Notes under the pieces: model-generated
Database searches by the model: none
What the model saw: only the letters and a program-made list of their open reading frames with translations
Told to the model about the DNA's origin: nothing
Shown here: one piece after another, positions 1 through 64,000 of the stretch
Layout: the number at the start of each line of letters is the position of its first letter
Numbering within the stretch: the stretch's first letter is position 1
Made by a program: the position numbers and the translations under genes
Assembly (NCBI GenBank): GCA_044892525.1
Contig: CM097887.1
Coordinates: forward strand, 80,082,397-80,146,396
Origin: Schmidtea polychroa
Taxonomy: Eukaryota
Length of the DNA stretch: 64,000 nucleotides
Direction of reading: 5' to 3'

Positions 1-339
1 TATGAAATAGAGAGCCAGTTTATGTTTTTATGAGGATCTGCAGTTATTTGTTACGCATACCGGGATAAATGATGACTGGCTCTTCAAACGAGGGTTTGTA
101 GTTGGACTCCCATCAATGGTCTCCCACTAGCTCAGAGCTTTGCTAACATCTTCGAAATCAACCTTTCAGAAATTATTCGACAAGCTGGAGCACTAATATT
201 TGAACAAAACGGCTCTCCTGGTCTAATTGCAGTAAAAGAAAGTAGTTTTGGGCCATGCAAAGGAATTAAATTGTGCAATGGATGTAGAAATGATATCAAA
301 AATAAATGCCTCTTTCAAGACTGTTGAACATACGTCATT

Positions 340-496
340 TTTCCTCTTTTAGCTGCAGTATAAGGAAACAAGGGAAAAGTTCGACCTATTCTTGATATTA
401 GGGAAATGAATTCGCGAAAATCACATGGGAGAACAGTTATTGATGCTTGATTTGATAAAGGCTTATTTGCAATTACATGTGAGCAAAGATCGTTAA
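340..496 (+). pseudogene. Degraded Ty3/gypsy-like reverse transcriptase fragment
   Basis: Translates as PLLAAV*GNKGKVRPILDIREMNS and, after a frameshift, LDLIKAYLQLHVSKD, resembling the KVRPVLDxRELN and DLxKAYLQ motifs of an invertebrate LTR-retroelement RT; contains stops and a frameshift. Confidence 0.5.
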
Positions 497-1046
497 ATAT
501 GTTTAAAATAAATAAGGGTTATATTTGGCTGTTAAGTAAATTATGTTGTAAAATGTTAAATTAATTAATATAAGGATAAATAGGTAAATTAATGATAATT
601 AAATAAATTATGGTCTCAAATTTTAAAATTAAGTAATTAATGGTCGAAAATTTTAAATTAAAGTAATATTTTTAAATTAGGTAATGTTAGGCCAGGAACA
701 ACAAAAGTTCCGATAATCAGTTTCAGTAGACATAACACCTAGCTTCTATGTAAAGAAGCAAACCGAAAGATATTACGCCTAGAACATTGTCGAGACAGTG
801 TGCTGGAGGAAAATCATAACCAGCGACTCACAATTAAGGTCCAATCAGGAACACTGCACCACATCTATTCTGAAGCGGAACTACGTAAACGAGTAGCCGA
901 GTACCATGCCACCGATCGGGACAATGTTTTCCCAGGTCATCATTGGCCCGAAGATACTAGAACGTCTAAGGGGTCATCATGCTCGAATCACGGAGCAGAA
1001 CTATCTCCATCGCCAACTCCTGATGTCATGTAAGTCGGTACGATAA

Positions 1047-1380
1047 CAGGGATNNNNNNNNNNNNNNNNNNNNNNNNNNNNNNNNNNNNNNNNNNNNNNN
1101 NNNNNNNNNNNNNNNNNNNNNNNNNNNNNNNNNNNNNNNNNNNNNNNNNNNNNNNNNNNNNNNNNNNNNNNNNNNNNNNNNNNNNNNNNNNNNNNNNNNN
1201 NNNNNNNNNNNNNNNNNNNNNNNNAATTACAATGGTAATTCTTCTCAGTACGAGAGGAACCGCAGATTCGGATCACTGGTAAATGTGCTTGATCGAAAGG
1301 TCATTGGCACAAAGCTACCATCCGAGAGATTAAGACTGAACGCCTCTAAGTCTGAATCTAGCCCAGAAGTAATGATAATT
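1047..1380 (+). rRNA. Orphan 28S rRNA fragment (3' region), partly N-masked (1054-1224)
   Basis: From 1225: ATGGTAAT..CTCAGTACGAGAGGAACCGCAG..AAGCTACCATC..GACTGAACGCCTCTAAGTC matches conserved eukaryotic LSU 3' core; CAGGGAT just before the gap matches the conserved CAGGGATAACTGG. Not embedded in an rDNA unit. Confidence 0.85.
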
Positions 1381-1549
1381 CAGTGCCTACCTAGTAAAAA
1401 GGCAAATGTATTATCTAATGGTTCGTCCATTGAATGTGGCTTAGCCATTTAAACTCGAACCAATCTATGAAAATAGGTTATATGTTTGAATTATATTTAT
1501 GATTTACGTGTTGGCATTAAATCGTTTGCATATGACTTAACTGATTTGA

Positions 1550-4145
1550 AAGATTAAAATATTTTAGAAAATATGTAAAAATTTGTTACTATCGCTATTG
1601 ACCAAATAAAAATTATGAAATTAGTTATCCCAGTTATTCCAGTACAGACATCGAAAATGGCCACTCTTCTTCCGGTTGTCCAATGTAGTATCATTGAGTC
1701 TTGACCTAATTTTTGTTGAAAATGCTCCAGCGGCGGAAAAGGCTCTCTCTGCTTCAACACTTGTTGGGGGAATACACAACAAGTTTTTGTAAATTATTTC
1801 CAAAAATGGTCCACGAGATCCACCTTCGTCCCAAAATTTTAATTAATTTCGAATCGCAGATTGAATTGATGTTTTTTTTTAATTCTTGTTGTCGGCTGTA
1901 AAAGTGACTGCTGGATTTTTTGCTGCAACAATTTCTGTAAGGAGGGCTGCGTTTCACTTTCAAAAAATTCATTGGGTTCAATTACTAAATCAGAATCAGA
2001 CTCGGAATCCATTGAATCAACTTCAGTCAGTAATAGAATAATTTTATTTATTTCTGTTTTCGAGTGACCGGAAATGCTCTTGTGAATTTTTGTTTTGCCA
2101 CCATTATGCAAATATTGTAGCACATCAGATAAAATAGTTCTTCTCCGATTGAACTGAAGTTCTATCTCTTTTTTCAATTCAAGGGCAAATTCGTCATTCC
2201 CACTAAATTTTGTAACATAAACGTAAATGTTGCATCCGCAGAAATTAAATTTGCATCTGCACGGCATAAGGCGTCTACGGCTAATTTTTCTGGCATCAAA
2301 TTTTTAGATATTCGTGATATCGAATCCCATTCTGATTCATATAAAATTATGTCGGTTTTATGTCAATTAGTGCTTTTTTTAATGAAGTTTTCAAAATATT
2401 AAAACGCTCTAACATAGACAACATGCTATTCCATCTAGTTTTCGAATCTAACACATGTTGTAATTCTTTTTTATGATCTTGCTTCACGTATTTTTGAAGC
2501 ACTTCATTTTTCAAAGGAGAACGAGGAAAGGTTTTAACAATTTTCCGAACTTTTGTGATTAATTCTCGTAGTTGAAAGTTTCCAGTGGTTTCCATAACAT
2601 CAGTTTCAATTCACATATCTACCCGCATTCCATTGTCATCATCCTCATCATCAGTAAGATTTTCTTCATCTAACTCAAAGTTCGGTTCATTTTCATTATT
2701 GTCCTGCTCTACTTCGTTTTCTGTTGCATTATCTACTAAATCCATCGTTTGCTTTTTATAGAGTACATTACCAATTGCAATTTGAATTACATGAGCAAAA
2801 CATAAAATTTGTTCGCAGGGTAACAATCTACCAACTTTTTGCATCATGGAGGCACCATCTGTAACAATGCAAAAAATATCATTTCCAATATTTAATTGGC
2901 ATGATTCAAGCTTTTTTCCAGCAATTTTATACAATCTTCAGACGCAAATCGGCCATTAATGCGAGCCAATCCCAAATTCCAGACCCGATCTCCTGATCCA
3001 TGCACGTTAACATTCATAAAACGTCTGTTTCGAGAAGAACTTCATTCGTCAAGTATCAGACTGAAACGTACGTTTCTGTTTTTTTCAGAAATAATTCCCG
3101 AAATTATCGACTGCTGAATTTTTTTGCTGAAATCCATCACGACTTTTTGTATACTGGTAGGTGATTTCGGAATATCACAAAATCCCCGTGTTCGTAAACA
3201 TTTTCTTAAATCGTCTGAAGCTACCATTCGAGATATTACTGCAGCAAAACTTTCGTCTACTTTTGAAATATAAAAATCTTTAATCGTTTTGATTTTTGTA
3301 GCTAAATTGCCGGTATTCGCACCAGCAGCATCCGTATCATCAATTTTTCGTTTATTTAAAATCTTGTTATGTTTAGTCCGCAAATGGATGTGCATGGGTG
3401 TCGTACACCCACCCAATATCTTTAAAACCTGCCTACATTGTGGACATTTCGCCATTTGAGTTTTTATCCCTCGTAAAAAATGATTCCACACTGAATTTGA
3501 AGTACTCTCTTTGGAGACATCTATAAAAATTTCGTCTTTCTTATCCGCCATCCTTGGGATTAAAAATATGTACACAAGAAATATATGAAATTTTGAAACT
3601 AATAAAACCTACCTATATCAAATGCTACCGTGTAGAATTGAACTTGAATGGTTAATTAAATATTTATATTATTAAAATAAAATGTAATGATTTACTGATT
3701 ACTAAATTTAATATTAAATATTAGACAGGAGGACGTTATTAAAATGATAATGATTTACTGTTTATTTATACTAAATTTACTATTACACTTAAATATAACA
3801 TATAACACAACACAACACAACACAACACAGGAAAAAACATTTCTATTATGATATGATTTCACAAAAAATTTAAATGTCAAAACGAATAACATTATTTTTA
3901 TTTCTTATGGCAAACTGTTTGTACTTTTTTTTTAAATAAATCGTTACAATACAAAGTAATATAGTTTTTTTGTATATTTTTTTTGTCAGTCGCTGGAATT
4001 CCGTGTAATTTGTTAAAAAGCAAAAAAAATATTTAAATGCGAATAATCCGGAATTCGATTCATTTCAATTCCGGAATTTCGAATTTAAAAAACAAGGCGG
4101 AATTTCGGAATTCCGAAATTTCGTAATCCGGATTTGGATTCCCTA
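1550..4145 (-). mobile_element. Decayed hAT transposon (BED-finger transposase pseudogene)
   Basis: Fragments in order: BED finger VWNHF..AKCPQC..HLRTKH and LDE (3042-3575), VTDGAS..CFAHVIQ (2611-2934), LDSKTRWNS (2347-2595), dimerisation IPPTSVEAERAFSAAG (1621-1803); 5' end TAGGGAATCC at 4145 with clustered GGAAT/ATTCC subterminal repeats; other end not found. Confidence 0.85.
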
Positions 4146-5089
4146 TTCGAGATCTTATCTTTATGACTGCTCTAGTTTCGAAGGTTGGAGAAGGTTTGAA
4201 ATAACTTTGATGGTTTGGGTTTCTGGGTATTGGTTTTTCCAGTGGAATGCGGATACTTCTAGATTGTTCTTTTACCTTGAGGATTCTATTATTCTCTGGG
4301 TTTTGGTTTGGTTTTAAAATATTTTTTGACCTTATTAATTGATTCTTTTATTTATTATTTTCTTCTTTCGGATATTGCAGATTTTTCGAATGCGTTATTT
4401 TTCCCTTAACTATGTTGGTGTTTATCTTTATCACTTTTATCATACGTGTTTATATATCCTCAATGTGTACTTTACTAAGTATTATGTGATGTATAGTCAT
4501 AATTTTATAATAATACCATATATTTCAAAAGCATTCAAACAAACTCTAAATTTTAAGGTTCTAGCCCAATAATAGACAAATAATAAATACGCCTCACTAT
4601 AGTGCATTCTACACTTTGACATAACCATAGAGGTAGGTCAGTATAACCGTGATTGATTGAAAGCGAATTTCAAATCGAATTATCATTTTTAATCGATGAT
4701 TAAAACAGAATCGTCTAAAAAATTCGGCGCCCGTAAAAAATAATGCGCCCCTCTTCATAAGAAAATTAGATAAAGAACGTTTAGATATAGAAATACACCC
4801 AGACGTCGAGTATACATAGGTGCTCACATTTAATTCGTCTATCAATGTTTATACCATCATTAATTATTGTAATATTGTCATTCCAGCACATTTGAATATA
4901 AAAGTCAGTTAAATATTCTAAAAAATTGTTTTAATTTAAGAATACGTGAAATGAATTTCTATTAAACTAATAACTAAATAACTAATAATAACAAAATAAC
5001 ATATACAATTCAAATAAAAATTGTCGCCCTGATAGGCTTGCGCCCTGGGGCTATAGCCTATTTAGCCCCGTGATTAGGGTGAGACTCAG

Positions 5090-5865
5090 CCTTTGTTGTC
5101 CCATGCAACTTCTAACTTCATTTTTTATTCTTTACAACTTTGAAAATGATTTTTCTCCGCTGCAGTTTGATGTCATCATTGAGAGATAGATGCGAAGTGC
5201 GATGTGAGCATTCGGGAAAGACTGTGTAAAATTTAGCTCATTCAAAAACAGCAACATCTTTAGGTCTGTGCATGTGTTTTGAGGTTCGCATTGTGCTTCT
5301 TCCTGTCCTTGACCCTGGCCCTGGGACTGGACAATAACTGTCTTGAAGAGCTCGGAAAATTGAACTAACTCTGAAGGAAAGCAGTCTTCGAAATCACTTG
5401 AATATTCTTCCATTACCTTGGCTGCTGCCCTCGGATGGCGTCATTGCTGACCTCAGTTAGGTTTGTAAGAAACCCAAAGTTCTCATGAATGTCTTCATAT
5501 GCGTGTAGGTATTTTATTTATTATTCCACTACGTAATTTCCTCGTGTGTCCATACTTATCCAACACACCTTTCGCTCAGCTCTGTTATCTAGAACGGTTG
5601 TTGTGGTCACACTTATATTACATCAATTATTCTTAGTTATCCAATAGTTTGTTCTGAGATAGATGTTTTTAATTCAGCAAAAAAACCATCGTTTTTAACA
5701 CCTACTGTAATAACACAGTAATCGACATATTAGAAGTTTTAAGCTTGATTTTTTTGTAAAAGCATAATATGCTACTCTAATTTTATTTTTAATTTTAAAT
5801 TTTTGGCGCCCTAAAAATTGGGGGCCCTGGCTTTAGTCCGATCAGCCCCCCTTAATCCGCTATTG
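5090..5865 (-). mobile_element. hAT remnant (C-terminal dimerisation region plus one end)
   Basis: ORF 5132-5413 FPNAHIALRIYLSMMTSNCSGEKSFSKL; hAT-like terminus CAATAGCGGATTAAGGGGGG on the minus strand ending at 5865. Confidence 0.65.
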
Positions 5866-6205
5866 CCCTGGAGTAAAATGTAGGATGAGTTTTGAATCCT
5901 AAAAAGCTATTTACTAGTCACATTAGTTTTAATAAATTATACTCGTTAGATTTTCATCCTTAGGAAGTGGGTCGTAATTGTTAATTCAAATAGTAAAAAA
6001 ATTTACTAAAAATACCCTTATTATTATTGTTATCTAAAATAATTAATCTATATATCCAATTGAAAATAATTTATTTCTAAATGCATTATAAATTTCGGAA
6101 TAGTTTGTGTTTTAATTTAAGGAATAATTAGTTTACTATTTGAAATAGTTTATTTTTTAATTATTTATTGAATAATTTTTATTAAATTTACCAAAAAATT
6201 AAATA

Positions 6206-9003
6206 ATGGCATGTGATGAATTTATGGGATGTCTCTTGACAGGCTTTGGTATACCTATCGTTTTAGTATTATTTACTATTATAACTCACCCATTAAGAAT
6301 AATTACACTAATTATCAGGTTTAATTAATTAAACTTCCATTTCAAAATTTTTAAAATTTAATTATTAAATTTTCAGTGCAAGCTTTTGGTTAGTTTCATT
6401 TTTAATTTCTTCAATATTATGGCATGCTGTCGTACCCTTGAGAGAGAAGGTGGCTTTTGGTTTGATATTTTCTGTTATTTTCCAAGAATTTGTTCGTTTT
6501 CTATTTATTTATTGTCTCCAGTGAGTTATGAATGGTTAAATGAAATTTTTCTGACGTTTAATATCTAGCAAAATAGATCGAGGCATAAAGTTAATTATTT
6601 TGGACTTCAAAAGTGATGAGTCTAGTATTGATAGATCGTTGATTAGCAATGCCGATTTCGCAACAACATCGGGTATTGTCATCCCAAATCGACTAGATGA
6701 AACCAATAACGATGGAAATAAACCTCTTATTAATGATGGGAAGCTGACAGATAATGTTTTCAATGTAACTATGTTTGCTTATGTTGGCGGATTGGGATTC
6801 GGGCTGATGTCGGGACTGTTTGCCACCGTGAACATGTTGGAGGCCCTTAATGGACCTGGCACGCTGGGATATTATGGTCAATCTGCCAATTTCATTAATT
6901 TATATGGTTAATATTTATTGATTTGTTTACTCATACCTCTTGGGTTGGGAAGGGGGGGGTTATTTTTTTATAGGTTTCCTTTGTTTCTAGTTTCGTGTTT
7001 CCGTATTTGCAATCTTGAATTGATAACTTTGATTTCATTGCAAATTATTTTCATCAGGCTGTTAATGAGGCAAAATTTGATATGATCGCATCAATATTAA
7101 TATTTTCAGACTTCTATTTTTTGGATAACATTTAATATTAATTATTTAATTTGGCCAACCTTAAAATTTCTTCAAAATTCAAAAAAAATGAAAATAAAAC
7201 TACTTGACCGGATTGGGTAATTGGAAATAGAGCCGTGGGCAGAGGCGGGGGGGGTTTGCGTACCGCTGATTTAAAGTTTAATATTTTTATTTTATTTACT
7301 TAATTAATTATTATAATTATTAGTTAATTATATAATTGAAGTTGATAATTAATATAAATAAATACGCCAATCCCTCGATTTTATTGGCACTTAAAAATCA
7401 ATAATCACGACAATCAATAATCGTGAAAATTAATAATCGCGACTGTAATAATTATTATTGAAATTGATAATTAATATAAATAAATACGCCAATCCCTCGA
7501 TTTTATTGGCACTTAAAAATCAATAAATGCACTTTAAAATAAATTTTAAAATAATAAATTTTAAAAATCAATAATCACGACAATCAATAATCGTGAAAAT
7601 TAATAATCGCGACTGTAATAATTATTATTGAAATTGATAATTAATATAAATAAATACGCCAATCCTTCGATTTACGCGGTAGATACGTTCCAAGAAAATA
7701 ACGCTCAAATCGAAACCGAGTAAATCGAGACTTCAAATTCATACAAAAATGATAGATAGGTTCCAGAAACTCGCGTAAATTTAGGTATCGACATTTAAAT
7801 TTTAAATTGTAAAATTAATAACATGTTCATAGTTAAAAGCTATATTAAAAGGAATAATTGTAATTTAATTATTCCACCTCCTCACTACTATATTCTAATT
7901 CAACCAATTTTTTCTTTTTGGTTGGCTCGAAATCGCTACTATCATCGGATTCAAACCCAGCTGCGTGCTCTTCTTCTAGTCTTATTAAATAGACTGTAAC
8001 CAATTTTTCTGTTTTGTTTTTTTTAAATCTTTGTAAATTTCACTGTATTGTGCTCAAAGGCTTTTAACAGCACGGTCAATATCAGGATCAGTGGCCAAAA
8101 CCTTATTTTCTAATTTACTGGCCAATTGTAAAATGCATTTGAGAGACACTTGCCACCAAATATGTTTGTTTTCATTAAATATATATATTATTTTTATGAC
8201 CGCGTAATTCGAGGGATTGGTTTAATATTTTACAGATTTCTATTTTGTGGATTAAAATGTATTATTTAATATTAATTAATTAGTATAATTACAAGTGATG
8301 GGATTTATAAAATTTTTTAATTAATAATTTAATTAATTGGAATCATTACTTTTTAAAGTTAAAAATATTGATTTGATTAATTGATTATTTTAATTAATAA
8401 TTATTAATATTTTTATAAATTTGGTTTAATATTTGAAAGTCACAAATTTTAAAAATTACATTATATGGCAAATTGAATAAATTACATGATAAATGGATTA
8501 AATAACATAAAAAATTACTGCTTGAATTTTATAAATTATTTTTATCGGTTATCGGTTAATTATTTGCCTTTATTATTTAATGGTAATGCTCACTCTGATC
8601 TCATTCTATTTGACCTTGATTCGATTCAGCGGGCCAAACCTTACTGGTGATTCTGTTCCACGTTGCGTTTAATGTAATCATGTCTAAAGCATATCAGATG
8701 AAATCCTACGTGAAAATCAGTGCAGTTGTCTTGCTTCACATGATCTACTCGTGCTTGGTAAGTTGGAAAATCCTCAGCCTGGTGGTTTGATAACATTTTT
8801 AGACACTTGCAAATATATTTCCTTCACCAGCATCGGAAATCGTTCTCGGACTCAATTGCGGCTTTTGCATATTGTCTTGTTGTTGGGCATTCAAGGAAGC
8901 CGGTGGAAATTTCTCACGAATCTCTTGGTGCATTCGACTGAATTTCGCACGATTCAATCGATTTTTAAAGCAAACAGTACGGCCCAGGCGCAGCAATGAA
9001 TAA
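6206..9003 (+). CDS. aph-1: Gamma-secretase subunit Aph-1, 307 aa, 5 exons
   Basis: join(6206..6318,6377..6520,6569..6906,8630..8757,8803..9003), all GT-AG and frame-consistent (924 nt). Motifs FMGC..FG..HPLRII, FQEFVRF, AYVGGLGFGLMSG, GPGT, ILFHV and LLHM (the two conserved His), WAFKEAGG. Confidence 0.92.
7337..7672 (+). repeat. Short tandem duplication (3 partial units) in aph-1 intron 3
   Basis: TTGATAATTAATATAAATAAATACGCCAATCCYTCGATTT recurs near 7345, 7465 and 7635; units of about 122 and 169 bp. Confidence 0.8.
7657..8222. mobile_element. Tc1/pogo (Tigger-like) non-autonomous element
   Basis: Imperfect TIRs CCAATCCTTCGATTTACGCGGT / ACCGCGTAATTCGAGGGATTGG flanked by TA on both sides. 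Confidence 0.6.
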
Positions 9004-9176
9004 TGATGCTGTCTTGTTGGGAAATATTTATTCTTTGTTTTTATTTTGAATATTTTGTACATTTGATTGCTCCAGTTTCCTTGATTTGATTTGATTTTAT
9101 TGTTTATTTTGTATTGATTGTGGTTCTGGGATGTTTGGCACTATTTTGGTAAGTTTATTATCAAGGTAATCTAATG

Positions 9177-9277
9177 CAGCGTTTCTCAACTGCTGGTTCG
9201 CGAAAACTGAAATTGGTCCGCGTACAAAGAATAGATAGATTTTTGATCCGTAGTATGTTTTGGGTTGAGTAACACTG
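9177..9277. mobile_element. 101-bp hAT-type MITE
   Basis: TIRs CAGCGTTTCTCAAC / GTTGAGTAACACTG; 8-bp TSD ATCTAATG / ATCTAAAG. Confidence 0.7.
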
Positions 9278-10474
9278 ATCTAAAGGGAAAGAAAAGCGAT
9301 CCAATGGATTCCTTACATTTCATTGGATGACTGATAACTGGAAATATTGACAAAGAAGGGTATATTAAGGTCGTTTAAACTACTACATGGCAGCAATAAA
9401 TGAATCGGTAGGATACGTTTGGACAACCCTAGAAAATTCAAGAGAAATTATCGTTGAGACAAATAATCACATTTCTGTTAATTTTGGAGTACTATCCCTT
9501 CACATATTTAAGTTTTGGTTGTAACAAATATTAACTCGTATTATGTGTATAATTATGAAGACTCAACAAATTTTAAATTACTGATAAATAACATTTTTTT
9601 ATAAATTAAATTCAATTGTGAAAGTGGATTTTCACTGTTGTAAAAAGTCATAACTCAATATCCCAGGAAATTTGGAAATACGAGATTCACTTACACGTGA
9701 ATACTTTTTGGTTTTATTTGCAAGATGTTGGATTAAAGCCACAATTATTGTTTGGTTTTCTGTGATTAATTTTGGTTTTCCTCTAAAATTAGTTTTACTT
9801 TTAGCTCGTGATTTAATATTTACGAACTTATTATATTATTGCCAATTTTTTGATTTTTTGTGTTTCTATTTTAGATTCGAAAATTGGATCTGATAAAATC
9901 TTAATTATATCTAAACTCAATAAATGAAGATGTATTTATAGTGTATTATTTAATTCCTCTAATTGCATTTACATGATTTATTATTTGTCTCCAATAACTG
10001 GATGATTTTATTTGTCGAATGACTTTGCTTTCTGGACTTCCACCGATTCAATTCTTTGTGTATTGTTATCAAGATTCTGGATACCCAGTTCAAACTAAAA
10101 AGATTGACCCGTACTCTCAATCTTCCTACATAATTTCAAGTTGCTGATTGTATCGTAGAGTTACAGCTATTTGCAAGTGTTGGAGTCGTCACTCGGTTGA
10201 CACTAGATGAAATTACATTAAGGTCTCTTATCGAACTTAGAAACACAAAACTGTCGAACCTGAGTAGTGAACCAAATGACCGTTTTCACATCATGTTACC
10301 CATGATTTGCATCATGTTGGTTCTGCACCACGATGGCAGAACATGATGGAACAGGTGAGCCCCTGCCTGAGGAATACTCTTTCATCATGATCCGACTCAC
10401 TCCTTCTGACTGGGCTTACGTCTATTCATGTTTTCAGCACACCCCGGGATATGGAAATCTCACATCACCTATAC

Positions 10475-13400
10475 CAGGGATGGCGAACATTTTTTTGACT
10501 GCGTGCCAATAAAAATAATTTTTATAAAAAGAAAATACATGCGTTATGAAAAATTACATATATGTTGAACTGAAAACGAGAACTGAGAGTTTGTTTTAAT
10601 CGATCGAAAATACCTCACACAAAAACCGCAAATTTGAAAATAATCTATGATCAAGATTTAATATAAAATAAATAAAATAAGTTACATCACACATTAAGAA
10701 TCCATAAACCCTGTATAATAGAATAAAGAGATAAATGAATTTAACAGAAAAATTCAACACTTAAAAATTCCGATAGGAAAATAATAAAATGTAAATAGAA
10801 TTATTTGAAAATTATTTAAACGATATAGAAATTAAATCGTCAAAATAATAAAATTAGTTAACAGTATGTAAATTGTAAAGTTTATAGAATTAAATGGTTA
10901 GAATTATATAACTTATTAAATTTGAAGAATAAAAGTGTTTAAATTAATAAAAATTAAAATAACTCAAATTATTTAAATTATAAAATTTATAAAATTAAAT
11001 TATTAAAATTAATAAAAAATTAAATAATTAATTAATTAAATTAATGAAATTAAAATTAAATAAATAATTACACACATTCATGCATGTGTGCAAAATCAAT
11101 TCAAAATTTCTCGCACTCTGATTGGATAGAGTGACAGCGCATGCATGAATGCGCATTCAAAATCAGTATAAATACTGATCACAAATTCATTTGAAAAACT
11201 CTTTTTTCAACATCGCCACTTAATTTGCAGACAGTAAAGCTCTCAGTTTCGATTTTATGCCAACGTGGATGTGGTAATTTATTTGTTATTATTCTTGTAA
11301 TTTTTACTAAGTGTTTTAATTAATAAATTTTATATGCAATTAATGTCTCAGTTAAATTTTCTGGTGGTGTTCTTTTTAATTGTTTAATTTCATTTAGTTT
11401 CAAGTTTTGAATAATAGTTTTTATTGAGTTCAATTATATTATTTGTTGATTGTGAACGATAGTAACGTGAAGTTGAGGAACTTCATGTCATGGTATGAGG
11501 TGCCTTCGGGAGCTCAGCCGGTGGACATGAGGTTCTTCAATCACGCAGCTGGATTGGGCCGAAATGTGGGGGCTTCCTCACGGGTCCTATCGCTGGAAGT
11601 ACTTTGGTCAAACATAGGTTAGGACTGAGAATACAGGCAGATCCCTGCTCAATTTTTTTGAAGAACAATTTAAATATTATGGGAAGTGTGGATTAACTTG
11701 GAAATAAGGGCCGATCCCTGCTCAAACATTTTTTGCGAGATAGGTTAAATATTCATAAATATCAAGGAAAATACCTAGCAACATTTATTAATAGAAAAAT
11801 AAGGGCGCATCCCTGCACAAAATTTTGAAACGAAACAATAGAAAACATCTGGAAATGAGGACCATAACCGAATGAGATAGAAAAGTAGAAATAGAAAATG
11901 ATCAATGACGTAAGACCTTCTATCGGCCGTCTAGGACCCGAAGAGAAAATACAATGGGGAGTAGTTTTAGCAATAGAGCTCACCTGCTCATTGTTTTTTT
12001 CGCCTTTGTGTACAGTACCAACATGGTCGTCGCCATGGGTACACAAATGGTTAAAGTACAATAGTCATGGAGGTGCTTAGGAAAGAGTCGAACGATTATG
12101 ATTACCCCTAACGTATTTTAAAATGTAAAAATGACACACCCCTAAGTAACTAACATATACATGGATTTCTATAACTATTTTACATAATTTTCAATGAGAT
12201 TTTTGTTGTTGAATAGTTTTCGATAATTCACCAATATCCGGATGATAGTTTGACAATTTTAATGAAATATAAACCTCGTCACATTCGTCGGTAAGTCTAT
12301 TTCGTACATCAGATTTTATGTTATTCATTAGCGAAAATAAGCTTTCACAGCTATACGTTGATGAAAATATTGTAAGAATAGCTAAAGATAATTTCTTCAT
12401 CGCATTAAATGTCTCTGGAAGCGAACACCATGTCTTCAACAAAATATTATTCATGTTTTCATATTCTTCTTCATTTAATCTTTTTTTTCATTATTTTCCA
12501 TTTCATGTCTCAACTCTATAAATTTCTGTTTCCAAATAGAACTTGATTGAAACTCGGCCAACTGCATTTCTAAATTCACCAACTTTAACCATTCTAACTG
12601 ATCAATTTTAGTAGTTTCCAAATCGAACTTGTCTGGATATTTAATAAAGTTAATTGACGGTGCAAATATTTTGAAATCTTCAAATCTCTTAACAAAATTG
12701 TCTTGTATGCCACTTATAACTTGGCTATAAAAATTTACATTAATTTCATAGACACCATGAATGGAAAAATTTTGAATATGATCTTTCAACAATGAAAAAT
12801 ACTTAAAAGTTTTGTTGTCAAAATCGCGTTTAAATATTACTAATTTGGCCTCAAAACTTTTAATAATATCGAACATCACATCAATTGATTTTCCGGGGCC
12901 TTGCAATTTAATATTTAATTCATTTAAATGGTTGGAAATATCAGTCAGAAACATTAATTTGGTAATCCAGTCGTTATCAAAAAGTTCAGGAAATTCGGAT
13001 TTTTTATCATTAAGAAACATTATAATTTCATCAAAACATTCTACAAAACGCTGTAACACAAATCCTCGACTAAGCCAGCGTACGTGATTATACATTAACA
13101 ATCCATGGTAATTAGAACCAACCTCTTGTAAAAGCAACTGAAATTGTCTCTTATTTAAAGCTCGGGCTGCTATAAAATTTATTATTTTGGAAACAATACT
13201 TAAAATATCATCAAATTTTGTCAATCCAGACTTCGCACATAGAACTTGTTGATGAATTATGCAATGAAAATTAATAATTGGATGTTCAACGTGTTTTTGA
13301 AAAAGAGACACAAAACCAGCTTGCCAACCTATCATTGAGGGAGCTCCATCAGTTGTAATTGACACTATTGTTGATGTATCTATCTCAGCTATTTCAAACG

Positions 13401-16267
13401 CTTTTATAACTACATCACTAATATCTTTCCCAGTTGTTTTTGCTGATAACGAAACTAGTGAAAGCAATTCCTCAACTCTTTTTTCTCCTTTAGCATAAGG
13501 AGCAATTATGGACAAGCGAGCTGAAGATGTTACGTCGGTACTTTCATCAAGACATATAGAAAATAGCTTTGCAGAAAGTATATCATTATTTTTTTTAATA
13601 TTAATATTTTTATGCATTTTTAATATCCTGTCTTTAACAGTATTTCGACTTATACTTAATTCTTCAATGCGCTTAAGTATCTGCTCTTTATTTTGAAAAT
13701 CTTCAAATAAATGTAGTGCACATTTAATGAAAGCTTCCTTAATATAATCTCCATCACTAAATGGTTTGCTATGAGTAGCAATAGTCTTTGAAACCTCGAA
13801 ACTAGAAGCTACGAAATAATTTGTACGTTTCAAAAATGTAGTGAATGAGCTCGATTGTAAATTTTTGTTTTTAACTTCACGTCCAATATATTCTTTTTGT
13901 TCTAAATCACATTTTGATAAAAGAAATGAATGAGTAGTTTCATAATGATGTTTTACTGAGGATGTTCTGCACACTACTGTACGTCCACACAACGCACACA
14001 GGGCATTGTTTTCGCTTTTCATCCTTCCATATTTATCAGTCCACCAATCTTGAAACGGTCTGTTAGAGTTGGATTCTGTTATCATTTTCTTATTTTCTGA
14101 CATTCTAAAGTTGAAATATGTATATTATTTATTTATAATTAAAATCGTTAGTGAATTACCCTTTTAAATCAATTATATTATTTGTTCTCAAAAAATATAA
14201 ATATGTATTTATTCTATAAGCAAAAAATAATATAGTAAAATATGATAACACAACTTTCTATCGCACTTACAAAGTATCAACTGTACTGAATTAGTGAATA
14301 TGAAATGAATTGTGCAAATATCCATATTCATATGTATATATTTGAAAATCCAAAGCATACTATGTTCAAATAAAAACAATAACCGTCTAAAAATTGTTAA
14401 CACATTTTTTATATATAAAATCACGTGTACATATTTGTACATACACAAATAATATAATTACATATCTTATAGCTGTTGGTTACTTAGGGGTGTGTCATTT
14501 TTACACTTTAGAATACGTTAAGGGTAATCATAATCGTTCGACTCTTTCCTAAGCACCTCCATGACTATTGCAATTTAAATCATTTGTGTACCCATGGCGA
14601 CGACCATGTTGGTACTGTACACAAAGGTGAAAAAACAATGAACATGTGAGCTCTTTTGCTAAAACTACTCCCCATTGTATTTTCTTTTCGGGTTCTAGAC
14701 TGCCGATAGAAGGTCTTACATCATTATTCACTATGTATGCTGTTTTTAGATTATTTGTGGTCCTCAATTATGGGTATTTCCAATTATTCTCTTATAAAAT
14801 TTTGCGCAGGGATTCGCCCTTATTTTCCATCTAATAATTACTGTTCTATACTTCCTATAATATCCAAATTATCCTTCAAAAAATTTGAGCAGGGATTGGC
14901 CCTTATTTCCAAGTTAATCCACACTTCCCACAATATTTAAATTATTCTTCAAAAAATTTGCGCAGGGATCTGCCTGTATTTCTAAGTCAAACCGATTTCC
15001 AACTAAAAAATACTTACGGAGACCGATCAGGGGAGAAGCCTCCTCGCTATGGCCCGATCAATCCGTGTGAATCTGAAAAGCCAGCTGACCTACTCGCACT
15101 AGGAACAACTAGTGTCCCTTAAGCTGTGGCTTACTGGATCTCAGCTTCACTGTAACTATTTTTCATAAATAATAAGCCTAACAATTGAACAATAAAATTA
15201 TTATCCAAAACTTAAAAATTAAATGTAAATTAAACAATTAAACAACTAAACTAAATTGAATATAAAATTACCCAGTCCAATCCACGATGGTATAAAATCG
15301 AAAATTGAGAGCATATGTTCACTACCTGACAAACGATTTATTATGTAAATCTGAAAACTAGTTTAACAAGTTGAATAACTGAAATCTCAATCCGTATTTA
15401 TACTGATTGAATTGTACGCCTACGCATTCTCTGCTACTATATCCAATTAGAATGCGAGGCAATTCTGATTAATTTTTGCATGCATGCGTGAATGTGTGCA
15501 ATTGTTTATTTTTAATTTAATTAATCAAAATTCTATTTTTTATTAATTTTTAAGATTTATTTTTATAATTCTATAATTTAAATAGTTTTTGCTAATTTTA
15601 ATTTAGTTTTACAAGTTTTTATAATTTAAATAAGTTTAGTTAACTTTATTTTAGTTTCGTTGATTTAAACAATCTGGTTTCATAAATTTTATAATTCATC
15701 TAATTTTTCTGCTTTTATTCTCTTTTTTATCATTTTATCAGTTTAATAGATATTTTATTTTAAATTTATTTATTTAACAATTTTTCATATTATTAATTAA
15801 TTTATTATCTATTATTTTATTATTATTTTATTTTTTTGTTGTTAGCTATTCCGAATGCGATATTTCTCCTAACTGTGTTAGTGATCGCGACCTTTTTTTG
15901 CGTTCCTTTATTTTATTACCCGGTATTATTTATCATCAATGTGTTATGTACTTTAATTTGTATTGATTAGTGTTCTAATTTAACTTGGTGCGATTTTTTT
16001 GTTATATATTTTTGATTCATTAAAACAAGCTCTCAATTCTCGGTTCTAGCGTTGAAATAAAATCACCAGAAATCTGTGAAAACTCTTAATTTTGTTTTTT
16101 AAATATCATGTTTTTGCATTGAATTTGAATTGAGTTCACAATTTTTTTCAAAATCGAAAAGGATTTTGTGTTAGTTAGTGTATGAAAAACGAAAGATATT
16201 ATACGTACCAACGAAAATTTATCTGCGTGCCACTCTGGGCACGCGTGCCACAGGTTCACCATCCCTG
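10475..16267 (-). mobile_element. Full-length hAT (Charlie/SPIN-like) transposon with very long internal inverted arms
   Basis: Terminal CAGGGATGGCGAAC / GTTCACCATCCCTG, perfect 8-bp TSD ACCTATAC (10467-10474, 16268-16275); central transposase; arms ~10475-12155 and ~14474-16267 are diverged inverted copies. Confidence 0.93.
12191..14103 (-). CDS. hAT transposase (GTF2IRD2/EPM2AIP1-like), one frameshift in a T8 run at 12481-12488
   Basis: CLDESTD, SITTDGAPSM, HCIIHQQVLC, VRWLSRG in ORF 12475-14103; dimerisation motif FSSTYSCESLFS..RNRLTDE in ORF 12191-12454; one extra base in the homopolymer joins them into about 637 aa. Confidence 0.88.
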
Positions 16268-16479
16268 ACCTATACTCTTTATTGCCAACGTGTCGACACT
16301 ACTAACATTTATTGAAGAGAACAGAACACACTTAGACCAAATGATATCAGAAAGACATAATAACTTCATATAAAATTAAATAAAATATCGAGAAATATAC
16401 ATTAAAGAAAAATTTCTTTTAAATTTTATTATATTTCATCTTATTTATAATACAAGTTAATTTTCCTTGATTTTACTGA

Positions 16480-18742
16480 TGCAAATTTATCAATTAGCTC
16501 ATCAAAATAATTTTTTCCGTTGCCTTACGTTCAATACTTAATAATGCGAGATTACTCACCCTATCTTGTCCCATTAATGCTCTTAAATAGGATAAAATTA
16601 ATTTAAGCTTACTGAATGAACGTTCACAACTGGCAATCGAGATTCAAATTGTAAGTAGAATTTGAAGAGACGTTCTCAAACTGGGGAAAATATCATCTCC
16701 ATATGACACAATAAATTTTAGAAGATCCAATGAATTTGTTGGTTGTGCATCTTTTCGGCTCATCAAAAGCATTCTGCAATCTATAATGTCATTAAACGAC
16801 TCTTCACCACTAACATCAGTATTATAGAAGTTACTAAAATATGTGCAACTTTCTTTTAAGCCCTCAACACTCTCATTACGTAAAAGATTTTTAACATCTA
16901 ATAAAAATTCAAATTTTGAATTTAAATTGTAAAGAGCTTCAAATCGACTGTTCATTTCTTGTATTAATTTGTCAATGATGCTTTTTAACACACGATCGAG
17001 CTCTTGAATTGCCGTTAGACCACTATCAGAAGCTTTTTCTCCTATCCTTTTTTTTACTCGACGAATTCTTCTCATAATTTGAATGTCCCATTCTGTACAT
17101 TTTTCTTGAGCAAATTCTATAGCAGCTGCACATAAATATTCACGCGTTTCAATAAAAGTTTCTTTAAGTCCATCTAAATCAAGCTCTACGTCAAAAAAAT
17201 TCATTTTCGGATCTTGTAATCTTTTTTGAACTCGATCAATTTTGTTCAAAACATTATACCAAAAATGAATCAAACCAAGAAAATTAAAATTTAAAAAATT
17301 TTGTAAAATGATTTGCGCTTCGTTTCTTGTTTCTGTTGTTTGATTGGAGTTTTCAGAAAGTTCTTCATCAATGATTTAATTGAGTTGCAAAAAAATTATT
17401 TTTACAGCTTCAGATCTTGCACTCCATCTTGTGGTTGTTTCACATTTCAAAGTTAATTGTATAGCATTTTTTAATTTTTGCCATCGTAAAGTAGAACGTG
17501 GAAAAAAGCAAAAATTCTCTCAATAGAGCCAAAAAATGTCATTACAATTGGATCAGTTGCATCTGAATGTAGTCCAGCCAGATTAAGACTATGATTGTTG
17601 CAATTTATAAATAAAGCGCGATGATTCAAATTACAAATTCTCTTTTGAAGACCAGAAATACGCCCTTTCATAACTGCTGCGTTATCGTAGCATTGAGAAC
17701 GACAATTTGAGATATCTAAATTATCCAATTTTAATGAATTAATAATTGTCATTTCAAGTGTTTCAGTATCTTTTGCTTTTAGTTCTATAAATCCAAGAAA
17801 TGTTTCCTTAATTTCAACATTTTTATTTTCAAAATCAATGTCGACATAACGAATTACTTTTGCTAATTGTTCACGATGTTGTAAATCAGGAGTGGGATCA
17901 TAGACCATCCCAAAATATTTACTTTTTCTAATGTTGTTGAGCAAATCATTCTTCACTGTCGTTGCAAGTAATGAAATAAATTCTTTTTGAATAGCTGGTG
18001 ATAAATAAGATGGAGATCCAAGATTCTTGCGGCAATTCTCTAAATGCGATGATAAAACTGAATCAAATTGAGACAATAATTCAACCAGACTCAAAAAATT
18101 TCCTTCATTATGCATGTTTGCATCACTTAATGTTTCAATATGCCCTCGTAATCCTAAATTTTGAAATGCCAGATATTTAATGCCGATAAAAAGCGTTTTA
18201 ATATATCTCTCCATCGATTTCGTTCTGACTGAATTTGTGGCTCTAAATTCACATCAATTCCAACACATGCATTTAAGCTTCGTTCAGTTTCCTTCCAAAT
18301 TGAAAATAAGTTACGATGTACTGCACTATTTTCATGATCTTGAACCACGCGATACAATTTCTTTGAAAACATTGTGAGAGATTTTTGGCTGAATTGAATC
18401 AAAATCAATAAATCCCATATCATGATGTTTTAATACGTTGGGTATATCAATATTTTGAGACTTTGAACTTTCAATATACTCGACTATCTCAATATCTTTC
18501 ACACTATTTATATCACTATCTTTTTCACTTTTCATGTCAGAATCGTTTTCAAAACTATGAGTTTCATCAATATCAAGCATTTCATCATTTGATTCATTTT
18601 GAATTGTATTAAAATTATTATTACCATTCATATTAGTCTTTTTAAGAAAACTTTTCATCAGTTGACTTGATTTTCTTGCATCTTCCTCCAAAACTTTTTG
18701 TCTTTTACGACGTTGAAATCCACTGGGTTTATTTCCTGACAT
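16480..18742 (-). mobile_element. Decayed hAT transposase of ZMYM1/DUF4371 type
   Basis: Frameshifted fragments: MSGNKPSGFQRRK (18742), HENSAVH..W, LAFQNLGLRGH, YLSPAIQKEFI, DPTPDLQHREQL, SQCYDNAAVMKG, FINCNNHSLNL, TTRWSAR (~17420), FPSLRTSLQILLTI followed by ASCERSFSKLKLI. Confidence 0.85.
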
Positions 18743-20215
18743 TTTGCTTTGTTAAAACTTTTATTAATTTAAACACTAATTAAAAATAAAATAATAAAAA
18801 TTCTTAATAAATATTCAATTTTCACTCATAATTATATTTTCACTAATAAATTTACAAATATTTAATCACACTTACAGTAATGAATTAAAAATATGATAAA
18901 AATTTACCACTTTTTAAGAATTTATTTAAGAATTTATTTAAGATAAAAATAAATTAATTCTCATTTATTTTTTTTTATAATAATATTTTTATTAGAAGTT
19001 TGAATTTCTTATGAAACGAATATTTTTAATGAAAGAAAAATGCATGCGTAAATTCAAAGTTTAAGGTTCAAATCTTAGGGTGGACAAGGCAAGAAATCCG
19101 TTAAAATTCAAAAGAGAACAATGGAAAATAAAAAGCGCGCCAAAAGATACAATAGTTTCGACAGATGTCGGTAAAATTATTTTTCCCGTATCCACCATAA
19201 GGTTCAAATCTTACAAATTTATAAAAAAAATAAAATTGTTTTTTTTTCTTTAAATATTTATTATAAAAAACATTTGACAAAACAAAAAAAAAATCCTTAG
19301 AGCTCTATTTTATATAATAATTATTAGAGGTGTATAAATTTTGTTACTTTTTATTGTGCAAACAATTTTAATCACATAAGGCTTATGTATGTATATATCA
19401 GTTATTAGTTTATTTTATATCTAAATATATTAAGTATAAAAATTAAATATTTTATCGATTTTGTGAATTTTCATATGGTTTATTTTCAGGACCCTGTAAA
19501 TAGTGAAATTTGAAATAGAGGTTAACAGTACTGTGGTATCAAAAATCAATCAAATTATTGCAAATCCAAATACATATTTAAACGATAAGGGACCTAAATT
19601 TTCATTTTAACAGATAAATTTTGATATGTCATTAAAAGCAGTTCTATAACTTATAATGAACTTATTTTGAAATTATGTGAACTGTTTAAATAAATTGTAA
19701 AAATACTTCTCTCTTAATGAATTAGGTGAAATAATTCAAATAAAAATCTACTTGGAAGTCATCATCACATTTTTTATCCCAAGAAATTTAAAAAGACTAT
19801 GTGAAAAAAAAGTTTATATAAATTTTTTTTTAACAATTTCACACTTAAAATCAGAATTTATGAATTTCTTATTCAAAATGGCCAAAAAAATGCTATTGAA
19901 AATTGATAAAGCTACATTTTATTTTTAATTTATGTTAACATTTAATTAACAATTTTATTTTGAAAATATCGTAAATATTGTGAAAATAATTAAAGTTAAG
20001 AGATTTTATTCAATTAAATTATAAAATAATCGAAAATGATTTTAAAAAATTTTAAGTAATTTTTTCATTAAACTATAATAAAATAATTTAGAATAATTAT
20101 ATATTAAATTCAAGTAACATTTAATATATTATTATTTTATCCAATAAAAATATTGAGAAATCATTAAATTAGAATTGAGAATTCATTTACTTATCAAATT
20201 ATAAACCAATTAAAA

Positions 20216-21769
20216 ATGAATAAATCTAGTAATATTTGCATCATTTGCCTTGATAATGATCAACTGGATGAATATGCGATTGTTTTACCGTGTCGACATA
20301 GATTTTGTTGGCTGTGTATTAAAAAATGGATAACCGAGAATCCCTGCTGTCCATTGGATCGTTCTGATATAAGCAATATATTGAATTATAACAATTCCAT
20401 CGATCCTGTTCAATCTGTAACCGTTCAAGACATTCTCATTGACCATATTTCAAAAAGCATACAAATATTATTCAAAAATAATGTACCAATAATTATTAAT
20501 TTATTCGAAAAATTTGTAATCAGTTCTAAGAAATTCATTACAATTGTTCAATTACTAAAAAAATTTAAAGAGAAATTTACAGAAAGCAATTTTCAGAGAA
20601 TTTTATTCTCCAATTCCTTCAAATCAAGACAATTATTCAAAATATTTTCCATGAACTACTCTAACATTACAAGAGAATACAAATATGACTGGCAAAGCAT
20701 CAATGAGTACCTAAACAATCAAACTGAAGCATTCCAGAACATTTATAATAGTCTTGTTGAAAATTATAGGAAATATTTAGAAGAGAGATCAGAATTCCAC
20801 GAGTACTCTAAATTGATAAAACGTTTCATTTTTTGTTACGAATGTTTCGATACAATAAACATCATATTTCATGAGAATGCAGAATCTTTTAGTTTTCTTA
20901 ATTATAGATTGCATTTTAATTACCCTCGTAAATTGATTAACAAATATTGTTTGAAATACACTGGTGAGGATATTGAAAATCTTGTTAAAGAGATCCCGAT
21001 TATCCAATTCAATATGGATATAGTCCATACGTTTATTCAAAATCTGTCCAATAAAGATGTTGAACACATTGAATCTGATTTGCTCAGTGAATGCAAAATA
21101 TGCGAGAAGAAGAACCAATCAGCATTGATCGAATTTGTGTGTAGCGATTGCATATCAAAATATTCCATCAGGAAGTTGATTTTTAACGATAGCGATTTAT
21201 CAGTAGTAAATATCGCAGATAAATCAATATTAGAATTTATTAAATCAGAAATTATTAGTTCAATAGAAATTATTATGGAATTAACTTTAAATTGTCTGGA
21301 AATAATCAAGACCAATGTACATGATTTGTGCAAACCTGTTGATCTTAGATTTGTAAATATTTCCAATCAAACCTTTGATACCGAATTAAGGTTCCATTTT
21401 ATGAGTTTTAAGTCGATTAAAAGTTACCTCAATTTGATCTCTCAATTATTTCTTGAAAATATTCAACTCATACAATCAACTGAGCAAGAACTTCCAATTT
21501 ATTCAAGTTTTTTAAATGAACTTGAAGATTGTTATAATTCAATAATTAATTCTGTTCTTCTGAAATTGAGAAATTTAGAAGTGAAAATTGTCGAAAGAGA
21601 AATGATTATTGAAAGTGACTATGTGGAAATTGAGAATATTGAGAGAGATCTACAAGAAATAGTTCTAGATTTAAAAGTTATTTTAACAGATATCGAACTA
21701 AATGTTGTAGAAATCTCTACAAATAATATTTTACAAATTCTTTTGAAAACGACAAATTATTTTTTATAA
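20216..21769 (+). CDS. Intronless RING-finger protein (putative E3 ligase), 517 aa
   Basis: N-terminal CIIC-x12-CRH-x2-CWLC-x10-CPLD RING; internal CKIC..CSDC pair; acidic, helical/coiled C-terminus; long open frame in very AT-rich context. Confidence 0.8.
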   Translation: MNKSSNICIICLDNDQLDEYAIVLPCRHRFCWLCIKKWITENPCCPLDRSDISNILNYNNSIDPVQSVTVQDILIDHISKSIQILFKNNVPIIINLFEKFVISSKKFITIVQLLKKFKEKFTESNFQRILFSNSFKSRQLFKIFSMNYSNITREYKYDWQSINEYLNNQTEAFQNIYNSLVENYRKYLEERSEFHEYSKLIKRFIFCYECFDTINIIFHENAESFSFLNYRLHFNYPRKLINKYCLKYTGEDIENLVKEIPIIQFNMDIVHTFIQNLSNKDVEHIESDLLSECKICEKKNQSALIEFVCSDCISKYSIRKLIFNDSDLSVVNIADKSILEFIKSEIISSIEIIMELTLNCLEIIKTNVHDLCKPVDLRFVNISNQTFDTELRFHFMSFKSIKSYLNLISQLFLENIQLIQSTEQELPIYSSFLNELEDCYNSIINSVLLKLRNLEVKIVEREMIIESDYVEIENIERDLQEIVLDLKVILTDIELNVVEISTNNILQILLKTTNYFL

Positions 21770-22023
21770 ATATATTTTATTATTTTTATTTTTATTATTA
21801 TTAATAATATTAATATAATAATTATTATTATGAAAATAATTATGAAAATAATTAAAAATTATTCAGCTGTAGTTGAAAATAATTTCCATGTTTTTCTGAT
21901 ATTAAATTTTGAAAATTTATGATTTATTTTATGTTCTTTGATATTAAATTCTTAATTTCATCTGTCGCCCATGGCCGTGGAAGTCTTATAAATAAAGAAA
22001 TCATAATTTGGAAAGTCAAAAAA

Positions 22024-25000
22024 ATGATTCTAAATCTAAGAAGTTACGGATTACTTTTATTTCTGTTTTGTTACCATCTGGTGAATTGTCGTAAATATAT
22101 TTTGTTCCTTGTTTTTTAATGTTAAACTGTTATAGAAAATGTTAATTTGGCTTTATCGAAACCTACATACACGGTTCCATTGGACGACCCGACCATAACT
22201 CCTGTTATGATGAATGACGGCGTTGTGGACTCTAACTGTGCGTTGTTTTACGGACAGATGATGTACGTAATAATAGATTTGCAAGTTGTCACTCAAGTCA
22301 ACTCAATAAAAGTTTATAATACTTTTTACGAAGGTGACTTTGTTATTGTTTTAATATTGAAACTTTTATTATAATCACAAATTAGCATATTACTTGTCGC
22401 TGTTTGAGTTGTCCGTGACGAACAATTGGCGATCGTGCAATGCCGAAAATTTATACTCAACCCCAGCTTGTTCTGGTTCAGTGATTCCGACATCCACAAA
22501 AAATTTAATGATGTTTAACACTACTGGTTCGTGTTCTGGCAGATTTGTCATTTTCAGATTGAAAACTATTTCCAATTCGATGTGGTTTAAGATTTGTGAG
22601 TTTCAAGTTTATGGAGTTCCGACTACAAATTTGGCGCCTATAGATGAAGGAAGTACTTGCCAGCCATTTCCAGCAAGTAATATCTGATTCTTTTGTCATT
22701 TGTATATAAAAATTTTCATCAATTTTCATAACAAATTTGACTGCTATTTTAATCTACTTACTATTGATAGTAGTTAATCACGTTTTACAGCGAGTAAATC
22801 GCTTACAAATCAAGCCGTATACGAAACTTATATGTACATTCTAATAACGAAAGTGTGAAAAGATTTAAATAATTCATTTGATGTTTCTAATTCAAAACAA
22901 AAACACCTTTTTCTTTTATTATAAAGCTTTATAAAAATGAGAAATTTAATGAACTAATCGCAAATTTTATACTATAAATACTATATAATCAAACTATATA
23001 AATACTAATATAATCAAACATTAAATATTTAATAATAATAATTAAAATATAAAATTAACATAATAATATTAAAATAATAATATTAAATGTCAAGGTCACA
23101 CTTATAAATGAAAAATTATAGAAGTTAATAAGTTAATAATAAATAATTAATAATAAAAATAATAAATAATGAACTTTATTCTTAATTTTAATTTATTATA
23201 TTTTAAATTTAAATTTTTTTTTATGTTTATATTTTCATATTCAGTTGATAAATTTATAAATGTATTTTTATTTTATTAATCAAATTTTATTGAAATTTTA
23301 TCGAATTATCAGTAAAAGACTTGTATTATTTTTTATCATTGAACTTTGTTTCACTTTCTTTTTTCCTTATTTTTTTCAATATTTATGTTGAATATAATGT
23401 GAAATAGTGATATTTAGTTAGAAAAGAAATGAAGACGAAGGAAATTTCCTTAAAATATTTTTTGTTTTCCTTTAATATAATTCTTGATTCAATGACGTCT
23501 GTTGATTGTATATTAACACATTTTAATAGATGCGCTCAAACAATGTTGGAAAAACCCAAGACAAAAAAGAATTAATAAAGAAATTTAATTTAAAGAGGCT
23601 TCCTGTTATTTTTAATGTTATTAATTATATATGGAAATAAATGATTTCAAATCATCTTATTTGTATAAAAACTTTCAATATTAACTGACGTTCTGGTTTT
23701 AAAAAAAGTGTTCTAATTTGTAAATTAATAAAAAAAAGTCATATTTTGTATAATGCCCCAAATATTTATTATACAAATGCATTTTTTTCAACTCTCATCC
23801 CCCTAAAAAAATTGTCTGCTTGGTAAAAAAAATATTTTTGGCCCCCTGGAAAAATTTCTGTGGACGCGCATGCTATGATGGATTATGGTTGGATGAAAGA
23901 ATAAACGAAACATCTTATTTTTGATTTATAATTTGATGCAGGTAGCAACATACTTCTCAATAAACCAATTTACTTATCCAATGAATATTATCAAGAAAAC
24001 CTAAATGATGGAGTGTACGAAAGCTCTGACGTATGGACGTATTGCTATTACTCCTCATTCGACATGGAGCAAAGTGTATTGATAGACATGAAAGACACCT
24101 ATAAGTTAAGTCTTTTTAGAATTTGGAACAGTTTAGATATTTACCAATGTAAGAAATTCTGTTTAAACAATGAAAATTGACTTTAAATTAATTAGACGGA
24201 ACTGACTATTCGATCAATGTATCAGTCGGGACCACTTTTAAGATTGAGACTATGAATAGTGATTTACAAAACTTTACTCCGATTAAAACAAATGCCAAAA
24301 TTGTCGGTCCAACAATAGAAGCTAACCTGACGAATCAAAATGTTATTGGCCGATATATTTATATAGAAAGCCAAAATAATAACAATGATTATTTTACTCT
24401 CTGTGAAGTGGAAGCGACTGGAACTTTATATGCCGGCTCTCCAAAACCCGTCATTCTCTCCCAGCCGGTTCCAGATATAACAGCATCAAATCTGGTAAGC
24501 TTACTTTTTAAAAATTCACAAATAATTTTACTTTCTGATCTTTTCTTTCATTTTAGACGATGGCCCCAGCAATTCGGTCTGGCGTATTGAAAGTATTAAT
24601 TGACGCATACAGCAGTGGCGTTCTTTTTACCAAAAACTGTGAACCGGTTCTTTGGGATAGCGACTCATATTCTTCATTTGCTATTTCCTGCAAATATTAT
24701 TCCGGGAGAGTCATGTTATTTGGGAAATCAGACTTCTTTGGATCTCTGTTAAATAATCCTGTCAACTCTGCTTTTAAGTCCAACGTATATAAATTTCTGT
24801 CTCCATATGGATTGAAAGCCAAGGTTATAAGCCAAGTAAACATTAATTCTTCATCCATAGGGAACATTGTGTTCATGGATATATCTAAATCAATTTCATC
24901 ACAACTACAAACAATTCTTTTGTCGAAATTGAAGAATGGATATGTCTCTCTTGTTCTAGAAACGACTTATTGGGCTGAATTATTCTATACATATTACCGT

Positions 25001-26746
25001 CCAAATTATGATTTTATACTTAAAGAATTATCGGTTGATTTTAACACTAGCACCATTTCATCAGTCTCGAAATATATTGTCCTTACTAATAATGACTATA
25101 ATAGCATGTTTATTAATACAGAATGGAGTCTTCAACGAATACTAATGAATGACACTCAATTTCTTACATATGGAGAAAGGTTATTTACCATGCTTAACAA
25201 TTTTCAGAGTTACATGGTCAATTCAAGCTTGATAACCCCTTATCTCGTATCTATTTATCATAAATACTTTGCATTCATAGAATACAACTGTCCTTCTACC
25301 ATGGTACCTCTACCTTTGGGAACTATGCAGACCTATTTCTTTACATTCAACCAGTTACTTTTGAGCCCGTTACTAGTAAACAGTGGATTCAAATCTCCAT
25401 GTGTCAGTTATTATCCCGGAGATTTCTCGAATAATGCCAACATCATTAAGATAAATCCATCTTTGTCAATTACTGGAACTATTGCTGGAGAGTATCATTC
25501 AACCGGTCTATATTTAGCAGCTGGAGATACTCTTCAATACACCGTCATTAATCAAACCGGATGTTGGGATGTTTCAGTGGGTTGTCAAAAGGTTGGACTG
25601 AGTCCTGCTAGGAATGTTAGAGATATATATCGAATGCCTTACATTTCTCTCAATAAATTATGCATTGGAAGTTCAGGAAGTGTGTTTTCCCCTTTTGGGG
25701 GTTTAATATGGATTCGTAATCAACAAGCAAATTCATCCATAAATATTCAAATAACGAATGTTGTCCAAAGTCCATTTTTTAATTTATTAGACCCTAATGG
25801 TAGATCTATTTGGGAAAGTACTAGAACTACTAGTCAAGGACTATACGCTGAACTTCAGGGGAATCATATATCTATTTGCGTTCCAAGTGAGGTGGTGCGA
25901 AATTACAGTTTTGATTACTTGGTTAACCTTTTCAATACTTACTGGGATAGAATATTCCACATAAACAGTCAAATGATAGTCAAGGATTCTCTTCAAATTA
26001 AGAAAAACAGAATTGTTTTTGACATACAAACACCATATTATGCAGTGTTAAGTGGATATCCCATAATATTGACCTCTAACTTTTATAATGACACCTTCAA
26101 TATCAATTATATTTCTACCGTAGGATCCTGGGGCGTTCTCCATGAAATTGGACATACATTCCAGGAAAGTATTATGTTTTTCACAGGTGCTAAAGAGGTA
26201 ACAGTAAACATTTTTGTTCTTTTCAATTATGACACTATATGGAGCTGGAATGTAACAAATCCAAACTCAAGGTTACTTAGTTCAACAAGCATTGAAACTG
26301 CCGGAAATATTCTATCTCAAACGGTTGACTATAGCCTGTGGCAATCCGATAATTTCTTTGCTCTTGAAATCTTTGGAGAGTTTGCCTATCAGTTTGGTTG
26401 GGGCTTTTACCAACAATTTTTCAATATAATGCGAAATCAAGCTGCTTTGCCAACCGCCAATCAAGACATAATTGACTTTTATGCTCTCAAATTTTCATCT
26501 TTATTAAATTTAAATGTGAAGCCCGTCTTTGATTTCTGGGGTCTCCCAGTCAGTACCAATGCATCGAATTCTTTATCAAATCTAGTTTGCTTCTTTCCGG
26601 CTGATAAATTTGTTAATATCAGTCCTGTGAGGGTCGCACTGATTCTAGCAACATACAATAATGCATGTGTCAAAACTTCGCAATCATTCTGGAGTTTTCC
26701 ATTCCAACCACCAGTTGCAAGGCCTAATGATATCGTGACATTTTAA
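22024..26746 (+). CDS. Signal peptide + two F-type-lectin/discoidin-like domains + TCAF-like/M60 zinc metallopeptidase, 1083 aa, 6 exons
   Basis: join(22024..22090,22136..22333,22386..22676,23942..24148,24196..24494,24557..26746), GT-AG and frame-consistent (3252 nt). Hydrophobic N-terminus GLLLFLFCYHLVNC; NLALSKP..MNDG..C..IDL..KICEFQVYG and NILLNKP..NDG..C..IDM..GRYIYI..TLCEVEATG; M60 motifs HSTGLYLAAG, SPFGGLI, WGVLHEIGH, KEVTVNI. Confidence 0.85.
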
Positions 26747-27215
26747 TTTGAATTTTGAATAAATATTTCTGTTGCTATTTTCTAGATTTTATTTATATTT
26801 ATGTTAACCTAAATTTATAAAGTTTCATTACTTCAATACAAAAGGTAATACCGACATATTTTCTAATTTATTCTTAAACCCTTGATCAGTCATTTCGAGA
26901 TTTCAGTGTACAATAAATCATAAAATAGCGACTTAAAATATGACCATAAAATTAGAAAAGCGAACAATGATAAAAGACATTATCAAAAAGCAAACCGAAA
27001 TGTTTATTTGGCGAGCAATAATGGAAAGCGGTTGTGGGGCAGCAACCAATCAAATGAAAGAAATATCAAGAAACAACCAATCGAATCAAATCAAATGTTG
27101 AAGAATATGGGAATCGTCCAGTTATACAGTATCTGAAAAGAATTGCGCATAATATCAACCTTTATTATGGATTGGCAACAATTTGAAAAGTTATAATTTT
27201 TTTGATCGCATTGTT

Positions 27216-27458
27216 AGTAGTGGGGATATATCCCTCACGACCACAGGCCTCCCACTGTTTTCATGTTTTATGGCTATTTTACCCCAAAAAACGTACAAAA
27301 AAACACTAAAAACCCTTAAAAACGCACATTTTTTATTTTGCTCTATTTCGCAAAATTTAAAAAATATGGATTTAAGTCTACAAAACGGAGAAAAATGCCG
27401 ATAAAGCTATGAAAAGCGTATATCGGCCTGCGGTCGTGAGGGATATATCCCCACTACT
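27216..27458 (+). repeat. Left terminal inverted repeat, itself bounded by an internal inverted copy of its first 34 nt
   Basis: 27216-27249 is the reverse complement of 27425-27458 with one mismatch; contains the palindrome GGGATATATCCC. Confidence 0.92.
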
Positions 27459-27471
27459 CGGAGGAACTATA

Positions 27472-27587
27472 GGTCTTGGTGAATACAATACTGGTGAATC
27501 CTATCTTGCGAATGCGGTCTTGGTGAATACAGGTCTTGGTGCTACGGTCTTGGTGATTGCTGGTCTTGGTGATTGCTGGTCTTGGTG
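27472..27587 (+). repeat. Array of six exact GGTCTTGGTG 10-mers
   Basis: Copies start at 27472, 27516, 27532, 27546, 27562, 27578. Confidence 0.9.
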
Positions 27588-27705
27588 ATAAATAAAATAA
27601 AAAAATAAAAAAATAAAAAATAAAAATATAAAAAAATAAAAAATTAAAAAAATAAAAATAGAAAAATAGAAAACATAGGATCCAGTAAAAAAATTTATTC
27701 TAAAA

Positions 27706-30700
27706 ATGAACTGTAATATTTGCAATAAAGTTTTTAAAAATAAAACAGGATTAATTTCCCACTGTAAGTCGAAGGCTCACTTACTAAAAGAAAATAATCT
27801 TAATGACACAAATTCAAAACTCTGTCCTAAATGTAAAGGAAGATATCTACATTCAGGATATAATAAACATTTTGAAAATTGTATCGGGAGACTTAGAGAA
27901 GTATTTACATGCCCTCATTGCAACTTTTCAACAAAAATAAATTTCTACTATTTAAAACATTTAAAAGAACATATAAAAGAAAATCCCGAGGATGAGGAAT
28001 GTTATTCAGAAGGAGAACCTGATCATGTTGAAAGAGAAAAATACAACTGGGATAATTTTAATCATATAGATGAATTTAAATTAAAAATTAATGGACCTGC
28101 AACCCCTGGAGAATATATAAAGAGAAATAAAAAAAATATAAAAGATTCTTTCTGTGAGGCTTTAAAAAATTATAAACCGACAAGGTATAATGTTATAAAA
28201 TATAAAATCACAATAAAAGCAAAATACTGGAGAGCCCAAGGAGCCCAAGAAGACACAATTCCTTTAGATGTTGAAATCCCAATGCCTTTTAAATATTTAT
28301 TTTCAACTAGAGGATTTAATAAAAGCATCAAAGAAATAATTCAAGCAGTCGAAGCAAAACAAGAAGAGATTGAAAATGAATTAGGAGATTCAAACTTAGT
28401 ATTTCAATCCTTCCAATCTTTAGTGATTGATTATTGGAGGGGATTACCACCTAATCCTAAATTCTATATTCCTACACCCTTTAAATCTAAAAATGTTATA
28501 AATGTGCAGAATAAGGATAACAAATGTTTCATGTGGTCAATACTTGCACATTTACATCCTCAAACCGAAAACCCCCAAAGAGTTTCAAAATACAAAGAAT
28601 ATGAAAATGAATTAATATTCCCAGGAGGACCGGAAGGCCAAGGAGGATTCATGCATCCAATGAAACTAGAAGATATTCCAGAATTTGAAAAACTAAATAA
28701 TCTTAAACTTAATATTTATGAACATGTTAAAGGATGGGGACGTGGATGCAGAGATATTATTCCAATTTATATTTCTGATTATGAAATACAAGGCTATGAA
28801 GTACAAGAAGGCGATAGCACGAGGGAGATATATCTTTTAATCTTGGAACATGAAAATAATCAACATTATATTTTAATAAAAAACTTTCAAGCTTTTACAT
28901 CTCCAGAGAATCCAACTAGTGGAGGAGGAACATGTAAAAGATGTCTTCATTATTCAACAACTGAAAACTCCATGATTAAGCATGCAAGATTTTGTGAAAA
29001 GGATTCACCAGCTTTAATTAGAATGCCTACAGATCCCAGGATGTATTTTAAAAACTTTTCAAATTTATTACAAACATTAGGAGTAATTTACGGAGACTTT
29101 GAATCTATAAATCATAAACAAGATCTAGTCAAGCAATATTTAAAAATAATAGAAAAATATAAACTCATGGATGAATGGAAAGCCTCTAAACAGAAGAAGA
29201 AACCAACAAGGTTGAAGGCCTTTCTAAGAAAAAATAATAAACCCAATAGTGTTAAAAAAACTAAACAATTACCATCTGCTTATAAATTATTATTTAAAAG
29301 TAATTATCCCGAAGTCATAGAATCTAGAGAATATGCATTTCAAGGAACTTCAGAAGATGTCTTGGATCATTTTACTACAAGTATAAATGATCTAGAACAT
29401 GAAATATTTGAAGCATTAAAAACAAAGTATCCTCAAAATATTTCAGATCAACAATTAGAAGAATATAAAAATACTTTCAACTGTTGGATGTGCAAACAAG
29501 AGATCAATACAGGGAATCCAACTAATGATAAGGTTATAGATCACGATCATTTAAAAAGTGAAAATAATTATCGAGGAGCAGCCCATAGAGATTGCAATCT
29601 TAATTGTCATACCCCCAAATTTGTACCAGTTATATTTCATAATCTTTTTGGTTATGACGTACATCTATTTATAAAGCATCTAGCAGCAAATGCCAAAAAC
29701 TCTTTCAAGGTTATTGGCTTAACAAAGGAAAAATATAAATCACTTGAATATGGGAAATTAAAATTTATAGATTCCTTAAACTTTCTCCAAATGTCTTTAG
29801 ATGGCATAGCAAAAACATTAAAGCTAGAAGATTTTAAAATCACTCGGGAGTTCTTGGAAAAAAATAATATACCAGCAGAAGAATTTCCTACATGCTTGGC
29901 GAAAGGAATATATCCCTATGACTACGTTGACTCCTTTGAAAAATATAAGGAAACAAAATTACCAGAGAAAGAACACTTTTATTCACTACTTTCAAAATCT
30001 GGGATTACAGATAGTGAATATTCCCGAGCTCAGAAAATGTTTCACCTGTTTGACTGTAAAACTTTAGGAGATTATACAAGTATGTACTTGTCCCTAGATG
30101 TTTACATTCTAGCAGATTGCTTTGAGGAATTTACAAAGTCTTTTGTTCTTAAACCTTATAATTATATAACTGCACCCTCTTTAGCTTGGGATACTATGTT
30201 ATATACCATTTGGACTTCAGATCTTCCAGAATCTGATAAAATTATAGATCTTTTAACCGAGCAAGACATGTTTAATTTAATTAAAACAAACATTAGAGGA
30301 GGAGTATCCTCAGTAATGGGGAATAGAGAAATAAAAGCTAGAAATGCAATAACTACTAGCCGAATGCTCTCTGATGATCCATATATAAAACTTAACGATG
30401 AGGAACTAAAAGAAGTATTAGAAGGAATGAAAAATCCTCTATTTATACTTTATATAGATGCAACAGCTTTATATTCAGGAATTATGACTCAATATTTACC
30501 AATGAGTGACTTTCATGAAATATATCCTCCAGAATGCCCCTCAGAAGAAGAATGCCCCTTAAAAGACCTTATGAAAGAAATACGTTCAACTCCTAAAGAT
30601 TCTCCAATAGGATACTTTGTAGAATGTGACCTCGACTACCCAGATGATATAAAATCAGGAACAAGACATTTCCCTTTAGCTCCTATAAGAAGAAAGATTG

Positions 30701-32067
30701 ATATCAACGAACTTTCTGAATGGCAAATCTCACAAGATAAACCTCCAATAATGAAACTTCTTTGTGATCAAACAGATCGAACTTATTATCTTTGTCACTA
30801 TAGACTCCTCCAGTTTTATCTTTCACAAGGAATGATATTAAAAAAAGTTCATAGTGTCATAAGATTTAAACAAGCAGCATTCATGAAGACTTTCATCGAG
30901 GAGAACATTCGTTGTCGAAACATTGCAAAAAGAGGTAACCTTTTAAAAGACAATAATTATAAACTTTTAAACAATTCAGTCTTTGGGAAGACAATGGAGA
31001 ATGTTGATAAATATACTAATATAGAACTCTTGACAAATAGTGAAAAAGATATAGCCCGTTATAATCGTATGCTAGGAAAGCCTACATTTAAAAACGCACA
31101 AGTATTTTCTGAAAATCTTACTGCAGTAGAACTAAAGAATTATGAGAAAACATATAATAAACCAATATTTATTGGCTTTGCAATTTTAGAACTTTCAAAA
31201 TTACAAATGTATGAAACATATTATAACATCTTACAACCTATATATGGATCGAATATAGCAATGCATGCAATGGATACAGATTCAATGTTTTTAACAATAA
31301 GAACTCACGATTTACAAAGTGATATCTCTGAAAATCCTATACTTTCAAATTTAATAAATTCATCTGGAGAATTATTTTCGTTTAAAGATGAAAAACCTTT
31401 TACTCCTATAGAAAATGGAATATTTATTCGTGCTAAACAATATTCATATGAAACATTTACAAACCCTGAATTTGAAGAACATACATTTATATTTAAAACC
31501 CCAGAAACAGAAGAAAGCATTACACATAGATATCCTATATTCCCTAGAGCTGAAGAACCCGTAAAGGATAACAGATGTAAAGGAATTCAGAGATGTGTAG
31601 CAAAGAAACTTTCTCATCAAGATTATATAGATACATTGAATCCAAATCATAAAGATAAAATTGATGAAATACATCAACTTAAAAGTGAAAAGCATGATAT
31701 TTACTTGATAGAATCCCAAAAAGTATCATTATCAAATTATGATGACAAAAGATTCATACTAAGTGATTTAAAGACAACTCTTCCTATAGGAAATAATTTA
31801 ATACCTATAATAAAAAATCTTGATAGATTGAATCAGTTATATGGTACAAAGATTACTGATCTTGATATTTATAATGTTGAAATCATTTATCCTGAGAGAA
31901 TTGAGAAACCTTTATATTCTCAAGTTTTTAATCCTATATGTTTAGAACTTAAATATTTTAATACTGATCCTGAATATATAAAAGGTCTAAGTGATAAAGA
32001 ATTTAAAGATCATAAAGAGGTTCTAAAAACTAATTTCGAAAAGTTAACATCAGATTCTATCAAATGA
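27706..32067 (+). CDS. polB: Protein-primed family B DNA polymerase with N-terminal zinc fingers and an inserted endonuclease VII-like zinc module, 1453 aa
   Basis: Exo I IYGDFES, Exo II FHNLFGYD, FIDSLNF, KGIYPYDY, Exo III YLSLDV; Pol A YIDATALYS, Pol B KLLNNSVFGK, Pol C MDTDS, KGI, NYDDKR; CWMC..DHDH..YRGAAHRDCN. Confidence 0.96.
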   Translation: MNCNICNKVFKNKTGLISHCKSKAHLLKENNLNDTNSKLCPKCKGRYLHSGYNKHFENCIGRLREVFTCPHCNFSTKINFYYLKHLKEHIKENPEDEECYSEGEPDHVEREKYNWDNFNHIDEFKLKINGPATPGEYIKRNKKNIKDSFCEALKNYKPTRYNVIKYKITIKAKYWRAQGAQEDTIPLDVEIPMPFKYLFSTRGFNKSIKEIIQAVEAKQEEIENELGDSNLVFQSFQSLVIDYWRGLPPNPKFYIPTPFKSKNVINVQNKDNKCFMWSILAHLHPQTENPQRVSKYKEYENELIFPGGPEGQGGFMHPMKLEDIPEFEKLNNLKLNIYEHVKGWGRGCRDIIPIYISDYEIQGYEVQEGDSTREIYLLILEHENNQHYILIKNFQAFTSPENPTSGGGTCKRCLHYSTTENSMIKHARFCEKDSPALIRMPTDPRMYFKNFSNLLQTLGVIYGDFESINHKQDLVKQYLKIIEKYKLMDEWKASKQKKKPTRLKAFLRKNNKPNSVKKTKQLPSAYKLLFKSNYPEVIESREYAFQGTSEDVLDHFTTSINDLEHEIFEALKTKYPQNISDQQLEEYKNTFNCWMCKQEINTGNPTNDKVIDHDHLKSENNYRGAAHRDCNLNCHTPKFVPVIFHNLFGYDVHLFIKHLAANAKNSFKVIGLTKEKYKSLEYGKLKFIDSLNFLQMSLDGIAKTLKLEDFKITREFLEKNNIPAEEFPTCLAKGIYPYDYVDSFEKYKETKLPEKEHFYSLLSKSGITDSEYSRAQKMFHLFDCKTLGDYTSMYLSLDVYILADCFEEFTKSFVLKPYNYITAPSLAWDTMLYTIWTSDLPESDKIIDLLTEQDMFNLIKTNIRGGVSSVMGNREIKARNAITTSRMLSDDPYIKLNDEELKEVLEGMKNPLFILYIDATALYSGIMTQYLPMSDFHEIYPPECPSEEECPLKDLMKEIRSTPKDSPIGYFVECDLDYPDDIKSGTRHFPLAPIRRKIDINELSEWQISQDKPPIMKLLCDQTDRTYYLCHYRLLQFYLSQGMILKKVHSVIRFKQAAFMKTFIEENIRCRNIAKRGNLLKDNNYKLLNNSVFGKTMENVDKYTNIELLTNSEKDIARYNRMLGKPTFKNAQVFSENLTAVELKNYEKTYNKPIFIGFAILELSKLQMYETYYNILQPIYGSNIAMHAMDTDSMFLTIRTHDLQSDISENPILSNLINSSGELFSFKDEKPFTPIENGIFIRAKQYSYETFTNPEFEEHTFIFKTPETEESITHRYPIFPRAEEPVKDNRCKGIQRCVAKKLSHQDYIDTLNPNHKDKIDEIHQLKSEKHDIYLIESQKVSLSNYDDKRFILSDLKTTLPIGNNLIPIIKNLDRLNQLYGTKITDLDIYNVEIIYPERIEKPLYSQVFNPICLELKYFNTDPEYIKGLSDKEFKDHKEVLKTNFEKLTSDSIK

Positions 32068-32141
32068 TTTTTTTCTTTTAAAAATGTCAACAATTAATTT
32101 AAGAGTGACAACATCAACCTTTTGAAGGGCAATAAATTTTT

Positions 32142-32777
32142 TTATGTATGATTCTTTAGCCACTTCTCTCGTTTAATTTTTTTAGAATATTCATTAGTTA
32201 TAACATTAGCACTTTTTAATCTATTAATATTATTTTTAATATCTTGTATTATTTGATTTGATTTCATTATTTCATCATCAGTTAAGATTCCATCTTCCAA
32301 AGCTTTTAATTGAAATAAAAATAATTTAGAGATTCCTAATTCTATTGATAAACAAACTTCACGATATAAACTTTTCTTTTTAGAAGTATAAGATAATGAA
32401 ACTATTTCAGTCAAGAAACCATCAGCTACAGAAATACTTCCAAGTATTACAGGTGCTATTGTTAAAACTGGTAAAGTTATGGGTAAAATAACTGTTAATA
32501 TTGCAGATGCAAATCCTTAAGAATAACCTATAATTTTTAAAACTGTATTCCCTTTATTCCATCTATTTTTAACCTTTTTATAATGCTTTAATAAATCTTG
32601 TAAATGTAAGGTTTCTGATTTAAATTCTTTTACTCTCATAATTTCAAGTTCTGTGGGAGCCGAGGCCTTGGAACCTTTGTGACCTTCGGAATAATATCCT
32701 GATGATCTCAATTCTGGAGGGACCTCTGGGTAAATTTTTTCTTCTCTTACTTCTTCCATCTTTTGGACTTTGTCCAT
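32142..32777 (-). pseudogene. Polinton membrane protein (possible GasderminX-type) split by one in-frame TAA at 32517-32519
   Basis: ORFs 32517-32777 and 32142-32414 are in the same frame; the interval reads GFASAILTVILPITLPVLTIAPVILGSISVADGFL (hydrophobic hairpin), followed by KALEDGILTDDE, a motif typical of this Polinton protein class. Confidence 0.7.
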
Positions 32778-32785
32778 TTTAATAA

Positions 32786-33796
32786 TTAAAAAAATAAGAC
32801 TTTATTCTTCTGAGCACCATCTGGCACCAATACTCGGATATCAAAAGAAACTCTTGTTGAGAGAATATCTTTATACAATTCCATCAATGCTTTACGAACT
32901 TCATCAACATCAACCTTTTTTTCATAAAATATTAAATCTATATATTGTACAAGTGTGCTTTTAAAAATAATATTCTTACTTTTAACTTTATGTAGTCCAT
33001 GTGAATGAGTATTAACATACCAATCTCCGTGTGGTAAATCATAACTAGTCATTATAACATCACCCTTTTCAAGCTTACTATTATAATCACATTTCACAAA
33101 CCATTTCATTCTTTCATTATCATCATCAAACAAAAAGAAATAAGGATCAATAATCTTTACAACCATAAAAACACTCCATTCTTTACTGTTTGTTGTTATT
33201 AAACTTGGTTCTATAAAATGTTTATATGTATGGGGTAATAATGTTTTATTCTGTTCTAATTCAGCAGCTCTTTTTCTAATACTATGTGTGGTGTTAATGT
33301 GTGTTCCATGAGACTCTAAATTTGAAATTCTTTTATTAAATGATGTAATCATCTTATTTATTATATTATATATTGTATTAAATTTAGTATTCATAATTTG
33401 TTTATCTTTAGAGTTTAATATACTAGTATTTAACTTTACAACTTGTTCAGTTAACAGACTTTGTAACTTGTCAAATTTATCATTAAATCGTTGTTCGATA
33501 TTATTAAGCTTTGATTCCATTGAATCAATTTTTGTTGTTAATGAACTTTCAATTCTTGTTGTTGTTAAATCAGTATATTTTTTAACACCATCTACATATT
33601 TCTTATTAACTGCATCAGCTTCATCAGTTGGAAAAGATAATTCTTTTATCTTGTGTCCATTTAAAATTAAATCACCCTTCATTGAATCACCTCTTTCATT
33701 AATATATTTATTTTCTGTTAAAGTTAATATTTCTTCTGTATTAAACCCTGTTTTTATTGTTCCACCACCTCTATTACATGGAATATAAGAACTCAT
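32786..33796 (-). CDS. Fibre/spike-like protein, 336 aa
   Basis: GDSMKGDLILNGHKIKELSFPTDEADAVNKKYVD fibre-neck-like motif, heptad-rich segment, distinct C-terminal domain; adjacent to penton. Confidence 0.55.
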   Translation of the reverse strand: MSSYIPCNRGGGTIKTGFNTEEILTLTENKYINERGDSMKGDLILNGHKIKELSFPTDEADAVNKKYVDGVKKYTDLTTTRIESSLTTKIDSMESKLNNIEQRFNDKFDKLQSLLTEQVVKLNTSILNSKDKQIMNTKFNTIYNIINKMITSFNKRISNLESHGTHINTTHSIRKRAAELEQNKTLLPHTYKHFIEPSLITTNSKEWSVFMVVKIIDPYFFLFDDDNERMKWFVKCDYNSKLEKGDVIMTSYDLPHGDWYVNTHSHGLHKVKSKNIIFKSTLVQYIDLIFYEKKVDVDEVRKALMELYKDILSTRVSFDIRVLVPDGAQKNKVLFF

Positions 33797-33833
33797 TTAT
33801 TAATAATTTAAAATGACATGTGGAACTTCGTAT

Positions 33834-34604
33834 TCAAACCTGTTTCAAATGTAAATACATTGAAATCTCTTCTCCATTAAAATCAATCAATTCTCCTTCT
33901 TGATTAAGAATTTTAAAATTAATATCCATTATATATTTTCTACATAAAGGTAAATAATTTGGAGGATTCATTCTTTCAACTATTTTATATCCCATAGGAA
34001 CTGTGTTTGAGGGAAAGGAATATAAAACATTTGTTTGTTTACCATTATTATAAGAACCTGTTATACAATCGCAATGAATATTTATTGTGTTTGTATTTAT
34101 TATTTTTATAATATTTTCTGATGTTATATTCTCAACTACAGGTGTGATATAATGGTTTCGTGTAAATCCTAAAATTGTTCTAAAGAAACTATTATTTTGA
34201 AAATGAATTCCTATATTCTCTAAAGTCATTATACATTTTGAAGTTGGTAAATCCATTTTAATTTTAATGACTCCATTTGTTTTTTTAGAAAGTATATTAT
34301 TTAAATCTTTTATCTCATAAGCTCCGGGTTCGATTGTTATTATAATCTTATCTGTAGATTTTGGGCTTATATAATAAAATATGTTATTATCTTTAGTTAT
34401 ATTAAAAATAGTATTATAAGCACAAAACCATAATAGTCCTAATTCATAATTTAAATTTTGATCTGATTTAATTGAATCTTGAAAGTTTATAGTAAAGTCT
34501 GATTCTTTTGAATTTATAGATAAAGTTCTTGAATATTTATCTGACATTATGTTTACCATTTTTTTTAAATTATCTTCCGGAAGGTTGCGAAGCTCCATTT
34601 TCAT
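33834..34604 (-). CDS. Minor capsid protein (penton), 256 aa
   Basis: IEPGAYEI, TILGF, NTINIHCDCITGSY, VLYSFP, YLPL, INFKILNQEGELIDFNGE motifs of Polinton pentons. Confidence 0.85.
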   Translation of the reverse strand: MKMELRNLPEDNLKKMVNIMSDKYSRTLSINSKESDFTINFQDSIKSDQNLNYELGLLWFCAYNTIFNITKDNNIFYYISPKSTDKIIITIEPGAYEIKDLNNILSKKTNGVIKIKMDLPTSKCIMTLENIGIHFQNNSFFRTILGFTRNHYITPVVENITSENIIKIINTNTINIHCDCITGSYNNGKQTNVLYSFPSNTVPMGYKIVERMNPPNYLPLCRKYIMDINFKILNQEGELIDFNGEEISMYLHLKQV

Positions 34605-35032
34605 AGTATAGATTTTAAATCATTATAAATTTCTTGGATTAAGGAAGTGAAACCTTCTCCTTTGGATTTATTCAATCTATACAAAACATATAAGCTTAAA
34701 ATACCACATATTTTAGTATTATTAGGTTGAACTTGTAAAGAATTAAAAGTGTAGTCCGAGAGATAGTCTTCAACTTCTTTAGTGGGTTTAATCCCAAAAG
34801 AATCAAAGTATATAGATTTTTTATATATACAAACCCAATGAGATCCTTTTTCATTTGAATTTTGATAATTTATAATGATATTCTTTGGAGTGTCTTCTTT
34901 CAGACTCGACAATTCATCATTCATTAATATTTTTATTTTTAAATTTAAATAATCTGCATAATCTTTTAAATCAAAATTTGTTTTTGTATTTATTCCAAAT
35001 GTTTTTAAAAAATCTAACATTGAAGGAGTCAT
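34601..35032 (-). CDS. Adenain-like cysteine protease, 143 aa
   Basis: IIN..GSHWV (His), YFDSFG (Asp), QVQ..ICG (Gln, Cys); stop overlaps penton start (ATGA). Confidence 0.9.
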   Translation of the reverse strand: MTPSMLDFLKTFGINTKTNFDLKDYADYLNLKIKILMNDELSSLKEDTPKNIIINYQNSNEKGSHWVCIYKKSIYFDSFGIKPTKEVEDYLSDYTFNSLQVQPNNTKICGILSLYVLYRLNKSKGEGFTSLIQEIYNDLKSIL

Positions 35033-35054
35033 TTTATATTTTATAACTTCGTAT

Positions 35055-35843
35055 TTATAACTTCGTATACTTATTAAATTTATCTTTTGAAATTATTCCT
35101 TGTTTTAATAATTCTTTAGAAATCTTTAAAATATCAGAATCTAAATTATTATGTCCTGCTTTTTTAGCTGCTAATAGTTTTCTTAATTCAATAAAAAGAT
35201 TGATTGGGTTTATCTCCTTACCCTTTCCCTGGCCCTGACCCTGGCCCTCTCCTTCTGTGACAATATCATTTTTATTTAAATATTTCTTTAAATCTTGAAT
35301 ATGTTTTGCTTTAGCACTACCATGTACTAATTCTATTAAATTTAAATATTTTTTAATTTCTAGAAGATCAACATTCTCTGAGGGATATCCACAAACTAAT
35401 CCATAAAAATCATCTGTAAATTCAAAATCTAGGTGTTTAGTATTATAAACATTTTGTGAATGAATACGTGATTTATTTTCTGAATTTAAATATAACAGAA
35501 AGTCATGTTTATTAATTGTTATTATTTGATATCCTTCAACATTAATATTAAATGTAGGTTTAATTGTTTTACTTAAACTCACATTAATTTTAGGATCAAG
35601 TATAAGAGGTTTTATATTTAAATCTTCCAACCATGGTAATTCTTTTAAATCTTGTTTATCTTCCAACTCTTTAAATTTTAAAACTTCTAACTCTTTTATG
35701 GCTTTAATTGTTGGTCCTTGTTGTTGTTGGATTACCTCATTTAATATTATAGATTCAGCGTGTTGAGTTGTATCTTTTTTATTATATTTATCTTGTTCTG
35801 ATTGTAATTTTTTTAAAAGTGCTAATCTTTCTTCATATACCAT
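35055..35843 (-). CDS. Conserved-type Polinton hypothetical protein, 262 aa
   Basis: C-terminal LRKLLAAKKAGHNN..ELLKQGII motif preceded by a GEGQGQGQGKG linker. Confidence 0.7.
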   Translation of the reverse strand: MVYEERLALLKKLQSEQDKYNKKDTTQHAESIILNEVIQQQQGPTIKAIKELEVLKFKELEDKQDLKELPWLEDLNIKPLILDPKINVSLSKTIKPTFNINVEGYQIITINKHDFLLYLNSENKSRIHSQNVYNTKHLDFEFTDDFYGLVCGYPSENVDLLEIKKYLNLIELVHGSAKAKHIQDLKKYLNKNDIVTEGEGQGQGQGKGKEINPINLFIELRKLLAAKKAGHNNLDSDILKISKELLKQGIISKDKFNKYTKL

Positions 35844-35865
35844 TTTAATGGTATTAAAAATGGTA

Positions 35866-36474
35866 TCATTTTGGTAAAGGATCCGTTGGAAAGGGCTTCA
35901 AGTATAAACCTTTACCATTTTTAATTTTACAAAGACATCCATTCTTTAAAGATTTACATATTTTTTTAAAATCATCTTTATCTTTTGAAGATAAAGATTC
36001 AGATGATGAAATTTGATTTTTTAAAAAATCATTTAAACCACGGCCTTTATAAGGATCAAGATAGAGACCTTTGCCCTGAGACTTTTGCCGACTCCCCTCA
36101 TATGGATTAAGATAGAGACCCTTTCCAACGGACACTCCCCCTTTAGCTTGCCCTACCTTCTTCATTGAATCGATTTCAGTTTGTAGTTTTTCTTTTTCTA
36201 GGTCTGTCTTTTGAGATTCTTTAGCTTTTTGAACTGTAGTTGCAATTCCTCCAGCTATTCCAGCAGCACCTGATAGTCCGGCAATGATTGCAGGTATTAA
36301 AGCAGCTAAAGGAAGAATACCTCCGGATTTGGAGGAACTCCCTATATGTTCTTTAACTTGTTCTTTTACATGTTTTCCAATAAAATATTTCTTACCATCA
36401 ATTACAACTGATTTATTTTTATTTGAATTTATTAATTCTTGCAAAGATTCCTCTGTAGGGTTTTGTGTTGTCAT
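35866..36474 (-). CDS. Gly-rich core/cement-like virion precursor protein, 202 aa
   Basis: SGGILPLAALIPAIIAGLSGAAGIAGG hydrophobic segment and three GKGLYL(N/D/K)P(Y/F) repeats. Confidence 0.7.
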   Translation of the reverse strand: MTTQNPTEESLQELINSNKNKSVVIDGKKYFIGKHVKEQVKEHIGSSSKSGGILPLAALIPAIIAGLSGAAGIAGGIATTVQKAKESQKTDLEKEKLQTEIDSMKKVGQAKGGVSVGKGLYLNPYEGSRQKSQGKGLYLDPYKGRGLNDFLKNQISSSESLSSKDKDDFKKICKSLKNGCLCKIKNGKGLYLKPFPTDPLPK

Positions 36475-36490
36475 TTTATAATAAATAAAA

Positions 36491-37270
36491 ATGGATACTT
36501 GGAAACCAATTTTAAATAGACATAAATCTAAATTTAATAATAAAGTATTTCCTGATAATTTTAGATGCTTAATTATTGGATCTTCTGGATGTGGAAAGAA
36601 TGTTCTTCTTATGAGAATGTTATTAGAAGATGGTTTTTTGGATTATAATAATTTAATCTTTTATTCTACAACCATTAACCAACCATTATTACAACTTTTG
36701 AAATGTGGATTTGAAAATAAATTAACTAAAAAAGCTATAATTGATATTTTTAAAAATCAACTTACATATCCCGAAGAGGTTTTTCATCCTTGTGATATGG
36801 TTGATTGGTACAAGGAAAAGATTTTAGAATCAGATATTAGTAATAAAAATGATTATATAGGGGATGGAATCCAGATCTTATTCTCTAATAAACCTGAAGA
36901 TGTTTTACATTGTGATTTACTTCCTAAAGATAAAAAGAATCTAGTTATATTTGATGATGTTGTTAACATGAAAAATCAAGAGATTCAAAAGAGTTACTTT
37001 ACACGAGGTAGACATAATAATTTTAATGTTATTTATATATCTCAAACATATTATGCTTTAGATAAAAACTCTATAAGAAATAATTCTAATTGTTTTATAT
37101 TTTTTAAATTAGACAAGCGTGATAAGAATATGATTTATAATGATTTATTTTCAAATGTTGAACCTGATAAGAATATGTTTGATATGTTTGTTGATAATCA
37201 TTGGAAAGAAAAATATAATTATATTTATTTGGATAGAGAAGAAGCTGAAATATGGAAAAGTTTGTTTTAG
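36491..37270 (+). CDS. A32/FtsK-like genome packaging ATPase, 259 aa
   Basis: Walker A IIGSSGCGKN (atypical N), Walker B LVIFDD, FTRGRHNN..IYISQ motif. Confidence 0.9.
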   Translation: MDTWKPILNRHKSKFNNKVFPDNFRCLIIGSSGCGKNVLLMRMLLEDGFLDYNNLIFYSTTINQPLLQLLKCGFENKLTKKAIIDIFKNQLTYPEEVFHPCDMVDWYKEKILESDISNKNDYIGDGIQILFSNKPEDVLHCDLLPKDKKNLVIFDDVVNMKNQEIQKSYFTRGRHNNFNVIYISQTYYALDKNSIRNNSNCFIFFKLDKRDKNMIYNDLFSNVEPDKNMFDMFVDNHWKEKYNYIYLDREEAEIWKSLF

Positions 37271-37281
37271 GGCTTGTCGAC

Positions 37282-38671
37282 TTAAAAATCTGTTTTCTGT
37301 AGTTCATTATTATAAAATCTACCTAATATTTTTTCATTATTTAAATCGATGATACCATATGTTATTGGAGTTGTATGATGTATTTTATTTATAATAAAAA
37401 TTTCATTTGTCCATTTTGCTGTGAATCCTTTTTCAAATTTATTTTTATATTTAAATATTCTTACGCGGTCACCAATTTTAAATTTTGGTTTTATAGGGGT
37501 TGTATCAACAATAACATCATTTTCAATATTTACCACTTTAACTGTTTCAGGATTCAAGGAAGCATTTAAAGGTGTTGATTTTATAGAACTATGTACATCA
37601 TTATTATATTCATTTACAATCTTTTGTAACAATTCATTGTTCCATTTTTGTTTTCCAATAGCAGTAAAATATTTCCACATTTTATTTTTTAATGTTCTAT
37701 TTAATCTTTCAACTACGACTGCTTTTCCTTCGTTTTCTGTTGAATATAATTTAATATCATTTTCATTTAAAAACTTTGTAAAAACTTTGTTATAAAATTC
37801 TGTTCCTTTATCACACCATAAATATTTTGGAATTCTTTGATATTCTTCAAATATATTTTCAAATGCTTCTGTAATAGAATATCCTGTTTTATTTTCTAAA
37901 CACCTTGCAAAAGCAAATCTTGTATATAAATCTATTACTGTTAAAATTATTTTATATTTTTCAGGGTCTGATGATTTGGGCATAAAGACTAAATCAGCAG
38001 ACCATGTTTGATCTTTTTCATGTACTTGAACTTTTAAATATTTTTTATTTTTTCTAAATTCATGGTGTAATTCGTTGGCATATTTTATTTGTGATTCTGT
38101 TGGGGTTTGTAAACTAGTCTTGGCTGTACTCTCGAGGGATCTTTCAATCTCTGCTTGTTCGATAATCTTTTTATTAGCAACATCTTTTGCTTTCCTAGGA
38201 AGTCCTGCTCCTATGAAAATCTTACCTTTCATTACTAATTTAACTAGAGCTCTTTGAATCTTTTCTTGGGTTGATGGATTTTGTATATTATTTAAATCAT
38301 GTATTAAATTCACATCTGCAACATGTCTATCTCTAAGATTTGTTGAATTGTAAGCAATATCATGTTTTAAAGCTGCTTGGTCGATTCTATTTATTGGTTC
38401 TTCTCCTTGTTTAGGATTATTATTTTCATCTAATCTAATATCTAATCTTGTTCCTGGCCCAGTATAATTGTGTTTAAATAAATGTCTTTCACCTGGATAT
38501 TTTTCTGTAGTAAAAGGTTTTAATATTGAAGATGTTGTTTTTGAAGATTGTAGATCACCTCCTGTTCGTGTAATATCGCCCCCTATATGTTTTTTTAGAT
38601 TTTAGATGACTTGCTTTATGGTGTTTTCTAACCCGACAATTACAAGTTTCACATTTCCAATATTTACTCAT
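37282..38671 (-). CDS. Zinc finger - parvovirus-type PLA2 - retroviral-type (rve) integrase fusion, about 462 aa; one extra base in a T7 run at 38590-38596
   Basis: Frame open from 38601 to 37282: HNYTGPGT..PINRIDQAALKHDIAY..RHVAD (PLA2), then WSADL, VIDLYTRF, WCDKGTEF, VERLNRTLK (DDE). ATG 38671 gives MSKYWKCETC..HLKSKK, which joins H-I-G-G if one A is removed (1390 nt = 463 codons + 1). Confidence 0.88.
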
Positions 38672-38700
38672 TTTAAAAGTTTTTTTATGGGGGAATCTAC

Positions 38701-39996
38701 TTATGAAGAATCTCCCCTAACATTTTCAATAATTGAAATCTTTCCACCATATAATTTCATTTCTATTTTCTTTTTTTCTAATATTAATGTATATACTTTA
38801 GCTTTAAAATTAGAATCCTTTGTTACATGAAGCGTAACATCAACATTATTTATGGCTAGGCGATCATCTTGGTCTGATACATTTATACAAAATATAGAAT
38901 ATAAATTTTTGAAATCTTCTAAACTTAATTGCGGTTCAACTTTGAAATCATAACATGTTTCAATATAATTTAGATATGGGAATATGTTTTCATTATTTTC
39001 AATATTAAATTCCATTCTATTTATTGGATAATAAGAACTATTTAATTGAATTTGGATTGTTTTTAAATTATCATCTCCAATCTTTTGAATAAATAGATTG
39101 TTATTTTTTTGGAAAGATGAATCTGTTTCTTTGAATCCAATCAAGATATATCTTGGTCGGTATGCTAAATTTGCTACCTTTATAGAATAAGTTGAGCCTT
39201 CTGTCATACTGAATTCACTACAGATTCTATTTAAATAATTTACATTTATAGATTTGTTGGAATTTAATCTTTCAAGGAGTTTGATTTCAGAATGTGGATT
39301 TAATGTCCATTCAGGTATATGCAATTCAAGTGTTGATAATTTTAATTTAGCTTTTGTATCTGCAGCTCCATAGAACAATCTTTTATCACCTTCTAGTCTA
39401 TTACAGATGAGTTCTATAAAAACATTATGGAGCACCCGGTTATAGTTTTGAAGGAATCCGAACAAGTGTTTTAATTCAAAATAACCTTCAAATTTTTTCA
39501 ACTTATAAAGTTCAACTCTTTTATAGTAAGCATAATTTATATCTAAACCATCTTTATCTAAATCCCCTTTATTAACATCAGGAATCCAACCTGTTAATTC
39601 ACCATATTCGTTTTTATAATCACAACCAGTCAAAATAAAATTTAACATTGTAGAATATACTCCTGGATGTAAAACAGTTTCAATTTCTGATGATCCTAGT
39701 TTTAATCTCATGTTGGAGAATAAATTTGGAAAGAAATTGTTTTCTAGGGTTATATCTTTGTTTGCTTCAATTTCTAATTCAATTTTATAATATAATTTGG
39801 CATTACAAATATCTATTGGGTTTGATGTTTGAAGAGATTGAAAAACTATATCACCCCTACGATTTAAGTTTGCAATAGATCCTGAAGTTGGCGAGATTTT
39901 TAAAATATCATTTTTCTTGATTTCATGAGTAAATTCTTTATTATAATCAAGATTTAATTTATTTTTTTCTTGAATTTTGAGATTTATATTATTCAT
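38701..39996 (-). CDS. Major capsid protein (double jelly-roll hexon-like), 431 aa
   Basis: NNFFPNLFSNMRLKLGSSEIE, ELKHLFGF, LELHIP, PRYILIGF, IQLNSSYYP, SIFCINVS motifs and size typical of Polinton MCPs. Confidence 0.88.
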   Translation of the reverse strand: MNNINLKIQEKNKLNLDYNKEFTHEIKKNDILKISPTSGSIANLNRRGDIVFQSLQTSNPIDICNAKLYYKIELEIEANKDITLENNFFPNLFSNMRLKLGSSEIETVLHPGVYSTMLNFILTGCDYKNEYGELTGWIPDVNKGDLDKDGLDINYAYYKRVELYKLKKFEGYFELKHLFGFLQNYNRVLHNVFIELICNRLEGDKRLFYGAADTKAKLKLSTLELHIPEWTLNPHSEIKLLERLNSNKSINVNYLNRICSEFSMTEGSTYSIKVANLAYRPRYILIGFKETDSSFQKNNNLFIQKIGDDNLKTIQIQLNSSYYPINRMEFNIENNENIFPYLNYIETCYDFKVEPQLSLEDFKNLYSIFCINVSDQDDRLAINNVDVTLHVTKDSNFKAKVYTLILEKKKIEMKLYGGKISIIENVRGDSS

Positions 39997-40043
39997 TTTT
40001 ATATATTAAAATTAATATATCCAATAAAAAAAATATTTATAAA

Positions 40044-40313
40044 ATGACTGACTTAATTGAAAGAATGAGAAATGAATTGAATGAAGTTAAACATAAGAGA
40101 ATGAAAAGAAGAGAAAAAGAACCATTAGAATATATCAAAGAGTTGATGGTAGAGAATGAAAACTATCGACATTTTTACATGAAAGCTGTAGAAGTTGCTG
40201 AGATAAGGTTAAAGAAAATGAAACAATTACGGGAAAGAGTTAAAGAACTTGAATCGATTATTTATAGTTGTAAAAATGACAAAATTTTGAAACCTGATAG
40301 CGCAGTGGGCTAG
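40044..40313 (+). CDS. Small basic coiled-coil hypothetical protein, 89 aa
   Basis: Divergent from MCP, TATAAAATG start context, helical charged sequence. Confidence 0.55.
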   Translation: MTDLIERMRNELNEVKHKRMKRREKEPLEYIKELMVENENYRHFYMKAVEVAEIRLKKMKQLRERVKELESIIYSCKNDKILKPDSAVG

Positions 40314-40372
40314 GCTGGCACAGTGGTTCAAATGGATAGTGGTTCAAATCACATCTGAGGTTAGTTTTTTTT
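40291..40372 (+). ncRNA. Candidate Pol III small RNA, copy 1 (tRNA/VA-RNA-like promoter)
   Basis: A box TAGCGCAGTGG 40298-40308, B box GGTTCAAATC 40341-40350, T8 terminator 40365-40372; AACCT/AGGTT terminal pairing. Confidence 0.5.
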
Positions 40373-40522
40373 CAACATAAAATAATATTAAAAATTTGAA
40401 AATAATATTGAAAATAGTGTGGGTATCTTATATTTATAAAGTACTTGTATATTTTATTTTATTTATTTTATTTTATTTTATTTTTTTATTAATTAAAAAT
40501 TTAAAAAATGACAAAAATCCAA

Positions 40523-40604
40523 AGTCTAATAGCGCAGTGGGCTAGACTGACATAGTGGCTCAAATGCTAGTGGTTCAAATCATATCTGAGGTTAGTTTTT
40601 TTTT
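40523..40604 (+). ncRNA. Candidate Pol III small RNA, copy 2
   Basis: A box 40530-40540, B box 40572-40581, T9 terminator 40596-40604; part of a ~232-bp tandem duplication. Confidence 0.5.
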
Positions 40605-41223
40605 CAACATAAAATAATATTAAAAATTTGAAAATAATATTGAAAATGGTATGGGTATCTTAGATTTATATTTTATTTTATTTATTTTTATTTTATTTTA
40701 TATATTTTATTAATTAATTAATTTTTTAAACATAAATATGAAAAAAAAAATATTGAAACGGGTGATGGTGGCGAACCGGCAATTATCGCCACCAGTCTTT
40801 CGAACACCCCCGGATCGATTCTATAATGTGCACATTTATTTCTTGGTTGTTTTCGGACCTCTTTCGGATTCGCTTTCGAATTCATTTGTACTTTCGAGCA
40901 GCACACTTAAAACGCCGATGAAATCGACTTCGTGAGCGAGAAGCGAATAATAAGGTGTGCTGCTATTATCGAATTGATTCTGATATATAAGTCTGGCCAG
41001 CTTGTATATTGGAAGAGATTTGATAAACGAAAGAGGTTGAAATAAAAAAAAAAAAAATGATCCGGATCAAAAAAAACTGTTGAGAGGACAGTGAAAAAAA
41101 AAAAAAAATACCACTGTCCTCTCAGAGCAGTTTTACTATTTTCATAAAATTTTTTATTCTTCAAGATTAAGATTTATAAAATTATAAATTAGTCAAATAG
41201 CAACTTGCTAGTTGACATCCTCA

Positions 41224-41509
41224 AGTAGTGTGTTTATATCCCTAACGACCGCAAGCCGACAAACGTTTTTCATAGTTTTATCAGTATTTTTTTCCCCGTT
41301 TTATTAATATTTTTGTTGTTTTTTTAATATTTTTGTTGTTTTTTTTAAGTCTTTATTTTGAAACCAAAATGTCTTCAGAATAAAGAAATTAAAAGATATA
41401 GGTTTTTAGGGGTTTTAAGTGTTTTTTTTTACGTTTATGGGGGAAAAATAGGTATAAAACATGAAAACAGTGGGAGGCTTGTGGTCGTTAGGGATATATC
41501 CCCACTACT
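41224..41509 (-). repeat. Right terminal inverted repeat with internal inverted copy of the terminus
   Basis: 41224-41257 AGTAGTGTGTTTATATCCCTAACGACCGCAAGCC pairs with the element end; about 10 mismatches to the left TIR over the outer ~108 nt (hand count). Confidence 0.9.
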
Positions 41510-42479
41510 ATTGTTATTCTGCTCATCGCTTTAAGGGTCACTTTTTTATAGTAAATCTTTATTTTTGTTTCTTTGAATTTATCTCACGACTACTTTAAAT
41601 ATTCCTTAATTCCAAATTTAATCCCTTGAAATAAAAATAATTTTTTATTATTTCCAAAACATTTCCTTTCTACTGAGACTGTCAGCAAAGAATCACCTAT
41701 TTATGCCTGGAGTACATCAAAGACTTTACGCTTCCAGTAGTTTGATTTATAGAAAATTTAGTATTGAAAGCAGAAAAACCTAGGAGGTACTTCCGGCATA
41801 AATGGTGCTCATTCCTCTGGAGAAGTTTTCGTGAAGCAAAATGGTTGGGAAAAAATATAATGGTAAAAATATTTTTATTGAAAGAGATTTTTTTTGCGCG
41901 GAAGTGGAGGTTAATCTTATTTTATATTATATTCATGCAGGTAGCATAAATATTCTATCATTTGTTCGTTGATTAATTAATTTATTATCAAGTATTTGAA
42001 CTAATTAATTTGTATTTGTATAATTAGTTGTCAGTAATTATATTATTATATTCGTTTTTAAGTTTTCGTTTGCTACCTATCCATGCAGGTCAATCCAAAA
42101 ATATTGATTTTTAAATTTTTAATTATATTTTGTATTTAATTTAATTTTTAAATTTTAGTTAATTTTATCGAAGTATTATTAATTTGTATTCGAAAGTTGT
42201 GCATTAATATTTTATTTGCACTCATTAATGTAACTCCAATACTATTAACATAATTTGTTCCTATAAAATGAAAGCAGGTAATTTACTATTTTTATTACGT
42301 TTTATTTATTCAAAAAAATCAACCTTCAAAACATGGCTTTTGAAACTCTATATTTCACTCTTAATTTCAATATATTTTAGATATAATTATATTATCTCTT
42401 TAATCCGAATAAATAAATAAGAATTTATATTGAAATAAGGAAATAACACTAAATTTGACATATCAATATTTTTAAAATT

Positions 42480-42660
42480 ATTTCACTTCCGTGAACGAAT
42501 CGGTCGGAAATTTCGGTAGAATAGTGTTTTCGATAACAAATCTACTTGCCAAATTTCAGTTCAATCTGATCACGGAAAATAGGTTAATTTGGCTTCACAA
42601 ATTTTGTGTGGCACATACAAACATACATCAGCGAAGTTAATATAGAGAAAGTAAAAATAA
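42480..42660 (+). mobile_element. Possible Helitron-associated non-autonomous (HINE-like) 3' fragment
   Basis: GCCAAATTTCAG..CTGATC..ACATACAAACATACAT pattern resembles invertebrate HINE 3' regions; similarity only by eye. Confidence 0.3.
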
Positions 42661-43964
42661 CTTTTATAATATTATTTAAACAAATGTTTGAGAGTATAGT
42701 AATGTATAAATAAAGAACTGAACAAACAACATTTATATTCTTGTTATTTGAGTTAAAACATAGGGAAAAGGTTTAGTAAAAAGATTTAGTTTATTCATAA
42801 ATATTTACTGTCATCAATGATGTATTTATTTTCTTTCCGGTTCCATGGATTTTAAATTGTAAATTTTAACCAGTGAAACACCACAACACTCCTCCCCAAA
42901 TAATATAAAATACATAAAAAATGAAATCATACCAATACTTTATTATTACCAAATTGCACATTTGTCATATAAGAACTGTAATAATAAATAATATACTAAT
43001 AATATAAGGTAGTCGTAGCATTCACAACAAAACATCAACATTATCAATACTTCCAAGCTCGGTTTGGCTCGGGTTCTATTTCCTTAGCAACTAGTATGCG
43101 TTCATAAATTGCTGATTTGTAGTGTATCAGCCAGTAGTTCACATATTCTTCCGGCTTTCATAAACTTAAAGGAAGTCTAGGAAGTTTCAAGATCATCTAA
43201 GATGAAACATGTGTTGTTATTAGGCATGTACGTTTCTCTGTCACAATTAAGTTCATGTGACAAAAACCCATTTTATATTCGGATGTGCAGAATGGTATAA
43301 CATTGCAGATGTTTTAATCGCTTTCATATTAAAGTGTTGTGTTGTAGTAAACGACTTTGGATGTATGATTAGATATACGATTACTGCATGAGAAAAGTCA
43401 CATTAACAAAAAATATTTTGCTTACTTTTGTGACCACACTGTGCTCACTGCGATAAGCCCTATTGTTATGTAAGGAGTGCAGCTACAGCCGAACCAAAAA
43501 GCCCGTTGTAACTGCAAATAAATCAATTTGAAACATATTTATCACCAACTAAGTTTGTCACCACGAAGTCTTTTTAAGCAGATACACTTCACCGTTTTAC
43601 TTCTTGTGTTTGCAGGTTGTGGACCTCATACACTAATATAGATGCTAGATTGGTTGGGATCTCGTGTTGAAATTGTCAACAACGGGATCTCAATCAATCC
43701 CTCTAAATCAATGATAAAGAAATGAAAAAAAACATCATAGGTAATCATACTAAATCATACATTAATAAAAATTCCTTACTTCTTTCAAGACTGTTCACAA
43801 AATCGATTCAACAAAATAGTGCAATCTTAGTAACAAAGTGATCCGCTTTTGGCAAAAAGAGTAAGTTTCACTTTTGACACAAGAAGTTTCACTCTTAGCA
43901 AAAAGAAGAAGTAGTTTCGCTTTTGGCGAAAAGGAAGTGATCTTGTGACTGAAATGCACCGGTA

Positions 43965-44695
43965 TATATACCTTATTTTTGGTGTGCAAGTTTGTGTGCA
44001 TGTATTAGTTCAGTAAAACAAATCGGAATTATTTTAATTCTAGAATTTTCTACTTTTGATTTTTTTTGATTTTCTTGACGATTTTTTCGCAATAATTTTT
44101 ATTTTATTTTTCAAAATTTTATTTTGTAATTATTTTTTGCAAAATTTGCCTCCATGATGGATTTTGGGCATTTCCAGAACATTCCATTTCTAACTTAATC
44201 TAATTCTTAAATTTGGACGTTGTTTTTCGTAAATTTTTCTTAAAAATTTTTATATTTTAACTAAAATATTTATTCTTATAACTTTTATTAGGTCGTTCGG
44301 CGGCCATGATGGATTTCGCAATTTTAATGGATTGTTCTGGATTTTTTTTATTGAAATTCTCTGTATTTTTCTTTAAATGGGTTTCTTACGAAAATTTTAT
44401 TTAACTCTTTTCTTTGAATTTTTAAATCGTCATTATTCGGATTTGGTTTTGGTTGTTTTGTATGTTTTTCTGTTGTACATGAGTAAGATTTGTGCAATAC
44501 TTCTTGTTGGGTGTCATTTTATTTTATTTGGATGTTTTAATTTTTTGTGTGTTGTTTTCCTTATTATTAATTGGTGTTTTAAATGTTTTGATTTTAATTA
44601 TCTTAGTGCTGAGTTGCAGGTTGTGTACCAATATATTTCAGTCATGAACTTAGTTTTTTAGGTCTAGGAATCAGTTCTAGCCCAACACATTATTG
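43965..44695 (+). repeat. Dispersed ~730-bp repeat, copy A
   Basis: Collinear with 50465-51195 (shared TTTTTGGTGTGC, CCTCCATGATGGATTT.GGGCATTTCCAGAACATTCC, GCGGCCATGATGGATTTCGC, TTCTAG.CCAA). Confidence 0.75.
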
Positions 44696-46296
44696 ATTAA
44701 AAAGCAATTTGCAGAGAAAAGAGTGAACAGCAGTAGGGCAAATAGTTACAGAACGAGGAATTATTAAAATTATATCAGCGATTAAAACAGCTTCTGCCAG
44801 AAGGAATTGATATAAAAGAAACTAGTAGAAATTTAGAAAATTATAAAACGTGCAAGCTATATCAGCTTAGTAAAAGAGATTTTAACTATAAGGTTATTTA
44901 ATCTATTTATTTTAAAGATAAGCACACCCGATTACGAGAAACAGCATTTCTGCCTGTCTTACTTGTTGGACTAAAATTTTAGAAGGGAATTATACTAGGA
45001 ACGTTAGATCACCCTTGATCTAATCGATCGAGTAAATTTCGCGCAACTCCCTATTTCTCTAACCAAACTTAATATACAGTGCTGAGAGCAATTAGATCTA
45101 GCATTTGTTACTTACTCTGAGGACGTTTTGTATAACCGATTTCTTTACTTTATAGAATCAGCGGCATTTTTGGGTGTATTATATATTTTGTGCATATTAA
45201 ATAAATCTTTAAAAACATCAGCGTCTTATCTTCGTTAATTCATAAATTTATATTTACATGCACATATATTTATATATCTTTGGAGTCAGATAAATCAGTC
45301 TGTGTTAGAAAATATCTTATCCACCAGATCAGAACCTAACAGATTGAATAAATTGTGATATCATTATCTTTTTGGGGTCAAAGAAAACTATTTTTTCGGA
45401 AAAAGAATTAATTAATTACTCGGAAGTAATTAAAAGAATAAATATAATTTTTTTAAAATATCTAGTGACATAATACATACAACTATAAGTTTATTATATC
45501 AATATAACCTCATGGAATTTGACAGAAAATTCCAACAATATATTTTCGAAATTTTATCTGACTGTTCAAAATTCGTTTAAGTGAAGATTCTTATCATAAA
45601 AGTTTGAAGTGGACGGGGATGATTAAGAAATTAAGTACATAATGAAAAGATGAAGGGACAAGATGAGACAAGTCACGACACCTTCTAAAGTAACTTATGA
45701 ATCCAGCGACTCGTTGGGTCATTATCAGTTCTCGTTGTAAAGCTCACTTTTTACCGAGGGTCACCCACTAAATCGCAATTCCAATATTGCTTGCGACGAG
45801 CGTTTAGTGATCGATTAAAATAATTATTCGCGGTTTCAGAAAGGAATAAGAAAATGAGAAAGCGTTGGTCGAATAGGAGTCCCGAAGTGAAAGATCCTCC
45901 AGCATGTAACCCGGTATTTTTATTCCCAGAAGTTCTATTATTCTAACTTTGGCAATCTTCAAAAAAATATAAAATAAAATTTTTATTATTTATATTAATA
46001 AAAAAGTTTTATAACCTTATATCTGTTTGTCAACACAGATAATATAATAAATAGATAATCTAATTACTCGAAAGAGTTTAAAATTTTTCACAAATGAAGT
46101 TCCTTATTATTTTTAATTTGAAAATATATTGCTAGTGTTAAATCATTATTATTTAGTCATTATTTAAATATTTATAAGAAATAAAATAAAAATAACAAGT
46201 CTTTGTTTAAAATAATATATTTGCCTAAATATTTGAAAATGTTTATATAATTAAATTAATTGGTATAAAAATTATTTTATTCTTATTCTAGATATA

Positions 46297-46893
46297 ATGT
46301 TAGAAACTAAAGTCAACGTAATCTGTATTTTGGGTGGACCTGGAGCTGGTAAAACTACGTTGAGTACGGCTCTAATAAATAAAATTCCAAATTCAATAGT
46401 TTTAAAGTCTGGTTCATTAATAAGATCTTCGTTAAATTCATTTGATCATAAAGAATGCAAAAATTTAAGCTTTGTTATGGAGCAAGGTGGGTTGGTTGAT
46501 GACAAAGTGGTTTGTCAAATAATGAAAAATGAGATATTAAAAATAATCAAAAAAGGATCTGTGCATAACATAATATTCGATGGCTATCCAAGAACTTTGG
46601 AGCAGCTAAAGAATTTTGATCATCTACCCGTTAATTTATGTGGCATAATAGTTCTCGAGGCGCCTGAACTAATACTTGAAAAACGCTGCAAAATTCGTAA
46701 TTTGCGTACAGATCGAATAGATGATTTACAGCAGCCGGTTGCAGAGCGTGTTCAAGATTTCCGTAATCACATAGAAGAAATTTTAAGTGAATCGAAGGGA
46801 AAATCTATTAAAAATTTGAAAATTAGCACTTGTGGATCTGTTGAAGACACAACCCATCATGCAGTGACTTTCGCATTACAATTGAATCTTTGA
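46297..46893 (+). CDS. Adenylate/UMP-CMP kinase family NMP kinase, 198 aa
   Basis: ILGGPGAGKTT P-loop, SGSLIR, GGLVDD, IIFDGYPRTLEQ, KR..R.DD short LID; AG acceptor-like context just upstream so a 5' exon is possible. Confidence 0.85.
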   Translation: MLETKVNVICILGGPGAGKTTLSTALINKIPNSIVLKSGSLIRSSLNSFDHKECKNLSFVMEQGGLVDDKVVCQIMKNEILKIIKKGSVHNIIFDGYPRTLEQLKNFDHLPVNLCGIIVLEAPELILEKRCKIRNLRTDRIDDLQQPVAERVQDFRNHIEEILSESKGKSIKNLKISTCGSVEDTTHHAVTFALQLNL

Positions 46894-47286
46894 GTATTTT
46901 CGTGATATTTTTCTTCAAATTCTCCTAATTATATTAAAATATATTTATAATTGGTTTTGATTTATTATTTCTATTAATCAAGTTTGAGTGAACGATAATT
47001 TTGAATTATATTTGAAATTCCTGATTTGTTTGTTTAGTAGGATTATTAGGCTCTTATTGTTATTATGTAAATGGCCATAATTTTATTTTACTGATATCAA
47101 TTCAAATATAATTGTTTATTTCTTACGTAACTTCTGTAAGTTCAGTGGAACTGTATAGAATGAATATTTTGTTGTCAATCTAAATTAATTATTTTTATAT
47201 TATAGTTTACGTTGGTTATCACATAATGACAAAAACGGAAATTGGAATTAATATTATAGCTAGATAAAACTTTGCATCAATTAAAT

Positions 47287-47505
47287 CAGCCATGGCCAAC
47301 CGGTGGCCCGGACAAAATTTTAAACATCAATAATTGTCTTTAGAATTCATATTTGAATTAAGCATGTCTTTAATTTAAAAAGTTGATTCTAAGTTTACTT
47401 GAATCGTAAAAACGAGTTATATTTATTTAAATGAATTTATTGTGGCCCGTGATAGTATTTTTCCTAAAATTTGGCCCTTCGATTGATTTGGGTTGGTCAC
47501 CACTG
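47287..47505. mobile_element. 219-bp hAT-type MITE
   Basis: TIRs CAGCCATGGCCAACC / GGTTGGTCACCACTG; perfect 8-bp TSD AATTAAAT. Confidence 0.8.
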
Positions 47506-50464
47506 AATTAAATATTCCTAAAGCTGAATTATTAGTTGTTTCATTACTAGTCAAAAACAAATATCTAGGTTTGGCAGTTATTTCTATTAATCAAGTTTGA
47601 GTGAACGATAATTTTGAAATTTTATTATAAAATTTGAAATATATTTGAAATTCCTGATTTATGTGTTTAGTAGGATTATATTTGCAGAGCGTGCAACGCG
47701 TGCCGGCAAATTTAAAATGAAAATCATTTACAAAAAGAGAATTTCATTTTGTAAAATAAAAAAAATTACGACTATTTTGTCATTGAACGCACTCCAGCTT
47801 AATTATTTTCATATACCTGTCATTATCTTGTCAAAGTCATTTAGTGTTTTAATTTTTGAACCAAATCAACATTTCAAGTTTTAAAATTTATAAAAATCTA
47901 TATAAAAATTTATATACATTACGATTTGTTAGATTAGAAAGCAGGATTATATTATAGAATTTGGTAAGTATAATGCAATGTTTTCTATATTTTTGTTAAC
48001 AAATATTTTTGTGATGTACGTTAGATATTTATTATTTGTATGATTCGCATCCTTAGATTTGCTCCAGGAATGTTTGCAATTGAACATGAAATCCTAGATA
48101 ATTTAGATAAACATGACTTAATTTCACAATTTGATTTGAACAAGGAAGAAAAATCTCTTTGTGAGTAGTAAACTATTAATTTCACCAACTTTCTATTTTT
48201 TGTGTGTACTAAACTATAACTTTCCTAAACCTCTCTGTTTTGTGATTAATAAACTATAATTTTCATAAACTATTGCAAGTGATATGTGTGTTATTTCGTA
48301 GTTAGTTTAATTTTTACTTTAATTAAAATGTTATTTTTATTTTAGATTATTGAAAATTTTTTTAAAGAAAAGACAGGGAGGAAATTATTTTACACGCAGG
48401 CGTGAATATCAAAAACATCGATATATTTTTAATAAATACAATAATAATTATAATAATAAAATTTGATGTCTTTATAATAAATTGTAATGATTATATATTT
48501 AATATATGGATTTTGAGTAACTTCATTTTAAATTGAATATAATGATTTGAATAGAATGATTTCTGTTAAATATATTTGTCCTATAATATCTATATTAATT
48601 AAATTTAAAAAAAATTAATTTTTATATAAACATATCAATTATTTAATTAAAGATTGTTTGCTTTAATCATGGTATCGACATCTTTATTGACTATCGATTA
48701 AAATAATTTTATCTATAATCAATAAAAAAATTCCAAATAACATAAATATATCAACCACATTAAATTATGTTACGATGAATAAATTCAATATTATTTTATT
48801 TTTTGTTAATTATCTTTTTACATTTTTAAAAAAAATGAAAACTTTATTAAAATTAAGTTAATATTTACAAAAACTTCTGCACTTCAAAAATCCACGACGA
48901 TAAACACTGTCATACAACAATCAAAAAATATTATTAAATTAATTATTAAACAAAATATTATTTATGTTCATTTTATGAAGCTCTTTTCATTATCCCTTAT
49001 AAAATATTTTATAATTATCATAAGGATCATCTTACGTCTTCTATAACTGACAAAAAGCATTTTTTAAAAAATTATTTACATGATGGTCATTGCCGGTTTA
49101 GGAGTTTTCTGTGTGTAGGAGAGATGCGAATTTGCCGCCGCAAAAATAAAAAAATGCTGCAGTTTTTTAATTGAAGAAAATAGAAAAACACTGAATATCT
49201 GAACTCAATACATATATTTGTATTTTACTACGAAAAATTAAACTTAATTCAATTTATAAAAAATAAAAATTGAATTTTTCTTGCTTTTAATTTTCCAAAA
49301 TCATTAACCAAATCTTCCACATGTCTTCCATGATTTTTTTTTCAAGATTTCGACCACAAAAAAAAATTTTATTTTTCTTGTTGGATTGACAAAAAATTAG
49401 AAAATGCCGCCTTCGAAAAGTGCGAAAAGTGTCGCCGTTGCCTACGCTTAAAACCGGGCCTGATGATAGAATAGAAGATATACCATTTAAAAATCAATAA
49501 TTTAATAATAGCATCATCATTATAGATGAATCTGATGATGATGTTATTATTATAGAAGACGATGTTATTTTTAATCAACAGATTGATTGTGGGAAAATTT
49601 ATTACCTGCTACACAAAGCTTGTAATGTTTATCTTATTTTATTGTTAGACATCCGTAAAAAATATTTAAATCCATAACATAATAGTATTTTATAAATAAT
49701 AAGTACTTTTAGTTGAAATGAATATTCATGATTCGTGGTGATTCTTTAATCATAAGAATATTAAGTTTGTAGAACTAATAGAATTAGGTAATTTTAATTA
49801 AAGTCCTTTATGAGGATAAGATCATTTCATTCGATAATAACTGATTAGAATTAGGTGTAAGTGTAGTGTAGCAATTTTGAGTCTGGGGAATTTCCCCTTT
49901 TAAGATCCTAGTGTTATATCAAAGTGAATTACTTTGAGTGTAAGTTTAGATATGTTATTACTTTATGAAAAACGGTCAAATTAATTAAAATTTACCTATT
50001 TTCGTGGCCACACTGGACTCACTACAATAGGTTCTCTGTTGTGTCGGTCAACGCTACAGCAAATATTTTGGACCGTTGACGAAATTATTTATTTCACATC
50101 GAGTTCAGAGAACCCCGCCACTCCAGAGGACATTAATAGACGAACTCCGTGGCTTATACCACGAAGTCAGTACGACCTCCGGCGACCCCAATCCATTTAA
50201 AATGTGTATCAATGAATGCCAACCTGTGATCGTTGAGGATTGTGGACCCAACGACGAAGATAAATAAATTAGACACAAGACTGGCTTGGTTCGCGTGTCA
50301 GTATATGATTAATACGACCCTAGTCACTCTGTGGAAAAGGAGAAAAGAAATAAAAATAAAAATTATATTATGAATGTAAATCAATAATCATATAATAGAG
50401 TAATCGAATGTTTTTGCATAAAGCGTCCAAATATTTTTATAGAGAGTGTTTCCTAACTGAAAGT

Positions 50465-51195
50465 GTAGGTATTTATACCTGATTTTTGGTGTGCTAGTAG
50501 GTATGCATGCATTAGTGCATTAAAACAAATCCGAATTATTTTTATTCTAGAAATTTCTATTTTCATTTTTTATCAATTTTCCTGGCGATTTTTTCGTAAT
50601 AATTTTTGTTTTATTTTTTAAAATTTTAATTTGGAATTATATTTTACAAAATTTGCCTCCATGATGGATTTGGGCATTTCCAGAACATTCCATGTTAAAT
50701 TTAATCTAATGCTTAATTTTTAAATTGTTTTCTGAAAATTTTTCTTGAAAATTTTAATTTTTTAACTAAAATATTTATTTTTTGTAACTTTTATTGGGTC
50801 TTTTGGCGGCCATGATGGATTTCGCCATTTTTATGGATTGTTCTGGGTTTTATAATTGGAATTTGCTGTAGTTTTCTCTAAATAAGTTTTTATGACGTTT
50901 TATTTAATTTGCTCTGTGATCTCTTTCAAATCGCCTTTATTCAAATTTGTTTTTGGTTGTTTTATGTATTTCGGCTATATTTGAGTACAACACGTGTAAT
51001 ACTTCTTGCTGTTTTATTTTTTATTTTTATTTAGATGTTTTAACTTTTGTGTGTTGTTTTCTTCATTATAATTGTTTAATTGGTGTTTTATATGTTTTGA
51101 ATTTAACTAGACTCAATGCTGAGTTGCATGTTATGTCCGACCCTTTTTTGTCACGAATCTAGTTTTTTGGGCTATAAATCAATTCTAGACCAACT
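50465..51195 (+). repeat. Dispersed ~730-bp repeat, copy B
   Basis: See copy A at 43965-44695. Confidence 0.75.
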
Positions 51196-51479
51196 CTGAA
51201 GGATTTAGCCAATAGGAATGATATCATAAATGTAATAAACGCGGATAATTTGTGTTTTGGTTTACAGCGTGCTGGGTAATTTGAAAGAGGATGAGATCAT
51301 GGTCTATAATACGAACGTATAGAATTACACTCAGTTTTTGTATGAATTAGAATTAGATATGAAATTGAAAGATATCTCAAAATTCGATGAATCACAATCA
51401 ATATCTTCAATTACAATCCGAAAATATAATTGATATTGATAATGTTGATATTATCATGAAACACCCGCATATCGACATA

Positions 51480-51752
51480 ATACATTGGACATTACATCGA
51501 TGTATTTACTATTATTGGAATCAGATGACGAATATCACTATAAAGCAGTTCCTGATTTACATCGACTAATAAATTGCCGCAAAACTCATAGTTGCCCAGT
51601 CAGTATCCAACGTAGATGGTGAGAGATATGTTTAAACCGTTTCAGAAGAAAACAGCTTTTAACAGGCATGTGAAATTATGAAAGAAAAATCAATTGGGCT
51701 CTACACCATACACGTTGTCAGATAACAAGGACCTACAATTTAATGATATATA
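51480..51752 (+). pseudogene. Relic of a second Polinton PolB N-terminal region, cut by the Tigger insertion
   Basis: YLLLLESDDEYHYKAVPDLHRL..ICLNRF..(fs)FNRHVKL..PYTLSDNKDLQFND parallels IYLLILEHENNQHYILIKNF..CKRCL..IKHARFC..RMPTDPRMYFKN of the intact PolB. Confidence 0.4.
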
Positions 51753-54277
51753 TAGTAATACCCCGCACTTACGTACACTTTGGGACCGGCGCGTGTACGT
51801 AAAACAAAAATGTACGTAAAATGAATCTACTGCTTTTATTGATGAATAATATGTTTGAAATAAATGAAAACAATAAATATATAAATAAAAAGAAAAAGAA
51901 AAAGACGGATATTATGCATGTAGTTTTATACTTTTATTTCATACTTTTTTATACTATATTTAATACTTAACGTGTATTAAAAAACAAAACAAAAAACAAA
52001 TTCATATACATACATATTAAACAAAACTTAAAAATAAACATAAACTTCAAAATTCATCAATACATAATTTAAATATAAATAATGTTGTAATTCAAATTTA
52101 ATTGCTCGATGACGTGGAGAATGATGTATCATCTTCATCTTCATAAGTTATGTAATCAACCGCTAAATGCTTTTTTGCTGGTGAGTCAGGAGATGTAGAT
52201 GAACTTATTGAAAAATCTTGCGACTTTCTGAAGTGGATGCCAAATTCCGATTTCCTTTTGATTTTGAGCTAGGTGATATAATTTTTGTAGCAAAAAAATC
52301 TTTTAAAGAGGTTTGTTTACTATGTTTTTTCATTTCCCTGTATAATTCTGAATAACAGGAATATGCGTCCATAATGTCTTTGTTAACCTTTGAACTCCTC
52401 TCAAAATCTGGATCGTATTTTTCAAAAAGAGCCATTTCATTTTGAAAACATTGGAAAGCATCTGATAAAATTTTGATTGTTAGTCCTTCAGATTGAGTGG
52501 ATTTTTCTGCGACATTGCATTCTAAATTTTCAGGTTGTATCTGTTCATTTAATTTTAAAAGATCTTCATTGTTGAGAGGTTCATCGTAGGATGCTACAAG
52601 TTGAACTACATCATTTGAATCTACTTCTAACTCAAGATGTTGCGCCATATCTACAATATTGCCAATGATTTCAGCGTTATTATCTTCGAAATCTTCCCTA
52701 TCGTTTGTCTCCTGCGGAAATAATTTATTCCAGGTGTCTTGAATTATTTTTATGCAATCTAAAATATTGTATTTCGTCCAAACTTTTTTTAAAACTTCCC
52801 TACCTGAACCTTCTTTACTGTCAATTGCAGCAATTATTTTACTGAATGTCTTTTTTAAATAGTTCAGTTTAAATGACGCGATAACACACTGGTCCATGGG
52901 TTGAAGGATAGATGTGGTGTTTGGAAGTAAAAATTCAACTCGAATATTACCGTTGCCTAAATCTTGCGGATGACCGGGAGCATTATCGATAACTAATAAA
53001 ATTTTATACGGTATTTTTTTGCTTCTACAATATCCTTTAACTTCAGCTGTAAAACATTTGTTAAACCATTCTTCAAAAATATATGCAGTAACCCATGCTT
53101 TAGGGTTAAATCTATAGTAGACTGGCAGTTTAGCTTTCGCATAGTTCTTTAACGCTCTAGGGTTTTCATAGCGATACAAAAGCATGGGTTTAAGTTTATA
53201 CGTTCCTGCGGCATTACCACCTAATAAAAGAGTAATTCTCTCTTTATTTACTTTATATCCTGGCATAGTCTTTTCTTCTTTAGAAATAAACGTTCGAGCT
53301 GGCATCTTCTTCCAAAAAAGACCTGTCTCATCGACATTAAAAATTTGGTCTTTTGTATATCCTCCTTCTTTCACAATTTTTACAAGTTTTTCTGGATATA
53401 TTTTTGCAGCCTCAACATCTGCAGCTGCTGCTTCACCGGTGACTTTAATGTTATGTAAGTTGTATCTGTTTCTGAAACGATGAAACCATCCACGACTAGC
53501 ACAAAATTTAGTCTCGTTTGCGCCTTTTTTAACTTTTAAGTCATTAAACAAGCTTTGCGCTTTACTTTGAATAATAGCCTGACTTAAGGGTACGTGTTGT
53601 TTTGTTTGATTTTCTATCCAGATGACTAGTAATTTCTCCATATCTGCAACAAGACCGTGTTCTTTTCTTATGATGGTACTATTTATTGGTGTAGCATTTT
53701 TCACTGCAAAAAGAATTTTATCTTTGTTCTTGACTACAGTGTTTACAGTAGAAGGTTTCAAATCTAGTTGGCGGGCTACTTCAGCTTGAGGAGTTCCGTC
53801 ATCGCACATTCTAATTATCTTAACTTTGGCTTTCAGCGAAAGAACATTTCGAGTTTTTTTTAATTTTTTATCTGCCATTTCTTAGAGAAAAAAATTATTT
53901 TAAGAATTTAAAAAAAAAATAAACGTATTTCTACTTACTGTGCAAGTTAATATTTCATAGAATAATTGTTCCAAGAAAAAAACTATATATAAATCAAAAT
54001 AGAAAAAATTATTCTTTATTCTTCTAAAGTCGAATTAATTATGAATATTATGTATTTATATTTTACAAAGGTTTTTATATTGATTTATTTCTACAAAAGT
54101 ACATTCATAATTTATTATCCTAGTACATAATTTTTTTCCATAAATTGCAAAACCAGAAAAAATGTAAGTAAAAAAAGTACTTGTACGTAAGTGTGAATCA
54201 TTGTACGTATAATGGGCAAATGGAGACAAAAATGAGATGTATGTAAGTGCGAGTGTACGTAACACGGGGTATTACTG
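51753..54277 (-). mobile_element. Full-length Tigger/pogo DNA transposon, 2525 bp
   Basis: TIRs (C/T)AGTAATACCCCG..TTACGTACAC, TA TSDs at 51751-52 and 54278-79. Confidence 0.93.
52205..53878 (-). CDS. Tigger (TIGD1-like) transposase, 557 aa
   Basis: HTH-psq and CENP-B HTH (ASRGWFHRFR), FNVDETGLFWKKMP, LLVIDNAPGHP, PNTTSILQPMDQ; apparently a short in-frame deletion near QDTWNKLFP. Confidence 0.92.
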   Translation of the reverse strand: MADKKLKKTRNVLSLKAKVKIIRMCDDGTPQAEVARQLDLKPSTVNTVVKNKDKILFAVKNATPINSTIIRKEHGLVADMEKLLVIWIENQTKQHVPLSQAIIQSKAQSLFNDLKVKKGANETKFCASRGWFHRFRNRYNLHNIKVTGEAAAADVEAAKIYPEKLVKIVKEGGYTKDQIFNVDETGLFWKKMPARTFISKEEKTMPGYKVNKERITLLLGGNAAGTYKLKPMLLYRYENPRALKNYAKAKLPVYYRFNPKAWVTAYIFEEWFNKCFTAEVKGYCRSKKIPYKILLVIDNAPGHPQDLGNGNIRVEFLLPNTTSILQPMDQCVIASFKLNYLKKTFSKIIAAIDSKEGSGREVLKKVWTKYNILDCIKIIQDTWNKLFPQETNDREDFEDNNAEIIGNIVDMAQHLELEVDSNDVVQLVASYDEPLNNEDLLKLNEQIQPENLECNVAEKSTQSEGLTIKILSDAFQCFQNEMALFEKYDPDFERSSKVNKDIMDAYSCYSELYREMKKHSKQTSLKDFFATKIISPSSKSKGNRNLASTSESRKIFQ

Positions 54278-55731
54278 TATATGATATTTATATATGATAT
54301 ATATATGACCTAACTGTGATGTAATAACATAACAGAATTTCACAATAATCAGAACCCTGTCACTAAAAATATCCAAGTCATATTACAGCAGTTAAAATAC
54401 TTCAGTATCATCCAAATTTGTTTTTTTATTGATTTCATCAAGATCAGTAAATTCACTTGTAGTCAAATTCAGATCTCCACCATGTTAAAAATCTTTAGTA
54501 TTTACGGTTAAATTTTATTTCTGATCTAACGTTTGAAACAACGAGGACTTTCGTTAACCTCATTATTTTTCATGGAATTTACTCCAGTGACAGTATCTTG
54601 GGACCTTTTTGAAGTTGGGACCATTCTTTCTCTGATGAATCAACTGATGAAGCATTTAAGATCTCTTTAGATAGCAGCGCAATTTCAAGTTAGAAAAATC
54701 TTATTGTAAACCCTTTTTATTGATTTTTATTATATTACACTTAAATCCGAAAACCTTTATGAATAAACTTATTGAAAAAGACCTTACGTTATCAGAAACA
54801 TACCTCAGCTATCCTAATGTATACAACTGAATATCAAAATATAAAAGTAAAAAGACTTCGTAGCTACCAAATTTATTATTAATAAAAAGAAATTTGCGAT
54901 TTCGTTTATTTTCATTCTTTTAGACTATTGATCAATGCGATTTCAATTTAACACAAACTATCGGCATCGCCTTTACAAAGAGAAATTTTGTAAACATGAA
55001 TCAACAACAGGTAATTTATCAGACCTAATAGAATTTAAATTAAAATTTCTCTAAAAATTCAAGAAAGTTGTTTTATTGAAATACTGAATTAGAAGATAAA
55101 ATGGAACGTGAAGAAGACGGCATTATTTAAAAAGGAACAAAACCATCTGACAAGAGATTCTAATGGTGAAAAATAAATACACAAATATCGAAATATTAAC
55201 TAGATACACAAAAAAATTTGTATACAACATTTGTAAAAACCCCCTCGTGCCAATCAACTTGAAATCGAAACAGAATATAGAATAAAACACAAATTTATGC
55301 GCAAAACAACCACATACCTCAACAAGGAGTGACACTGAGAAATGGGAATCACGATTGGAAGAATTCAAGTTTACAAAACCGAACGAAAGAATTTTTCGTC
55401 GAGAAACTAACATGGTCATGACACAATTTGTCACCCGAACCGAATATTTCCAGAAATCTCCACAGGCCATGTTTACCGGGTAAATGTTTACTTGCAACTG
55501 ATCGCATTGTCGATAGGAGGATCATTTGACAGATCGTTCTGACACATGGCGTTCGGATAATTATTGAATCTCGTCTTCAAAATTCGATCAGATTCGCATT
55601 TTACTTTTAATTTGTTTACCTTACACTGATCGAATGTTGTATTTCTTGTTTAAATTTATCAAGATGAAATTCAAGCTCAAATTGACTGCATACAAAAGAT
55701 GATTTATACTGAACATATACGATATATCTTT

Positions 55732-57257
55732 NNNNNNNNNNNNNNNNNNNNNNNNNNNNNNNNNNNNNNNNNNNNNNNNNNNNNNNNNNNNNNNNNNNNN
55801 NNNNNNNNNNNNNNNNNNNNNNNNNNNNNNNNNNNNNNNNNNNNNNNNNNNNNNNNNNNNNNNNNNNNNNNNNNNNNNNNNNNNNNNNNNNNNNNNNNNN
55901 NNNNNNNNNNNNNNNNNNNNNNNNNNNNNNNNNNNNNNNNNNNNNNNNNTTAAATGTTAAACAATTAAATGATAATTAAAACCTTATGCTGCGAAGTATA
56001 TATTTAATAAAATGAAGGAATTTTCAACTATAAAATAGNNNNNNNNNNNNNNNNNNNNNNNNNNNNNNNNNNNNNNNNNNNNNNNNNNNNNNNNNNNNNN
56101 NNNNNNNNNNNNNNNNNNNNNNNNNNNNNNNNNNNNNNNNNNNNNNNNNNNNNNNNNNNNNNNNNNNNNNNNNNNNNNNNNNNNNNNNNNNNNNNNNNNN
56201 NNNNNNNNNNNNNNNNNNNNNNNNNNNNNNNNNNNNNNNNNNNNNNNNNNNNNNNNNNNNNNNNNNNNNNNNNNNNNNNNNNNNNNNNNNNNNNNNNNNN
56301 NNNNNNNNNNNNNNNNNNNNNNNNNNNNNNNCAAAGTTTTGATAATAGAAAATCGTCAACTAAGTATATTAAAATATAACATTGCTATATATTTCGACCG
56401 TTTAACAGTCTTCTTCAGGCCAAGAATCGTATTAATAACGACTAAATGAAAATAATAATATTCAAACAAATTAACAACTAATAATCTTAATCAAATTGTA
56501 TCAAACTGAGGGATATTTTTATCAAATTTAAAAAAAACATTTTTTAATCATATAAAGATTATTTTAATTTTTAAAAAACGCACAAAATTGTTAACATTAT
56601 CATACAAAAATAATTGTTTTAAATAAATATAAAAGATAAATTTAATTTAAATTTAAAAATTGTTTTTATACAAAATATTTGACAAACAACAACATCATCC
56701 CAAATATTAAATATACAAGTTAAATTATTTAAATACATTCAAAATAACTGAAGACTGAGCACTTTGAATATTAATTGTAGAATTTAAAGATCTAATTAAC
56801 AACACCTCTTACGTTACTCGTTCCCAGCAATTACCCAGCAATAATAATAATATTATTATAAGAACATTTTTCAAATTTCACCACTGATNNNNNNNNNNNN
56901 NNNNNNNNNNNNNNNNNNNNNNNNNNNNNNNNNNNNNNNNNNNNNNNNNNNNNNNNNNNNNNNNNNNNNNNNNNNNNNNNNNNNNNNNNNNNNNNNNNNN
57001 NNNNNNNNNNNNNNNNNNNNNNNNNNNNNNNNNNNNNNNNNNNNNNNNNNNNNNNNNNNNNNNNNNNNNNNNNNNNNNNNNNNNNNNNNNNNNNNNNNNN
57101 NNNNNNNNNNNNNNNNNNNNNNNNNNNNNNNNNNNNNNNNNNNNNNNNNNNNNNNNNNNNNNNNNNNNNNNNNNNNNNNNNNNNNNNNNNNNNNNNNNNN
57201 NNNNNNNNNNNNNNNNNNNNNNNNNNNNNNNNNNNNNNNNNNNNNNNNNNNNNNNNT
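55732..57257. other. Three N-runs (55732-55949, 56039-56331, 56889-57257): gaps or masked sequence
   Basis: Directly visible; ORFs spanning them are artefacts. Confidence 0.95.
56378..56428 (-). ncRNA. Candidate minimal type I hammerhead ribozyme (Penelope-like)
   Basis: Minus strand C-CUGAAGA-A-GACUG(UUAAA)CGGUC-GAAA-UAUAUA: core boxes, 5-bp stem II, palindromic short stem III. Confidence 0.5.
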
Positions 57258-58725
57258 ATTGAATTATTATCATAAATTATTATTATCATTGCCGACAGAA
57301 GTAATCTGATATTCAGCATATTCAGGCAAAAAATTATGTTTACTTTTCAATATTAAAAATTAATATTTCTTGTATAATATAAACAGAAGCGAAATGCTTT
57401 ATTGGCATCGAGGGACAGGAGCGCCAAATAATATAATTCATCCAATTATGAAAACCCAAATAAATGAAACTCGACATTGATAAATGTAGAAATATAATTT
57501 TATTCGTACTTTGAAAGATTTCCGAAGAATTTACTGACGGTTTAATTTTTTTAATTATAGTATAAATATTGAAAATTTAATAGTAATATTGTGAAAGGCG
57601 TAAAAATATGAAAAGTTGATTTCACATTTTGGAAATTTGTTAAAATGTTTTGAAAAGACATTTCCCAAAATTTGTGATAATTGCAAAACAAAACATTGAT
57701 CGATTATCTGAAAAGAAGTGAAGATAAAAGCAACTGAAAATGAAACTAGATCAATTCTGAAATAGATAAAAAATTTTATTTTAAAAATCTAGTTTATAAG
57801 AAGCAAAACAATGCGATATTCATTCCAAGGGATTTTTATTGCTTTGACGCGCTGTATTGCAAATTAAAATGTTTTTTTCTTTTTAAGAGAAAAAAATATT
57901 TATGGAAAGTAACATGTTTCTCAATAAAACTTGATGATATTTTAGTTATTTTCATTATGATAAAAGATCAAAAATTTAAATTCTACGCAACATAAATTTC
58001 TGATCATTAGTCAGAATGAAAATAAACGATCAAGTGTGATCAAAAAGTAAAATATTTATTGAACCTTTGAAAACTCACTTCCAATTCACTAAAATTACCT
58101 CAAAATTCAAAGATTAACTTGAAATAGAAAACAAGCACAATACGAGCAGCTGTAACTTTGTATTTTGTATAAAAACATTATATAAAAAATATAAGAAAAA
58201 ATTTACTCTTACCTAACGACAGCCTAGTAATGTTAATTGCAAATATAACATATAAATAGTAGTGAATTTCAAACTAGTTTATTATTGGTTTTAATAATAT
58301 CATAAAATTCCGTGAAGAATTAAATTACTCTTTCTGTAACCGCACTACAAGCCGGAATACTAAATTAATATAAAATTACTTCTTAATATTCTTAACATCT
58401 GAAAATCGCTTAAAAACTTTCAAGTATGTCTCATTTTGGCTATGAATATTTTATTCCACATTTAGGTCAGTTATTTCTTATTTTTAAATTGAGCTCCTTA
58501 ATGTCTTCTGTTAGTCGCGATAATATCGCTTTCATTATCTTTATTATTAAGCATAATTAAACGAAGTTAAATTCTCCACCAAAATTTATTCAACAACAAA
58601 AAAACTGCACTTTATCACTTGAACATTAAAATAACATTTTACATTTAAACAATTATATTAGATTCTTATTTAATTCTGATCTTGGTCTAAATGCTGGTTA
58701 AATTTAAAATATAATTTAGAGTTAA

Positions 58726-58958
58726 CACTAGATTTACTGACATTAGAAGACAATTTGACGGGTGTCCGTAAAAATAGATATATACAACACATTTCTCCTA
58801 AGCGAAAATGGCGACAAAGAAAAGGATAGTGATATATTCTCGTATCAAGGTGTCATTAATAATCAACATAAAAAAAAATCGAAAAAATAATATTTCTTTT
58901 GTATATTTAATTTTAAAAATTGAATCCGTCAAATTGACGGGTGTCCGTAAATCTAGTG
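58726..58958. mobile_element. 233-bp TTAA-flanked (piggyBac-type) MITE
   Basis: TIRs CACTAGATTTACTGAC / GTCCGTAAATCTAGTG; TTAA on both sides. Confidence 0.8.
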
Positions 58959-61737
58959 TTAATATACAATATTTATTAATTTAAATGTTTATAAATTTAA
59001 AAGAAATATTTATCGAAAATTTTCATATCCTTTGATATTATGATGTAACTAGGTTGTTCTAAGGCGCAAAGGCCCCTTCATCAAATTTTTACTTTTATCC
59101 GTTTCATAAAATAATTGAATAAAAAGAGTTTTTGTTACTGAATTACTTTTAAACTATTTCTTGTGAACATTCTCGCTTTTCTTACCTTCAAGATTTGATT
59201 AAGTACTGAATGCTGGATTTAAAATTGAAGAATTTAACTTTTCTTTATGATGATTGATATGATGTATGGTGATGATAATGATCTGATGAAAAAATTAACT
59301 TTGTAAATTCAGTTCAAATGGAATTTGTGCAGATACTTACTAAAATTTATTAAATTTTCTTGTAGATTGATTTTTTGAACTTTGTATGTTTGAATAAATT
59401 TTCACATTGAAAAAGTTATTGATATATATGATCACTTTAACCAAGAAAAATTAATATTCTTGTGTATGTCACTTAAGCATGTCACGCAAGTATAATAAAA
59501 TCGGAATAAATGGTCTTCAAAAATGCTCCATTAAAAAATTGTAAAAAATATTGAATTGGGAAAAAATCGTAGTAAACTTTGAACGTTCCAGAATAACAAA
59601 TAAATAAATAAACAGAAAATGTTGAGAAAATATATTATATATTGTTTAATATCAAGCTATTTCCTTTTTATTCTTTAATCGTTTTCTATTTTCCTGATTA
59701 AAGTTTTCCCATCTTTATCCCTCAACATATAGCTACATTCATATATTTGTCTTGCTACTGTGTACGGTTTTTCATACCTATCTTGAATAGTGTGTTTTTG
59801 TTGGAATTGACGTATAAATTTCTTTAGCCAGGAACATTCTTTTACTAATTACTATTAAAAACACAAAGCCTCTTTTTCACAACCGGTGGAGATTTTCCAT
59901 TTTGATTTGATTAAGAATCTCTTTCCCTTTTATTTTTTATTCTTCTGATTCAAACATTATGATTTATGGTACTGCAATAGACACGAGTCATTTTTAATTA
60001 TTTTTAAAAAATATATATTAGAAAATATTACTAACTTCGAGATCATATCAAACTAAAATGTTTTCTTCAGTCATAGAAGTGTGGTAAATATGTTCTTTAA
60101 TAAAAGCTTAAAGTATAGCGCCTTTGTGAAAATCAGGAAAAATTTAGGAAAACTTTCGCAGACTTTATTAAACTGCCGTATTTTCGCTCATATAACGTGC
60201 AGGTGGGTGTAACCAACACTCATATAAACAGCGAATTTTAACTAAACTAGTAAAAATAGTTGATATACTGTAAAATTTGATATGAGGTAAGTTAAATTCA
60301 GTAGAAAAATTTGAAATATACGGCATATAGAAGATAGATGGGGAAATATGCCGGTATAACCTGTGCGTTATATGCGTATAAATATGGTAACATGCTATTT
60401 TTTTTAAATAAACGGATCAAATTATAACTTGCATAGCCACTCCAGATATATTTTCTTCGGGTCAATTTCCATAGCACTACTACTTTATACACGATAAACT
60501 GATATTGAAATGCCAAAAATTCTGACATTGAATTTCAGTTTATTATAGTTATCCTAACTTTGACGCAACCTTTTAGTGTTGCCATATTGGCACTATTAGT
60601 AGGGTGTATTTATTTTAATATTTTCGTTTGCATCTGATTGAATTTTACAAAACTTAGTCTTGCAAGTCTTTGATAGGACATTATTGTCTGTGTGGGGGAC
60701 GGAGGCAATTTAATATGAAAAGAGGATTGTGGTAATTATAATGCCAACAGACCGGTCGTAAGTCGACCACTGACTGTATATAAAACATAGATGGTTCCTT
60801 TAAATTGGTTGATATTTTAAAATTTAGAAAAAGTCTTCGAAATTTTCATATAAGAACCAAAATTAATTGAGAACTTTTTGATTAAACATATTGTTAAGAG
60901 CCGTTTTCTAAGGTTGGTCGATGGACAGAACTGAAAAATTAAACTTCCAAGTTTTTGTTGAACTTTCCTCTCGATATATGAAATCCAGTAGAATATGTTC
61001 TAATAATATATGAAATATTTATATGTCATATCAATTTAAAAATATCAAAACACCACCATCCCCCATCAACTTTACAACCCCCTTGAGTCATCAACATGGT
61101 AAAAGATAAAAAAATTCGTTTTCTATACAACACAGATTTTTGGCTTTGTTTTTAGCAAGTGTAATAATAAAAATAAAGAAAATATTAAAGAAAATATCAA
61201 AAAAACAGTTTATCTAGGTAAAGATGAAATATTTCGTGAAACTGTAGAATTAATTCGATTAGAAATTGGCGAGCCGCAATTGACAACTTTCTAATTAATG
61301 TCGAAGCCTTTTTTACTATTTAAATTACTTTGCATAATTATCTTTATTCTATTTCAATCAGAACGGATGACCAGTCAACCAGAAAATTTCAGTGACCTGC
61401 TCCTATGAGGTAATTATCTCGAGCCTCGGTCATAGACGGGACAGTCGAGCCAGTTTTCCCAAACAATTACCTCTAACTCAATTTGTCAATTTCCTTTTAA
61501 ATTAAATATGGAAACATAATTATATCACAAATAGCTCTATCATAAATTTTGCTCGTTGATTACTGATTCTTCTCCATATTGTTTTCCCAAATCAAAATTA
61601 TTATCGAGTCAATTTATGCGAAACAAATACAAATTTTAAAATCTTTCTTTTCATTATTTACAAGTAAGACAAAGCCAATCGGAGTACCGTGAATTTCGGA
61701 TTTTTAACGTTCATAAAACAACAATTTAAAAAATTTA

Positions 61738-61951
61738 CCGTATTAGCCTTAATATAACGCGACCCCAAATTTAAAAAAAAATACTCATAAAAAAATTAAA
61801 ATTAAGGGAGATTCAATCAGATAAGCGTTTGGTTAGGTAATTAAAAGTCATAAATAGGTTATATTCATGACAATAAATTTAATTAATTTAAACCAAAATT
61901 TAATAAAAATAAAATGTTAAAAATTGTCGCGTTATATTCGGGCTAATACGG
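61738..61951. mobile_element. 214-bp TA-flanked Tc1/pogo-type MITE
   Basis: TIRs CCGTATTAGCCTTAATATAACGCGAC / GTCGCGTTATATTCGGGCTAATACGG; TA TSD. Confidence 0.85.
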
Positions 61952-63602
61952 TATTTCAAAAACAACACTGTTTTTCAATATTATTTAAACACACAATATA
62001 TTTGAGGAGTTTTTTCAGTGTCAAATATTGATATTTTCAGAATGACAGATTTCATTTCTCATAAATTCTAATCACATTAACATAATACATTTTTTATTTT
62101 AAATTTCTAAATATTTAACATTTTATATTATACATTTATTATGGTAAATTAAAAATACTATTTTAGAAATATTTTACATACTTTATTTCTGAAAGTTTAA
62201 CTTAATTTATTTAAGTTTTTCTAATTTAATTTTTAATTAAATATACACCTAATAATTACACACAATTCTAAATTGTTTTTTCTATATCTATTTTTATATC
62301 TATTTCTATATTTTCTATGTAATTGTTACATAATTTTGTATTATTTCAAACACCCCAAAACATTATAAAATTAATTCCTAGTACTCATTCAACACTTATT
62401 TAGCACAATTTAAATTTTCTTCTTCTTTTTCTGATTCTTTTTTTAATTCTTGAGAAATCCTCGGTAAAGAAAACATCCAAGAAAAATGCACTTAGTACTT
62501 TATTAAGAGACCTTCATTTAGATTGAAAAATGAAGAAGTTCCAAAAGAATCTTATGGTGGAATTTGAAAAAAATTATATTTGTTGTGTTAAACTTTCAAA
62601 CGATATTTCGCCTTTCTAGGAAGTCTAAAAAATAGTTTAGATAAATAATGAATACAGATAGGATTAACTGAAATAGTGGTAAGTAAATTAAAAAAATAAC
62701 CACTCTACTAAAGTGTACTATACCGCGTTGCAAAATATAATAATTTTATGGAGTGTGTTGAAAGTATTTACATCCAAAAAAAGTTACTGCTAATTGTTTT
62801 CTTAAAATGTGTTTATCATTTTTAGGTGTGTATTTTATCACTTGTTTATTTTATAGAAATTGCATGCGGTGTTTGTATGTTTCATTAATTATTTCTATCC
62901 TTATTTAAAAGCTATAATAATAAAAAATCTGTAATAAATTGGCAAGTGTAACTGCTAAAAATATTTAATACACATGTGCATTTTGTATGTTTTTTATAAT
63001 TTAATTTATTGTTTATTTTTTATATTATAGGCAGTTTTTATGAATTTCGATGCAGTGTATATAATTGACAAATTTCTTCATAGGGTACAAATAACTTTTC
63101 TTGATTTCATGTGTTCACTTATTCAAGCCAAAACTTATTGAATCACTAGATTAAATACAAGACAGAATTTTGGTAAAAATAAGTTCTTTCGGCTACTTGA
63201 TACTCAAATGATAGTTGCAATTTCATTTTCGCTTTGATAGTCCTATCTATCACTGTCTTATTCCGTTTCTCTGAAACATCATGATAATCAGTGTATTTCA
63301 TTCACTTCTGAATAAGTTTTGATGTTCCAAATAAATTACAATTTGAAACAGCAAATAATTTATAACATAGTTAGAGTGTATAATAATCGTCGGTGCGAAA
63401 TTCGGAAATGATTGTCTATTGAAAGATTGGTTGTCTCAATCTGAGGTATCGTTGAAATAAATCTTCTGATCAACCAAGGAATTTGATTTGTCAGTATTTA
63501 TAATTGATTATAATTATAATTAATTATTCATAACTCTGTAAATAATTTAATAAAAATTTGAATATAAAAATCAAATATAATGTTAGTGAAAATAGTTATT
63601 GA

Positions 63603-63839
63603 CAGTGGCGGAACTTCTAAATTTGGGCTCCCGCGCAATGTAAAATATTTCCACTTAAATTTTTCGGTTAAAGTTTAATACATAGTTATTCACAGCAGCC
63701 GCTATTCAATGATAGTTTTATGTTTGTAGGCAAATATAACTGCGGGAAAAAAGTTTCAGAAAATGATTGTAAATATTTTTTTAGTAATAATTTTGGGTCC
63801 CCGCAACGCAGGGTCCTGCGTCCACTAGTTACGCCACTG
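63603..63839. mobile_element. 237-bp hAT-type MITE
   Basis: TIRs CAGTGGCGGAACT / AGTTACGCCACTG; perfect 8-bp TSD GTTATTGA. Confidence 0.88.
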
Positions 63840-64000
63840 GTTATTGATTAGAATTTTACTTTATTGTAGATACAATTATTCTCGGATTATATTTCCTGTT
63901 TTCTCGTTTCAGTTCAAACGAATTAATTACTTATAAATTATTAATTTCTCCATTCATTGGTCTATTTTCTCTGTTACCGTTTTGTACTAACCAATAATTG

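Follow-up and report, generated by a model that had tools for sequence, protein, structure and literature searches.

Fold-back termini in a Maverick/Polinton element of Schmidtea polychroa: concerted change of outer and inner terminal copies at the left end and a possible local template for end repair

The window analysed in this work is a stretch of 64,000 nucleotides from Schmidtea polychroa (assembly GCA_044892525.1, contig CM097887.1, positions 80,082,397 to 80,146,396 of the forward strand), and positions 27216-41509 of it are occupied by a Maverick/Polinton element of about 14 kb, the features of which are listed in Table 1. The element possesses a 6-bp target site duplication (TSD; ATTGTT at each flank), terminal inverted repeats (TIRs) with (AGT)2//(ACT)2 ends, an rve integrase (PF00665), a packaging ATPase (PF04665), a double jelly-roll capsid protein (PF21738) and a family B DNA polymerase, which is probably of the protein-primed type, all of which are characteristics of Mavericks/Polintons. 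The identification of the polymerase is based upon Atlas look-alikes of the 1453-aa open reading frame (ORF), with scores of 0.95-0.97 and with PF03175 (DNA_pol_B_2) in 19-47% of their members, a match of lead-level evidence, and on sequence motifs which we take to be the catalytic motifs of a polymerase; searches of this ORF against Pfam, PHROG and PDB sequences gave no direct polymerase match. The two ORFs assigned as candidate minor capsid protein and candidate protease similarly gave no informative match in Pfam and PHROG, their sizes fit these two functions, and the second contains what is presumably an adenovirus-type cysteine protease motif. The phospholipase A2-like stretch shares the open frame of the integrase (439 aa from stop to stop) and lies upstream of its first ATG. 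The ORFs of the element are long and open. The left host-element junction is spanned with zero differences by one contig of the public run X2, which is possibly not independent of the assembly, and this junction is not an assembly artefact. Immediately to the left of the insertion, the host sequence contains an intronless ORF (24560-26746, forward strand) of 728 aa with Peptidase M60/enhancin domains.

Table 1. Features of the Maverick/Polinton element and its termini in the window (+, forward strand; -, reverse strand;., no strand)
Feature	Position	Strand	Evidence
Left TSD, ATTGTT	27210..27215	+	sequence
Left outer terminal motif (Lo), starts AGTAGT	27216..27249	+	sequence
Left inner inverted copy (Li), 33/34 identical to Lo, differs at 28	27425..27458	-	sequence
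Left fold-back unit, 243 nt, short spacer class, imperfect palindrome	27216..27458	.	z -10.4
Central AT-rich hairpin of left unit, approximate limits	27328..27365	.	predicted fold and sequence
Family B DNA polymerase, 1453 aa, N-terminal zinc finger	27706..32067	+	ORF; Atlas look-alikes
Candidate minor capsid protein	33834..34604	-	ORF; size and position only
Candidate adenovirus-type cysteine protease	34601..35032	-	ORF; presumed motif
A32-like packaging ATPase	36491..37270	+	Pfam PF04665, E 2.5e-8
Retroviral-type (rve) integrase	37282..38232	-	Pfam PF00665, E 1.3e-12
Phospholipase A2-like coding stretch	38233..38601	-	PF08398, E 2.4e-10
Double jelly-roll major capsid protein	38701..39996	-	Pfam PF21738, E 3e-27
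Right inner inverted copy (Ri), mismatched to Ro at 8, 10, 11, 28	41224..41257	+	
Right outer terminal motif (Ro), with left-end bases at 8/10/11 and Ri bases at 21/31	41476..41509	-	
Right fold-back unit, 286 nt, long spacer class	41224..41509	.	z -7.9
Right TSD, ATTGTT	41510..41515	+	sequence

The initial annotation of this region had reported that the terminal 34-mer at each end of the element is repeated in inverted form a short distance inside, and this is borne out by our analysis, with Li ending at 27458 and Ri starting at 41224. A pattern search of the genome for this motif gave 179 real matches, versus 0 for a reversed-pattern control. In DNA fold predictions, 0 of 200 shuffles were as good as the actual units, and each unit is predicted to be imperfectly palindromic over its full length, with a central hairpin, which extends beyond the 34-mer alone. 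The bases that had been singled out as diagnostic are also as described, viz. C and G at positions 21 and 31 of the motif in both left copies and A and A in both right copies, with position 28 being A in the outer copies and G in the inner copies; likewise, 10 differences are counted between the left and right ends over the outer 108 nt, where a difference of about 10% had been indicated. However, the grouping of the bases within each end, which positions 21 and 31 do show, does not extend to positions 8, 10 and 11, which had gone unreported and where Ro sides with the left end (Ro = Lo = Li) and Ri alone differs. In the window element, three motif sites are therefore grouped between the ends and two within the ends, and identity is seen at 33 of the 34 bases for the left pair (Lo/Li) and at 30 of the 34 for the right pair (Ro/Ri). 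Directly behind the left unit (27459-27590) there are short GGTCTTGGTG-type repeats, whose form varies among the left-end types.

The behaviour of these four copies was followed in other members of the family from the same genome. DNA and pattern searches of the genome, together with the retrieved partner ends, provided a family sample of 130 terminal units, in which 56 facing pairs were present (TSDs agreeing within 1 base in 51 of the 56), whereas 19 ends plus one further inner-only end were without a partner. Upon exclusion of 5 pairs with mismatched TSDs, 8 which did not consist of a left and a right end, 5 with duplicate flanks and 4 without an inner copy, 34 non-redundant TSD-matched elements were obtained. 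For the 34 positions of the motif in these 34 elements, which provide 34 x 34 site-instances that are not independent events, as the family copies are related and recombining, the base is the same in all four copies in 973 cases, Lo, Li and Ro agree against Ri in 73, the pattern is strictly within-end in 41, a single copy other than Ri is odd in 32, and the outer copies differ from the inner copies in 37. Of the latter, 34 are at position 28 and the remaining 3 are from one element, whose left end bears a right-type unit. A further possibility, that a nascent strand leaves the inner site and resumes copying at the opposite end of the same strand, predicts a crossed pattern and was rejected, this pattern being present in 0 site-instances.

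In the 118 site-instances where Li differs from Ri (34 elements), Lo is the same as Li in 111, but Ro is the same as Ri in only 48, so that the covariation within ends, for which an alignment of other copies had been proposed as a check, is observed for the left end and largely not for the right end. Mismatches between Lo and Li numbered 15 versus 94 in the permuted data. The six left haplotypes differ from each other at positions 8, 9, 10, 13, 17, 21, 23, 25, 26 and 31, and Lo and Li have the same base each time; in one of these haplotypes (C1:122945328), four linked private changes are present in both copies. As linkage alone cannot yield such shared changes, the left copies are copied onto each other, and it is concluded from the sequence comparisons that the left outer and inner copies evolve in concert. 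Position 28 does not take part in this, being A in all 130 outer copies and G in 118 of 119 inner copies. Outer-only variants at the left ends recur in several insertions (e.g. at position 24), and no recurrent inner-only variant within positions 1-27 was found among 46 left ends.

The right end shows a different pattern. Mismatches between Ro and Ri (83 observed versus 85 permuted) provide a comparison that is powerless, as Ri is near-invariant (identical in 32 of 34 elements), and those between Lo and Ro number 56 versus 97 permuted. The base G31 is found in Ro in 7 of the 18 elements whose left end has G31 and in 0 of the 16 elements whose left end lacks it. When the bases of Ro are read along the motif, they are left-type and then right-type in 13 of the 34 elements, all left-type in 9, all right-type in 9 and of other patterns in 3. 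These distributions indicate that left-type bases enter the right end from its tip, i.e. a polar transfer from left to right, and one right unit is of the left type over its outer ~100 nt. The long and short spacer classes are both found at left as well as right ends. The concerted change of the left end and the presence of left-type bases at the right tip together imply that both intra-end and between-end copying operate. Local correction at the right end is, in turn, rare or absent, since Ro agrees with Ri in only 48 of 118 cases and three right-tip mismatches persist in 19 elements. Hence, of the earlier proposal that diagnostic bases co-vary within an end rather than between ends, the first part is upheld by the concert of Lo and Li, but its second part is contradicted by the Lo-Ro covariation and the transfer at the tip.

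The left and right units of the 34 TSD-matched copies are 66-99% identical (median 83%), with identity of at least 95% in only 2 of 34, and Li differs from Ri in 33 of the 34 elements; the TIR in this family stops at about the unit. The suggestion that the asymmetry of the two ends predates integration is supported by these values. Left-right TIR divergence has been taken as a sign of insertion age in PMC12220804. As such divergence can predate integration (32 of 34 TSD-matched copies are less than 95% identical), caution is called for in this use.

The A/A state at positions 21 and 31 of the right end in the window had been regarded as evidence of local correction. However, the 286-nt right unit of the window is identical to that of another copy (G000:C2:98862596-98875188), in which the left end carries A at both 21 and 31 and agrees with the Ro of that copy. 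Furthermore, in comparison with 20 whole natural copies the nearest relative of the window element changes along the body, so that the window element is a mosaic; to one copy it shows no more than 2 mismatches in 500 nt for the initial 3 kb but 22-38 after that, and its right non-coding region has 88-90% similarity to the long TIR found in another lineage. With an identical right unit in a copy with an A/A left end and a mosaic body, reassortment explains the right A/A as well as local correction does, and these bases fit a reassorted right end. An origin of this locus by recombination of two subfamilies with symmetric TIRs is correct as regards the mosaic nature of this copy, but the difference between Li and Ri in 33 of 34 elements does not agree with symmetric parents, and the covariation at left ends is independent of it. 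Family copies are mosaic over the whole body, and the comparisons show that ends have been exchanged between copies by reassortment. The right non-coding region of the window contains a tandem duplication (40260-40749) with a period of 232 nt, and around it 19 of the 20 compared copies are strongly unlike the window or unalignable.

The Maverick load of this genome is very large, with 2527 capsid candidates, and 126 capsid matches were scored over the Pfam cut-off. From these 126, 30 loci outside the known ends of the family were picked for varied ORF and match length. Fold-back units numbering 40 were found at 25 of the 30 loci, using a threshold of at least 19 matches in 24 at which degenerate inner copies would be missed (32 of the 40 units match at 24/24), and for 2 of the 30 loci no terminus was found. 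The units represent 14 terminal types, one of which is that of the window family. Over the 20 bases of positions 8-27, the outer copy of a type agrees on average with 19.2 bases of its own inner copy and with 9.0 bases of the inner copy of another type. The matching begins exactly at base 1, is seen in 11-14 of the 14 types up to base 27 and falls to 5 of 14 at base 28, and the flanks past the inner copy differ; the A/G difference at position 28 also occurs in another terminal type, although the stem continues. The terminal sequences have diverged to about 45% identity among types, with the inner copy kept in 25 of 30 loci. Covariation within ends thus holds across the 14 terminal types as well. 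Among 15 facing pairs at these loci, 10 have exact TSDs and 9 of these 10 are at least 95% identical from left to right, which speaks against covariation within rather than between ends. In the tenth pair (L190+191), the ends are only 70% identical and each end is self-matched, and one long-TIR element (L200+201) keeps the inner copy. A search of metagenomes gave 34 loci, mostly short, of which one, a contig (L254:15-166) that shows one end only and whose capsid is 31% identical, has a fold-back end, with an AGTAGT start and, some 150 nt further in, a 22-nt inverted copy that is perfect. No relative of the window element was found in the viral contigs that were searched. On the basis of these comparisons, the fold-back is general among the sampled Mavericks of this genome, and wider than the window alone.

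In 3 of the 30 sampled loci, the TIRs are ~0.9-1.0 kb long and the inner copy is gone at both ends through different deletions. Use of two deletion queries yielded 60 loci, from which, due to the manner of their selection, no frequency is derivable, and all 58 of them for which a terminus was located are devoid of the inner copy; two junction types are present on 19 and 18 distinct flanks. Where facing pairs lack the inner copy at both ends, 11 of 14 are TSD-matched (two share one TSD, so that about 10 insertions are represented), and their first TIR blocks, of 0.5-1.5 kb, are 93-99.6% identical. Since long-TIR lineages without an inner copy have multiplied in this manner, the fold-back is not essential, and the idea that each end must fold upon itself as an obligatory origin is contradicted by lineages which continue to insert without it. 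The association of TIR length with loss of the inner copy is drawn from one related group of lineages. It would appear from these sequences that the fold-back, which can be lost, supplements the panhandle rather than replacing it.

The terminal unit had also been suggested to move alone as a mini-element; this is not supported, as 0 of 119 family units are flanked by a 6-bp TSD of their own. Among the 40 units from other loci, 2 have AT-rich flanks with one mismatch, both being ends of longer capsid-bearing stretches, and no solo unit was present. One candidate for a solo unit (L131, G000:C3:140160476-140160673), a 198-bp element with the TSD CAGGAG of which one copy was found, joins a right outer to a left outer end and was set aside as a deletion derivative. 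The terminal hairpins of parvoviruses, including AAV, can pair within themselves or with each other, a feature that is similar to what is proposed here, and hairpin transfer in these viruses yields flip and flop orientations. In contrast to these viruses, no inversion of the terminal unit is present among 130 units (position 28 is outer-type in 130/130 and inner-type in 118/119), which argues against a hairpin transfer of the parvovirus type, and no Rep-type gene is found among the Pfam matches of the window element. No strand-changing joints were seen among the public-run contigs listed, a source that consists of contigs only and is silent on free ends.

In the standard Maverick model, a single-stranded racket is formed by the two TIRs (PMC4196379; bioRxiv 10.64898/2026.07.28.741278), and direct evidence for a panhandle is described as lacking even for PRD1 and adenovirus in one of PMC4196379, PMC11886824 and bioRxiv 10.64898/2026.07.28.741278. 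The reading that we favour, with a probability of about 0.5, is that the inner copy is an optional local template for end repair, providing a second route beside the left-right panhandle. A single strand with four copies could pair in two ways, with its two ends joined as a panhandle or with each end folded back separately. At its 3' end, a strand undergoing excision or strand-displacement replication could anneal to the inner copy, at a distance of ~250 nt, or to its own 5' end, with the imperfect arms beyond base ~28 holding the register or serving as an anchor; the polymerase of the element would then, on occasion, restore a trimmed 3' tip by copying the partner to which it was annealed, and protein-primed initiation at the AGTAGT repeat would reset the exact terminus. 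Local repair of this kind would be of greatest importance for elements with a short or mismatched TIR, such as those of the window family. Such copying must be occasional, as mismatched states persist through many insertions. Refilling from the inner copy would account for the matching from base 1 to ~27 and the fixed outer/inner differences beyond, for the recurrence of outer-only but not inner-only variants at left ends, and for the disappearance of the inner copy from lineages in which a long panhandle suffices. The direction of copying, from inner to outer, is weakly suggested by the recurrent outer-only variants. However, position 31 co-varies within the left end while position 28, nearer to the tip, never does, which polar refilling alone fails to explain, and the refill model gives no account of where extension stops at the inner AGTAGT.

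A stronger form of the above reading, which is tentative and on balance doubtful, is that the inner copy is a master telomere template that rebuilds the last ~27 bases after excision or nibbling; each end would then be autonomous, ends of subfamilies could reassort freely, and overshooting would yield mirror-image as well as gene-less palindromic elements. It is unlikely that the matching is merely the outcome of neutral correction of an old terminal palindrome, with its arms perfected, to no function, by template switching of a host or element polymerase. Imperfect inverted repeats are known to become perfect through template switching (PMC3820800), and the repeated loss of the inner copy and the toleration of right-tip mismatches agree with this view; but the matching is limited to bases 1 to ~27 and stops at the fixed A/G difference at 28 even though the stem runs on past it, 25 of 30 loci have retained the inner copy despite the divergence of the termini to about 45% identity, and the distant metagenome element shares this design. 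It is also rather improbable that the inner copy is a second duplex binding site for the integrase, terminal protein or polymerase, or a hairpin recognised during excision from single-stranded host DNA, which is kept matched by selection and occasional conversion and not through refilling of the end. The sharp extent of ~27 bp fits a protein footprint and the covariation of position 31, past the fixed difference at 28, accords with it; however, selection alone gives neither identity at every base nor the four linked two-copy changes of C1:122945328, and lineages without the inner copy still transpose. The ratio of 22 to 4 between G-T wobble-type mismatches on the strand with the terminal 3' end and those of the opposite kind would likewise fit such a site, but constraint on the A/C-rich outer copy alone would produce such a bias too, and, being confounded by base composition and the relatedness of the types, the ratio was put aside. 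Lastly, an obligatory local origin, in which each end must self-fold to provide the duplex for an origin or an integrase site, with purely local correction, the panhandle being unneeded and the unit perhaps able to move alone, is highly improbable, for although the concerted change of left ends, the strong predicted folds of both units and the integration with matched TSDs of ends of 66-99% identity (median 83%), or of 70% at another locus, agree with it, as a general rule it is refuted by the inner-less lineages (58/58 located ends, with 11/14 pairs TSD-matched) and could survive for short-TIR families only, and the clear left-to-right transfer, the symmetry of 9 of 10 exact-TSD pairs elsewhere and the 0/119 solo units also stand against it.

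With regard to known systems, the window element resembles the Mavericks/Polintons described in PMC8097293 in its size (~14 kb), 6-bp TSD, (AGT)2//(ACT)2 ends (the end motif of the vertebrate Maverick set in that paper), PolB, rve integrase, ATPase and double jelly-roll capsid, and the panhandle model predicts a left-right homogenisation as seen in the window family. It differs in that the TIR here is an imperfect palindrome of ~200-320 nt in which the terminal ~27 bp have an inner counterpart that changes in concert with its own end, and in that the two TIRs of the family are only 66-99% identical. A spaced inner terminal copy, or its covariation, is not described for Mavericks in the open text of PMC8097293, PMC11296320, PMC4405056, PMC6431247, PMC8363768, PMC10748475 and PMC12220804 as covered here; Repbase entries and supplements, which lie outside this scope, could already note inner repeats. 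The nearest printed feature in the sources covered is the terminal palindromes of the Halocafeteria virophages/PLVs (bioRxiv 10.64898/2026.07.28.741278), where a self-complementary TIR extremity beside the TSD is proposed to form a replication hairpin. The virophage/PLV palindromes are tight (52 nt in one subtype, with a gap limit of 10 in the screen), occur preferentially where the replication genes are of non-pPolB types, and have been put forward as primers of replication, whereas here the arms are ~200-300 nt apart, the elements encode PolB and carry AGTAGT termini, flipped units are absent and covariation was put to the test. Some casposon TIRs also hold internal palindromes (PMC4046053).

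For the refill reading, a working analogy that implies no homology is provided by Tap of Streptomyces (PMC5449611), where a trimmed 3' end of a protein-capped linear replicon is restored by fold-back extension, a type of repair stated in that paper to be unreported for adenovirus or phi29. That system is bacterial and at most 4 nt are repaired on a 13-nt palindrome by a dedicated primase-polymerase, whereas the present case is drawn from sequence covariation among integrated copies. In adenovirus and PRD1 (PMC11886824), the ends of the displaced strand pair and restore ITR identity, which fits the polar left-to-right transfer, but the model described there has no inner inverted copy of the origin, and it predicts that outer copies equal outer and inner copies equal inner, a pattern found here in only 3 site-instances outside position 28.

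In the sources cited, the exit of Mavericks/Polintons from chromosomes and the regeneration of their ends are based on a model and not on tests. The present genome constitutes a natural experiment in this regard, as its many terminal types either have or lack an inner template, its TIRs may be short or long and its ends may or may not match, and the Maverick ends of this one genome record two separate copying routes. These ends also provide short, defined substrates for assays of end repair, priming and integrase cleavage.

Some TSD-flanked copies carry two left-type or two right-type ends, viz. G000:C1:80080842-80094695, C2:129080062-129095178 and C4:47748564-47754768, among them a mirror-ended 6.2-kb element that has four occurrences with the same flanks; as a lead, such mirror-ended copies would fit a replication that is prone to fold-back. 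Lastly, two neighbouring copies (G000:C2:129460886-129474639 and 129477848-129491847) have TSDs that are swapped as reverse complements of each other, a configuration suggestive of a post-insertion inversion through ectopic recombination.

Follow-up and report, generated by a model that had tools for sequence, protein, structure and literature searches.

Pol III-type promoter units near the ends of an abundant Polinton family of Schmidtea polychroa

The Polinton and its genes

The window, i.e., the whole 64,000-nt stretch of Schmidtea polychroa DNA analyzed here, contains a Polinton/Maverick element of 14.3 kb (Table 1). The element has AGTAGT terminal inverted repeats, a 6-bp target duplication and genes in which Pfam recognizes an rve integrase, an A32 ATPase and a double jelly-roll capsid. 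The 1453-aa ORF starting at 27706 has no polymerase match in Pfam or PDB; from its motifs, we take it to be the protein-primed polymerase B. The protease and minor capsid genes are presumably also present, being assigned from motifs and gene order. A phospholipase A2 (PLA2)-like domain lies in frame directly 5' of the integrase ORF, with its own start codon missing in this copy, and a PLA2 frame adjoining the integrase is the arrangement described for adintovirus PLA2X genes. A TBP gene was sought in the integrase-capsid gap of the Polinton and not found, the gap being taken up by the PLA2-like frame.

Both ends of the element fold back on themselves over ~240-290 bp and have two AGTAGT motifs, one inner and one outer, a design that is constant across subfamilies while the terminal sequences differ (seen also in L148, L150, L171, and L229). 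A CCAAT-like motif followed by an A-run is common to 27682-27705 and 40015-40043, 20-30 nt 5' of the polymerase and small-ORF starts, and some of the elements that lack units have it 5' of their capsid start as well.

Table 1. Features of the window, with positions counted from its first letter.
Feature	Position	Strand	Remarks
Long inverted arms around an ORF	11603..15007		542-aa ORF at 12475-14103 (minus; no Pfam match); probably a DNA transposon
M60/enhancin-like peptidase gene	24560..26746	+	728 aa, intron-less; Pfam E=9e-38; directly left of the Polinton
Polinton/Maverick	27216..41509		AGTAGT ends; target duplication ATTGTT at 27210-27215 and 41510-41515
Fold-back left terminus	27216..27459		inner and outer AGTAGT motif
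Short tandem repeat	27474..27589		GGTCTTGGTG core; in the unit-less left arm
PLA2-like domain	38233..38601	-	PF08398, E=2.4e-10
Major capsid protein gene	38701..39996	-	PF21738, E=3e-27; head-to-head with the units, transcribed away from them
89-aa ORF, optional	40044..40313	+	no assigned family; final codons run into the 5' portion of unit 1 here
Tandem duplication	40272..40717	+	period 232 bp; 40272-40496 vs 40504-40717; holds both units
Unit 1 (type A)	40291..40372	+	7-nt leader, A box 40298-40308, B box 40341-40350, T8 40365-40372
B-like motif of unit 1	40325..40334	+	
Unit 2 (type A)	40523..40604	+	A box 40530-40540, B box 40572-40581, T9 40596-40604
B-like motif of unit 2	40557..40566	+	one private change
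S region	40757..40985	+	GC-richer, conserved, folding; usually accompanies type-A units
Further hairpin	about 41078..41126		A-run loop
Fold-back right terminus	41224..41509		inverted repeat; inner and outer AGTAGT motif

Two Pol III-type units beside the capsid gene

The right arm of the Polinton carries two small units, and the left end has none. As the sequence-only reading had described, they lie in a duplication of ~232 bp, the copies of which are 85% identical over 228 columns. Each copy has an A box, a B box (GGTTCAAATC) and a T8 or T9 run, as had been claimed. The distance from the start of the A box to the B box, given earlier as 42-43 nt, is 43 nt in unit 1 and 42 nt in unit 2, which is the spacing of a type-2 (tRNA-type) Pol III gene, and the T-run stands 14 nt behind the B box on the sense strand, where a type-2 terminator is expected. 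The predicted RNA would be ~78 nt long, within the 75-80 nt first suggested. The second B-like motif that had been noticed was also found in both copies; alone, this first of the two motifs would be only ~27 nt from the A box. A second A box within type A (TGGCACAGTGG) was rejected as a working box, its consensus A being altered in 12 of 84 units.

The strict pattern of A box, B box and T-run occurs twice in the 14.3-kb element and in none of 1000 shuffles of dinucleotide type. The view that the units are not tRNAs holds, with no tRNA called by ARAGORN in the window and no Rfam match over the units (E<=10). Their description as Pol III-type by sequence and carried by a Polinton also stands, and they are inside an element with AGTAGT ends and a target duplication.

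Distribution of the units

The genome searched is AT-rich and comprises 781 Mb in 1012 contigs. The A-box-to-B-box pattern has 2,997 exact matches in it and the reversed control has none. The first 30 of the 2,997 matches by position (28 separate places) were inspected and all are in this Polinton family: 15 are beside the polymerase start, 14 beside the capsid gene or small ORF, and one is in an internally deleted Polinton copy. The best 20 DNA matches of the genome search are copies of the element too. In the three two-ended elements examined, the units are inside the terminal inverted repeats and face outwards, with repeats of 1178 bp (99.4% identity), 977 bp (99.2%) and 697 bp (89%).

Among 42 loci picked by the capsid protein alone (the window itself included and one place counted twice), a strict unit lies no more than 1.5 kb from the capsid gene in 38, and the four misses comprise two loci with point-mutated units, one truncated locus and one true unit-less end. 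The 89-aa ORF was found in 14 of these 42 loci. A query with an outgroup capsid gave 52 loci, which are 52 of 101 listed places taken in listing order, minus places already sampled and near-duplicates. These include 46 with a strict unit, three with box-damaged units, one truncated and two unit-less; five of the 52 were read by eye, the capsid start having been missed by the script. Box conservation in sister elements, which the sequence-only reading had named as a test, was observed. Every unit detected is directed away from the capsid gene, and none lies on the other strand. In the sisters, the first unit is mostly 45-64 nt upstream of the capsid start, and at the other end of the element it is ~100 nt from the polymerase gene. 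The capsid end can have one to four units, the tandem pair of the window being one of several arrangements.

Capsid relatives at 73-75% identity exist. Beside 34 distant capsid relatives from metagenome loci, most of which are short contigs without element ends, no accepted unit was found; the single loose match to the A-B-T pattern is located inside a capsid gene. A low-threshold tRNA-Gln call in one metagenome locus (L115) was judged spurious on reading the sequence, and a search of IMG/VR gave no relative.

Unit types and their probable tRNA origin

The window units belong to type A, and in sister elements types B and C also occur, in the interval that separates the capsid gene from the small ORF. 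A fourth, type D, was found in a subfamily with 85% capsid identity (L081). In the four types, A and B boxes are spaced 39-44 nt apart, and in most cases a T-run follows the B box at a distance of 12-15 nt; the spacing in the host tRNA-Cys is 44 nt. The middles of types A to D do not align with each other (six pairwise tests, p 0.05-0.53).

With 32.4 bits, type C passes the Rfam tRNA cut-off of 29; its anticodon stem is broken, and its middle gives a match to the host tRNA-Cys(GCA) (p 0.002). Judged by these matches, type C comes from a host tRNA-Cys that has decayed. Outside the boxes, no link to tRNA-Cys could be traced for types A, B and D (p 0.13-0.84), so that a tRNA origin is shown for type C and inferred for the other three. 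In type A, the two B motifs are likely the result of a 16-nt duplication that would keep the A-B distance at the tRNA value of 42-44 nt. The Rfam tRNA search of the genome gave only Lys and Arg arrays among two loci typed, and no source for types A, B and D. Host tRNA-Cys genes are in large tandem arrays, with 995 motif matches. Long single-type tandem arrays are how host tRNA genes were found in this genome (Cys every 281 bp, Lys every 424 bp and Arg every 278 bp), located at L088 (G000:C1:269249138 on), L231, and L254.

Conservation and predicted RNA structure

For the analysis of conservation, 84 type-A units were gathered by flank anchors and not by their boxes. A common second allele is present in 0 of 31 box columns against 19 of 44 other columns; for the 67 units of the capsid-selected loci, the values are 2/31 and 16/43. 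Within the same 35 loci, a common variant was found in 1/31 box columns, 13/43 columns of the rest of the unit and 20/121 fourfold sites of the capsid gene. The boxes are below the fourfold baseline (p about 0.03) and the rest of the unit is above it (p about 0.02), both values being guides only because the copies are related and the columns linked. Variation at the first 7 and last 14 nt exceeds that at fourfold capsid sites, and the segment from the A box to the first B motif is also fairly conserved.

The compensatory change in a 5' stem that had been read from the two window copies did not hold up in the larger sample. The G of TAGGCT occurs in one of 84 units, which is the window copy itself, and 17 of the 19 units with an AACCTGA leader carry TAGACT, which does not pair with that leader. 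Across the 84 units, at least 10 leader forms stand against a near-invariant TAGACT. An acceptor-like stem between leader and trailer was also rejected, with 4.95 of 7 pairs compared with 4.92 for shuffled partners and no covariation.

Both window RNAs fold no better than their shuffles (z +0.44 and +0.55), and among 56 distinct type-A sequences none reaches z < -2 (mean z +0.14). The controls gave z -1.99 for host tRNA-Cys and z -2.65 for type C; since even the host tRNA-Cys reaches only -1.99, the test is blunt at such a length and the pair counts weigh more. The canonical T-stem has two of five pairs in 80 of the 84 units, which is not the cloverleaf of a functional tRNA. As antisense guides directed at genes of the element itself, types A, B and D gave longest matches of 9-11 nt and type C none of at least 9 nt, and this candidate was dropped. 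A TMER-like structure is missing as well: the terminator follows the B box after 14 nt, and no pre-miRNA hairpin precedes it. Nor do the predicted RNAs have the structure of VA RNA (~78 nt, z about +0.5, and no VA match in Rfam at E<=10). Conserved boxes, stems that vary without covariation and the lack of a fold argue against a VA-like double-stranded decoy.

Downstream of the units, the S region folds on the plus strand with z -2.9 (none of 200 shuffles as good), compared with -0.75 on the minus strand. A common variant is present at 15 of its 229 positions. In an alignment of 24 sequences, i.e., the window copy and 23 of 66 distinct copies, picked from the most divergent, a two-sided change is present in only one of 60 predicted pairs; several one-sided changes preserve G-U pairs on the plus strand. 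The S region has no Rfam match.

Elements without units

The unit-less end at locus L139 led to a second polymerase lineage, with an N-terminus 46-58% identical to that of the window. In this lineage, none of 24 polymerase ends bears a unit. At the far ends of 20 second-lineage elements, 12 stretches have a capsid start, of which six are unit-less, five have units and one is interrupted; the unit-less count excludes the eight stretches without a capsid start and the interrupted one. The far-end stretches of L140-L142 have no element genes. Seven complete elements, including L139, have no unit at either end in a scan that covered the ends. Their terminal repeats are paired at 86-99.7% identity, their 6-bp target duplications match, and their capsids are 86-98% identical to that of the window. 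The units are thus dispensable.

The family is also mosaic, the second polymerase N-terminal lineage being joined to a capsid module that is 95-98% alike (L145-L170 with L171-L190). These mosaic elements have short ends, mostly without units.

Proposed role of the units

The conserved part of the units is a complete promoter and terminator, not an RNA shape, located beside the outermost gene starts, which is the signature expected if a DNA-bound complex matters. Here it is tentatively proposed, at a probability a little short of even and by analogy with tRNA genes, that the units are tRNA-gene-like Pol III sites which act in cis next to the outermost genes, as a barrier in chromatin or a roadblock to Pol II. 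A captured tRNA gene likely gave rise to A-box/B-box/T-run cassettes that became fixed in the arms of this high-copy family. TFIIIC, TFIIIB and Pol III would bind at the units, and the 75-80-nt transcript would end in the T-run, its sequence being of little importance. The Pol III complex could shield the capsid and polymerase promoters from silencing that spreads in from host DNA, and could keep Pol II from reading through the fold-back ends in either direction.

tRNA genes have been described as Pol III-dependent heterochromatin barriers (available text of PMC2040200) and as blocks to intergenic Pol II (available text of PMC4228148). Layout and conservation of the units would fit a tDNA-type barrier, for which an intact promoter at the edge of a domain and an RNA of unimportant identity are expected, but unit-less ends also occur. 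The four types retain boxes, spacing and T-run although their middles cannot be aligned, and unit-bearing capsid ends dominate (46/52 strict), a dominance that may be a founder effect. Units at both ends can result from the copying of terminal repeats and are not in themselves proof of a role in cis. Against this reading are the seven unit-less elements, the 0/24 second-lineage ends and the unit-less left end of the window element. Any gain from the units would be modest, since unit-less elements integrate too. A pure cis model predicts neither RNA ends more variable than fourfold sites (13/43 for the rest of the unit vs 20/121) nor the fairly conserved segment behind the A box. In fission yeast, boundary inverted repeats contain B boxes and silencing of the enclosed DNA is favored, as far as the available text of PMC7474672 goes, so that any effect in cis could have either sign.

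Rather unlikely, and next to be weighed, is the formation of abundant 75-80-nt Pol III RNAs acting in trans, like VA, EBER or TMER RNAs. Such RNAs could act as decoys that occupy La, tRNA-processing proteins or small-RNA proteins, or could give rise to small RNAs resembling tRNA fragments, and unit-less elements would rely on RNA from other copies. The retention of the A box, the start spacing and the T8-T9 run, all beyond the needs of TFIIIC binding alone, agrees with a product, as does the stacking of several different units in one arm, but the absence of a stable fold and the poorly paired T-stem described above speak against one. The variation of the first 7 and last 14 nt above fourfold sites could be caused by an arms race; however, leader and trailer have no covariation, no hairpin lies between the tRNA-like part and the terminator, and the longest complement of the middles in the window's element is 11 nt. 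Dispensability in cis is compatible with a shared product, and a use of Pol III RNAs by DNA viruses has been described (available text of PMC4378190).

The sequence-only reading had suggested a VA-RNA analogue. What remains of this is the presence of Pol III-type units in a Polinton; the analogy is weak, as the RNA would be 78 nt and unfolded, the tandem is not fixed and the units are dispensable. A VA-like function, which the predicted structure does not support, is rather unlikely. A broader version, which is unlikely, is that animal Polintons repeatedly made captured tRNA genes into Pol III small-RNA modules, i.e., a VA- or TMER-like counter-defence cassette of units and S region, too decayed for tRNA finders, that would have helped one family to reach thousands of copies.

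It is also unlikely, and slightly more so, that the units are neutral passengers, derived from a tRNA gene that one successful lineage captured and copied between ends and in tandem while it decayed. Type C is a half-decayed form of the tRNA-Cys that the host has in large tandem arrays, unit number and type are plastic, seven complete elements have no units, and one box-damaged variant is common to two loci (L137 and L198). In addition, no unit lies beside the 34 distant capsid relatives, which are mostly short contigs without ends. What such decay has left untouched, however, is precisely the two boxes, their spacing and the T-run, and this in four types with middles that cannot be aligned; units are also present in the subfamily with 85% capsid identity (L081).

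An improbable alternative makes the unit a promoter module for the S region, whose RNA would be the functional one, produced by read-through or from an external B box; in yeast U6, the B box acts from outside the gene. The fold of the S region, its box-like conservation (15/229) and its absence from unit-less ends are in line with this, but the T8-T9 and further T-runs stand between the unit and the S region, the predicted pairs have a two-sided change in only 1/60, and some ends have a unit without an S region (L186, L195, and L213). Finally, a tRNA-derived host SINE inserted into the Polinton, the high-copy repeat against which the sequence-only reading asked for a check, could account for tRNA-derived A and B boxes and ~3,000 matches, but is very improbable and largely refuted by the Polinton-only location of the inspected matches (0/30 outside Polinton sequence), the unit also ending in a sense-strand T-run with no A-rich tail and no LINE-like 3' part.

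Comparison with known Pol III modules

The units are real and element-specific, a variation on Pol III modules already known from mobile elements. Adenovirus VA genes have intragenic A and B boxes; like VA RNA I/II, the Polinton units are small genes of Pol III type, carried by a linear, virus-like DNA element that has a protein-primed polymerase. At a length of about 160 nt, VA RNAs are highly structured decoys for PKR and Dicer (available text of PMC4378190), whereas the unit RNAs are predicted to be ~78 nt, unstructured, variable in number and dispensable. The same text describes Pol III units of MHV68 and BLV that give hairpin microRNAs. With the TMERs and BLV pre-miRNAs, the Polinton units share clustered tRNA-promoter units, those being in an animal virus; unlike TMERs, type A lacks an intact tRNA top half as a substrate for RNase Z, and its terminator follows without an intervening pre-miRNA hairpin.

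Among mobile elements, the non-autonomous LTR retrotransposons Helenus and TRIMp3 have a non-functional tRNA-like sequence in their terminal repeats, with conservation centered on boxes A and B and with inferred transcription (available text of PMC10886601). The Polinton units are similarly tRNA-derived (probably so for types A, B and D), located in the terminal repeats of a mobile element and conserved in the boxes. The Helenus promoter is thought, in that text, to transcribe the whole retroelement, unlike the Polinton unit, which belongs to a DNA element and has an early T-run; this T-run, which comes 14 nt after the B box, and the outward direction mean that the unit cannot copy the element.

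In the available texts on yeast tDNA barriers and B-box boundary repeats (PMC2040200; PMC4228148; PMC7474672), Pol III promoter elements act in cis at the edges of a domain (14-20 kb), as is proposed for the units, and the fission yeast boundaries similarly have B boxes within flanking inverted repeats (PMC7474672). The yeast host elements were tested genetically, unlike the Polinton unit, whose role is suggested by layout and conservation. Relatives of Polintons also have tRNA-type sequences: the available texts report 558 detectable tRNA genes in a survey of Polinton-like viruses, discussed as codon compensation (PMC12220804), and tRNA genes in Polinton-like viruses and virophages (PMC8502044). 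Unlike those detectable tRNAs, the Polinton units escape ARAGORN, and types A, B and D also Rfam, only promoter and terminator being kept. Promoter-only tRNA-derived units in Polinton arms were not found described in the open literature searched.

Significance

Polinton arms are usually regarded as carrying replication and integration signals. Promoter-only tRNA stubs in these arms, which standard tRNA scans overlook, would let an integrated virus-like element shape its own chromatin or make small RNAs. With ~3,000 intact A/B-box sites, the family could in addition be a competitor of host tRNA genes for TFIIIC. The genome contains near-identical elements that differ in whether both ends, one end or neither end bears units; this natural experiment, together with existing types of chromatin and small-RNA data, could separate a role in cis, a role in trans and no role.
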